Below are positions 1-64,000 of a stretch of 64,000 bases of DNA, in pieces (the stretch's first letter is position 1; every line of letters begins with the position of its first letter). The notes below the pieces were generated by a model that was not told where the DNA came from, did not search any database, and saw only the letters and a list, made by a program, of their open reading frames with translations. Source of the DNA: Callorhinchus milii (taxonomy: Eukaryota); assembly GCF_018977255.1 (NCBI RefSeq), contig NW_024704742.1, positions 130,202,001 to 130,266,000 on the forward strand. The letters are read 5' to 3'. Made by a program: the position numbers and the translations under genes.

Positions 1-89
1 TCAATTTTATGATCACACTTTTATCCTCCCTGTTGCATTGCTGGGACCTGTTAATACAGCAGTTTTTCTACTTCTCTAAAGTAACGTAC

Positions 90-557
90 CCAGTTAGTGT
101 TGTTCTGCGGCTGTGCTTTCTTGAACTGCATCAGACACTCGGCGATACTTTGGGACAGCAGTTCCACTTCTTTCTGCTCTACAGATGGAGTCATCACCCG
201 ATCTGCTACACAAGATACAAATACAAGGAAAGCCACTAACCGCCCACAGCAATACTTTCTTGGTTCATTCAGTTCAGATGCAACTCTAGAAATTATCCGG
301 GCACCATCTTCAACGCTTAAAAGATTCATTCCAGATATATCCTTGAGAATGGATTCTGAGATCTTAGAGATGACTTCCTCTAAACTTCCCATCTCTTTAC
401 AGGAGGATTCAATAACTTGGCTTTTTCCCTGGCTATGATCCATTAAAAGCTTTGTCATATCACTGCATCGAGCCCGGATTTCATCATCAGACAAGTCGAC
501 TGGGATGGAATGAAGCCCTTTCAGAATCTCTATCATTATCTGAGGTCGGGTAACCAT
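90..557 (-). CDS. Divergent Bcl-2-family protein (MCL1/BCL2A1-like), first coding exon, 156 codons; the remaining exon(s) lie off the left edge
   Basis: The BH1-like segment IISRVASELNEPRKYCCGRLVAFLVFVSCVA (NWGR replaced by CCGR) is followed by a helix-6-like LLSQSIAECLMQFKK. The exon ends NNTNW|GTACGT, a phase-0 donor exactly at the conserved Bcl-2-family BH2 intron position (xxGW|). An in-frame TAA lies 2 codons upstream of ATG 557. Confidence 0.8.
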
Positions 558-671
558 GTCTTAGCTTTGTAACGTAGTTGCCTGAAGTGTGAATGATCCT
601 TTGGTAGATTTTATTTGAACCCTGTTACTAACCCTGTTGATAACCATGCATATAACTCTTTATCATCCATG

Positions 672-681
672 GGGAGTTTCC
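672..681. promoter_or_regulatory. NF-kB site upstream of the Bcl-2-like ATG
   Basis: GGGAGTTTCC matches GGGRNWYYCC exactly. An ISRE-like TTTCCATTTC lies at about 703-712. Confidence 0.4.
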
Positions 682-1479
682 ACTGGATTTTTTTAGTTCC
701 GTTTTCCATTTCAATAACTTTCCCCAGCCGATGCATTTTATTTCATAGCTCAGCACCCACTTTCACCTTAACAAACCTCCGCTCAAAACAACACAGTGAG
801 GAATGATATCTAATGGCCAAATGTATTGTGGTGACAGCACCACACCCAACTTCATATATCTTTCTGCTCATTGAGAATTGACACTGAAAACATGACCATA
901 CATGGTTGCACACTCACCTTACTAAGCCAATCCAGAACCTTGGTATCTTGCTTGACCCTCAACTATCCTTTCTACCCCAGATCCGTGCCATAACTCACTC
1001 TGCCTTCCCCCAACTTCACAACATCACCCGGCTCTGCCACTGTCTCACACCACAGGCTGCCGAGACCCTAATTTTTCACATTGAAAGACAAAAAACTTTT
1101 CAAAAACCACTAAAATAAAAGTCACAATGACTCCTACTGTGTATATGAATGGCAAATGCTTGAGAGATCTCTTGTTTTGATGGTTCCCTGCAGTAAATTT
1201 GACTTCACTTTTAATAACCGATTTCCACACTGCTATCAGCGTTCTGTTTTCCCACGCCCCTATCAGTGTTCAGCATCTTTCCTGCCCATACAGGACACGC
1301 AGTCAGAGCCAGTGGTGTGGAACCTACTACCTGGTTTCTCTGCTGGGACTCAACACCGTCCCCACTTCTTCACAAAATGTGCAGCCAGGTATTGATAATT
1401 CAATTACAATTTACATGTTTATGTATATATATATATATAAATCCCTGTTACACTATATTCTGTGAAGCACTTTGAGACG

Positions 1480-2455
1480 TGCTCCCCCTTGGTGACATCA
1501 TCCTCAGACATGGTGTCAACTTCCACATGTATGCGGAAGACACCCAACTCTATCTTTCTGCTTCTATCCTCAATTCCAGGACCACTGCTGTCCTGACAGA
1601 CTGCCTGTCAGACATCAAGTCCTGGGTGAGGGCAAACTTCCTACAGTTGAATATGAACAAGACTGAGGCCCTCCTGATTGGCTCGCGCCAGCGCCTCAGC
1701 ACCTCAGGCTCTGGCACATCAACCTCCATGGTTGCACACTACAACTCACCAAGCCAGTCAGGAACCCAGGGGTCTTGTTCGACCCTCAACTGCCTTTTCT
1801 CCCCCCCATCCAAGCCATGACCCGCTCTGCCTTTCCTCACCTCCGTAACATCGCCCGACTCTGCCACTACCTCACCCCTCAGGCTCGACTATGCAAATGC
1901 CCTGCTTGTTGGCCTTCCCAACTCCTCCCTCCACAGGCTGCAGATAATCCAGAACTCTGCAGCCCATGTCCTCTCCCGCACCAAATTCCATCGCCCCCAT
2001 TCTCGCCCGACTCCATTGCTCCTTATCCTTCAGAAGTTCCAGTTCAAGATCCTGGTCCTCACCTGCAAAGCCCATCATGGCCTCGCCCCAACCTACCTCT
2101 GTGACCTCCTAAACCCCTATCAACCCGCCCGCTCCCTCCGCTCAGCCGGCTCTGGCCTGCTCCACTTCCCCCGACCCACCCACCCCACCATTAGCGGGAG
2201 AACTCTCAGCCACTCTGCCCCCAACTTCTGGAATTCCATCCCCCAGTCACTCCACCTCACCCCCTCCTTAGCCTCCTTCAAGTCCCGCATCAAGACCCTC
2301 CTCTTCAACCATGCCATCGGTCACCCCCCTTCCTCTCCTCTCCCTTCTCCCCCCTGACCCCAGCTCGGGTCTGAAATGTTGTACACTGTCCAGTGTCTTG
2401 GGACGTCCTCCCGACGTGAAAGGCGCTATACAAATGTAATCTTGTTGTTGTTGTT
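1480..2455 (+). mobile_element. L2-clade LINE 3' fragment (a further piece at about 900-1075)
   Basis: Degenerate RT ([12 protein letters not shown]), the C-terminal FKILVLTCKAHHGLAPTYL segment, and a (TTG)n tail. Confidence 0.85.
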
Positions 2456-3889
2456 ATTGAGACGTCTCAACAATGTGATAAGACGCTATATCAAATGCAA
2501 AGATTATTATTATTATTTAGACAGTGCCTTTCACTTTGGGAGGATGCCTCAAAGGGCTTCTCGCAACTGATTGCTCAAGCAAGGTTGAAAAGATATGTCT
2601 TAAGGCAGGTTTTACAATACAAACATTATGCAAAGTTATATTTGTAACTTTTGAATAACACATACACGGGAGGACTTTTGAAGGCACAAAGGGACAAGAT
2701 AGAGAGACTCCACAATGGAGTACGGCGATAGCTGTCTGAAAGTTTGCCTACGATTCAACCTCATTGAATGGCTTAATTAACTAGTCTGCTGAGAGGAAGT
2801 GCATTGCCCTTCTAATAGTAAAGCTGTAAGTGTGGACAATATTAATGCTGAGTTCCTAAAAGCTGTTCTGTTGTGGGGAATAACAAGAGTCCTGCAGATG
2901 AGAAAAGAGCTATATCAAATGCAGTGATCATTTGTGATTTAATAAAAAGGCAGAACTGGTTTTATGGGCCAAATAATTTACTCATGCTACTGTGCTGCAA
3001 TTACTAAACTGCTGAGGTATAAGAAAAGGGCAGGTAAATGGGACTGAAAGGATCTCTGTTTAAAAGAACCAGCGCAGACACGATGGGCCGAATGGTCTTC
3101 TTCTGTGCTGAAATTTCTTTAGTTCTGTGGTTATAGGGGCCTGTTTCTGACCTGTAACTGTGAGAATCTGATTGCGCAATGATAGCCCCTGTATAGGGAT
3201 ACTATACAAATGATCCAGGAGTGACATTTTTAAAAATTAACTGAAAAACTTATTAAATAACAGGAAGCATGTGAAGATTGTGTAATGCATATTTACATCT
3301 GCTACATTCAACACGATGAGCCAAATGGCCTTCTTCTGTGGTGTAAATTTCTATACATTTTGGCGTATGAGTAAATATGAGGGCAATGTCGTCTAACTTT
3401 CATGTATTCAAATGTATTATTCATAGAGTAAATAAATATTACATTTAACCAGGTTCCTTCTTTGTAACAATCACTTAACTGTACATGTTTGCCTAAATTT
3501 AAAGATAAACTCCCACTGAGATACTATAGCTGTAATATAAAATAGACAATTATTTGGGGAGGACAACTTTGCAGGGCTATGGGGAGAGAGTGGGGGAGTG
3601 GGATTTAATTGGATAGCACTTTTCAAAGAGCTGGCACAGACACGATGGGTCAAATGGCCTCCTTCTGTGCTGGATAATTCTATGATTCTATGATACCCTC
3701 CGGACCTGTATACAAGATACATGTAGCCCAGCAATGAACTCTTCTTTTAAAGAAATACATTGGGCTTAAAAGATAATTTTCCTCTGTCCGTGAGTCGTTT
3801 GTTTGAACCAATGTCCATTGACCATCCAGTGCGATAACACTATAAGCGTTGATCTGATTTGTGGCAGTGTACAGTCTGATTCGCAGTAT

Positions 3890-3908
3890 CAGCCACAAGG
3901 TGGCAACA
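3890..3908 (+). promoter_or_regulatory. CTCF-like motif
   Basis: CAGCCACAAGGTGGCAAC matches the CCACNAGGTGGCA core. Further CTCF-like motifs lie at about 4137-4154 (-) and 4161-4177 (+). Confidence 0.45.
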
Positions 3909-5279
3909 CTATCTGTTTTGTTCATGCTCGGTTTTGTTGCTGAAGAAGGTGAGGAGGCAGCCAACACTGATTGTAATTACCTGTGGTGCCCTTTGACACC
4001 GTAAAGTGCTATAAAAATGCAAGTTCTTTCTTTTCCTTCATTTTATTTTTTTCTCTTTTTCTTGCTCTTTACCAGAATAAAAGCAAACATGAAGATTATG
4101 CATAAAATGTGTCCATGTCTTTGCCATATCCCATTTCAGCCACCTAGTGTCACTATGGTTCACCTGGAGGTGGCAGGTACAGTGAGGATAAATGTAGAAT
4201 AAAACTCCTTTCTTCTGCACTCAACTCAGAAAAGCACTAATTACTGCGCTGGATTTTTAAAAATTCTACGTGTCACTTTCAGTGAGATTGCTAATTTGGT
4301 GCTGATTTAACAGTGGTTCTCTGCTCTATCATGCTCTATCTATTGGTTTTCGACTGCCCTCACACTCACTCACAGGATCACAAGATTGGTCTGGATAATG
4401 AAGGCCCATCTACCCATCTGATCTCATCTCTCCAGAACACCCACCTTACCATACCCTCATCACTGTGTCAAACTGCTTTTTAAATGAGTCTAGTGTCCTG
4501 GCCTCTACCACCTTACCTGGCATTCATTGATTAACCTCTGCATAAGGAAAAGCTTCCTGGTATCTGTCCTGAAATTGCCCTTAACAACACTAAACTTATC
4601 TCCTCTTGTTCTACTGTCTTGATATATCCTAAAGAATCATCCAGATTTAATTTTTCAATATTACATTTTGTACACCTCTATGAGGTCCCCTCTGAGTCAA
4701 CTTCTCCCAAGACTGAAGAGCTTATCTAATCGTTGCGAAGAGTATAGCTCATTCTTCTAACACTGAGGATCATCCTCATTGCTCTCCTCTGTACTGCCTG
4801 CAGGACCTGGACCTTATGTCACTGTGACCAGAACTGTGGCAGGATTCCAGGTCCAGTCTGACCAGATCACTGTACAGCCCGAGAATGACTGGAATCTAAA
4901 ATCAACTGATTTAGCAATATAGCCCAGCATCCTGTTTGTCTTGTTTATTGCTGCCGCACACTGTTTTAACATAGTAAATAATGAGTCAACTAATACCCCT
5001 AGATCTCTTTCAGCTTCCCCCTTAGTCTTTTTTGACCGTGCCTTCACCCTGCCCTCCCTGATTCCAATCCTGCTCCCATACTTGGGTCCTGTTCCCTGAC
5101 TCTTCAGTGGCTTGGAACATCTTCCCGACGTGAAAGGCGCTTTACAAATGTAATTTTGTTGTTGTTTAATCTCATCCATTAAGTACTTGTGTTTCCTATT
5201 CTTTGATCCTATATGTAGCACCTTGCATTTATCTGTATTAAACTTAATTGACCACTTATCATGACCACATGTGCATACA

Positions 5280-5915
5280 ACAACAACAACAACTTGCATT
5301 TATATAGCGGCCTTCACGCATGGTCGCGTCCTGGAGTGCTTGTCAGTGATAAGTCTGACTCCGAGCCAGGCAGAGAAGGAGGGGAGAGGTGACTGTAAGC
5401 ACGATCAAAAAGGAAAGGCTTTAGGTGGGATTTAAGAGTGGGGAGGGAGGGGGCAAAGCGGAAGGATTGAGGGAGAGAGTTCCAGAGTTTCAGAGTGGAG
5501 TTGCTGAAGGTACGGCCACCAATGGTGGAACAGAGGGGGGCGAGAGATGAACAGGAGGCCAGAGCCAGCCGAGCGGAGGCAGCGGGTGGGGAAGTGGAGG
5601 GTAAGCAAACCGGATAGGTAGGGAGGTGCGAGGGCATGAAGGGATTTGAATACGAGTGAGAGGATCTTGAAATCGATCTGTTCGGTAATTGGGAGCCAGT
5701 GGAGCCTGGCAAGGACTGGTGTTATGGGGGTACGGAGTTTTGTGCAGATGAGTATCTGGGCAGCATAGTTCTGAATTTTGTGTATGATGGAGCTGGGGAA
5801 ACCAGCGAGGAGGGCATTGGAATAGTCCAGCCGGGAAGTGACATAGGCGTGGATGAGGGCGATGACAAGGGTTTCGGCTGCTTCAGTTGTGAGGTAGAGA
5901 TGGAGGGGGGCAATG
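5280..5915 (-). mobile_element. L2-clade LINE 3' fragment, inside a decayed CR1 (about 4480-5275)
   Basis: ORF 5432-5932 reads SRLDYSNALLAG...LARLHWLPI, with a (CAA)n tail on the plus strand. Confidence 0.85.
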
Positions 5916-6805
5916 CAACAAATACCTATCAAGCTCTCTTTTTATAAATAAAATGAAGAATAATAATAATCTTGCATTTGATATAGCGCCTTATCACGCT
6001 GTTGAAACATCTCAAAGGGCTTCACAGAATATACTGTAAAGTGAATTGATTATATTTTGTGGGCAAAACGCAGCAGCCAATCGTGCACAAACAGACATAG
6101 ATTGAGTGACCACGTTATTATTATTATTATTATTTTTTTAACACGTTCTCTGCCTACTTCTCTCCAAACTTTCCCTCTTTATTGTGGTGATGGAGGGAGT
6201 GGGGTAGGAGAAAATAAAGGAAAGAGGAGGAGGTAAGGTAGGAATCTGGCCGAGCTCGGAAACTCTTTAGAGAGAGAGCTGTAGAGAAAAGAACATTTCA
6301 TTTTACCTCCTGATAAAAGGTTGAAATCAGACGCTTCCCCCTGATTGCACATTGCAAGGCGGGATAGTGAGCAAATAGTGAATCTGTGGAACAGGCTCCA
6401 TAGGGAGACGGTTGAAGCAGGAAGTGTTTAGATAGATAGTTTTCTTTTAGGAAATAACATTGTGGGATATAGTACATGGGTAGTTTGGGATGTATGTGCA
6501 TGCGACCACCAGGAAGGGAGGAGGTGAACTAGATGGACCTTGGTCTTTCTTCTTGGGACGTCCTCCCGACATGAAAGGCGCTCTATAAATGCAATCTTGT
6601 TGTTGTTGTTGTTGTTGATGTCTAGCATTTCTTATGTTCTTATAGGATGACAATACGGATCCAGATAATGCCCAAATCAGTACCATCTGAAACAGCTCTG
6701 TGTTCAGGTAAGAGTGGGATCGAAAGCCCCGAGTTAGTAGATTCAGTGTCACACAGAGCTAGGTTGAAACTGCAGGTGAACTCATCACACTGGTCAGGAT
6801 TCAGT

Positions 6806-8480
6806 ACATAACATAACATAACATAACATAACATAACATAACATAACATAACATAACATAACGTAACATAACATAACATGTAGGAGCAGGAGTAGGCCTT
6901 CGAGCCTGCCCCGTCATTCAATCATGGCTGATCTAATCTAACTTCAGCTAATACCATAACCCTGCCTTATCCCCATATCCCTTAATCCCTTTTGCAATAA
7001 GAAACATATCTATCTCAGTCGTGAATATGTTCAAGGACTGAGCGTCAACAGTCCTTTGGGGTAGCGAGTTCCATACATTCACCACCATTTGAGTGAAGAA
7101 GTTCTTCCTCAACTCAGTGCGAAAGGGCTGACCTCTGATTTTAAGGTTGTGACTCCTGGTTTTAGTTTGATGATCTTTGATGATCTTATAGGTTTCTATA
7201 AGATCCCCTCTAATTCTTCTATATTCTAGAGAACATAGGCCCAAATTGGTCAGCCTATCCTCGTAACTCATCCCCTTCATCCCTGGTACTAACCTAGTAA
7301 ATCTACGCTGCACCCCCTCCAAGGCAAGTACATCCTTCCTTAAATAAGGAGACCAAAACTGCACACAGTATTCCAGGTGTGGTCTCACCAGGGCCCTATA
7401 CAGTTGCAGCAAGACTTCCCTACTCTTATACTCTAATCCTTTCATAATGAATGCTAACATACCGTTTGCCTTCCTAATTGCTGCTGCATCTGCAGACTAA
7501 CTTTCTGTGATTGGTGTACAAGGACACCCAAGTCCCTCTGGACGCTAACACATTCCAATCTCTCCCATTCAAAAAAATAACCCCTCTACTGTTTTTGCTA
7601 CCAAGGTGGATGACTTCGCACTTCCCTACATTATACTTCACCTGCCACCTACCCAATCACCTAACCTATCTATGTCTCGCTGCATTATTTTAATGTCGTC
7701 CTCTGTGTTGACACTTCCTCCTAGTTTTGCGTCATCCGCGAATTTAGATGTATTAACTTTGATGTCCTCATCTAGATCGTTGATGTAGATGGTAAATAGC
7801 TGAGGCCCAAGGACTGATCCTTGTGGCACTCCACTAGTCACATGCCGCCAATCTGAAAAGGACCCGTTTATCCCTACTCTTTGTTTCCTACCCGTTAACC
7901 ATTCCCCAATCCACGTTAATATACTCCCCCCAATTCCATGGGCCCTTAACTTTTGGACTAACCTTTTATGCGGCACCTTATCCGGAACCTTGGGCAAGTT
8001 TCCTTACTCCACACGCCTAATAATAATCCCTCCAAAACAAAACTAAATTGGTCATTTTCAATCTACGACTGTTTGTGGGACACTGCGCAATTGGCTGCCG
8101 CGTTCGCCCACAAATATACAGTCAATTCACTTTGCAGTATATTCTGTGAAGCGCTTTGGGATGTCTAAAAGACCTGAAAAGCGCTATATCAAATGCAAGG
8201 ATTATTATTATTATTATTATCGAATGCCTTCTGGAAGTCCAAATAGACCACATCCACTGATTCACCCTTATCTAGCTTTCTGGAAATATCCTCAAAAAAC
8301 TCTATGAGGTTTGTCAAACATGACTTCCCTTTTGTAAAGCTATGTTGACTTGACCTAATTATATTGTGCTCCTCTAAATACCGCACTACCACATCCTTAA
8401 TCAATCATTCTAAAATTTTTCCTATCACTGATGTGAGACTAACTGGCCTATAGTTCCCCATCTTTTCTTTTCCACCTTTT
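6806..8480 (-). mobile_element. CR1-clade LINE 3' part with (ATGTT)n tail, interrupted by a truncated SINE at about 7985-8220
   Basis: RT motifs YLDFQKAFD, GVPQGSVLGP, KFADD and [13 protein letters not shown] are spread across frameshifted ORFs. (ACATA)n runs 6806-6878. Confidence 0.9.
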
Positions 8481-8542
8481 TTAGATAGTGGTGCTGCAGG
8501 AGCTGAGTGTTTGGATATGTATTTATGTACATATGTACGTAC

Positions 8543-8580
<38 letters not shown>

Positions 8581-8583
8581 ATA

Positions 8584-8892
8584 TAATAATAATAACCTTG
8601 CATTTGATATAGCGCTTTCCACGTCATCTAGAAGTTTCAAAGCGCTTCACAGAATAGACTGTAAAGTGAATTGACCATACATTTGTGGGCGAAACGCGAC
8701 AGCCAATTGCCCACAAACAGTCGTGGATTGAAAATGACCAATTTATTATTGTTTTCGGTTTTGGAGGGATTATTATTATTAGGCGTGTGGAGTAAGGAAA
8801 CTTGCCCAAGGTTTCGCCCTCTGCCTGGAATTGATCCCAGGTGTCTCGCTTGCAAAGCGAGTGCTCTAAACCACTGAGCTACAGGACTCCAC
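8584..8892 (-). mobile_element. tRNA-derived SINE, full length
   Basis: Head GGAGTCCTGTAGCTCAGTGGTT (A box) with a B-box-like GGTCAATTCC, and a (TAT)n tail. Many copies occur in the window. Confidence 0.9.
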
Positions 8893-9160
8893 AATGTAAA
8901 TTAAATTGACTGTACATTTTGTGGGCAAAACATGGCAACCAAATGCGCATAGCAGTGTCCCACAAACACTTGTGGATTGAGTGACAAATTTTTTTTATTT
9001 TTTTTGAAGGAATTATTTATATAAGTAAATCTTGGAAGGTGGCAGGACAGGTAGATAGATATCAGCGCCTTGGGACGTCCTCTCGACCTGAAAGGCGCTA
9101 TACAAATGTAATTTTGTTGTTCTTGTATATAAAGCTGTAAAAAAAAGCATATGGATACTA

Positions 9161-10250
<1,090 letters not shown>

Positions 10251-10403
10251 CGGGTAAATATGAATTCTTTGCGACGACCTTTTAGAAACGGTACTTTCCT
10301 TCAGGTATGAAACGCCATCTCCTCCTGTCACCCCCTCAGCCCACACCGGGGCAGTGTGGACCAGAGGCTGGAGAGCGACACTCAGCAGTTGACATTCTTG
10401 GCG

Positions 10404-10488
10404 ATGACGTTTTAGAAACTGTAGTTTCCTTATCGAAACACGCAAAGGCTTCTATATATAGACACCTCTATCAGAGCTGAACCATTTC
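10404..10488 (+). promoter_or_regulatory. Core promoter of NOXA-like copy A
   Basis: CRE-like TGACGT at 10405-10410, ISRE-like AGTTTCCTTATC at 10423-10434, TATATATA at 10453-10460, and Inr CCATTTC with its A at 10484. The same set is conserved in copy B. Confidence 0.7.
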
Positions 10489-10744
10489 CTGGTCGCTGTG
10501 CAGTGCAGTGCAGTGCAGTGAGTGAGTGAGTGAGTGAGTGAGAGCGGAGTCGCAGCGTCACAGACAGTGAAGCAGCAGATAGACGTGTCTGCGCTTGTCT
10601 CCAGCAGGGAATCAGCACAGTCACTACACCTCAGCCCCATAAAGAGAGGAGTCCCACATCATCCCACACACACAGAGACACACAGAGACACACAGACAGA
10701 CAGAGAGTCACTGAAGGAGACAGTAGAGGACCTTATTGTTGACA

Positions 10745-10835
10745 ATGGTGGGAAGCCCAAGACACAGAATGAATGGTTACTTGAGGTCAACTGGACCCAG
10801 TGCTGAAGCTGAACCCAGAGCGGCTCCACCAGAGG
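10745..10835 (+). CDS. PMAIP1: NOXA/PMAIP1-like BH3-only protein, copy A, coding exon 1 (MVGSPRHRMNGYLRSTGPSAEAEPRAAPPE)
   Basis: Strong Kozak context ACAATGG and a phase-1 donor G|GTAACT that splices in frame to the BH3 exon. Confidence 0.8.
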
Positions 10836-11249
10836 GTAACTATCCTCTCTCACACAGTACACCCAACACCCCGACCCCCACAGTCACACACATTCCCAGC
10901 GATAGCAGCGTCAGGACTGCAGGACATCCGTGAAAATACCTGACACCAGGACCACAGCTCAGTGTCTGTCACTTCCACATCTCCTGCCTCCCAGTGACAG
11001 CCCCGCGTGGTGTGGTGCTGCTGGTGCTGGCGGTGCTGTTGTTGTTGTTGTTGTTGGGGGGAGGGGACAAAGTCGTGTTTCTTTAGGAAAGACAAATGCT
11101 TTTTTTTTAGGAAAAAACAACTGTAGTTTCTGCATTGTTTTGAAGCGCCATTTCTTATCGCTTTTTTTTTTCTCTTTCTAAGATGTTGAGCGCCTCTCCA
11201 TCACTTGTTTCGGAAGAAAACAAACTTGTTTTCTTCATGTATGAAAGCG

Positions 11250-11522
11250 TGTGTATGTGTGTATGCGTACATGTGAGTATGTATATGTGTGTTTCTGTGA
11301 GTATGTATGTATGAATGTGTGTGAGTATCTATGTGTCTGTGTGTGTATGTGTCTGTGTGTATGTGTGAGTCTGTATATGTACGTGTGTGTATATGTATGT
11401 ATGTGCGTGAGTGTGTATATGTATGTATATGTATGTGTGTGTGTGTGAGTATGTATATGTATGTGTGTATATGTATGTGTGTGTGCGAGTATGTGTATGT
11501 ATGTGTGTGTATATATGTATGT
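11250..11522. repeat. TG/TA-rich low-complexity tract in the copy A intron
   Basis: Direct reading. It is absent from the copy B intron. Confidence 0.9.
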
Positions 11523-11963
11523 TTTTGGAAAAAAAGGTCTTCATTTGGAAAAACAAATACTTTTTTGGGGGGAACTATAGTATTCGTTTTAAAGCGTGAT
11601 TTTTTCTGTTTGTTTCTGTCATTTTGAAAGCTTCTCCATCGCTTCCTTCACGTTTGGGGGCAAAGAAGTTGGTTTTCCTGGGGGTGTATTATAGAAATTT
11701 ACAGGACAGAAGGAGGCCATTCAGCCCATTGAGTCTGCACCAGCTCTCAGAGCAAGGTGTTCATTCAATCCCACTGCGCTGCCTTATCCCCATATCCCTT
11801 CAAGCCTCTATCGGTCATTTACCTGTCCAGCTCCTGCTTGAAACCCACAAAGGACTCTACCTCTACCACCTTGCTTGTATTATTGCTACGTTTGTATTCT
11901 TACCACACAGCCCAGCGAGGAAACTCAAGTTGTTGATGTTTTGTGTTGTGCTTTTTGCTCCAG

Positions 11964-12076
11964 ATCCGAACGCTATCAAGGAGTGCGCGATGAGGATGAG
12001 GAAGATCGGAGACCTGTGCAACTTTCTCCAGGTGGTGATGAACACCTTGAGGAGCGCCCTGAGACTGATCACCTGA
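11964..12076 (+). CDS. PMAIP1: NOXA/PMAIP1-like copy A, coding exon 2 (DPNAIKECAMRMRKIGDLCNFLQVVMNTLRSALRLIT*)
   Basis: Acceptor CTTTTTGCTCCAG. ECAxxxRxxGDxxNF matches the NOXA BH3 signature (human, recalled: ECATQLRRFGDKLNFRQKLLNLISKLF). The protein totals 67 aa. Confidence 0.85.
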
Positions 12077-13163
12077 TGACCCGAAATCCGGACAAAAATT
12101 AAGAAAAAAAAAAGATTTTGAACAAACAAGAGGAGTCGTTTAGAGATTTTCTATTTTTTTCCTCTCCCTCGTTTCTCCTGAGTCCTTTTTTGTCACTGGA
12201 TGTGATGTTGGTGTAAAACGATCCAGGCTGGAAGTCGCCTTTTAAACAAGTTTCCGGTTCAGACAGATATAGCAGAGGTTTGGATCCTGTTTTGTGTGGG
12301 GGGAATAAAAAAGTGACCTCCCCCCCCCCCACACACATACACCCACTGGGGTCAGGTTGCCCTGTTGGTTTGGGGACAGAGAGAGAGATGGGATGCGTGG
12401 AATTCTCAGTTGGGTCGGTTTGGATACTCTTAAATAAAGTGATGGGTTTCTAAACCCGGCTGACCAAAACGAAAAGAGAGACTGAGAGAAAGAGAAGTCC
12501 CTGCTATTTATCTGTCTGTCTGGTCTGTCTGTCTATCGTTTGACACAGAAGTTACGTGAGGGTCAGAGTTTATCCAGTTAACTGTAAACTCGAGGGAGAG
12601 GTTTAGTCTTACAGCACACAAGTCGATGTGTTGTTGTTATTGTGGGTGGGTGGCGAGGTTTTAAAAAAACATGTAAGCGCAAATTGTGAGATGGCTGTTG
12701 GCAAAAATGTAAACCAGAAACTCAGGCAGACTTTGTCAGCCAGGATATATATATAGTGGTGTGTAGCCTGGGCTTCACACACAGTCTGAGCAATGGTGAG
12801 ATCTGTACTTATCAAAGGATATTTATTTGTTCAGAAGGATTGTGCTGTGAAATGTGGAATTCTCGGTTAACAAAGATTGTCAAATGTAACAGATTTTGCT
12901 TCATATATTTGTGATGGGGCCGACTGGACTCTTAATGGAAAGCTATGTAGTTTTTAGCTCAGCAATACCGCAACTCACACTCTGGGGCACCCAGGCCTTG
13001 GCTCTTGCCAACCTGTGTCTAAAACTCTGCGGAATTAGATAAGCAGGATGCATCCCTCCGGGGAGAGAGTGCGCATTCCATTTCCAGTCACAAGGACATT
13101 TCCATTTGTAAAAACATCGTATGTGGAAGTCTCCGTCTGATTTGGATACGCTTAATACTCTTT

Positions 13164-13486
13164 GGAGTCCTGTAGCTCAGTGGTTAGAGCACTCGCTTTG
13201 CAAGTGAGAGACCTGAGTTCAATTCCAGGCAGAGGGCGAAACCTTGGGCAAGTTTCCTTACTCCACACGCCTAATAATAATCCCTCCAAAAACAAAACAA
13301 CAATAAAAAATTGGTCATTTTCAATCTACGCCTGTTTGTGGGACATTGCTGTGTGCAATTAACTGCCGTGTTCGTCCACAGATATGCAGTCAATTCACTT
13401 TACAGTATATTCTGTGAAGCGCTTTGGAACGTCTAGAAGACGTGAAAAGCGCTATATCAAATGCAAGGATTATTATAATTATAATA
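13164..13486 (+). mobile_element. tRNA-derived SINE inserted in the copy A 3' UTR
   Basis: Full head and tail. The empty site is visible in copy B (CTTAATAAGAGC, about 23773), with a probable TAATA target duplication. Confidence 0.9.
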
Positions 13487-13721
13487 AGAGCAAGGTGATG
13501 ACAGGTACATGTTTGCAAACTAATGGAGGGTGGGGGAAGGGGTGGTGGGTGCTCTTGGGCTGCTTTGCAAAAGCATGTTCTGATAATGTGTTGCTTCTAT
13601 AGATAGATATCAAGTGTATTTTTTGTAACTTCTCCATGTAAAAACTGTAATATTTTGTATTGCGCAGTAGTGCTAAACTACCTTAACGCTGTAATGGCTT
13701 TCTGGTTGTAGCAACATGTTA

Positions 13722-13727
13722 AATAAA
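13722..13727 (+). terminator. Poly(A) signal of copy A
   Basis: AATAAA followed by a U/GU-rich TTTTCTTTTGTGTGTTG. Conserved in copy B. Confidence 0.6.
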
Positions 13728-13775
13728 CCTACCATCATTCTATTTTCTTTTGTGTGTTGAGGTGATTCATTAGAA

Positions 13776-14020
13776 CAACGTTCCCCCAACAGGCGGCCCG
13801 CGAGCCGCATTCGGCCCGGCGGGTGATTTTTTTNCCGGCCCACGACCATTTCCAACATTCCAGCTTCCATTCTCTCCCTCCCTGGTGACCGTCCTCTCAC
13901 GGCAATGCCAGGAGCCGGAGGTTTGGGGGACCCATGCCGGAGAGTGGAAATAACATCGGCCATTGCTACAGTGTGTACTGGAGCCGTATACAACCGCGCC
14001 AGCTCCGGCCACTGCACATA
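13776..14020. mobile_element. hAT-like non-autonomous DNA transposon end
   Basis: Begins CAACGTTCCCCCAACAGGCGGCCCGCGAGCCGCATTCGGCCC, a typical hAT subterminal motif, after the 8-mer CATTAGAA. The other end was not found. Confidence 0.5.
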
Positions 14021-14029
14021 GTGAAAACA

Positions 14030-14960
14030 CTACGCAAACTACTGCAGATGCTTGAAATCTGAAACAAAAACAGAAGTCGCTGGCAACACTCAGCAGGTCA
14101 GGCAGCATCTACGGAGAAAGGAAAGTGAGGCAACGTTTGGGGTCCACGACCCTTCATCAGAACTGGGGCATTTTGGGAGGGAGAGGTTTTTAAGGGCTGA
14201 CAGTGAGGGGGGAGGCAGGGCAAGGAAGACAAAGGAGAAAATGGGGAAAAAGACAAGGGATGATGTGTTAAAGAGGTGTTAATGATGCAAAACAAAGTGG
14301 GATGGAAATTGCAACAAAAAGTAGGCAGACCAGAGAGAGGAAAGGTGTGTCTGGGACCCAGATGATGTGGTAATGGTCACAGAAGAGGGAGAGGGGGAAG
14401 ATGAGCTGTTACGGTCTGAAATTGTTGAAATCAATATTGAGGACAGAGGGCTGTAAGGTCCCTATCAGATAAATGAGGTACTGTTCCTCGAGTTTGCACT
14501 GTGGCTCATTGGAACAGTGTAGGAGACCATGGATGGAAAGATCAGAGTGCGAGTGGGAGGGACAGTTGAAGCGCCAAGAACCCGGAAGCTCAGGGTTGTG
14601 CTTAGGACAGAACGGAGGTGTTCAGCAAATTGGTCACCCAATCTGCATTTCGCTGTAGAGGAGACCACAACGTGAGCAGCGATGGTGGTAGTACATGTAA
14701 ATCGCTGTCTCATTTAAAATCTGTGTTTGCGGCCCTGCATAGTGGTATGGGAGTAGGTGAAAGGGCAGGTATTGCATCTCCGGCGCTGGCATGGGAAGGT
14801 ATCTGGGGGAGGAGAGCAACTGTTGGTGGTGATGGAGGAATGAACCAGGGAGTCACAGAGGGAACAGTCCCTTTGGAATGCTGAGAGGGGAGGAAAAGAT
14901 ATGTTTAGTGGGTGGATCACGCTGGAGGGGCCGGAAATGGCAGAGAATTATTTGTTGAAT
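14030..14960 (-). mobile_element. Penelope-like element, GIY-YIG end
   Basis: Fragments DTFPCQRRRCNTCPF, RQRFTCT and RLGDQFAEHLRSV. Confidence 0.75.
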
Positions 14961-14989
14961 GTTGGGGCTGGTGGGCTGGTGGGGTGGGG

Positions 14990-17452
14990 TCTAGTCCTGG
15001 AGTTCAGGGTGGAGGCAGAGAGGTAGAGTTGGGTGTCAACTGCATACATGTGGAAATTTACCCCATGTCTGCGGATGATGTCACCAAAGGGGAGTATGTA
15101 GAGGGTGAAGAGGAGGGGACCAAGGACAGAGCCCTGAGGTACACTGCACGAGACAGTGAGGGGACTGGAGGAGGAGCTGTTTGCCGCGACGAAGTGGAGG
15201 CGGTGTGAAAGGTAGGACCTGAACCAGTCAAGGACAGAGCCTTGAAGGTTGAGGTGGGAGGAGAGGCGGTGGAGGAGGATTGAGTGTTCCACGGTGTCAA
15301 AGGCGGTGGAGAGGTCGAGGAGCACAAGGAGGCAGAGGGAACCTTGGTCACACATGGTCAGGATGTCATTTGTGACCTTGACCAGAGCAGTTTCTGTGCT
15401 ATGGGCAGCATGGAAACCCGATTGGAGGGGCTCATGGAGGGAGTGAGAGGAGAGGAAAGAGCGAAGCTGGGAGGCAACGGCTCTCCCAAGGACCTTGGAT
15501 AGGAAGGTTAGATTTGAGATGGGCCGGTAGCTAGATAGCTGTGATGGGTCGAGGGAAGGTTTATTTAGGGTGGGGGTGATGATGGCTGTTTTGAGCGGGG
15601 AAGGAACAGTGCCAGATGACAGGGAGAGATTAATGATGTCCGTGAGTAGTGGGGCAAGGAGGTGGAGCTGAAATTTAAGGAGAGGGGTAGGGATGGGGTC
15701 GAGGGAGCAGGTGGTGGACTTCTTGGAGGTTACCATGTTTAAGACAGAGGAGGGGGTAACAGGTTCAAAGGTGTGGAAGGAGGGATGGATAATTGTCGGA
15801 TGGGTAATTGTGTGGGGTGGGGGTAGGGAGGGGTTGGAAGTTGGGAGGGCAGTGGCAGCTGAGCAGATTCCCTCAATTTTGGACTCGAGGAAGTTCAGCA
15901 TTTTCTCGCAGTGAGAGTCAGAAGTATCCGCGAGGCGTGTCGGGGAAGGCGGAGGAGCCGATTAATGGTAGAGAACAGGAGCCTGGGATTGCCTTTCACC
16001 TCCAGGATTAAGCTGGAATAGAAGGATGCTTTGGCTGAGGCGAGAGCGGAGCGGTAGTTCTTGATGAGGTCCAGCCAGATGTAGCAGTGGACCGTTAGGC
16101 CGGATTTGAACCAAGTGCGTTCAGCAGACCGCACCTGGCCCTTAAGCAAGTGGAGGTGACTGGAGGACCAGGTTGAGGATCGAGAATAGGAAGCAGTTCG
16201 GGAGGTGAGGGGGGCAAGGCTGTCGAGTGTGGTGGAGAGGGTGCTGTGGAGAAGAGTGAATGCAGCGAGTGGGTTGTTGCAAGAGGTGGGCCAGAGGGGG
16301 AGGAGATCAGAGGACTCTAGGGCAGCAGAGAAAGATGCGGGGAGACCTTCTTCCATGGGTGGTAGAAGATGGTGGTAGGTTTGGGGGCAGTGGGAGAGGG
16401 ATATGGAAGTTGAGGGAGATGAAATGGTGGTCAGAGATGGCCTTATATATAATAATAATAATAGTGATGGTGACATCCGAGACGCTGAGGCCCCGAGTGA
16501 TCACCAGGTCGAGCGGGTGACCATGGGTGTGGGTAGCAGAGCGGATATAATAATAATAATAATAATAATCCTTGCATTTGATATAGCGCTTTTCACGTCG
16601 GGAGGACGTCCCAAAGCACTTCACAGAACACACTGTAAAGTGAATTGACTGTATATTTGTGGGCGAACGCAGCAGCCAATTGCGCACAGCAATGTCCCAC
16701 AAACAGTCGTAGATTGAAAATGACCAATTTATTATTGTTTTTGGTTTTGGAGGAATTATTATTAGCCGTGTGGAGTAAGGAAACTTGCCCAAGGTTTCGT
16801 CCTGCCTGGAATTGAACTCAGGTCTCTCGCTTGCAAACCGAGTGCTCTAACCACTGAGCTACAGGACTCCACAAAGGAGGACGGTAAAGTAAGAGGATTT
16901 TCAGAGAGAGGTGGGCGGGATGGCAGAGGATGAGGTGTTCGAAGGAGGGGAACGAGCCTGTGGAGTAGGGGGATAGGGCAAGTGACACCCTGGATATGAG
17001 TGCCATACCACCGCCACGATGGTTGTGGCGTGGGGTATGGTGGTAGGTGTAGCCGGGTGGTGTGGCCTCAGTGAGGGGGAAGGTGTCACCTGGGGTGATC
17101 CAGGTTTCTGTTAGTGCCATGATGTCAATGTTCTCATCGAGGATGAGTTCATTGATGGCCAGGATCTTGTTGGAGATGGAGCGGACATTTTGAAGTCCAA
17201 TGTGGAGTGGACAGTTGGCAGGGGGATGTGTGGGATGGGAGGGGGTAGTGGAATGGTTGAAAGGGAGGGTGGGGGTGCAGATAAGGGAGGAGAGGTTAGC
17301 CTCCAGGGTCAGGGTCTGGGGTGGCTTGTGGCAGTAGTGGGGAATGAGGCAGTCGGCTGGACAGCCAGCGCCGACTGCTGCGATGAGCCCGGCGGAGGAT
17401 TCCCAGACTGGAGCAGAGGGAGGCAATGGGGGGGTCAAACAGAGATAAAAGG

Positions 17453-17502
<50 letters not shown>

Positions 17503-17940
17503 AGCTCGGGGGGGGGGGGGTAGCCAAGATGCGCACGCTGGGACAAGGGGGGGGGGGTTTGGCAGGACATTGTCAGCCTGGGGGGGGGGGGGGGGGGGGG
17601 GGGCTAGTGGCACATAGTGGGGAGGGTGCTCATTGCGGATAGCAACGAGCAGCCCGCAGGGGAAGGACTGGGCAGACAGACAGACAAACAGACAGAGGGT
17701 GGGAGGGAGGGAGACAGACAGACAGACACTGGTACAGGCTGTACTATCCTGTACTATACTAATCAGTAGGTGGCATCAGGGATTCAAACCTGGCGGGCGG
17801 AAGTGACGTGGAAAATCTGGAGGTCTAAAATTGCGGCTCCCCCTGACCGGTAATGGCCGCCGCTCGATCCCCGAGACACCCGCCCCACCTCAAGGTCCAC
17901 GAGACCCCCGGCCCGGCCGGCAGTTACCGGCCCCTGCCTC
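14990..17940 (-). mobile_element. L2-clade LINE with APE endonuclease and RT, 3'-truncated; the CpG-rich 17640-17940 is its possible 5' UTR
   Basis: EN segment GLQNVRSISNK...ALTETW...HPLDLV. RT segment LDLSTAFDTV, VPQGSVLGP, YAVDTQLY. Confidence 0.85.
16546..16872 (-). mobile_element. tRNA-derived SINE nested in the L2 endonuclease region
   Basis: Same family as 13164-13486, in reverse orientation. Confidence 0.9.
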
Positions 17941-17959
17941 TAGCTAACGAGTAGGTCCG

Positions 17960-18340
17960 GAACAAAGAGTGTTCCAGATGGCCAACAAGCGTAGCTGGGA
18001 CCCATGCGGGTTCCCATAGCAACACCTTTTACTTGGAGGAAGTAGTTGGAGTTGAAGGTGAAGTTGTTCAATGTCAGAACAAGTTCAGCCAGGCGCAGGA
18101 GGGTGGTGGTGGATGGAGATTGGTTAGGCCTCTGTTCGAGGTGGAAGCGAGGGCCTGAAGGCCATCCTTGTGGGGGCTGGAGGTGCAGAGGGACTTGAAC
18201 ATCCATTGTGAATAGGAGGCGGTCAGGGTCTGGGAACTGGAAATTGTTGAGGGCGTCAGAAGAGTCAAGGATGTAGGTTGGTAGGGCCTGGACAACAGGA
18301 GCAAACATGGAATCCAGATATGAGGACTGCACATAGTGAC
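17960..18340 (-). mobile_element. Penelope-like element RT fragment
   Basis: LFTMDVQSL...LVLTLNNFTFNSNYFLQVKGVAMGTRMGPSYAC. Confidence 0.8.
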
Positions 18341-18349
18341 CGCTTGGCT

Positions 18350-18838
18350 GATTGGGAGAGAAAGAGAGATTAAGAAACGGGAAGAGAAGAGAGGGATTGA
18401 GAAGGGGGAGATAGGAGAGGGATTGAGAGAGTGGAAGGGGGGAACAAAGAGAGGGAGAGAGAGGAGGATTGAGGGAGGAAGAGAGAGGGGGGTGGAGAGA
18501 GGGGACATGGAGGGATTGAGAGAGGAGAGAGAGAAAGAGGGGGGAGATGGGATGGGGGAGGCAGAGGAGAAGCAATAGGGATATGGGGGGAGGGAGAGGG
18601 TAGATTGGGAGGGAGAGGGGAGATGGGGGGACTGAGAGAGGGGGAGAGAAAGGGGGGAGAGAGAGTGTTTGCATGAGAGAGAGATAGACTGTGAGAGAGA
18701 GGAAGAGAGAGAGTGAGAGTGGGGGAGAGAGAGTAATTCACCAAGAATGGGAGAGCAGAGAAAGAGATTCAGAGTGGGAGAGGGGCGGGAGGGGGAGATT
18801 GAGAGAGAGAGGGGGGAAGAGAGCAGAGTGAGAGAGAC
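18350..18838. repeat. GA-rich low-complexity tract
   Basis: Direct reading. Confidence 0.9.
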
Positions 18839-18851
18839 ATTCATTGCATCA

Positions 18852-18865
18852 GCCACTAGGCGGCA
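18852..18865 (+). promoter_or_regulatory. CTCF-like motif (duplicate of the 3.9 kb motif)
   Basis: GCCACTAGGCGGCA in the context ATCAGCCAC..GGCA, which is shared with 3888-3905. Confidence 0.45.
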
Positions 18866-21800
18866 TCATTAACCTTCACATTTCATCTGGGTCAGGGCAG
18901 ACGCCAGCCATCCAGCAGCCACTCTCAGTGAGATTGTTAATTTAGCGCTTAGTGGTTCTCTGGACTTTCAGGCTCTGTCTATTGGGTTAAGACTTTCCAC
19001 ACACTCACTCACAACATCACAAGATTAGTTTGGATAATGACAGCTCTTCTGCCCGTCCGATCTCATCTCCCCAGAACACCCACCCAACCTTACCCTCATC
19101 CACAGCTCGGATGCAAACTCCTCATTCTCACCTCATCTCTGTGTCAGATGGTTGTGGGTTAAAACTCCATGTTGGGATGTTGAACTCACATAGTCTAGGC
19201 TGACACGCTAGTGAAGTCCTGGGAGCGTGTTGCATTGTTGGAGGTGCAGTCTTTCATATCACACATTGAATCATTAAAGATTATGGGACTACTTGAAAAG
19301 GGAATGGAGTTTCTCCTGTTGGTCCTGGCCAAGAATAACCCAGATAAAATTGATCACTTTCTCAATGGCTGTTTGTGGGACATTGTTGTATGCAAATTGG
19401 ATGCCGTGTTTGCCAAAACAAATACCCAGTCACACCACTTTACAGTATGTCCTATGAAATGCTTTGAGATATTTCAGCAACATGGAAAGGTGATATATCA
19501 AATGCAAGAGTTTTTTTTGTTACTATTGCTTATTGTTTCCACTTGAAAAACTTCCCATCCTACAGTTGTTGTTGTTGAGATCCTCACCCCTTAGCAGGTC
19601 GCAGAGGTAGGGAGGAGCAAGGATTAGAAAGAACTTGCATCTTTATATTATGAAATATTTCCAAGAAAGAAGGCGATAGAACGATCTTCAATTATTATCA
19701 AGTGTAGTAACTGGCTTCTGCAGACAAACATTTTGCCAGCAATATCTCACAGACAGCAATAAGGTGAATGACCGATTAATCAGGGTTTTTATTGGGCAGG
19801 ACACATTGTTCTTATCAATAGAAAAACACAATAATAACTTGTACATATACAGTACATTTCAAGTAAGATAACAAGCAATAGAAACACAATACAGGGACTG
19901 TGTGGAAATCTGAGCACCGTGGAGGGGAGGAGGGGGTGTGGAGGGAGGAGAAGGAAGACCTAGAGGTAAGTTTCGACAACCACAAGGGAGGGAGGGAGGG
20001 AGGTTTAGGGTGGGCGCTCCACAGATCATGGACATAGTGCCAGGAAGCACTTGCATCTTAACCCTTGCCCTAATTGGCAGAAAAGCACTTGTTTCTGTGC
20101 CTTGCTTCGTACTGAATCTTTAGTCAGGTTAGTATCACACCAACAACAACATGTGTTGACGTACGACTTTTATATAAAGGAACGTCTCAAAACACGACTC
20201 ATAGCTGCTTGCAAGCTGTTGGGTGTGGTTACATAAATATTTGTTCAGGCAGCTATACGTACTTGGGATTCCTATGAGTGGAAAAACAAAGGTCTGAATA
20301 ACATTGTCAAATAATTTGGGCATATAAACAAGCCCTGTTGAATTTGAAGACGATCACATTTAATGTAAACGTGAAGAGACCCTCCTCTTCGACCGAGCCT
20401 TCAGTCACCCTCCTTCCCCCCACTGACCTCCACCCTCCCCGATCCCGACCCCCAGCTCGGGTTCGAAACACTGACTGACCAGCGTCTTCGGACGTCCCCT
20501 CGAAGTGAAAGGTGCTATACAAATGTAATTGTTGTTGTTGTTGTAAATGCAATTATTTGTTCAAGGAAACCAGGAAAGCATTACTCCAGTAGCTAATCAA
20601 ATCAACTGAGACATGAAACTGAGGAACAACTTTCAAGTCCGTTGCTATACTTTCTCTCAAAAACAATTTTTTTTCCCCAAAAGTTTGAATTTTTTATTAC
20701 TCACTCTTTACGAAATGTTGTCAGTGTGGCTCAGTCGGTAGCACTCTCTCCTCTGGGGCGGAGAGTTGTGGGTTCAAGCCCTAAATCAGGAAATTAGTTC
20801 AGACCCTAAACTGACACCACTGGAGAGCGAGCACTCACTACATTGTTGGAAATAGTAAATTAATCCTCTCAGGCCTTCACTTCTTTAAGGAAACAAGCAC
20901 TTTGTTGAAACATCTCAAAGCACTTCACAGAATATACTGTAAATTAAATTGACTTTGTGGCCAAAATATCTCAGTATTTCTGGGGGGGAGGGGGTTAAGA
21001 CTGCTGCATTGTCAGAACTCTTGTGTTTTGTATGACAAAAAACAGTCATTGGGTTTGACAGTATAACTACAGCAGTTTGAGACATTTCGATATGATCAGG
21101 TGCTGGAATAAAATGCAATCTCCTCCTCTAACTCCATTGGCCTGAAGAACAGTGAGCTAGTTGCATTTTGAATCTATGTCAATCTCTCATTAATTACCCT
21201 CTATTTTTTAAAACAAAATATATATTTATTAATAAATAGAATATATATTTACACTTGTCTCAAGGAAGAAAATTCCACTGACAGAAAGAAGAAAATGCAA
21301 CACATTAGTATCCCATTACACGGTGGTTGTGTCTTGTTCCTTGTTTCTTGGCTATCAATCCCCCAAATAAAACTGGTCATTCACTTCATGGATGTGTGTG
21401 GAACCTTGGTGTGTGCAAAATGGGAGCCACGTTCGCCTACACATACACAGTCACTACACTTTACAGGAACTATGTGAAGTGCTTTGACAATATATGCCCT
21501 AAGACATTTAAAGATGACAATTAAATATTAAATATTCAAAAAAGTAAATCTGTTTTGAATTCACAGATCATAAATTTACCTGAATGTAATAATAATAAAC
21601 CTTGCATTTGATGTAGCGCTTCAATACTTTGTTGAGACCTCTCAAAGCGCATCACAGAATACACTGTAAATTGAATTGACTTTGTGGGCAAAACATTCAG
21701 TATTTGGGGGGTGGGAGGAGAGGGCGTGAAGAGTGCAGCATTGTCAGAACTATTATGCTTGGCAAAAACAGGCATTGCATTTGACAGTAATTACTGTAAA

Positions 21801-21928
21801 GCAATTTGAGGCATTTCGATCTGATCAGGTATAAAATGCAATCTCCTCCTGCAACTCCATCAGCCTGAACAACAGTGAGTGTGGATCAAAGGCTGTAGAT
21901 GGCGACTCAGCAGTTAAAATTCTTGGCG

Positions 21929-22012
21929 ATGACGTTTTAGAAACTGTAGTTTCCTTATCGAAACACGCAAGGCTTCTATATATAGACATGTCTATTAGAG
22001 CTGAACCATTTC
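21929..22012 (+). promoter_or_regulatory. Core promoter of NOXA-like copy B
   Basis: TGACGT at 21930-21935, ISRE-like AGTTTCCTTATC, TATATATA at 21977-21984, p53-type half-site AGACATGTCT at 21984-21993, and Inr CCATTTC. Confidence 0.7.
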
Positions 22013-22295
22013 CTGGTTGCTGTGCAGTGCTGTGCAGTGAGTGAGTGAGAGCGGAGTCGCAGCGTCACAGACAGTGAAGCAGCAGATAGACGTGTCTGCG
22101 CTTGTCTCCAGCAGGGAATCAGCACAGTCACTACACCTCAGCCCCATAAAGAGAGGAGTCCCACATCATCCCACATATAAACCCCACCAGAGAGACGCAC
22201 ACACACAGAGACACACAGACAGACACACACACAGACAGACACACAGACAGACAGAGAGTCACTGAAGGAGACAGTAGAGGACCTTATTGTTGACA

Positions 22296-22386
22296 ATGGT
22301 GGGAAGCCCAAGACACAGAATGAATGGTTACTTGAGGTCAACTGGACCCAGTGCTGAAGCTGAACCCAGAGCGGCTCCACCAAAGG
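22296..22386 (+). CDS. PMAIP1: NOXA/PMAIP1-like copy B, coding exon 1
   Basis: Identical to copy A exon 1 except GAG>AAG (E30K). Phase-1 donor G|GTAACT. Confidence 0.8.
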
Positions 22387-22871
22387 GTAACTATCCTCTC
22401 TCACACTTACACACTTTGTTTATTCGGAAAAACAAATATTTTGGGAAGGGAAAAAAAGTATTTGTTTTAAAGCCCTAATTCTTTTTTTTCTTTCTGTTAT
22501 TATGAATGACTCTCATCGCTTCCTTTGCGTTCAGGGTGGGGTTGGTGGGGGCAATAGAAGTTGTGGGTTTGCTTGTAATATATATAATGTAATGTAATAA
22601 ATTATAGAAATTTACAGGACAGAAGGAGGCCATTCAGCCCATTGAGTCTGCACCAGCTCTCAGAGCAAGGTGTTCATTCAATCCCACTGCGCTGCCTTAT
22701 CCCCATATCCCATCAAGCCTCTATCATTCATTTACCTGTCCAGCTCCTGCATGAAACCCACAAAGGACTTTACCTCTACCACCTTGCTTGTATTATTGCT
22801 ACGTTTGTATTCTTACCACACAGCCCAGCGAGGAAACTCAAGTTGTTGATGTTTTGTGTTTTTAGCTCCAG

Positions 22872-22975
22872 ATCCGAACGCTATCAAGGAGTGCGCGATG
22901 AGGATGAGGATGATTGGAGACCTGTGCAACTTTCTCCAGGTGATGGTGAATACCTTGAGGAGCGCCCTGAGATGA
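22872..22975 (+). CDS. PMAIP1: NOXA/PMAIP1-like copy B, coding exon 2 (DPNAIKECAMRMRMIGDLCNFLQVMVNTLRSALR*)
   Basis: Acceptor TTTTTAGCTCCAG and an intact BH3. The protein totals 64 aa. This frame is not in the ORF track. Confidence 0.82.
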
Positions 22976-23995
22976 CCCTTCACCTGATGACCCAAAGCCC
23001 AGACAAAAAGGAGAGAGAAAAAAACACAACTAAAGAAAAAAGAGGAGTCGTTTAGAGATTTTCGATTGTTTTCCTCACCCTCATTTCCCCCCGGGAGCTT
23101 TCTTTTCTCACTGGATGTGATGTTGGTGTAAAACAATCTAGGCGGGAAGTCGCCTTTGAAATGAGTTTCCAGTACAGACAGATATAGCGGAGGTTTGGAT
23201 CCTGTTTTGTGTGGGAGGATTAAAAAAAGTAAAGCCGCCCCTCCACCCCACTGGGGTGAGGCTGTCCTTTTGGTTTTGATACGGAGAGAGATGGAGTGCG
23301 TGGAATTCTCAGTTGGATTTGGATACTCTTAAGCACGGTGATGGGTTTCCACACCTGGCTGACCAAACAAGGAGAGAGAGAGAGAGAGAAGTCCCTGCTA
23401 TCTATCTGTCTATCTGGTCTGTCTGTCTATCGTTTGACACAGAAGTTATGTGAGGGTCGGAGTTATTCAATTACGTGTGTACTCGAGGAAGAGGTTTAGT
23501 CTTACAGCACACAAGTCGATGTGTTACGGTATTGTGTGTGGGTGGCGAGATTTTTAAAAAAAATGTAAGCGCAAATTGTGAGATGGCTGTTGGCAAAAAT
23601 GTAAACCATAATATAACTCGGGAAGACTTTGTCAGCCAGGATATATATATACATTATATATAATATATACATTATATATATAGGGAGAGAGCGCGCATTC
23701 CATTTCCAGACACAAGGACATTTCCATATTTAAGAACATCGTATGTGGAAGTCTCCGTCTGATTTGGATACTCTTAATAAGAGCAAGGTGATGACAGGTA
23801 CATGTTTGCAAACTAATGGAGGGTGCTCTTGGGCTGTTTTGCAAAAGCACGTTTTGATAATGTGTTGCTTCTATAGATAGGTATCAAGGTTATTTTTTGT
23901 AACTTCTCCATGTAAAAACTGTAATACTTTGTGTCCCGCAGTAGTGCTAAACTACCTTAACGCTGTAATGGCTTTCTGCTTGTAGCAACATGTTA

Positions 23996-24001
23996 AATAA
24001 A
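23996..24001 (+). terminator. Poly(A) signal of copy B
   Basis: AATAAA in the same context as copy A. Confidence 0.6.
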
Positions 24002-24654
24002 CCTACCATCATTCCATTTTCTTTTGTGAGTAGATGTGATTCATTAGAACATGTGATTTTGACAAGTGGATACCATTATATTTCAAATAAATCAGTGCTG
24101 AATTATTAACTGCGACCTCTGGTTTTCAATCAAACAACCCAGTGGTTTGTCCACTGTCAATTTTGGTTTTATTTTCACATAGTTTTGCTTCATACACTTC
24201 TCAAATAAAAATTTGGATCCATTTCTGAATCTTGATCTACCTGCCTATCCTCCTGGATAGGGGAAGGCAAGTGGGGGTCTTCTTGGAGCTGAGCGTGCTC
24301 CAAGGTGACATGCTTGGCAACAGAATGTCAGAATCAACCCATACCCCTGTGGCGGTCTCAGTAGCCCCATTCCTGAGCCAGACAGGTCTACAATACTCCA
24401 GGGCACTGCTGATGACAGCCCAGCCAGCCTGTCTCATTGGCAGGATAAGTTGATTGGAAAGGTAGATTAGTCATTGAGGCAAGAATTCTTCTCACTCGGC
24501 TCCTGTTAACCCTGTAAGTCAAAACCCTAATGGGTAGGGTTGCCTGAGCAGAACTAGCAATGGGAAGCTTGCCAGACAGTGCTCTTAATAGAAAGCTGCA
24601 CAGTTTTGGCTGATTAAACTCCAACAGAATCCTAACAGAAACAGTCCTGGTCAA

Positions 24655-26570
24655 AAAGACAAAGACATTCTGTCCATCTGTGACCAGGGCTCCCTTTGCC
24701 TCCTCGTCCTCCTTGACCTCTCTGCTATCTTCAACACCGTCGACCACTCTATTCTCATCCACCGCCTCTCCTCTCACCTCAACCTTCATGGTTTTGTCCT
24801 TGACTTGTTCAGATCGTACCGCTCACACCGCCTCCACTTCACCTTCACAAACGGTTTCTCCTCTATCCCCCGGAACATCTCGTGCGGCATTTCTCAGGGC
24901 TCTGTCCTTGGTCCCCTCCTCTTCAATATCTATCTGCTCCCTCTTGGTGACATCATCCGCAGACATGGAGTCAACTTCCATATGTATGCGGATGACACCC
25001 AACTGTACCTCTCTGCCTCCACCTTTGACTCCAGGATCACTGCTGTGCTGACAGAATGTCTGTCAGACATCAAGTTCTGAATGAGGGCTAACTTTCTTCA
25101 GTTGAATGTCAACAAGTCCGAGGCTCTCCTGATTGGGTCCCGTCAGCGTCTCCTCACCTCAGGCACTGACAGCATCACCATCCATGGTTGCACACTCCAC
25201 CTTCCATTGACCTTGCTAAACCAGTCCGGAACCTTGGGGGCTTATTTGACCCTTAACTATCCTTTCTACCCCACATCTGCGCCATGACACGCTCTGCCTT
25301 TCCCCACCTCCGCAACATCGCCCGACTCCGCCACTGTCTCACACCGCAGGCTGCCAAAACCCTCATACATGCTTTCATTACATCGAGTTAACTATGCAAA
25401 CTCACTGCTTGTCAGCCTCCCCAACTCCTCCCTCCATAGGCTGCAGATCTCTCGCTCACTAGGCACCGTGATCCTATCACCTCCATCCTCGCCCGACTGC
25501 ACTGGCTTTCCATCACACAGAGGATACAGATCAAGATCCTGGTCCTCACCTTCAAAGCCCTCCATGGTCTTGCTCCCCCCTACTTCTGTGACCTCCTAAC
25601 ACCCTACCATCCTGCTTGCTCCCTCCGCTCAGCGGGCTCTGGACTGCTTTACGTCCCCCGACTCGCTCTCCCTACTCTTGGCGGGTGGGCCTTCTGCCAC
25701 TCTGCCTCTACCCTCTGAACTCCATCCCGCAGTCCCTCCACCTTGCCCCCTCCCTTGCATCCTTCAAAACCCACCTCAAAACCCTCCTCTTCAACCGTGC
25801 CAGACTACGGCACTACCTCACCCCTCACGCTGCTGAAACTCTGGTTCACGCCTTTATCACCTCAAGGCTGGACTATGGGAAATCTCTCCTCGCCGGCCTT
25901 CCCGCCACCTCCCTCCACAAGCTGCAGGTCATTCAGAACTCTGCAGCTCGTGTACTGTCCCGCACCAGGCTTCGGGACCACATCACTCCCACCCTCGCTC
26001 GCCTCCACTGGCTCCCCATCCCCCAGAGGATCGAATTCAAGATCCTCATCCTCACCTACAAGGCCATTCACGGCCTTGCTCCCTCCTACCTCTCCAACCT
26101 ACTATCCCCCTACCTACCTGTCCGTACCCTCCATTCCTCCGGCTCCAGTCTGCTCCACGTCCCCCGCCCCAACCGCCCTACCATCGGTGATCGGGCCTTC
26201 AGCCTCTCAGCCCCCAGGCTCTGGAACTCCATCCCCCAGTGCCTTCGCCGCCTCCTCCCTTTCCTCCTTCAAGGCCGGTCTCAAAACCTTTCTCTTTGAC
26301 CGAGCCTTCAGCTCCCCTCTCGACTCTCTTCCCCCTCCTCGCTCCCTCCCTTCCCTCCCCTCACCCTGACCATTTCCCCCCTCCTTGCTCCCTCCCTTCC
26401 CTCCCCTCACCCTGACCATTTCCCCCCTCCTCGCTCCCTCCCTTCCCTCCCCTCACCCTGACCATTTCCCCCCTGCTCGGGTCATGACCCAACTGTGCAG
26501 CGCCTTGGGATGTCCTCCTGACGTGAAAGGCGCTTTATAAATGGAATCTTGTTGTTGTTGTTGTTATTGT
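24655..26570 (+). mobile_element. Two tandem L2 3' fragments, including a ~46-bp pyrimidine-rich triplication at about 26330-26475
   Basis: QGSVLGPLLF, YADDTQLY, SRLDYG...LARLHWLPIPQRIEFKIL, and a (TTG)n tail. Confidence 0.9.
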
Positions 26571-27444
26571 GCTTTTGATGTCCCTGCTTCCCCTCCTGCT
26601 CTCCATACTCCCCAACCCTGACCTCCTGCTCAGGTCAGAAACTCTTGTCTGTCCAGCACCTTGGGACGTTCTCCCGACGTGAAGGTGCTTTGTAAATGTA
26701 ATTATGTTGTTGTTGTTGTTGCATTCTACTCCATACAGGTAAACTTGAATTAATAGGTGGCATAGGTGCATATGTAAAACTTGGCCTGATTTGGATATTC
26801 TTGTCAGACCAAAATCAAAACCTTTTGCAGTTCAGGATTTTGCATTAGGTTCACAGAGGGTGGTGTTATGAGACAGTCTTCAGTGAGACAGGCCTCAAAT
26901 TCTACTTTTGTCTGAAAATTTAAGAGAGTGCAGAACTATCAAAAATTCTTAAATTCTGTCTGATTATGGAAGCAGATTTTCATCTAACTTACATCTAAGA
27001 ATTTTCAACAATTCTACCCCATCTCAACATTTTAAGACAAATGGCCTAGGGTTTAGAGAAAGTTTGGATCTTACATTTGCAGTGGTTTCAATGATTGAAT
27101 CTAATTGACGGTTTGTTGTACTGTATCATCTATTCGATGCCACTGTTTCTCAACAATTGGGCTAAGGAATGGACTGACCCAGTAATAACCTCCTGGACAG
27201 TTCATACAAGCAACCTCTTTAGATTTTAATCCCAATTTAGATCGTCCCCTCCCTTGCCTCCTTCAAGACCCATCTCAAGACTGTCCTCTTCCACTGTGCT
27301 TTCATCTCCCTGCATCCCCCATGCCTTCCACCCACTCCAACCCCAACCCCAGCTTGAGTCCGAAACACTGACTGTCCAGCACCCTGGGACATCCTCCCGA
27401 TGTGAAAGGTGCTATACAAATGTAATTTTGCTGTTGTTGTTCAT

Positions 27445-28610
27445 CCACCCTCTCCATTACTTCATCAAAAAAACTCTTTTATCAGGTTTGTTAGACACGA
27501 TTCGCGTTTAACAAATCCGTGTTGGCTGTCTTTTATTAACCCATATTTTTCGAAGTGAAAATTTATTTTGTTGCGGATTATAGTCTTTAGAAGTTTCCCC
27601 ACCATTGTCATTAGGCTGACTGGCCTGTAGTTCCCGGGTTTATTCTTCTGCACCTTTTTGTACAGGAGAGTAACACTTGCAACCCTCCAGTCCTCTGCAC
27701 CACCCCGGTGTCCAATGAGGATTGAAAGATTGTGGCCAGAGCCTCCATTATTTCCACCCTTACTTCCCTCAGTAACCTAGGATGCATCCTGTCTAGACCG
27801 AGTGACTTATCTACCTTGAGCATCAACAACCTTTTTAGTACCTCCTCTCAGTTTATTCTTATCTTATCCAATTTCTCTACCCTCTCATTCGATATTGTGG
27901 CATTGGCTGCATACTCTTCTTTTGTGAAGACAGATGCAAAGTACTCATTCAGTACGTCAGCCATGCCCTCTGCCTCCAAGAGAAGATTTCCCCTTTGGTC
28001 CTTGATTGGACCCACCCAACCTTTGACTAATCGTTTATAATATATATAATAATAACTCTTGCATTTGATATAGTGCTGTTCACATCATTGAGACATCTCA
28101 AACCACTTCACAAAACATACTGTAATAATAATAATCCTTGCATTTGATACAGAGCTTTTCACGACTTCTGGACGTCTCAAAGCACTTCACAGAATATACT
28201 GTAAAATGAGTTGACTATATATTTGTGTGCAAAACACGACAGTCGTGGATTGATTGACCAAATTGTTATTTTTTATTTATTTATTCTTTATATGCTTATA
28301 AAATACCTTAGGGTTCCCTTTTATGTTATCGCCTAATATTTTCTCATACAATTTCTTTGCCCCTTTTATTTCCTTTTTCAGTTCTTCTCTATACTTTCTA
28401 TATTCTATTTGATTATCTTCTGTACTTTGGACCTGACATTTATCATAAGCCTCCTTTTTCCGTTTTATTTTAATCCCAATTTCCTCAGTCATCCGGGGAG
28501 GTTTGGATGTCCTACCTTTCCCGTTTGTGGGAATGTATTTGTTCTGTCCCCGAACTATCTGCTCCTTGAAGACTTCCTATTGCTTGTTAGCTGTTTTACC
28601 GGCCTTTCTT
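27445..28610 (-). mobile_element. CR1-clade LINE internal fragment with SINE tails inserted
   Basis: PGNYRPVSL, SQHGFVK..SCLTNL and IKGNPKVFYKHIK. Confidence 0.85.
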
Positions 28611-29984
28611 TCCAGTCCACCTTGGCTAGCTCCCTTAAAATGTACCTCTTTGACTGCGCTTTCGATCAACTTTCCCCTCGCCACCCCCACTGAGCTCAGA
28701 TACCCAATCCAGCACCGTGGAGCGCTTTGAAACATCCTCTTGATGTGACAGGCTATATATAAATGTAAGTTGTATTGTATTTCAGACCGTGCAAAATTTG
28801 GCAATTTATTGAGCTCAGCTTTTTTTTAATATAGAAACTGTTTATATGGAACACTTAAAGGGAACTTATAGAAAACTAACTTCAACATTAAGTTTATTTA
28901 AGGTGAAATGCAAATTCTGGATGCTCTGAGAACTAAGAAAATACAGTAAATTTAGACTGAAGTGGAATTTCACCCCACCCCAAATCTAGTCAGAAATAAT
29001 CAAAATCATTGCTGTGCGCAATTAGCTGCCGTGTTTCGTCACAAAATACACAATCAATCCATTTTAAAATATAGTCTGTGAAGTGCTTTGAAACATCCCA
29101 ATAACATGACAAGATGCTATAATAATAATAATTGGGTCACTCAATCCAAGACTGTTTGTGGGATACTGCTGGGTGCAATTGGCAGCTGCGTTTTACCAAA
29201 AAAATACAGTCAATTCACGTTACAGTATATCCTGTGAAGCGATTTGAGATGTCTTGAAGACGTGATCAGGCACCTCATCAAACGCAAGGATTATTATTAT
29301 TATTAGTAGTATCATATTTCTTCTTAATCTGTTGTTTTCCTGGAGGTGTAAGATTCAGGTCTTCTATTGCTGCACAGAGAACAATCTTGAACAAGTAGCT
29401 CCACAAAGTACTGCTGTCTGTTATTTGAAGGTGTTGCAGGGATTAGGAATTGTGTCCATTCATGATTCAAAACAAATAACTCGCATGTTGCAGGATCCAT
29501 GATGTTGAAATGTCTCAACTTCACATTTAATTGCTATCACATTTGATTGCTGTGATGACTGGGGGCTTTTCTAGGCAAACAAAAATGTATGTCATGTGTT
29601 TTCATCAGTTAAGTGTTTGGAGAAGCCTGATCACTCGCTTGGGTTTACAAATAAAGGAGCAGATTCTTAGAATCCAGGGCACTCAGTATCCCCACCAATC
29701 AATCCCTTATTATTATCTTTATAAACTGCCCTTTGGACAACAACTTTCAGTTATGTTGTGCCCTTCCCGCGTAAACAGAGATTGTTGTTAAACGTTTGTT
29801 TGTAGCCTGGTTTCCAAGCCAACAATGCTCCCGATAACATTGGTCATTCACTTTATGATTGCTTGTGGCGCATTTTTTGTGCGTTTAAAGGCTGTTGCAT
29901 TTGCTGACAAAATCTACAATCACTGCACTCACTTCACGGTGAATCCTATGAAGTGCTTTAAGATGTCTCCCGATGTGAAAGGGC

Positions 29985-30130
29985 ATGGATTATTATTATT
30001 GCAACATGCCATGATTATTACATGCCATGATTATTATTATTGCAACATGCCATGATTATTACATGCCATGATTATTATTATTGCAACATGCCATGATTAT
30101 TACATGCCATGATTATTATTATTGCAACAT
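29985..30130. repeat. 41-bp tandem repeat, 3 copies plus partials, grown from a SINE tail
   Basis: Unit GCAACATGCCATGATTATTACATGCCATGATTATTATTATT at 30001, 30042 and 30083. Confidence 0.9.
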
Positions 30131-30526
30131 CAATAGCTGAATTTATATAGTGAGGAGGAAAACTTTCATACAGAGGGAAGTGAGTATATGGAACCCATGT
30201 GGAACCAAAGCAGATAGTAATACATGCATTTAAGAGGAAGTTAGACATAAATATGACAGAGAGGGAAACAAAAGGGTATAGGAGGGAGTAAAGAATGGGT
30301 GGAGACTCATCTGGAGTATAAACACAGACAAAGACTAGGCCGAATGGCCTGTTTCCATGTTTTGCAGTCTATGTATATCAGTGTAAATAGCGCTTTTGAT
30401 ATAGGATAGCATCTCGGAGTACTTTTATTAAAATAAATAATAATATCAAAAATAATAATGATAATTTGTTCACTCGATTCATGACTGTTTGTGGGACACT
30501 GCTGTGCGCAATTGGCTGCCAGGTTT

Positions 30527-31335
30527 CAACAACAACAATAAGATTCATTTGTATTTGTATAGCGCTTTTCACATCGGGAGGACGTCCCAAGGTTCTGGAC
30601 AGTGTACAGCTTTTCAGGGGGGGAGAAGGGAGGGGAAGGGAAGGGGGGTGCCTGATGACATGGTTGAAGAGGACGGTCTTGAGGCAGGACTTGAAGGAGG
30701 CTAAGGAGGGGGTGAGGCAGAGTGATTGGGGGTTGGAATTCCAGAGTTTGGGGGCAGAGTGGCTGAAGGCTCTCCGGCTAATGGTGGGGCGGGCGGGTGG
30801 GGGGACGTGGAGTCGGGCGAGAATGGAGGAGATGGGGTCATGGAGTTTGGTGCGGAAGAGGACACGGGCTGCAGAGTTCTGGATTATCTGCAGTCTGTGG
30901 AGGGAGGAGTTGGGAAGGCCGACAAGCAGGGCATTTGCATAGTCGAGCCTGGAGATGATGAAGGCATGAACAAGAGTTTCAGCGGCCTGAGGGGTGAGGT
31001 AGTGGCGGAGTCAGGTGATGTTATGGAGGTGAGGGAAGGCAGAGCGGGTCATGGCTCGGATGTGGGGGAGAAAAGACAGTTGAGGGTGGAACAAGACCCC
31101 TGGGTTCCTGACTGACTTGGTGAGTTGTAGTGTGCAACCATGGAGGTTGATGCTGCCAGAGCCTGAGGTGCTGAGGTGGTGGCACGAGTCAATCAGGAGG
31201 GCCTCAGACTTGTTCACATTCAACTGTAGGAAGTTTGCCCTCATCCAGGACTTGACAGGCAGTCTGTCAGGACAGCAGTGGTCCTGGAGTTGAAGGTGGA
31301 GGCAGAAAGATAGAGTTGGGTGTCATCTGCATAGA
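30527..31335 (-). mobile_element. L2-clade LINE 3' fragment
   Basis: Reverse complement of the 1480-2455 family ([18 protein letters not shown]). Confidence 0.85.
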
Positions 31336-33719
31336 TATGCAGTCCACAAAATACAGTCAATCCACTTTACAGTATATTCTGTGAAGCGCTTTGAGATGCC
31401 TCAACAATGTGATAAGCCGCTATATCAAATGCAAGGATTATTTTTATTATTATAATGGGAAGCCCTGTAAAAAACACTGCAAAATGATAGCTGGTAGGAT
31501 TAGTGAGTAACAACAACAAATTGCATTTATATTGTGCCCTTCATGCCAGACAGACTCATAATAGTCCCAGTATGAACTAAACAGCAATATGGGCACATGA
31601 AGAGTGCAGAGCACACTATATTACTATTGTCATCAGAATGTGATACTATTATTATGAAAGAAAACGAGTATATTTAGCACACTGGATAGCTTAAAGTAGC
31701 ACAGTATATTCTATCCTTTGCTCCCTCCGATACGCCTTGTATATTCCGTGCAAACAACTAGCACAGGAAGCAACAGACCTGGAAGTCATGATATCACAGT
31801 GATGTTACAACTGTATTTAATCTCCAAACACATCTATAGGTACAAACAATGATCTAAGGGCAAATGAAGTTCAATGCAGCTAAATGTACGTTGCTGCATA
31901 CAGGAAGTAAAGACAGAAGTCACATGTATCCCGTAGCTGGGTTACAACTTGTTCGTGGGAAGGCTGAGAGAAATGAGGGGATGTTTGTTGACTCATAGCT
32001 CACTACGTCAAAACAGTATAAGGCAGCAAAAACAAAAAAAAATGATATGCTCTTTTCTGCCAAAAGAGTTGAGTTGAATCCAAGCTGATCAGAGCATATT
32101 TATTCACCTCAGTCTTGAAGATGTGAATGGATCCACAGCCTTTTGGGGGAGAGAGTTCCAGATTTCCACTAAACTTTGCACTCCTAAATGGCTTAGCTCT
32201 AATTTTAAGACTATGCCCCCTTGTTCTGGATTCCCCCACCAGAGGAAATAGTTTCTCTGGATCTACCCCATCGAATCCCCTTAATATTTTAAAAACCTCA
32301 ATCATGAGATAAAGGGGTTGCCAAGATCCTAAAGGCAGTGCAGAGGAGAGCAGAGAGGATGGTCTCTGTGTTAAAGGAATGAGCTATTAAATAAACTAGG
32401 GTTCTTCAGCATTGAGAGCAGATGTATCAGAGAGGCATTACAGAGGTGTCTAAAATTTGTCTACAAATATATACTGTAAATTCACTTTACAGTATATTCT
32501 GTGAAGCACATTGAAAAGTCTCAAAGACTTGTTAAAGCGCTATGTCAAATGCAAGTATTGTTATTATAATTAATGACTAGAATGTGTTACTGGGAGGGTG
32601 GTTGAAACCAGGTTACTGGAATTTGTCAAGAAACAACGTAATGTTTCAATGGGTGGGCAGTATAAGAGTGGGTATTCTAGGAAGATGTGAATAAATGGGT
32701 GATTTTTTTCTAAATCTCTCCTGCGAATTTGTGACACAAATAAAAAACTATGTCTCAATATTATTTAATTAAGGTGTGGCATTGTGCTGATACTTGGTGA
32801 CTTCAAAAAGTGACAGCCTTTGGTGGAGTTGGAAGCGGTTACATTTGAGATCCTGTGTGCCAGCTCAACCATTGGCAGTCAAGTTGTCAGCCATTATGCC
32901 CTTACCGTTTTGGATCTCTTTGAATCCCTCCATCTTGACAACTCTCTGTCTTTAAAAAGCTTCCTGAAAACCTACCCATTTGATCATACACTTAAATAAG
33001 TCACTACACATAAATCCTATGAAGCAGTTTGGGATGTCCAATGTGAAAGACACTATATCAAATGCAAGGTTTATTTATTTATATTTATTTATTTAATAAC
33101 ATCTTTCATTATAGAGCTGGGTTAAGTCATGTTCCCTTTCTTTTACTTACATTCAACCGAAACAGAAGGGATGATAATAATAATCCTTGCATTTAATGTA
33201 GCATCTTATCACGTCTTCGAGATGTCTCAAAGCGCTTCACAGAATATACTGTAAAGTGAATTGACTTTAAAAATATATATTGATTGTGTATTTCCGTGGG
33301 TGAATCATGGCAGCCAATTGTGCAAAGCTGTGCTCCACAAACAGTCGTGGATTGAGTGACCAAATTATTATTATTATAATTTGCCAGCAGGAGGCAGGTA
33401 TCTCCCAACTTCTGGCAAGCAAAGTGAAAGGATTCATTCAAATCAGAGCACTAACTTAGAGAGGTACAACGGACTATGCTTCCTTCTTTCTGTGGACAGG
33501 TTTATGGCCTCCAAGGTGTAAAGGATTGAAATCTGGGTGGAGAATCACTGCTGTAGTTGACAGGTGTACAGTGCGTCCCAGTGTCCTGAGTACATTGTAT
33601 CCCACTTCTCCTCGAACAAGGCGTACATTACAATACATTAGAATAATAATAATCATTGCATTTGATATAGTGCTTTTCACGTCTTCTACACGTCTCAAAG
33701 TGTTTTGCAGAATATACTG

Positions 33720-34530
33720 TATATACAGAATAAACAGCACAGAAACAGGCCATTCGGCCCAACTGGTCTATGCTGCTGTTTATGCTCCATATGAGCCTCC
33801 TCCTGCCCTTCCTCAACCAAGCCTTCAAGCATACCCTTCTATTCCTTTCTCCCTCATGTACCTATCTAGCTTCCCTTTAAATACATCTATGCTATTTGCC
33901 TCAACAACTCCTTGCGGTAGCATTTTCCACGTTCCCACTACCCCCTGTGTGAAGAAATTTCTTCTAACTTCCCTATTTAATCTATTTGTGACTATTTTAT
34001 ATTGATGGCCCCTGGTTTTGCCCCAAGTGGAAACATCTTCCCTATGTCTATCCTATCAAAACCTTTCATCATTTCAAGAGAAAAGAGTCCAAGCACGGTC
34101 AGCCTTTCCTGATAGGTATAACCTCTCAGTTCTGGGATCAATCTGGTGAATCTCCTTTGCACCGTCTCCAGTTCTTCTACATCCCTTCTATAATGTGGGG
34201 ACCAGAACTGCACACAGTATTCTAAGTGTGGTCTAACCAAAGGTTCTATAGAAGTTTATCATAACTTCCCTGATTTTCATTTCTATCCCTCTAGAAATGA
34301 ACCCACTGCCTGGTTTGTCTTTTTTATGGCCTTATTAACCAGCATTGCTACTTTTAGTGAATTGTGTATGTGTACCCCGAGGTCCCTTTGCTCCTCTACC
34401 CCATTTAGGCTTTTAATTTCCCGGATGAATGTGACTTCCTTATTCCTTCTACCAAAATGTACCGCCTCACACTTTTCTACATTGAAATGCATTTGTCATT
34501 TAAATGCCCATTCAGCAAGTTTATTCATGT
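33720..34530 (-). mobile_element. CR1-clade LINE 3' fragment
   Basis: [19 protein letters not shown] and FNVEKCEAVHFGRRN. Confidence 0.85.
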
Positions 34531-37502
34531 GGGTAGGTGGCTTAATAAATAAATAATCCTTGCATTTGATATAGCACTTTTCACGTCTTCTCGATGTCTC
34601 AAAGCGCTTCACAGAATAGACTGTAAACTCATTATTCTGTTTACCAAACAGCTCCTTAACATCATTGCAACTGGTTCCCCATTTGCAAGAATGAAAGCAA
34701 AACTCAATTCTGGTACCAGCAAAAATGTGCAATTTGTTCACTTGGCAGTTTAATCGTGAAAAGTCTAACTAAGCACTATAGCCTAGCACTCGCCAAAATT
34801 GGGTGCTTTCCAAAGATTGAAACAAAGGAAATGTAAATAAATTCTACACTGCTATTTCCAACCGTATCATTTACATAAGGAAACAATAACAAAACTCTCA
34901 ACATGCAAGTCATGTGCAAGGAATAGCCTTTAATTGTGACGCTGGGTTATTTTGCAAGAGTGACAGCAATCAAAATAAGTTATGTTTTTACACTAAACTG
35001 AATGATTGTCACTTTTAATGAAAGCGCCTGTGCCAGTGGGAAGAATGACAAGCCAGTAACATCATAATAATAATAATAATGTTAACATTTGGTATAATGC
35101 CTTTCACACTGGGACTGTTTGTAGATGATCTTGAGGGAGTTTAGGTGAAAGATTCCAGAGTTATGAATAATCTGAACACTATATCATTTTCTTTCTGCTT
35201 CGATTATTCTCCCGGTTTCTTGGACAACAATCTTCCTGACAAAATATGTCATTCAATTCGTTGTTGTGTGTGGGACATTGCTGTGTACAATTTGGCTGCC
35301 ACGTTTGCTTACAAAAATACACAGTGACTACACTTTACACTAAATCCTGTAAAGCGCTTTGAGACATCCTCCCGACATGAAAAACACTATATCAAAGGCC
35401 AGGATTATTATTCATAATACTAAGTACAGTTGTAAAGGGTGAAAATGTATGATGACCATAATAATTTTGTGCCTCTTCCCTCCCTGGTATCACTACTGAC
35501 CTGTTCCTAACTTCCTTTCCAGGATTTCTCAATCTTCTGCTAATTTTCTTGGCAGTACTGATTTATTTTCCTAACCTTTGCCCCCTTCCCATCCATTCAG
35601 TACGTGACAATCTGGCTCAGTTGAGTTACTACTCATGTCAGAGTACCCTTACATCAGAAGGTTGCGGATTCAGTCTCCATGTTAGGACTTTGAACTCACA
35701 GTAAGGCTGACACTCCAGTACAATGCTGGGGGTGTTCTGCATTTCGGAGGTGCCGTCCTTTATATAACACACTAAACCCAGATCAAACCCAACAATCACC
35801 CAGATAAAATTGGTCATTCACTTCATGATTGTTTGCGGGATATTGCTGTGTGCAAATCTGCACACAGCATATACATTTGACTATAAAATAAATTCGACAC
35901 ACTTTACAATAAATCCCATGAAGCACTTAGAAACGTCTTCCTGACATGAAAGGCACTATCTATTATTTATATACCTTACTGCGCTCATTGTTTGTTACTG
36001 ACCATTTCCTTGCCAATTCGTTCTCTGGGTTTAATGCCTTGCCTGGCTTCTGATGATAATAAGCATATAATAATAATCCTTGCATTTGATATAGCGCCTT
36101 ATCACGTCTTCGAGATGACTTAAAGCGCTTCACAGAATATAGTGTAAAGTGTAGTGACTGTGTATTTTCTGGGCGAAACACAGCAATTGCCACATCAGTG
36201 TCCCACAAACAGTCGTGGATTCAGTGACCGATTTTTTTTTAACAGAATCGTTGGGACGTGGAATGCCCTGCCAAATAAGGTGGTAGAAGCAGAGTCTATT
36301 GTGGGGCTCAAGAGGAATGTAGACGGATACATGAAAGACATAGGCTGGAGGGAATATGGAGTATAGGGATTCTGCTGAGAGATGATGCAAACTTGATGGG
36401 CTAAATGCCCTCCTTCTGTGCTGTAAATTTCTATGATTGTTTTGCCTTGTTTCTAAGCCTGTGACTGCATCTCATTGAGGGCTGCCATGATTTAATAACA
36501 TAGCGAGGCAAACCACAATGGTATGAATGACCTAATCCTGTTCCAACGCTTCACAGAGGACACAGGACAGTAACGTACATTCATATTGTTCCTTTCAAGA
36601 AAAAATATAACTCAAAGCGCTTTACAAAATGCAGTGTCATTGATTTAGAACAAAATGAATAAAAATAATAATAAACCTTGTATTCGATAAAGTGCCTGTC
36701 ACGTCAGGAGGATGTCTGAAAGCGCTTCGTAGGAGTTCATAGAATATGCGTCAGCTTGGTTCAGTGGTGTGTTGTATCATTGCAGGTGCCATCCATTGGA
36801 TGATACATTAAACCGTCTCATCCGATGGATGGTTCAGGTGTGTTAATGATCCCGCGGCGCTATTCAAAAGAGAAGGGAGTTTCTCCCTAGGCCCTGGACA
36901 ATAATCCTACAAATAAAATTGGTCTCTCACTCCATGGCTTTTTGTGGGACATTGCTATGTGCAATTGGCTGCCACATTTCGCCCACAAAATACACAGTCA
37001 GTCCACTTTACATTATATCTTGTGAAGTGTTTTGAGACGTCTCAACAACGTGATGAATTGCGACATTGAATCCAAGGATTATTATTAATAATAATGCTGT
37101 TATAAAAGCAAACAGTAACTTGCACTTATATAGCACCCTCCAGCAGGGTAGCATCTCAGAGCGCAGAGCGAATCAAACAGACCTCAGTCCTCTCGCAAAC
37201 ACCCTAAACACAACTCTAATCTGCGGCAACAACTTGCCACAAACATGGGAAATACAATTATTGGAGGGTGTGTTTCTGTGTATCTTCACAATGTTTTCAG
37301 GCCTGAATTCTCTCGCTTGATAATATCATGTTAGGTGTGCGTGTCCATCAACACATTCCAAAAATACAGATATGTGTTTTTCGAAAAGGAAAATTACCAC
37401 ATTATTGCTACATACAGTAACATGGAAAAATACACCCAGGAAGCTGGGCTAATTTAAATAAACAGGTTTGGGAGGACTGCTTGCAATATTAAAATAATAA
37501 AA

Positions 37503-37835
37503 ATAATAATAATAATAATTCTTGCATTTGATATAGTGCCCTATCACGTCATTGAGACGTCTCAAGGCGCTTCACAGAATATATTGTACAGTATGTATTT
37601 GTGGGCGCAATGCAACAGTCAATTGCGTATAGCAGTGACCCACAAACAGTCGTGGATTGAGTGACCACATTTTTTTCTTGAGGGATTATTACCCCTGAAA
37701 AGCAATCCGACAATCGACTAACAACTGGGTAAACAGAGGAATGTGGAGTGAGGAAACTTGCCTAAGGTTTCGTCCTTGCCAGGAATCAAACCTAGGTCCC
37801 CTCGTTGCAAGGCGAGCACGCTAACCACTGGGACT
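37503..37835 (-). mobile_element. tRNA-derived SINE, older subfamily
   Basis: Divergent copy of the same head, body and tail. Confidence 0.8.
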
Positions 37836-37948
37836 TCAGATATTGTGGAAGGTTTCGATCAGATGGGCCAAAGACCCTTCTTCATTGCAATTCCTTTTGT
37901 GGAATTGTCAATTAGCAGGTGAAGCGTATTTCAAGGCGTTCCCAGGCA

Positions 37949-38226
37949 TGACTCATATTCTGCCACACACCAAGGTGTTTGTTGAACAAAAAATAACAAG
38001 TAGATTCACATGTTGTTTTACTTCGGCAGATTCAGTCTTGTGATGATCACTTGTTCCAGGAAGTAAAACTGATGATGTTTGGTAACTCTAAAATTCTTGG
38101 ATTTCCCCTGACACATGGAGCTGCACAGGCTCTTGCTCAATAATTGGGTGGAAATTTTGGTGCTTTACTATCAAGATCTGCAGTTATAAATACAGGGCTG
38201 ATCCCTTGTTCAACAGATATCATTTC
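37949..38226 (+). promoter_or_regulatory. Promoter of NOXA-like copy C
   Basis: AP-1 TGACTCA at 37949-37955, GAS TTCCAGGAA at 38054-38062, kB-like GGATTTCCCC at 38099-38108, TATAAATA at 38185-38192, and Inr-like TCATTTC at 38220-38226. Confidence 0.6.
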
Positions 38227-38358
38227 CCAGACAAACTACAGTGAACGTGTTAGTGTTAACTCCTGCTGCTGATCGCTTACAAACAGTGAAAGCAGATACA
38301 CATTGCTTACATTGAAAGGCGTTAAAGTGATCTGCGTCACATCCAGAGGACAGCAGCA

Positions 38359-38416
38359 ATGAAATCCTTTGCCGGTAAATCGCTGAAAAGGCAGGAAAGT
38401 CGCCCGTCTTCTCCAG
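38359..38416 (+). CDS. PMAIP1: NOXA/PMAIP1-like copy C, coding exon 1 (MKSFAGKSLKRQESRPSSP)
   Basis: First ATG after the TATA box, 19 codons plus 1 nt, strong donor CAG|GTGAGG. GKSLKR resembles the human NOXA GKKARK (recalled). Confidence 0.8.
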
Positions 38417-39868
38417 GTGAGGATTTGCAACTATTGTGTGCGTCTGTGTGTTTGTTGAGGGGGATAGAATACCTCACTGTTACTATACAGAAATTAGCAT
38501 TGGCAAGATCTGACCTTGGAAAACATGTATTTTTTTTGCAAATGAAAAATCACACCAGAAAGAAATAAGCTTTGTTTTTGTTCCTTTTTTTCAAATTTCC
38601 AATAATTGCAGTTTTTTGTTCATGTTTCTTTCACAAAACAATACTCTGCCACTGGAGATAAGAGAGTTTGTGAAGTGTTTCAAGTGAAAACAGGTAGACT
38701 CCATTCTGCTGTCTGCAGTGTGCTGAGTACTAGACTGGAGGACACACACACTCCATTGTATACAACATTAGAGTATTTGAACTGTTACAACAGCAAAAAC
38801 AATGACAACTTGTATTTATATAGCGCCCTCCACGCAGGGCAGGGTCTCGGGAGCACTGGTTTAAAAAGAAGACAGAAAAAACAGGCAAAAATGAATCATC
38901 AAAACCAGTCTTGTTGATCTCTGTTGCTGAGAGCAAGTGGCCATGATTTACTGCTCTGATCTGTAAATGATTAATTTACAAATTAGTATTGAGTGAAACT
39001 AAATATGGTAAAGATGAGGCTGAGGTGTCAATCAGGCTGACTGGGCGAAACCCTCCATTAATAGCTTCCTCTCATCTTCAGTCAGAGAATTCAGACTCAA
39101 CTCTGACCGACTAAAGAAAAAGTCTCCTCTCTATTGGTTTAGAGGCAGAAATTTCATCTACATTCACTCTTATTTTCTTAGCCTTTCAGAGTAGCCAGAA
39201 ATTGAAATTGTTAAATTTAGCCGGAACTCTTGAAGCCAATTTTCTCCAACTCTTAAAAGAACTTTTTCTTAAAAGAAAACGGCTTTAAAATTAACGCCTT
39301 TGTTGAAGAATTTGTTGAGTTCTGGAACTGTGAAATGCTGTGAAATAGAAATTTAGACTCTATCCTATACCAGTGATGTGCCCTGGTTCCACAATCACTG
39401 TGAACAAAACTGAGATTCTTCAGGCTAGTTATTTTCAAGACAATAGTCCGAGAAATTCCTAAATTTACTCCATATCATAACATTTCATGGCATCCAGAGC
39501 TTTTTTGCATTTGATATCAGCGCCTTGGGACATCCTCCCGACGTGAAAGGCGCTCTATAAATGCAATCTTGTTGTTGTTGTTGTTGTTGTTATCACATCG
39601 TTGAAACATCTCAAAGCACGTCACAGGATTTACTGTAAAGTGGATTAACTGTATATTTTATGGGTAAAATTGGTCACTCACTCAAATTATAGGGAACTGG
39701 GAAATGCTTGACGCTGACAATGAGTAATAAAAGCAAAGAAAGGTCAAGTGCTGAAATCCCTTGCCGCAGAGTCAGCACAAATGTCCCTAAAAATATATTT
39801 TTGACTGAGGTTAGACTGAGGTTTTGAGTTACAGGCAAAATGTCATGACGACAATATGTTTATTCCAG

Positions 39869-40005
39869 ATGCAAAAGCCATAAGAGAATGTGCCCTGGAG
39901 CTGAGAAAGATGGGTGACCTGATGCATCTGAAAGTCTTAATACTCAGCAATCTTCACCTTGAGCAAAGTCAGAAGAAAAAACAGAAGGATAAAGTGAAGA
40001 GGTGA
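39869..40005 (+). CDS. PMAIP1: NOXA/PMAIP1-like copy C, coding exon 2 (DAKAIRECALELRKMGDLMHLKVLILSNLHLEQSQKKKQKDKVKR*)
   Basis: Acceptor TTTATTCCAG, phase 1. Canonical BH3 ECAxxLRxxGD that aligns with DPNAIKECAMRMRKIGDL of copy A. The protein totals 64 aa. The exon is below the ORF-track threshold. Confidence 0.85.
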
Positions 40006-40599
40006 AGTGAAGGTTAAATGTCTTTTAAGGATGCTTCCCTTGGACTGGATTCTTCACTCGTTCAAAGCAGAGGTGACACCATTGGGAAAAGGAAAGCATC
40101 CCACGCCAATAAAGGCTTTGGAATCCGAACAACAGAAATCCTTCTCTCGTCCTCTCACAATATAACATTTGGACAGCGAACTATTTCCAAGACGGTTGTA
40201 AAATGCAAACGATGGTTTCGTTAGTGGGTTATCGGGTCTCATTTGATCAAAGAGCTTGTGCTGAGAATCTGTTTTTCTCAATCCCTTCAACTTTCATCCA
40301 GGTGATTTGGGGGATCATTCTCTGACTGTGAATCTTCTCTAAACATGGGGCGGGGGAGAGAATATAATATTCCTTGCTGCACTGTGCCTTTACAGACTTT
40401 ATCAACGTGAGTTCCTACAGATAGTGGGAAATCCCATTATGAACTGAGGTCAACTATAGCAATGTGACCAACATGATAAGATCTATGAAGTTTCTAATAT
40501 TCAGCAAATTAATCCTACCCCTCCAGCCAACCAAAAACAGCTTATGTATCCAGCAATTTTAAAGCTAGTATGTTGAGAGTTGAATGTGTAAGTGCATGA

Positions 40600-40725
40600 A
40601 ATTATTTATGGATTGTGTTACTGCTTTCGAAATATGTAAACAATATTTGTTATGTAGTTAGATTGGACAAGCTGCATTGTCCTATAGGATGCATTAATTT
40701 ATAACTAGCAATTTATTATTTAACA
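40600..40725 (+). promoter_or_regulatory. AU-rich elements in the copy C 3' UTR
   Basis: TTATTTAT (about 40602), AATTTAT (about 40696) and ATTTATTATTTAA (40711). Confidence 0.4.
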
Positions 40726-42829
40726 CTTGTTACTAAAGTAAGTGCACCTTGAATTATTTTTGCATTGTTCTTCTAGACTTTTTAAACACAATAACGTATC
40801 TGATAAAACTGTGAATGCCTAAAGTCAGAAATAAAAGACAGAAAATGCTGGAAATCTATTGTAAGTTCAAACAGCATCTGAAAGACAACAGCAAGTTAAC
40901 ATTTCAGATGAAAAATTCTTCTGAAAGGTTAGCCTGTGTTTATTTATAGTAATAATTCTTGAATTTGATATGGAGCCTTATCCCATCAAAGCGTCTCAAA
41001 ACCCTTCATTTTCAGTAAGGTGGAGTGACTATATATTCAAAACACAAAATCTTATGAAGCGCTTTCAGACGTCTTGACAAATTGATAAAGCACTACATCA
41101 AATGCAAGGATTATTATTTTTTTTGTAGGTGAACATGGCAGCCAATTTGCATACAGCAATGTCCTGCAAACAGCCATGACTTGAATGACCAATTTTTTTA
41201 TCTCTGGGGTTTGTTACCCAGGACACTGGGAAAAACTCCCTTCTCTTTTCAAACAGTGTCATGACATATATAACGTCCGCCTGAGCTGGCAGATGGGAGC
41301 TTAGTTTACATCTCATCTGAGGGACAGTACCTCTGACATTTCCAGCATTTCTGTTGATAGTCAATGATTTTAACCTGAAGCTCTCCCTGTATCAGTTGTC
41401 ACTGGACACATCACAATAAAACAATAATCCATATAACCTGCAATTAATGGTGCTATTCATGGAGTCTCTGAGTTGTATTACAACATGAAAATGTGTGGAA
41501 AGAAACCTTCCACCTTGTCACATCAAAAGTACTCAAAGCATTTTGACAGTACAGTAATTAATATCCAGGTGCTTCCCTTGGACAAGCAGTTAATTTAAGG
41601 ATTGATGGCCAGATCACTTGGAGAACTATCTTTATTGTCTTTGTTTGATTAGCAACATGGGATCTCTAATGTGCACTCAAAAAGGAGGCAGTCAGACGTG
41701 ATATCAGCTTAAAACTTTTTTTGGTTAGCCGAGTTTCTGACACATGCAGAAACCCATCACTGTGCTTAAGAGAAACCAAACCAAGCTGAGAATTCCATGT
41801 ACCCCATATACACATGGAAATTCCAGAGATAGACTTTTGGAAGGACGTATCCTCCTTATTCAATTCTGGAAAGTTGAGATTGAGGTACTGCTGGAGTCTG
41901 ACCAGCTAAACCCACATAGCTTGCCATTGATATCGCTGTCTGGCAAGCTTTCCCACTGCTTAACCAGCTCGGACCACTCTACTCATTAGGGCACTGGCTT
42001 GCAGTGTTAACAGGAGCTGAGTCGGAGGATTCCCTGCCCCCAGTGACTGGTCTGCCATTCCACGTCCTGCCGACGAGCCAGACTGGCTGTGCTTGATGGT
42101 GAACCTGAAGGAAGGCCCAATCAATAATACAGCATTTTCCCCTGGTACTACAATGGAGTGTCAGTGTACAATATGAACTCAAGTCCCTTCGTCAAATTTG
42201 ATCCCATGTCCCTGTAAGGTCCAGGATGAGTGTGATATCAACTGAACCAAGCTTACACTTTAAAAAAAAAGGTTGGTAGCAAGATACTCTTTCTTAGCTA
42301 GGGACTGATGCTGCTTTCAAATAAATATATTAACGAACAGCTTCCTTTTTTTCCAAATAGTGCCATGGAATGTTTAGCATCCACCTGGTATCTTGGTTTA
42401 CCGTCTTGTTTGACCCTCAACTATCCTTTCTACCCCACATCTGCGCCATGACCCGCTCTGCCTTCCCCCACCTCCGCAACATCGCCCGTCTCTGCCACTG
42501 TCTCACACCGCAGGCTGCCAAAACCCTCATAATGCTTTTATTACATCGAGGATTAACTATGCAAACTCACTGCTTGTCGGCCTCCCCAACTCCTCCCTCT
42601 ACAGGCTGCAGATCATCCAGAACTCTGAAGCCCGTGACCTCTCCCGCACCAACCTCCGTGATCCTATCACCCTCATCCCAATTCCCAATGAAGTAGACTC
42701 CAGATTTAGATTGATTCAGAGCAGAGTTCCTGTGGGTCAGGATAATAATACCTCAAAGAATGGAAAGGAGTTGCCTAGATGTATGACTGTTAGAAATGGC
42801 TGCATTTTAATCCCCAATGTTAGTCAGAT

Positions 42830-43150
42830 ATAACATAACATAATGTAACGTGTAGGAGCAGGAGGAGGCCATTCGGCCCTTCGAGCCTGCCCCGCCATTC
42901 AATCATGGCTGATCTTCTAATCAACTCCAGCTAATAACACAACCCTGCCTTATCCCCATATCCCTTAATCACTTTTGCAATAAGAAATCTATCTATTTCA
43001 GTCTTGAATATGTTCAAGGACTGAGCGTCAACAGCCCTTTGGGGTAGCGAGTTCCATACATTCACCGCCCTTTGAGTGAAGAAGTTCTTCCTCAAGTCAG
43101 TGCGAAAGGGCTGGCCTCTGATGTTAAGGTTGTGACCCCTGGTTTTAGTT
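42830..43150 (-). mobile_element. CR1 3' end (same subfamily as 6806-8480)
   Basis: Closely similar to about 6860-7167. Confidence 0.85.
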
Positions 43151-44759
43151 TCTCTTTTATATTACTGGATTAACCTTAACTGCACCCTTGAAAGAGTTGA
43201 AAAACAGTCCATCATGCGACAAACCACAAACACACATCACATAACAGAGTACAGAGGCAACCACAAGAGGATGCTTGCCTGATGATAAGGGAGTTTCCAG
43301 ATCAATATCAGCAAATTCTGGCGAGGTAGTTGCTTTAGATATCAGAGTTAATATATGCTGTGAAATAATCCTGACAATAAATAAATAAAACTGACTGAAT
43401 AAACATTAATGCAAAATGTAGTGTTTTAGAAAATAAAAGGGTCTGAATAATTGATTCTATCTGTTTAGTTTGAATCCTGTTTGTTTCTTTTGTGTGATCC
43501 ATTGCCTTTCAAGCTGTTTCAATCATGGTATTGGAAGTCCCAAAACTCTTTGACAGGTGAGTTTTATGACCTGAATGATTATGAATTTAAGATAAATGGT
43601 CCTAAGCACTGCGTGGCACTCACGTGAGTGCAATATGTGACGAGTGCAGGGTGTTCACAAAGTCCTGTTACCCCCACCTTGTGTTTTTTTTCTTACAATG
43701 AATTTTTATTTTCTGCTTCGGATGAGTCGAGTGTAACAATGTCTGTTACCAACTTCATCCTCACTCCATCCATGTTACAAAACATGTGGCAACAAACATG
43801 GCGACGGATCATTATCTGCCATGAAAATGATAGCGCTCACACACACACACACACATCGTCCTCAGGATGTCTAAATACAGTTAAACACTTGTACTGAATA
43901 CAGTGAAGTACTTCTAAATATCATCATTCTTCCACATGTTTCAGTTGTTGGTCAGTGCACTGCATAAAAACACAAGACTTGGTGAACACCCTGTATAGTC
44001 ACTTGGATTAATCATCCCTGGTCCTAACTACACTTTAGTTTCTATTTTGGTCAAATCAAAAACTCAACTTAGAGCTTTGAGTTAAATTTTCCACGGTAAT
44101 TCACAGTAATTCATCGAATTCCAGATTGTTTCAGGACAGAAATAGAAAAGGGCAGACCATTTGGCCTGCGTTGCTTTTCTTTTCTTTCTCTTATCTATAC
44201 AAATCACCTAGTCTAACCTCCACCCCTGCATGCTCCTCATACATTTTAAATATTAATATTTCAATAAAATTGGTCATTTACTTCATGGTTGTTTGTGGGA
44301 CGCTGCTGTTTGCAAATAGGCTGCCACATTTGCCTACAATTATACAGTCACTGCACTTTACAGTAATTCCTGTGAAACGCTTTGAGGTGTCCTCCTGACC
44401 TGAAAGGCGCTCTATCAAATACAAGATTATTATTTTTAACCTGGAGGATTTTTGGCCAGGACACTGAAAAGCTCCCTTCTCGTTTTGAATACTGCCTTTG
44501 AATTGTTATCCATCAGAACAGGCAGACCAGGACATTGGGTTTAACATTTCAATCAAAGGACAACACCTTCATCAAAGAAGCACACACACAGCATTGGGAG
44601 TGTCAGCCTGGAGAGGGAGCTCAAAGTCCTGATGCATTTTCACCTACAAAATACAGAGTCAACACACTTTACAGTGTATTCTGTGAAGTGCTCGGAGATG
44701 TTTCAACAATGTGATTAGGCACTACATCAAATACAAAGACAATTGGCTAAAAGTCACCA

Positions 44760-46520
44760 CAGTATAGAATACAAAAGTCAGGAAGTTATGATGAACCTTT
44801 ATAAAACACTGGTGAGGCCTCAGCGAGAGACTGTGTTCAGTTCTGGGCACCACACTTTAAGAAGGATGTCAAGGCATTGGAGAGGATGCAAAGGAGATTT
44901 ACCAGGATGGTACCAGGAATGAGGGGCTTCAGTTATCAAAGTTAGGTAGGGTAGTAAACAGTGAGAATGATAGTAGCCAACTGCAGGAAGACATAGACAG
45001 AATGGTAAAATGGTCAGACACATGGCAGCTGAATTTCAATGTGGAGAAATACGAGGTAATGCATTTTAGAATAAAGAATGAGGGGAGGCAATATAGGCTA
45101 GATAATAATAATATAATAATAATAATCCTTGCATTTGATATAGCGCTTTTCACGTCTTCTCGACATCTCAAAGCGCTTCACAAAATAGACTGTAAAGTGA
45201 ATTGACTGTATATTTGTGGGCGAAATGTGGCAGCCAATTGCGCACAGCAGTGTCCCACAAACAGTTGTGGATTGAAAATGACTAATTTATTATTGTTTTT
45301 TTATTTTGGAGGGATTATTATTAGGCATGTGGAGTAAGGAAACTTACAATCTTAAGGGGGTGAAGGAACAGAGAGACCTGGAGGTTCAGGTAAATGAATC
45401 CTTGAAGGTGGCAGAACAGGTAGATAAAGCTGTAAAAACGGCTTATGGGATACTAGGCTTTATAAATAGGGCATAGAGTACAAGAGTCAGGAGGTTATGA
45501 TTAACCTATATAAAACACTGGTTAGTCCTCAGGTAGAATACTGCACCCAGTTCTGGGCACCACACTATAGGAAGGATGTTAAGGCATTGGAAAGGATGCA
45601 GAGGGGATTTACGAGGATGGTACCAGGAATGAGGGACCTTGATTATGAGGAAAGGCGAGAGAGGTTAGGATTATTCTCATTGGAGCAGAGAAGGTTACGA
45701 GGAGACCTAATGGAGGTCTTCAAAATCATGAGGGGATTTGATAGGTTAGAAAGGGAAAAACTGTTTCCACTGGTGGGTGTGTCGGTGACTCGAGGGGTCA
45801 CAGATTTAAAATAGTTTCTAAAAGAAGCAGAGGGGAGGTGAGAAGAAATTTTTTCACGCAGCGATTTGTTCAAATCTGGAACGCATTGTCTGAAAGGGTG
45901 TTGGAGGCCGATTCGATAACTACTTTCAAAAACACGGTGGATGGGTATTTGAGGAGGACGGGTTTGCCGGGTTATGGGGAAAGGGTTGGGGAGTGGGATT
46001 GACATTACATTGCTCTTTTCAAAGAGCCGGCGCAAGCTCGATGGGCCGAATGGTCTCTTTTTGTGCTGTACGATTTTATGATTCTATGATCAGCAGAGGC
46101 TAGAGAAGCTAGGATTATTCTTCTTGGAGAGGAGAAGGTTAAGAGGAGACTTAATAGAAGTTTTCAAAACTATTAGGGGATTCGATAGGGTGAACAAGGA
46201 GAAACTATTTCCACTGGTGGGTGGGTCGATAACCCGAGGTCACTGATTTAAAACAGTTGTTAAAAGAAACAGAGGGGAGGTGAGGAGAAATTGTTTCACA
46301 CAGCGGATCTGGAATGCATTGCCTGAAAGGATGGTGGAAGCCAATTCAATAACAACTTTTAAGAAAGAAGTAGATAATTATTTGGGGAGGACAAGTTTGC
46401 AGGGCTCTGGGGAGAGAGCGGAGGAGTGGATTGATTTGGAGAGCTCTTTTCAAAGAGCTGGCACAGACACGATGGGATGAATGGCTTCCTTCTGTGCTGT
46501 ATAATTCTATGATTCTATGA
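44760..46520 (+). mobile_element. Stacked CR1 3' fragments with a SINE at about 45102-45345 (-)
   Basis: YCTQFWAPHYRKD...LFSLEQRRLRGDL and two (ATTCTATG)n tails. Confidence 0.88.
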
Positions 46521-47383
46521 TATAGGATCTGGGTTCAATTCCCAGGCTGGGCAAAACCTTAGGCATGTTTCTTTACTCCACAAGTCTCTGTTTAGCTTTA
46601 GAGTAGGATCGCAGTTGTTGACCAATTGGCGGATCACTTTCTGGGTTAATAATCCATTAAAAAAAATAATATGGTCACCCAGCCCATTACTGTTTGTGGG
46701 ACACTGCTGTGCACAATTAGCTGCTGCATTTCACCCACAAAATATAATCAATTCACTTTACAATATATTCTGTAAAGCACTTTGAGACGTCTTGAAGACG
46801 GGATAAGGCATTGTATCAAATGCAAGTATTATTATTATCCCTTCACTTTTTTATATTAAATTATTATTATAACACACATTTAAAGTCTAGCCCAAAAAAT
46901 ACAGAAGCCCGTTTCCTAAACATGGAGAAATAGATTTCTTCATTTCAGTAGTTTCCTGTTGGCATACAGTAACTTTTGGGTTTTAGATTGTGGTTTGTTT
47001 TAGCCGATTGTCTTTTACACTATACTATAGGCTGAGTGAATGACAGCCATGTGTGTTTTACTGTTCCATGATGATCACGTGCTAGAACCTGAATGCAGAA
47101 TTTCCCAGAATCTGCTCTGAAATTTGGAGCTTTGGAAATTAATAACACACTGACTGGCAGAGCTTAGTTTTGCTACGCCCATTGGAGACTTTGCATACGT
47201 GCACAGGATTTTTTGTCGGGAATGAAGATAAATCTTTATACTTTTATATTGTGTAGAATTAGTAATAGAACTAGGTACTGTACAAATAGAGAAAGGGAGA
47301 TTGAAAGTTAGAGAGACTCTCAGAGGGGGCGAGAGAAAGAGAAAGAATGTGTAACTCAGAGAGAGAGAGAGAAAAAGAGAAAT

Positions 47384-47414
<31 letters not shown>

Positions 47415-48474
47415 TGACTCAAAGAGGGAGAAGAGAAGTAAGAAAGAAAGACAGAATGAGAGAGGCAGAGGTGGCACAGTATGGTACTACAGTGAGAACA
47501 CAACTCCTAAAATTGTTTTAGCAGCTAATTTGTATTTCTAATGTGTGGGGCTAGACACTGAGCACTGGCAAGCTATCTGGTTCAGGAAGCATTTAAACTC
47601 TAATTATATCCTTCACCAATGTCCACCGATACTCACCTTCCAGCAGGAATCATTGGACAGTGATCAAGGATAGGAAGGCTGGCTGATGTTTTTCTCTCAG
47701 TGCTGAGAACAAATGCAGCCCTGCTGAAAACCAACTAATTCAGTAAACCAAAAGCTAACGTGGCTTTGTGCTGCACTGAGCATGGTTTTTCCCACCAGGC
47801 TTATCAGGAACACTTCCAAAAAGTTTCACAGGTGAAATTTGGGTGAAGAAGGACCTTTGGCCCAAGTTGATCTCATCTTTCCAGAAAAACTTTACATTAC
47901 ATCATCAAGATGTTGCTTAAATGAGCCCAGTGGCCTGGTTCCTTCCTGGTAATCCATTCCATCTTTCTACTTTTTGGTGTTTGATTTAAACTTGTACCGT
48001 CTTATCAATGTTCTTCTGAAAGTATTATTCTCACGTTTACTGTAGTACCATATCTCTTCATTTCATGGCTGTTTGTGGCACATCGCCGTTCACAAATTAA
48101 TTTGCCTGTAAACTGCACAGTCACTGCACTTTACAGTAAAATTCATGTGAAAGGCTTTGAGATGTTTGGATGACGTGATAAGACCCCATATGAAATGCAA
48201 AAATTATTACTATAAGATTCTCACTGAGTAATCTATTTTGAGTATCAAGAGCCCTAGTTTATCCATTTTTTCGTCATAGCTCATTCCCCCAACATCAAGG
48301 ATCATTCTTATCCTAGTAACTTTTAATTGTGTTATTAAATGAAAGATTTAATACTGGGGGGTCAGGCTTGATAATGATAATAATCCTTGAATTTGATAAA
48401 GCACTTTATTATGTTGTTGAGATGTCTCAAAACGCTTCACAGGATATACTGTAAAGTCGATTGACTGTATTTTA

Positions 48475-48797
48475 ATAATAATAATAATCCTTGCATTTGA
48501 TATAGCGCTTTTCACATCGGGAGGACGTCCCAAAGCGCTTCACAGAATATACTGTAAAGTGAATCGACTGTATATTTGTGGGCGAACGCGGCAGCCAATT
48601 GCGCACAGCAATGTCCCACAAACAGTCGTAGATTGAAAATAACCAATTTATTATTGTTTGGGGTTTTTTGGAGGGATTATTATTAGGCGTGTGGAGTAAG
48701 GAAACTTGCCCAAGGTTTCACCCTGACCTGCCTGGAATTGAACTCAGGTCTCTCACTTGCAAAGCGAGTGCTCTAACCACTGAGCTACAGGACTCCA
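48475..48797 (-). mobile_element. tRNA-derived SINE, full length
   Basis: Same family. Further copies lie at about 46520-46840 (+), 49170-49441 (-), 60600-60885 (-) and 62917-63150 (+). Confidence 0.9.
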
Positions 48798-48992
48798 CAA
48801 TAGCGAACTTGCAGGGTTCGCTATTTACAAATTGTTTTACGAAAAATTCCGCTCTATTGAGAAACTTATCAGACACATGGTTTACTAACCTAACCCGCAA
48901 AATTGATGTATTACAATTGACTAGTGAGAGCTTAGTCAGAAAATAGGTGGTGTGACTAGCAGCATTAGTGAATGGTTGATGATAATCTCATA

Positions 48993-49080
48993 TTACGGGA
49001 AGGAAGTAGCTAGGTAAATTTCCGAGAATGATCGGGTGGTTTCAGTTTCATTACACAAGCTGTCGTCGCTCGCTGACTCA
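48993..49080. promoter_or_regulatory. Putative interferon/STAT-responsive enhancer or promoter
   Basis: TTACGGGAA at 48993-49001, ETS GGAAGT at 49002-49007, GAS TTCCGAGAA at 49020-49028, ISRE GGTTTCAGTTTCATT at 49038-49052, and AP-1 TGACTCA at 49074-49080. Confidence 0.6.
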
Positions 49081-50165
49081 CTGAGACTTTACTGTGAGAG
49101 GTACTGAGTGTGTGGTTCTCGTCAGGTAAACACTGCAGACAGACAGACAGAAACAGAATATATTGGAAAGTCTATTTTGTGAGCGAAACATGGCAGCCAA
49201 TTGCACACAGCAGTGTCCCGCAAACAGTTGTGCATTGAGTGACCAAATTATTTTGGGGGGAGGGATTATTACCCCCAGAAAGCGACCTGCCAATCGACTT
49301 ACAACGGTTTCCTACTTGCTGCCAGGTAAATAGAGGCATGTAGAGTAAGGAAACTTGCTTAAGGTTTCGCCCACCCAGGAATCAAACCCGGGTCTTCTCA
49401 CTTACAAGACGAGCACGCTGACCACTACGCTATAGGATCCCACGCAGATCAGACTGGGATTGCACCTTTTCTCAGCCATTGACATCAGGTCAGTAGATGT
49501 CAGAATGAAGCAGAATGGGAGAAAAATGTTGAGTAAACTAAATCAACAGTGAAAGCACTGGCAAGAAAGTCAATTTAAAAGTTGAGATTGATGCAATTCC
49601 CCTTCAGAGAGAGGTGGATAACAGCGAGGAGATACAGAGAGATGGATAACAGTGAGGAGACAGACAACTACTAAAGCAACAGGTGGTTTTAAAGGGAGGA
49701 CATCTCAAAGCAGAACAGCAGAATGGTTGAGCTGGTGGGGGAACCCGGTTTTTAGTCGATTGGCGAATCGCTTTTCCGGGGGTAATAAGCCCTTCAAAAA
49801 GAAATAAATAAAATAATAATAATAATCATATGTGTTTACTGGGCAGAGGGAACAGATGGGACACGAGGGCACATAAGTTCTCAAACGATATGGTGGAGCG
49901 AGGTTGTGGAGGCGTTTAAACAGTGAGGGCGAGAAATCACAAATAGTTCAGGCCATTTAGCAAACCTTTTACAACTGGCTATAAAATAATATTGATAACT
50001 TTATCTGTGGAACACCATGTCCATTTTTTTCCATAGAGCTTGTTTGGGAGGAAAATCTCTATTTTTAACCTCTTATATACAATTCTATAGTGACTCACCC
50101 AGGAGACTTTGACACAAGCTTATCCAGGAAACTTTAAAAACAGAGGGTGTGAGAACAGTAAGGAA

Positions 50166-50638
50166 TCATCACTCCCACCCTCACTCGCCTCCACTGGCTT
50201 CCCATCCCCCAGAGGATCGAATTCAAGATCCTCATCCTCACCTACAAGGCCATTCACGGCCTTGCTCCCTCCTACCTCTCCGACCTACTATCCCCCTATC
50301 TACCTGCCCGTACCCTCCGTTCCTCTGGCTCCGGTCTGCTCCACATCCCCCGCCCCAACCGCCCTACCATCGGTGGCCGGGCCTTCAGCCTCTCAGCCCC
50401 GAGGCTCTGGAACTCCATCCCCCAGTGCCTTCGCCGCCTCCTCCCTTTCCTCCTTCAAGGCCGGTCTCAAGACCTTTCTCTTTGACTGTGCCTTCAGCTC
50501 CCCTCTCGATTCTCTACCCCCTCCTCACTCCCTCCCTTCCCTTCCCTCCCCCTGACCATTTCCCCCCGCTCGTGTCCTGACCCAACTGTCCAGCGCCTTG
50601 GGACGTCCTCCCGATGTGAAAGGCGCTCTGTAAATGGA

Positions 50639-50669
<31 letters not shown>

Positions 50670-50672
50670 TGT
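50166..50672 (+). mobile_element. Young L2 3' fragment
   Basis: Near-identical to 25981-26570, with a (TTG)n tail. Confidence 0.9.
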
Positions 50673-53254
50673 TAAGTCTGTAAAACTATTGTGCCTTTAA
50701 ATGTTAAGACCTTTGTTCTGTTGTCTGATTGTTTTGTTACCTGATTATTTGGAGTCCTGCTTACTAAACTTTAAAAAGCGTGCTGTTTTAATTGTTCAAG
50801 AACATTTAGCTTTGAGGCACAAATAAAATTGTTTACTGTTTATTCTGTTTCAAATAAGAATAATAATGTTTACACTTCATATAGAGCCTTTCACATCAGG
50901 AGAACATCTCAAGGTGCTTCACTGAGTGTAGTGACACTCAGTTTGCCCACAGCAATGCCCCAAATAAAGCAGCTAAACATAAAATGCAATAGCAAGAACC
51001 ACAACTTGCATTTATATAGTGCCCTTCACACAGGTAATGTCTTGGAGCATTTAATAGCTTAAGGAGAGTAAATGACCAAAGCAATCTGAGGATTTAGATC
51101 CACAAATCTCTAAAAGTAGCTACACAGTTAGATATGGCTATAAAAGGCCTTTATATTCAGAGGAACAGAATATAAAATTGAGGAGGTGATGTTGAATTTG
51201 TACAAAACTTTGATTGGATCACATTTGGAGTATTGTCCATTTCTGGTCTCCACACAATAAGAAGGATATAGCAGTAACGGAAAGAGTGGGTTTACTAGGA
51301 TGATACCAAAGCTGGCAGGTTAGTGCTATCAATATAAACTGGAATAGGTTAGGCCTACTTTCACTAGAGAAGAGACTTTTAAACATAGACATGGGAGGCA
51401 TTTTACGATGGGGGTGTGGGGGCTTGAAGCCAGAATTCAGCACACCCTTCCATCTGCAAGAGATATTTAAGTATTTAATTAACTGAAATAAACTCTTTAG
51501 CAATTTCAGTTATGTTCAGTTCATCATCTTCTGGCTACTTTGGCTCCGGATCTGGATAATGTTTTTCCTTTAGACATCTTTTTGTACCCATTTTATCGCC
51601 CACAAAATATACAGTCAATTGCCTTTACAGTATATTCTGTGAAGTGCTTTGAGACGTCCAGAAGATGTGAAAAGCGCTATATCAAATGCAAGGATTATTA
51701 CTATATTATTATCATATACGAGGGCACGAGGACATCAGGAAGACTCAAGGGGAGGAGCCAGTAACCTCGTGAGAAGCTAGCCCTCATTGGCTACAGTAGC
51801 TGTCACTCACCAGGGAGGGTGGGCTCTGGGCGATGATTGGCTGGTCCAAGCTGTCACTCAGTCTCTGGGGAAGTCAATCATGAGGAAGCACTGGGAATTT
51901 ATCAATTTCCACCCAACCAATTTTCTGTGGGTACCAATGTGCAAAAGGAAATGCAATACAGCATTAAAGAGTGTGTGTGGGGGCGGAGGGGCACATAAAC
52001 ATACTTCTGCCCCCCCCCCTCTGTTTTAATTGAGGGGGCACAGATCCCCCCTGCCCCCACCCCATTACACTACCTACTGCTTTTAAGAGGAGACCCAATA
52101 GAGGTGTTCATAAATTTAGAAAGGGTTCAATAATAGGCTGTGTCCACCAGCTGGGGAATATGCAATCAGGGGTCACAAATATCAGACAGCGAACAGAGGT
52201 TCAAAAAGAGAATTTTGGAAGAACTACTTGACACAGAGAGTAGTGAAATTGTGTAACTCGGACTACCTGAACCGATGGTTGAATCGGATCGTGTAGATGT
52301 ATTCCAGAGGAAGCTAGACCTTCATATGAGGGAGAGGGGAATAGAAGGGTGTGGGAGGAAATAAGGAATGAGTGGAAACGTGTGGAGTAAAAACACCCAA
52401 CACAGACTGGTTAGACTGAGTGACCTAAATCCATGCCACTGCTGTACATTTATTGTAAATCTTTGTAAACCACGGCGGAACTTGACACCAAGCCGGGGAG
52501 AGAGGGGCGGTGACTATAGGCACGGTCAAAGAGGAAGATTTTCAGATGCAATCTGAAGATGGCAAGGAAAGTGCAAAGCAGAGATTGAGGCAGGGAGTTC
52601 CAGGGTGTAATGGCTGATGGTGGAGCAGAAGGGATGAGGGGGAAGGTGGAGGCTGGAGATAGATAAGCAAAGGGGGAGGGTAGTGGAATAAAGTGTAATC
52701 AAATTGGTGATGTGCTAGGCCATGAAATGATTTGTAAGCGAGTGTGAGGATCTTGAAATTCATGTTCTGTAATAGGGAGCCAATGGAACCTGGCAAGGAT
52801 AACAACAAATTACATTTATACAGTACCTTTCACGTCGTAAGGGCGGCCCAAGGTGCCAGACAGTTAAGGGTTGTACCCCAGCTGGGGGTTGGAATCATGA
52901 GAAGTGGAGGGTAGGGGGAGTGGGGGTGGGAGAGTGGCTGAAGGCATGATCGAAGAGGAAGGTCTTGAGACAACAACAGCAGCAGCAGCAAGATTACATT
53001 TGTATAGCGCCTTTCACATCGGGAGGACGTCCCAAGGCGCTGGACAGAGAACAGCATTTCAGGCCTTAAAGGAGACAAGGGATGGGACGAGGCAGAAGGA
53101 TTCCGTGATGACTGGTGTAATGCAATTTTAATTTACATGATATAGCTTTTAAAAGCAAAAATAGGTACTAGATATTCTGATGGGTTTACACTATGTTTAT
53201 AGTTCTGCAAATGGAAAGTTCTCGTATTTCTCTCAGAAGTTACTCTAATATTTG

Positions 53255-53270
53255 GCTCCATCTAGTGGCC
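53255..53270 (-). promoter_or_regulatory. CTCF-like motif, reverse orientation
   Basis: Reverse complement is GGCCACTAGATGGAGC. Confidence 0.45.
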
Positions 53271-54171
53271 TGGCTGATGTATGTGGTAAAGGATTCGATC
53301 GCCAGCCCTTGAGCTCAAATCATGGGCTTGTCAATTATAATTGTTGCATTTAATATTAGCACCTTCTCAAATAGTCTGGATGTCTCAAAGCACCTCACAA
53401 GATTTCACTGGGAAGTAGTGACTGGATTTGTAGACAAACATGGCATGTGCTCTGCAACTCAGCATTACGTAAATGATCAATTGTATTTGGGGAATTGCCA
53501 GCCAGCACTTTTTGTGTCACAGGATGTTTAATGGCTGCCTAAATAGGCAGACGGGACCTTGACTGAACATCTCATTTGAAGGACGGTACTTTGGACAATA
53601 CAGTGCACCCCATTAATGTCAGCCTAGACTGTGAGCTCAAAGTTCTGATGCAGGGCTTGAACCCACAACCTTCTGACAGAGGTGAGAGTGCTAGCAGGTG
53701 AGAGTGACAATAGTACCGACTTTGACCTGTGATGGAGGTCAATACCTGTCACCGGATTCAAACACACACTCTGGGGTCCCCAAGCCTTGGCTTTTGCCAA
53801 CCTATGCCTAATACTTTCCAGAATTAGGTAAACAGGATGTGTCCCTCCAAGGAGAGAGTGCGCATTCCATTCCAACAAACTACCTCTGGGATTCCCACGT
53901 GTAATTGGGATGCATGGAATTCATAGCTTAGTTTGGACACTCTTAAGCATGGTGATGGTTTTTCGCATGTGTCAGACACCCGGCTGACCAAAATAAATTC
54001 CAACACTGTGTAGGTTGTTACAGTATTCTTTGACTCGACAACACATATCCTGGAGACCATTTCAGCTGGGGAAGATAAAGGGGCAGTGATCACACAGTGT
54101 GTGATCACTGCCCCTCATTTTCCTGGTAACATGACCCCAATTGAACAAAACAACACAATTTAGGATGAATT

Positions 54172-54177
54172 TTTATT
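54172..54177 (-). terminator. Probable poly(A) signal of the PDZD2-like gene (3' UTR about 3.5 kb)
   Basis: Minus-strand AATAAA followed by TTGTGTTGTTTTGTT. The sequence up to the stop codon is repeat-poor. Confidence 0.55.
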
Positions 54178-57100
54178 TCATAAAATAATGTTTGGAATCA
54201 CTATAAAACCCCGTTTATAGCAATTCTGGCTTTAAATAGAGAGTGCAAAGCCACTTTTAAAAAATATACAGTCCAGCTTGTAGTATTGCACTCTTTTCTT
54301 CCTCATAATTTCATCGAAGGCTTGTAAGCTAACTGTCGGCAAAGCAGTCAGAATTCTTACGCAAATTAAAAAAGTAATATTTTTACAACATTATTTTACA
54401 GTTTGTTGTGCATTCATTTTTCTTCTTAAACATAAAGGAGATCGATATAAAATTATAAATTCATCCGAAGTTGCCTTTAAATCGACCTGTTCTCAAGCTT
54501 CTCCGGTGCTTAAGGTGGATCTGGAGAGGGATCACAGGCAGGTCTGCAGTGGGAGATTGTGCAAATCCTAATTGCTGGAAGATGAGAACACGCAGAATCC
54601 TGTGTAACCTGGACGGCTCTGAACATCTCTCGTCTGTGCAATCGATAAGATTTTTGGATTTAGAAAAAAATGTAGTGAATTCAAAACACTGTTCTGATCT
54701 GTTTGAAAGTCTTTGAATAAAACACAAGATGAATTGGGATGGGGAGTTCTATACAGGGATCATAAAATACATGCGCCTGGTATGATATCTAGTTTAAACT
54801 CTCAAAGTCCAGGACTTTTTACATTGGCAGGATTATAGAAATCAGAACACTCAGCTCATTGAGCCTATACTAGAGGTGCTAACTCCTCCTCTGCAGCCAA
54901 GGACTCAAGTCCCAATCCGCTTCTCTTTTCCTATACTGATTCCCTGTACTCTTTTCAATTCTTGCTTTAAAAGAGAGCACCTGCAGCAAGTTCGAGTGAT
55001 CTGCATTCACATGTGATTGAAACCAGACTGTTCAGCAATATTCCAGACAATCTTTATTCCCCCGCCCCCTCGGAAAGACTGACTTGAATTGTAATGAGCT
55101 GCGATTTTACTAAGCGTTTTGGTGAGAGATGAAACCAGGGACCCAGAGGTTTTAGATGAGAGAAACTGGAGCTTTTTTTCCCACTTGCAACAAAGAAGCT
55201 TGAGATATAGGTGTTCAGATTTAGGAGGGATTTTTGATGAGATAAATTAGGGAGAAACTATTTACAACTGGTCGGTGAGTTGGTAACTGGAGAGCGTTAC
55301 CAAAAAAAAAGGGAGATATTAGCAGAATTTGTTTTCCCCCACATATATGCCCTATGGAAAAATAATCAGTGATTAAGCAGGATCCATAATTTTAAAAGGG
55401 AACTTGCCAAATACAATAAATTCCTGAGAACTCGTCACTCCAAGTGAAAAGGCCTCAATGACGGGTTATCCGGAGTGGCGGGTTAGGTTTACGTATAAAT
55501 ACATGAATAAATGCGGCTGGGATGTTGACAGCACGATGACTCAGGTGGTAGTGATAAATTAAGCCAGGTCGAGTTATCAGGAGTTTTACTGTATTTGAAT
55601 AATAACAATGTAAAATGGCCCAGGGGGAAAAGACATGGGGAAGTGGAATGAAAACAGACGGTTCTTTCAAAGAGAAACATGGAGCCACAATTGTCTCCTC
55701 TATTGTAAAATTTGATGATTCTCTGCGATAAGTCTATTTCAAACAATAGGGGAGAGGCAAAGCTACCAGGAATCAAACCCACCATGAAACAGAACTAGGA
55801 TCCAGGGAAGAGCAAGGTAGGATAACCTCCCCACTACCTCCCCAGAAACCCACGTTAATGGGATTGCACGCAGAGAATTCTACCAAACTGGCTGAGAGTC
55901 TGCTCGATCCATTTTGTAGCTTGCAGAATAATTTAATTTAAAAATCAATCCTTAAAAAAGGTCTCCATTGAAGTCCTTCATTTATAAAATGTACGGGCCT
56001 TTCTCCCGAATATTGATCACTCCTCACCTATTTTAGGAAATCATCAAGTACAATCAGATAAAATCACACTTAGCTGACCGCAGGCACATTGTGTTCCCCC
56101 AGGACCTGTTCAGGTACACAAACCAACTCTTATCACCTTCGAATGATATAAATGCAGCCCTGCCCAGTCCTCAGATTAAATTTAGTTTCAGGTGGTAAAG
56201 GTTTTGGGGGCTGTTTTCACTGGGCTATTGACTATAGAGATTAACCTGGGCGCATTGTGTCTCAACCTGTTTTGTTACAGAACACAGATTCCAACCACCT
56301 TTGCACTGTATGAACGAGAAATCACCTCAGATAAATTAAGTTCAGGTGATAAGGTTTGGGAGCTGTATTCCTATCACGGGACTACAAATGCTGAGATTAA
56401 CCTGGGTCAGCATCCAACACCTTGTGAATCTAATTTTAATTGAGGGCTTCTTAAAGTAGGATTAATCAGTTACTGCAGATAAAATTGCACCATTTAAAGT
56501 TGGATGCAGTACATTCCATCCTCAGACAAGAGCAGGAATATGTGAATTTCTAGATGAATAAAGAACAAGGTCCATCTAGTTCGCCTTCTACCATCCTGGT
56601 AGTCGCATGCTATAATAATTGGAGATCTTGATAGTAATTCATTCTGTATGGATTAGTCTGCAACAGAGGGAACCTTAGATTGAGTCTCACAACAATCTCT
56701 GGCTGATGTGCCCTAAAACTTAGTGCTCAGAGTCATTTAGCAGAACTTGTAAACGCTGTCAAGACTAATGGTCTATATATAAACGTGAGCCAGGCACGGT
56801 GTATATTCTAAGTTACAAGAACCATCCTTTTAAATGCCATTACACTCTGCTTGCAGGTTGTTTGGCTGTTCCTTCAATCAGGAGACCAGGATGATCAGTC
56901 AGCTTCTCCACCACATTCCCCAAACTACTCCGATTAGTTCAGAATATCAAGCGCTTAATTATGTCGTTCAATGTAAAAGAACATCACACTAGAAGGAGGG
57001 GGGTGAGAAAGAGGGTTGGGAGAAGCAATGCTAGTACACAATCTTCATCACTTCCCAAATGAATCATGGCCTATCCATTCGATGAACACAGGCACAGGCT

Positions 57101-57641
57101 TCTGGTGGAGAAGAACATGTTTGGTTCCTAACAGATTCCTTCAATTTAGTTTGATTTGGGCAGTCGCACTGTTATGGCCAAAACACGAGTGTTTCCTTCA
57201 CGTGAAGAGATGCAGGCATGGCATGATTTGACCTCACATAGTCTTGCCTGGATTGTGGAGAAGCAGGCTGAACAAGACAGATAGCCTCCATTAAGGTAAC
57301 CCTACAACGCTGCAGTTTAGTTGGTACATAACATGTAATGGACTCTGGAATGGAAGTTTGGAAGTGTTAGGCTTGCGAATCAGTAACTGGACAGTGCCTT
57401 CAGGAATGGCTTTGATAATGTTGCAAGCATCCGCTGGGTTATCTACTCATGTGGCATTTCAACCCGGAAAAGAAAAAAGGACATTTCAAGCTATTTCCGA
57501 CAGAACATGAAAGAATCTGCAGCTCAGTCTTTGCAGCATTACTTCACGTTCGTGTCTCTCTTTGGCACCCTGGCAAAGTGACATTAATCAGCCTCATGCT
57601 AATGTTTCAGTGGAACTGCAGTCAGAGCCGTCAAACCATCG

Positions 57642-57805
57642 CTACACAGTGTTAGGCTTGCGAATCAATAACTGGACAGTGCCTTCAGGAATGGCTTTGA
57701 TAATGTTCCAAGCATCGTAGTGCATGAGTCCATGCAAGAACTTCCCATTGATTGCAAGCACTTCATCCCCAATGTCAATCCTTCCAGACTGCTCAGAAGC
57801 GCCAC
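57642..57805 (-). CDS. PDZD2: PDZD2-like, last coding exon (C-terminal PDZ: GASEQSGRIDIGDEVLAINGKFLHGLMHYDAWNIIKAIPEGTVQLLIRKPNTV*)
   Basis: Acceptor CCTGCAG, phase 1, stop TAG. Matches the recalled PDZD2 end GLMHFDAWNIMKSVPEGPVQLLIRK. Confidence 0.88.
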
Positions 57806-57914
57806 CTGCAGGTCAATGGAGGCAAAACACTATTAGAACTTGCATTGCTAGAACCCTATTTCCAATTACATATCAATCTTAGCATTTGATACAGTGCCTT
57901 ACTACATGGTTGAA

Positions 57915-58590
57915 ACAACAACAAATTGCATTTGTATAGTGTCTTTCACGTCAGGAGGACGTCCCAAGGCGCTGAGCAGTCAGCACCCAAGCTGGTGGTT
58001 GGGATCAGGAGAGGTGGAGGGCGGGGAGGGGTAGGAGGGTGACCGAAGTTACGGTCGAAGAGAAGGGTATTGAGACAGGTCTTGAAGGAGGCAAGTGGGG
58101 GGGGGGGGGCAAGGCGGAAGTACTGTGTGATGGAGTTCCCACTCCATCCCATAGTGTTAAATGCCTCTGAGCACCAAGTCTTAGGGTACAGCAGCCAGAG
58201 ATTGCTGTGAGACTCGATCTAAGGTTCCCTAATCAGAGTAGTTTGGGGAATGTGGTGGAGAAGCTGACTGGTGGGGGCAGAGATGCTGAAGGCCCACCCA
58301 TTAATGGTGGGGTGGGCAAAGTGGGGGTGGTGAAGCAGGCCGGAGCCCATTGAGCGGAGGAAATGGATAGGTTGGTAGGAGGTTAGGAAGTCAAGAGATC
58401 GGGAGGAGCAAGACCATGGAGGACTTTGAATGTAAGGACCAAGATCTTGAACTGTATCCTCTGTGTGATGAGAAGCCAGTGGAGTCGGGCGAGGATGGGG
58501 GTGAGGGAAAGGACACGGGCTGCAGAGTTCTGGATGGTCTGCAGCCTGTGAAGGGAGGAGTTGAAGAAGCTGACAAGCAGGGAGCTTACA
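57915..58590 (-). mobile_element. Decayed L2 3' fragment (similar pieces at about 52560-53060, 60160-60550, 61460-61930 and 63830-64000)
   Basis: LASFKTCLNTLLFDR and the shared 3' stem CTTTCACGTC..GGACGTCCCAAGGCGCTG. Confidence 0.8.
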
Positions 58591-61117
58591 TAGACGTCTC
58601 AAAGCGCTTCACAGAATTTACTGGAAAGTGTAGTGACTGTGCGTTCTGTATGTAATTTTGGGGGGTCAGCCGAAACTCATCACCATGCTTAAGTGTATTA
58701 GAGAAATGGGGGCAGCCTTACTTAGGGAACAGCCCTCTCTGCACACTCTCACCAGCGAAAGACACACTAACTTTTGTTGCGGTGGACACCATGTGTGATT
58801 TTTTTGGATGCCTTTTTTCTATTCGATGTCTTATCGATCAGTACAGAAACATGCAATTTTCAAACAAATGGTAAAGGTTGATCCTGGATATGACCCCGGC
58901 CCCCAAACTTCAGCACAAACAAGTAGGGCACGAAGCTTTCAAACATTTCAGAGCCACCGTCATTGGCAGCCACCTAGTGTTCCACTCTCTTCATGGCATA
59001 CTGGTTTAGGCAAGTGGTGGATCATTTTTCTTTAGTCAGGGGCCGAACAACAACAGGAACAAGTTGGCAGAAAGGGTGGTAGAGGTCAGGACACTGGACT
59101 CATTTAAAAGCAGCTTGATGCAGTGTTAGGAAGGATGAGATTGGATGGGTTGAAGGGCCTTCTTCATCCAAATCAATCTTATGATCTCCATCTTCATCAC
59201 AATTTTCACTCAATATTTCGAACAGTGACTGAGAATTGATTGTGGAGCTCCATCTACTGGATTGGCCGATGTTTACAACTCAGTCCTACTGGTGAGAGGC
59301 AGGCTCATGATAGAGACAGTCACTGGTTACTGTAGTAGAAGAGGACCCTTCACTTACTAATGGCCTCATAACAGGACAAAGGCTTTTTAGCAACGAGATG
59401 GTGATGACAAAAGACTAGCATAGAGTGACAGACTTCTTTTGTGCCTCACACACACAAAATAAACAAGAGCGCTGAGCAACTTAAAAGGCCAATACAATAT
59501 CACTTGAAATTTTAACAAATTGTAGCTTCCACGAAATGAACAGCTGGAGCTGGAAAAAAAAGCACTGCAGACCACTCTGTGCTTGTTGCAAATAAAGCCA
59601 CACATTTACTCTGTGTGGTTCTGCACATTCCTACTTTTTTTTTTACATGATACATGTGGAAACACATCATCTGGCTAAAGAGCATCCAAACCAGACACGA
59701 GCTCCGTGTGTGTCACCTACACACGGGAATTTCCTTGCGTCTGGAATGCATTGCACGCTCTCTCTCCCTGAGAGCACATTCCTAAAACATTATCACGCTG
59801 AAACTGAAAAGGTAACAAATTTGATGCATTGAGAAGGCAGTACCAAGAACTTTCCAATTATACAATTTTCCACCAAACTAAGTGGGAGAGGGGGTGAAGA
59901 AGGCAAAAGTCAACTTGGATTTCTGCATCTGATCACTATTCACCTACAAAATACAGTCACGTCACATGAAGCGCTTTGAGATGTCTTCCTGATGTGAAAG
60001 GAACTGTATTAAATTAAAAAATTTTATTACTCTCACTCTGGATACTGTGAGACATTGTGATAATAATAATAATCCTTGCACAATAATCACATCGCTAAGA
60101 CATCTCAAAGCACTTCACAGAATATACTGTAAGGTGAATTGATTGTATATTTTGTGGACAAAACAACAACAAAATTGCATTTGTATAGCGCCTTTCACAT
60201 CAGGAGGACATCCCACGGCGCTGGACAGAGTTTCGGATCCGAGCTGGTTGTTGGGGTCGGGGAGGATGGAGGGGAAGGGGGAAGCAGGGAGATCGAAAGC
60301 ACGGTCGAAGAGGACGGTCTTGAGATGGGTCTTGAAGGTGGAGAGGGAGGGAGTGAGGTGGAGGGACTGCAGGATGGAGTTCCAGAGGGTGGGGGAAGAG
60401 TGGCGATAGGCTCACCCGCCAATAGTGGGGTGAGCAAGGTGGGGGACTTGAAGCAGGCCGGAGCCCGCTGAGCGGAAGGAATGACCAGGTTGGTAGGGGG
60501 TTAGGAGGTTGCAGAGGTAGGGGGCAGCAAGACCATGGAGGGCTTTGAAGCTCAATCATGAAGCAGTCGCAGATTGAGTGACCAAATTATTATTATTTTA
60601 TAATAATAATCCTTGCATTTGATATAGTACCTCATCACGTGGGCGAAAGGTAAGAGCCAATTACCCACAGCAGTGTTCCACAAACAGTCATGGATTGAGT
60701 GACCAAATTATTATTTTTTAAAAATTTTTTTTTGAAGGGATTATTACCCCCAGAAAAGTGATCCACCAATCAATTAACAACCAGGTTCCTACTTACTGCC
60801 AGGTAAACAGAGGCGTGTGGAGTAAGGACGCTTGTCCAATGCTTTGCCCTGTCCGGGAATCGAACCAGTAAGCTACAGGACTACACAGGCTTACATGCTG
60901 TTTATTCATGGCCTTTCTTGCTGAAAATCAAAGTGTCTGCCTGCAACACCCAGACCTGAATGGTACTGGACACTGTTACTGTAATACTCAACCAGTGACC
61001 CCCATTTAATCACTGATAGACAGCCCCTTTCAATTAGCATGTTTTTTGCCTCGATGTTGAGCTCACTCATAAGGGGATGCTTCCTTTATATGCTGCATTC
61101 TTAGTTAAATTGTTTAC

Positions 61118-61252
61118 CTCGAAATATCCGTTTAATATACAGAGGTCTGTCTCCATGGATTGATGCCTTTCCTCCATCTAGGCTGAATCCCAGGCCAGCA
61201 GAGGTCTTTAACAGCTCTACAGTGATAGCTCCACCTAGGTCCACATTTATTC
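61118..61252 (-). CDS. PDZD2: PDZD2-like, penultimate exon ([45 protein letters not shown])
   Basis: GLGF PDZ loop, acceptor TTACAG, donor G|GTAAAC, 135 nt, phase 1 to 1. Confidence 0.9.
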
Positions 61253-62577
61253 CTGTAACAGTGAGGAGAAAGACGTGAACGATCTCAGCCAAGGCTGATT
61301 GAGAAGATAAAGTTACCTCTGGGCTCTCCGGGTTAGGGAGGGAAAAACCAGCCAAAGTTCCCTTTACAGGAGCCATCACGTGTATTGTGCATGTGGGGCT
61401 GCCGGGTGAGGAGAAGTCAGGCTGAGCTGTGAAGCCATCTATTGTCAAATGGCCTCCCGACAAACAACAAACAACAACAAATTGCATTTATATAGTGCCT
61501 TTCACATCGGGAGGATATCCCAAGGTTCTGGACACTTGAGGGTTTGCATCCAAGCTGAGGGCTGGATTCTGGAAGGGTGGGGTCAAAGGGGGTGGGAAGA
61601 TGACCGAAGGCATGGTCAAAGAAGGTCTTGAGACAGACCTCGAAGGAGAAGAGGTTAGGGGTGAGGCAAAGGGACTCTAGGATGGTGTTCCAGAGAGTAG
61701 GGGCAAAAACGATGAAGGCCCGACTGCTGATGGTGCGACAGGCAGGGCGGGGATGTGAAGCAGGTCGGTGGCTGCCGAGCAGAAGGAGCAGGTGGGTTGA
61801 TGGTGGGGCAAGACTGTGGAGGGTTTTAAAAGCGAGAACGAGGATCCTGAATTCAATCCTCTGGGGGATGGGAAGCCAGTGGAGCCGGGCAGGGATGGGG
61901 TTGATAGGCTCGTGCAGCTTAGTACGAGAAAACTGACTCACTGCCAAAGCTCATACATGAACAAAGCACAAGTTAATGGAGAGCAACCAGTGCCCGTGGA
62001 ACTGCACCCCCAGGTTGGGTCAAAGTCTCAAAGCACTTCACAAGATCTTCTGTAAAGTGACTGGGTATTTGTAAGCAAATGCGGCAGGCAATCTGCACAC
62101 AGCAGTGTCCCACAAACAGCTATGGAGTGAGTGACCAATTTTATCTGGGAGATTGTTGGCCAGGACACCGAGAAAAACTCCTATCGCTTTTTCGAATAGC
62201 GCAATGGGATTTTTTAACATCCACCTCAACAGGCAGGCAAGGTTACAGGTGGCTTGAAACCACAACCTTCTGACTCCGAGGTGAGAGGTCTACCAACTGA
62301 TCCAGGTTGCCACCTACTTGCCTATGACACCCATTAATAATTTCCTGGCTGACGTTAAGTTAAACCAGCAAAGGTCAGGATTTGATCCTGTGATGTTCCA
62401 GCTATGCAGGTCTCTGTTTCACTCTACACGTTGACTTACCAACTGAAGCCACGATCCATAACAATCTAATTTCTTTAAAGAAGACATTATAAATACTACT
62501 GAATGTTGCTGCTAAGCTGCTGTGATGGAAGGAAATGCAGCATGATTTATAGGGGACCTGATGATTGACTTCCTTAC

Positions 62578-62848
62578 CCACTGTTGTTTCTATGGCAGTG
62601 TCTCTTGTCATCGAAAGACGTTTTCCTTTGGGAAGAGATACATCCTGCTGAGAGGAGACCTCTTCCACTTCTTTCCCTCGCTTGATTACAATGACGGATC
62701 GTTTGGGTAAGCGAGCTTGATGTAGAGTGTTGAGTGCGTCGCCATGGGTAGAGCCAACAACTGAGATCCCATTGATGGACAAGACGCTGTCTCCTCGTTG
62801 GATGGTCCCCTCTTGAGCGGCCACACCTCTCGCAAAGATTCTGTGGAT
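62578..62848 (-). CDS. PDZD2: PDZD2-like, third-last exon (second half of the penultimate PDZ plus linker)
   Basis: IHRIFARGVAAQEGTIQRGDSVLSING...LHQARLPKRSVIVIKRG, acceptor TATGCAG, donor G|GTAAGG. The linker resembles PDZD2 more than IL16 (recalled). Confidence 0.9.
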
Positions 62849-64000
62849 CTGCATAAAGATTTGTGGTTAAATCTACAAGGGGAACATCTATTATTAATTT
62901 GAGGCCTGGACTAATCGTTTCCTTACTCCACACACCTAATAATAATCCCTCCAAAAGCAAAAACAATAATAAATTGGTCATTTTCAATCTACGACTGTTT
63001 GTGGGACATTGCTGTGCGCAATTGGCTGCCGCGTTCGCCCACAAATATACAGTCAATTCATTTTACAGTGTGTTCTGTGAAGCGCTTTGAGACGTCCTCC
63101 CGACGTGAAAAGTGCTATATCAAATTCAAGGATTATTATTATTATTATTATCGTTAATCCTTGCATTTATACAGCGCCTTTTACGTAGGAAGGATGTCCC
63201 AAAGCGCTTAACAAAAATTACTGACTAAAAATCCGTAGGCGAACACAGCAATCAATTCAAGCATAGCAACATACCACAAACAGCCATAAAGTAAGTGACC
63301 TATTTTATTTGGGGGATTGTTGGCCAGGACACAGGGAGAAACTCCCTTCTCTTTTCGAATAGTGCCATGGAATCTTAATGTCCACCAACCAGACAGGACC
63401 TCGATTTATTGTCTCATTCGAAGGACGTCACTTCCAACAATGCAACACCTACCCAGCATTGCGTGTCAGAAAGTTGTGGGACTTGAACTCACATAGCTTA
63501 AGTGGAGCGTCAGTTTAGACTATGCAAATTCAAGTCCCCACAACTTTCTGACTAAGTCTGTCGATTGCTTAAAATGTATTTCTGGGCCAGGGAAGAGAGC
63601 GGATGTCGCCCAGATATTTTGTTGATCAAGCCCAGCAAGCATATCAGAGAAAAACAAAATGATCTGAAAGTCGGTCATTAAAAATTATATTTAATAAAGT
63701 TTGATTCAAATTAGGGCATAGGGCAAGCTGAAAGACAACAATTTCATTTCCCTGGATAGGAGCACTCCACATACTGGTGCACCACCTACAATGTTAATGG
63801 TGAACATCGTTATTCTAATAATAATAAAAAACAAGATTACATTTGCATAGTCGGGAGGATGTCCCAAGGCGCTGGGCAGTGTACAGCATTTCAGACCCAA
63901 CATGGGATCAGGGGGGAGAAGGGAGGGGAGGGGAAGGGGGGTGACCGATGGCCTGGTCGAAGAGGAGGCTTTTGAGGCGGGACTTGAAGGAGACTAAGGA

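What the first reader, a model, noticed from the sequence alone, without database searches (positions are those of the whole stretch)
38185..40005. Third, highly divergent NOXA-like gene whose BH3 exon is missed by the ORF track
Seen: TATA box, a 58-nt coding exon 1, a phase-1 intron and an exon 2 with canonical LRKMGD. Exon 1 shows no evident similarity to copies A and B, so the duplication is old. The C-terminus is a polybasic KKKQKDKVKR rather than the amphipathic FLQVVMNTLRSALRLIT of copy A. Inference: different localisation (NLS or anionic membrane) or lysine-dependent turnover, meaning functional diversification within the cluster. It is small enough to be missed by annotation.
Basis: partly seen in the sequence, partly recalled or inferred. 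Interest (0 to 1): 0.72.

Follow-up and report, generated by a model that had tools for sequence, protein, structure and literature searches.

The report
Third NOXA gene with frameshifted tail
This is a real, spliced third copy of the cell-death trigger gene NOXA, probably in a cartilaginous fish; its death motif is intact, but its normal mitochondria-targeting tail seems to have been replaced, through a frameshift, by a lysine-rich stretch that need not be an adaptation.

Summary
The gene is real. TATA box, 58-nt coding exon, phase-1 GT-AG intron and BH3 exon are all present. The predicted 38416/39869 joint occurs in 3 of 3 RNA-like runs laid (2 studies) and not in the 1 DNA-like run. The BH3 exon is homologous to tandem copies A and B and to NOXA/PMAIP1.

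The claim that the basic tail is an evolved targeting or turnover signal is unsupported. A net +7-nt shift after the BH3 helix moves the conserved tail motif out of frame (shuffle p about 0.006 and 0.04, post hoc). The A-rich tract that C translates is 3' UTR in A and B and is K/R-rich in every frame.

Best reading: an MCL1/A1-binding sensitiser with a half-lost mitochondrial-targeting/degron tail; binding and localisation are inferred, not shown. The cluster lies head-to-head with a divergent, possibly MCL1-class Bcl-2-family ORF and tail-to-tail with a PDZD2/IL16-type gene. The scan had not noted it before. New variant of a known kind.

The parts
38185..38190 (+). TATA box of copy C (function as start site not shown)
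   Evidence: X5 contig begins 38224, X2 contig begins 38116
38279..38301 (+). 5' UTR block shared with copies A and B (21 of 25 nt); in A and B it runs into a p53-element-like 20-mer that C lacks
38359..38416 (+). coding exon 1 of C: 19 codons plus 1 nt, basic and Ser/Pro-rich
   Evidence: covered by spliced contigs
38417..39868 (+). phase-1 GT-AG intron, 1452 nt, with repeat remnants
39869..39948 (+). BH3 helix (ECA..LRKMGD) and the hydrophobic first half of the post-BH3 segment
   Evidence: Pfam PMAIP1 E 0.0055, profile positions 23-40; homology to A and B; NOXA peptides lead the PDB hits for the A/B/C profile
39949..40005 (+). probably frameshift-derived tail ending in the K/Q/R-rich stretch and TGA; the old tail motif lies in the +1 frame from about 39956
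   Evidence: no indel in 4 runs
40006..41000 (+). 3' UTR with AATAAA at 40108 and 40830 and five ATTTA pentamers (40604-40942); the true end is not shown
   Evidence: X3 contig runs to the end of the stretch laid, X2 and X5 pieces end at 40687 and 40709
10453..12076 (+). copy A: TATA 10453, coding exon 1 10745-10835, exon 2 11964-12076, 67 aa, amphipathic tail
   Evidence: Pfam PMAIP1 27.4 bits against a cut-off of 27
21977..22975 (+). copy B: coding exon 1 22296-22386, exon 2 22872-22975, 64 aa; recent duplicate of A
87..557 (-). divergent Bcl-2-family exon, head-to-head with the cluster (ATG 557; probable donor near 90; next exon outside the window); weakly MCL1-like
   Evidence: Pfam Bcl-2 E 0.0008, below cut-off; PDB hits are MCL1 at E 0.47-1.7; Atlas 0.93 to Bcl-2-fold clusters
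57642..62866 (-). last two PDZ exons of a PDZD2/IL16-type gene, tail-to-tail with C

Best explanation
Copy C is an old, transcribed member of a three-gene NOXA (PMAIP1) tandem cluster. It makes a 64-aa, probably disordered BH3-only protein. SHOWN: gene structure, splicing, an intact BH3 whose residues were kept while synonymous sites changed, and a tail that no longer resembles the family tail. INFERRED from sequence (about 70%): a net +7-nt (or +4) change after the BH3 helix shifted the second half of the ancestral amphipathic tail out of frame, so that C now reads an A-rich, formerly untranslated tract. INFERRED from the family (not tested): C inserts its BH3 helix into MCL1/A1-class grooves and frees BAK/BAX or activators. 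With half of the mitochondrial-targeting/degron tail gone, it should be weaker at dragging its partner to mitochondria and degrading it. It would then behave like a natural version of the tail-mutant human Noxa-5A, which binds MCL-1, stays mostly cytosolic and leaves MCL-1 levels high. The lysines are a by-product rather than a selected signal.
For: Splice joint in 3 of 3 RNA-like runs from 2 studies and 0 of 1 DNA-like run. BH3 homology. Of 17 codons vs A, 3 are identical, 7 synonymous and 7 non-synonymous. The Pfam PMAIP1 match ends at profile position 40 of 54 in C, against 46 in B, 48 in A and 54 in P0001. Hydrophobic moment after GD is 0.08-0.13 in C and 0.42-0.60 in A, B and P0001. Among net indels of -10 to +10, +7 scores best (40), then +4 (33), against 4 with no indel. 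The shared 9-mer has shuffle p 0.006 (2000 shuffles); the protein-level match at the same offset has p 0.039 (20000 shuffles). Frame +1 at offset 37 scores 12.0, the next best 3.7. The A and B 3' UTRs are 51-53% A and give 6-10 K+R per 20-23 codons in every frame. Noxa-5A behaviour: PMC3944277, passages read. Tail degron: PMC7464284, passages citing Pang 2014.
Against: The frameshift statistics are post hoc and rest on a 9-mer and a 6-mer. The +1 frame is also basic at its end, so some basic character could predate the shift. C keeps a hydrophobic stretch right after the BH3 (mean hydrophobicity 0.41-0.45, equal to A) that, with basic residues, might still bind the mitochondrial outer membrane. 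The exon-2 frame of C scores 16.9 bits, below the Pfam cut-off of 27. No protein-level or orthologue evidence was found. The runs are RNA by guess, not by record.
Confidence: 0.5

Rival explanations
1. C works as an ordinary NOXA: the hydrophobic residues left after the BH3 plus the basic end are enough for mitochondrial targeting and MCL1 turnover, and the tail change is functionally minor.
For: Hydrophobicity of the first 14 post-GD residues equals that of A. All BH3 hydrophobic positions and the Cys of the ECA motif are kept, and C has Leu at the central BH3 position where A and B have Met.
Against: Amphipathicity is lost and the family profile stops before the tail. Alanine substitution of the tail hydrophobics made human Noxa mostly cytosolic (PMC3944277 passages).
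Confidence: 0.25
2. One reading: the basic tail is a selected new signal (nuclear localisation, anionic-membrane anchor or lysine degron) that gives C a distinct job.
For: Net +5 over the last 14 residues, 12 Lys in total, one minimal K-[KR]-x-[KR] match. Lysines carry ubiquitin in human Noxa (PMC3944277 passages). A frameshift origin does not exclude later selection.
Against: Basic tails arise in every frame of the homologous A-rich UTR. No class 1, class 2 or bipartite NLS pattern matches. A 7-kDa protein needs no NLS to enter the nucleus (general knowledge). No conservation data exist.
Confidence: 0.15
3. C is a transcribed but decaying duplicate: the frameshift and the loss of the p53-like element are early steps of pseudogenisation.
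For: Probable frameshift. No p53-element-like site in 36800-39869 at up to 3 mismatches or up to 4, while A and B have one with 2 mismatches. No orthologue found.
Against: Open frame, canonical splice sites, spliced contigs in two studies, no coding difference in 4 runs, and a BH3 kept despite many synonymous changes, though that signal may predate the shift.
Confidence: 0.1

Closest known systems
Human and mouse NOXA / PMAIP1 (Pfam PF15150; PDB 3MQP, 2JM6, 2NLA)
   Same: ECA-x-x-L-R-x-h-G-D BH3 core. Small size. One intron in the human gene (PMC7308270 passages). A 58-nt phase-1 coding first exon in human is recalled, not checked.
   Different: C lacks the amphipathic second half of the C-terminal targeting/degron segment and ends in a basic tail. 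There are three tandem copies. The neighbours are a Bcl-2-family ORF and a PDZD2/IL16-type gene; neither CCBE1 nor MC4R (recalled human flanks) was seen in this window. The third BH3 hydrophobic position is Met or Ile rather than Phe.
Copies A and B of the same cluster
   Same: Same strand, two exons, phase-1 intron, Asp codon across the joint, shared 5' UTR block and BH3 (12 of 29 residues identical to A).
   Different: No coding exon-1 similarity. The tail is read in another frame. The p53-element-like 20-mer is present only in A and B.
P0001 (unnamed Logan protein, 156 aa)
   Same: NOXA-family protein (Pfam PMAIP1 36.8 bits, profile 4-54); 13 of 29 residues identical to C and 17 of 29 to A.
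   Different: It keeps a canonical amphipathic tail, so it is not an evident orthologue of C. Its organism is not given.
Engineered human Noxa-5A (MTD mutant), PMC3944277
   Same: BH3 intact, tail hydrophobics lost: a functional model for C.
   Different: Artificial alanine mutant. C keeps the first hydrophobic half and gains lysines.

Membership tests
NOXA/PMAIP1 | BH3 motif with NOXA-type ECA prefix, conserved Leu and Gly-Asp | tested here: met
   the four best PDB hits of the A/B/C profile are NOXA peptides (E 0.005-0.11)
NOXA/PMAIP1 | Pfam PF15150 gathering score (27 bits) | tested here: inconclusive
   Only the exon-2 frame (16.9 bits, E 0.0055, sole family) and exon 1 alone (no hit) were scanned, not the whole spliced protein. 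Paralogue A passes (27.4) and C is homologous to A (0 of 2000 shuffles).
NOXA/PMAIP1 | Two-exon gene, phase-1 intron just before the BH3 exon | tested here: met
   (same in A, B and C); the human phase is recalled
NOXA/PMAIP1 (canonical form) | Amphipathic, hydrophobic C-terminal mitochondrial-targeting/degron segment | tested here: not met
   Profile match stops at position 40 of 54; hydrophobic moment 0.08-0.13 vs 0.42-0.60; only the first half remains hydrophobic. Hence filed as a variant, not a canonical member.
NOXA/PMAIP1 | Selective binding to MCL1 and A1/BFL1 | not testable with these tools
   needs a binding assay; property taken from PMC3944277 and PMC8282340 passages
NOXA/PMAIP1 | Stress- or p53-inducible transcription | tested here: inconclusive
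   Consensus scan only (consensus recalled): a 2-mismatch site in A and B, none in C; 6 sites in the whole window. No perfect heat-shock element anywhere in the window.
NOXA/PMAIP1 | Orthologous position (human CCBE1-PMAIP1-MC4R, recalled) | tested here: inconclusive
   The window shows a Bcl-2-family ORF and a PDZD2/IL16-type gene as neighbours. No genome is held to look further. MC4R has other neighbours outside mammals (PMC3151243 passages).
Classical NLS-bearing proteins | Monopartite or bipartite importin-alpha NLS | tested here: inconclusive
   1 of 4 recalled patterns matches (the loosest)
MCL1/A1 class (neighbouring ORF 87-557) | Bcl-2 fold with BH1 NWGR-type and BH2 motifs | tested here: inconclusive
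   Pfam 20.4 bits vs cut-off 31.4; 39 of 40 PDB hits are MCL1 but at E 0.47-1.7; BH1 reads CCGR; Atlas 0.93

The most novel reading that the evidence does not exclude
Cartilaginous fishes keep an ancestral arrangement in which NOXA genes sit head-to-head with an MCL1/A1-class gene that mammals lack at this place. Within that cluster, copy C is a naturally tail-truncated NOXA that binds and stabilises its pro-survival partner, or holds it away from mitochondria, instead of sending it for degradation: a built-in tuner of the A and B killers.
Probability: 0.2. Interest if true: 0.68.

Novelty: new variant of a known kind. Interest (0 to 1): 0.44.

Why it matters
A 2022 survey lists Bim, Bmf and Bid for sharks and rays and names Noxa-like genes only for bony fish (PMC8998228, passages). 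If the organism is a chimaera, as earlier unchecked notes say, an expressed three-gene NOXA cluster dates the NOXA-MCL1 axis to the first jawed vertebrates. Copies A and C form a natural pair that separates MCL1 binding from mitochondrial targeting and degradation, so far studied with engineered mutants. The adjacent divergent Bcl-2-family gene offers a testable case of a death trigger linked to a possible target. None of this overturns a principle; it is a well-supported annotation with a testable twist.

Tried and rejected
No whole genome is held, so wider synteny and further copies could not be searched.

No run is on record as RNA ('no RNA holder listed'); the 8 holders marked 'RNA?' are guesses.

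An alternative donor at 40001/40002 that would skip the stop was considered. No such joint or loose end was listed and the X2 and X3 contigs run through it (the loose-end table was cut). An assembly error as the source of the frameshift was rejected: there is no indel in that region in 4 runs.

Word-index protein searches found nothing for C exon 2, for the A/B/C alignment, or (37 candidates, none at E 0.01 or better) for the Bcl-2-like ORF; only near lengths were searched. The full HMMER search gave 2 hits: P0001, and P0002, a repeat artefact that was dropped. The metagenome scan gave 1 locus from 113 pattern matches, L001, 62% GC with no Gly-Asp-hydrophobic continuation, rejected as chance. 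PDB phmmer with C alone found nothing. The Atlas ranked PMAIP1-containing clusters first, at 0.82 and 0.80, which is lead level only.

The single-sequence model of the Bcl-2-like ORF was poor (pLDDT 45) and its fold search uninformative (best Z 6.2, no Bcl-2 entry in the 50 shown). The complex prediction of that ORF with C exon 2 returned no answer (0.23 and 0.21 against a mark of 0.34); it is evidence neither way.

The 5' UTR fold is not clearly unusual (z -1.8). Pfam scans of 88 frames (86 ORFs of 90 aa or more chosen from 121, plus the two first exons) and 136 shorter non-repeat frames beyond 40800 found no other gene; short exons between 600 and 38000 were not scanned.

Literature: no paper on chondrichthyan NOXA or on this gene order turned up (open-access library only). 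Supplements of PMC8282340 and PMC8998228 held no match for the species name or motifs; the phylogenetic zip of the former may not be among the files searched. PMC4013518 is marked retracted and was not used. Pang 2014 is not held.

Full report
1. Observation. Of 14 runs listed, 4 were laid. X2 (study P1), X3 and X5 (study P2) each have one contig that joins 38416 to 39869 at GT..AG and no cover over the unique parts of the intron. X9 (study P3) covers the intron and lacks the joint. The three are RNA by guess only, but exact intron removal that is absent from X9 is what spliced RNA gives. No coding difference or indel appears in any run where covered. The contigs cannot show the start site, and one reaches 69 nt upstream of the TATA box.

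2. Identity. Exon 2 of C aligns with exon 2 of copy A (11964-12076) and copy B (22872-22975); 0 of 2000 shuffles reach either score. All three genes have the same two-exon, phase-1 layout. Pfam PMAIP1 is the only family hit: A 27.4 bits (passes the cut-off of 27), B 24.2, C 16.9. A profile of the three ranks four NOXA peptides first among 9 PDB hits. A full HMMER search of 1.84 billion representatives gave 2 hits, one a clear NOXA-family protein (P0001; Pfam 36.8 bits) and one a repeat artefact. No fourth copy lies in the window. A and B are recent duplicates: 1 of 91 and 5 of 100 coding bases differ, with about 84% identity over the flanks. C is far older: in the first 17 BH3-exon codons 3 are identical to A, 7 synonymous and 7 replaced. 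Its coding exon 1 shows no protein similarity to A, B or P0001, but a 5' UTR block at a matching distance from the TATA box suggests that the first exons are homologous. Word-index searches found none of these proteins among 24-77-residue entries, so they look unannotated; longer entries were not searched.

3. The tail. The family profile matches C only to position 40 of 54, against 46-54 for B, A and P0001, and the helix after Gly-Asp is hydrophobic but not amphipathic (moment 0.08-0.13 vs 0.42-0.60). A DNA alignment with A shows why. A 9-nt word is shared but read in different frames, 7 nt later in C. Read at that offset, C gives TLSKV, in register with TLRSA in A and TVSKM in P0001. Among net indels of -10 to +10, +7 and +4 (the same frame class) score best. 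Shuffle tests give p 0.006 (DNA) and 0.039 (protein); both were chosen after seeing the alignment, so I put the frameshift at about 70%. Downstream, all three genes have a tract that is about 50% A. It is untranslated in A and B and yields 30-48% Lys+Arg in all six translations. A basic tail is therefore what reading into this tract gives by default. Only the loosest of four recalled NLS patterns matches. A p53-element-like 20-mer with 2 mismatches lies in exon 1 of A and B and not in or upstream of C; with 6 such sites in the window this is a lead only.

4. Mechanism. From passages of PMC3944277: human Noxa binds MCL-1 and A1 through its BH3, reaches mitochondria through C-terminal hydrophobic residues, and is ubiquitinated on lysines. 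A mutant with those hydrophobic residues replaced is mostly cytosolic, shows no ubiquitin ladder, still binds MCL-1, leaves MCL-1 levels higher and sensitises less. PMC7464284 (passages) reports a tail degron, citing a paper I could not read. C keeps the BH3 and the first hydrophobic half of the tail and has lost the amphipathic second half. The most likely reading is an MCL1/A1-binding sensitiser with weakened mitochondrial recruitment and degradation (0.5). Binding, localisation and translation are inferred, not shown.

5. Surroundings. On the minus strand at 87-557, 9.9 kb from the TATA box of A and pointing away from it, lies an open 157-codon frame with weak but consistent Bcl-2-family signals. 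Pfam gives E 0.0008 (below cut-off); 39 of 40 PDB hits are MCL1 chains at E 0.47-1.7; the Atlas gives 0.93 to Bcl-2-fold clusters, cellular and viral. It has a plausible donor just after the BH2-like Trp and a degenerate BH1. Its expression is untested. On the other side, 17.6 kb past the stop of C, end the last two PDZ exons of a gene whose best PDB hits are IL16 domains (E 6e-17 and 1.6e-12). From recall, its C-terminal motifs fit the paralogue PDZD2 better; I could not test this. Earlier unchecked notes call the genome elephant shark and place WDR36, LIN54/SEC31A and GAK on the same long piece. PMC3151243 (passages) gives CDH6 and RNASEN as neighbours of MC4R from fishes to birds; from recall these flank PDZD2 in human. 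An old rearrangement between these regions is therefore plausible, and the cluster could be the true PMAIP1 orthologue in an ancestral position or a paralogous locus. PMC8282340 (passages) groups MCL-1, BFL1 and NRH in one clade and shows that human MCL-1 binds NOXA, which makes the neighbour a candidate partner, no more.

6. Known and new. PMC8998228 (passages and one supplement) names Bim, Bmf and Bid for Chondrichthyes and Noxa-like genes for bony fish. PMC9876281, PMC7022251, PMC7308270 and PMC4962313 (passages) add background only. Eight searches of the open-access library found no description of chondrichthyan NOXA genes or of this gene order; subscription papers were not searched. The scan's own notes hold nothing on it.

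7. Verdict. A real, spliced, apparently unannotated NOXA-family paralogue whose canonical tail feature was tested and not met: a new variant of a known kind. Interest 0.44.

Noticed in passing
window 87-557 (-): Divergent Bcl-2-family exon, weakly MCL1-like, with a degenerate BH1 (CCGR), head-to-head with the NOXA cluster; no homologue found in the protein collection. Possibly an unnamed MCL1/A1-class paralogue; deserves its own follow-up.
   Followed up: partly
window 57642-57812 and 62660-62866 (-): Terminal PDZ exons of a PDZD2- or IL16-type gene; which paralogue decides the synteny argument.
   Followed up: partly
window about 57365-57432 (-): About 68 nt from the end of the PDZ gene's coding sequence are repeated some 270 nt downstream in its 3' UTR (seen by eye).
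   Followed up: no
window 10581-10600 and 22088-22107: p53-element-like 20-mer (2 mismatches, no spacer) in the 5' UTR of copies A and B, directly after the block shared with C.
   Followed up: partly
window 22872-22975: Copy B ends three residues earlier than A and has Met for Lys in the BH3 core. Its first exon is almost identical to A's while the introns differ (485 vs 1128 nt): recent duplication or gene conversion.
   Followed up: partly
window 13834: The single N of the window lies between copies A and B; their divergence argues against uncollapsed alleles, but the join was not checked with reads.
   Followed up: no
window 10745 and 10769: Copy A (and B likewise) has two in-frame ATGs in exon 1; which is used is unknown.
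   Followed up: no
window about 9100-10250: Very long GT-type microsatellite just upstream of copy A's promoter, between it and the Bcl-2-like gene.
   Followed up: no
window 8821-8884, 13170-13232, 16797-16868, 48723-48794, 49375-49432: Five tRNA-like Rfam hits, at least four inside a dispersed repeat family (probably tRNA-derived SINE heads); many LINE reverse-transcriptase fragments.
   Followed up: no
P0001: Unnamed NOXA-family protein from a public run, with a long C-terminal extension beyond the family tail (156 aa); organism not given.
   Followed up: partly
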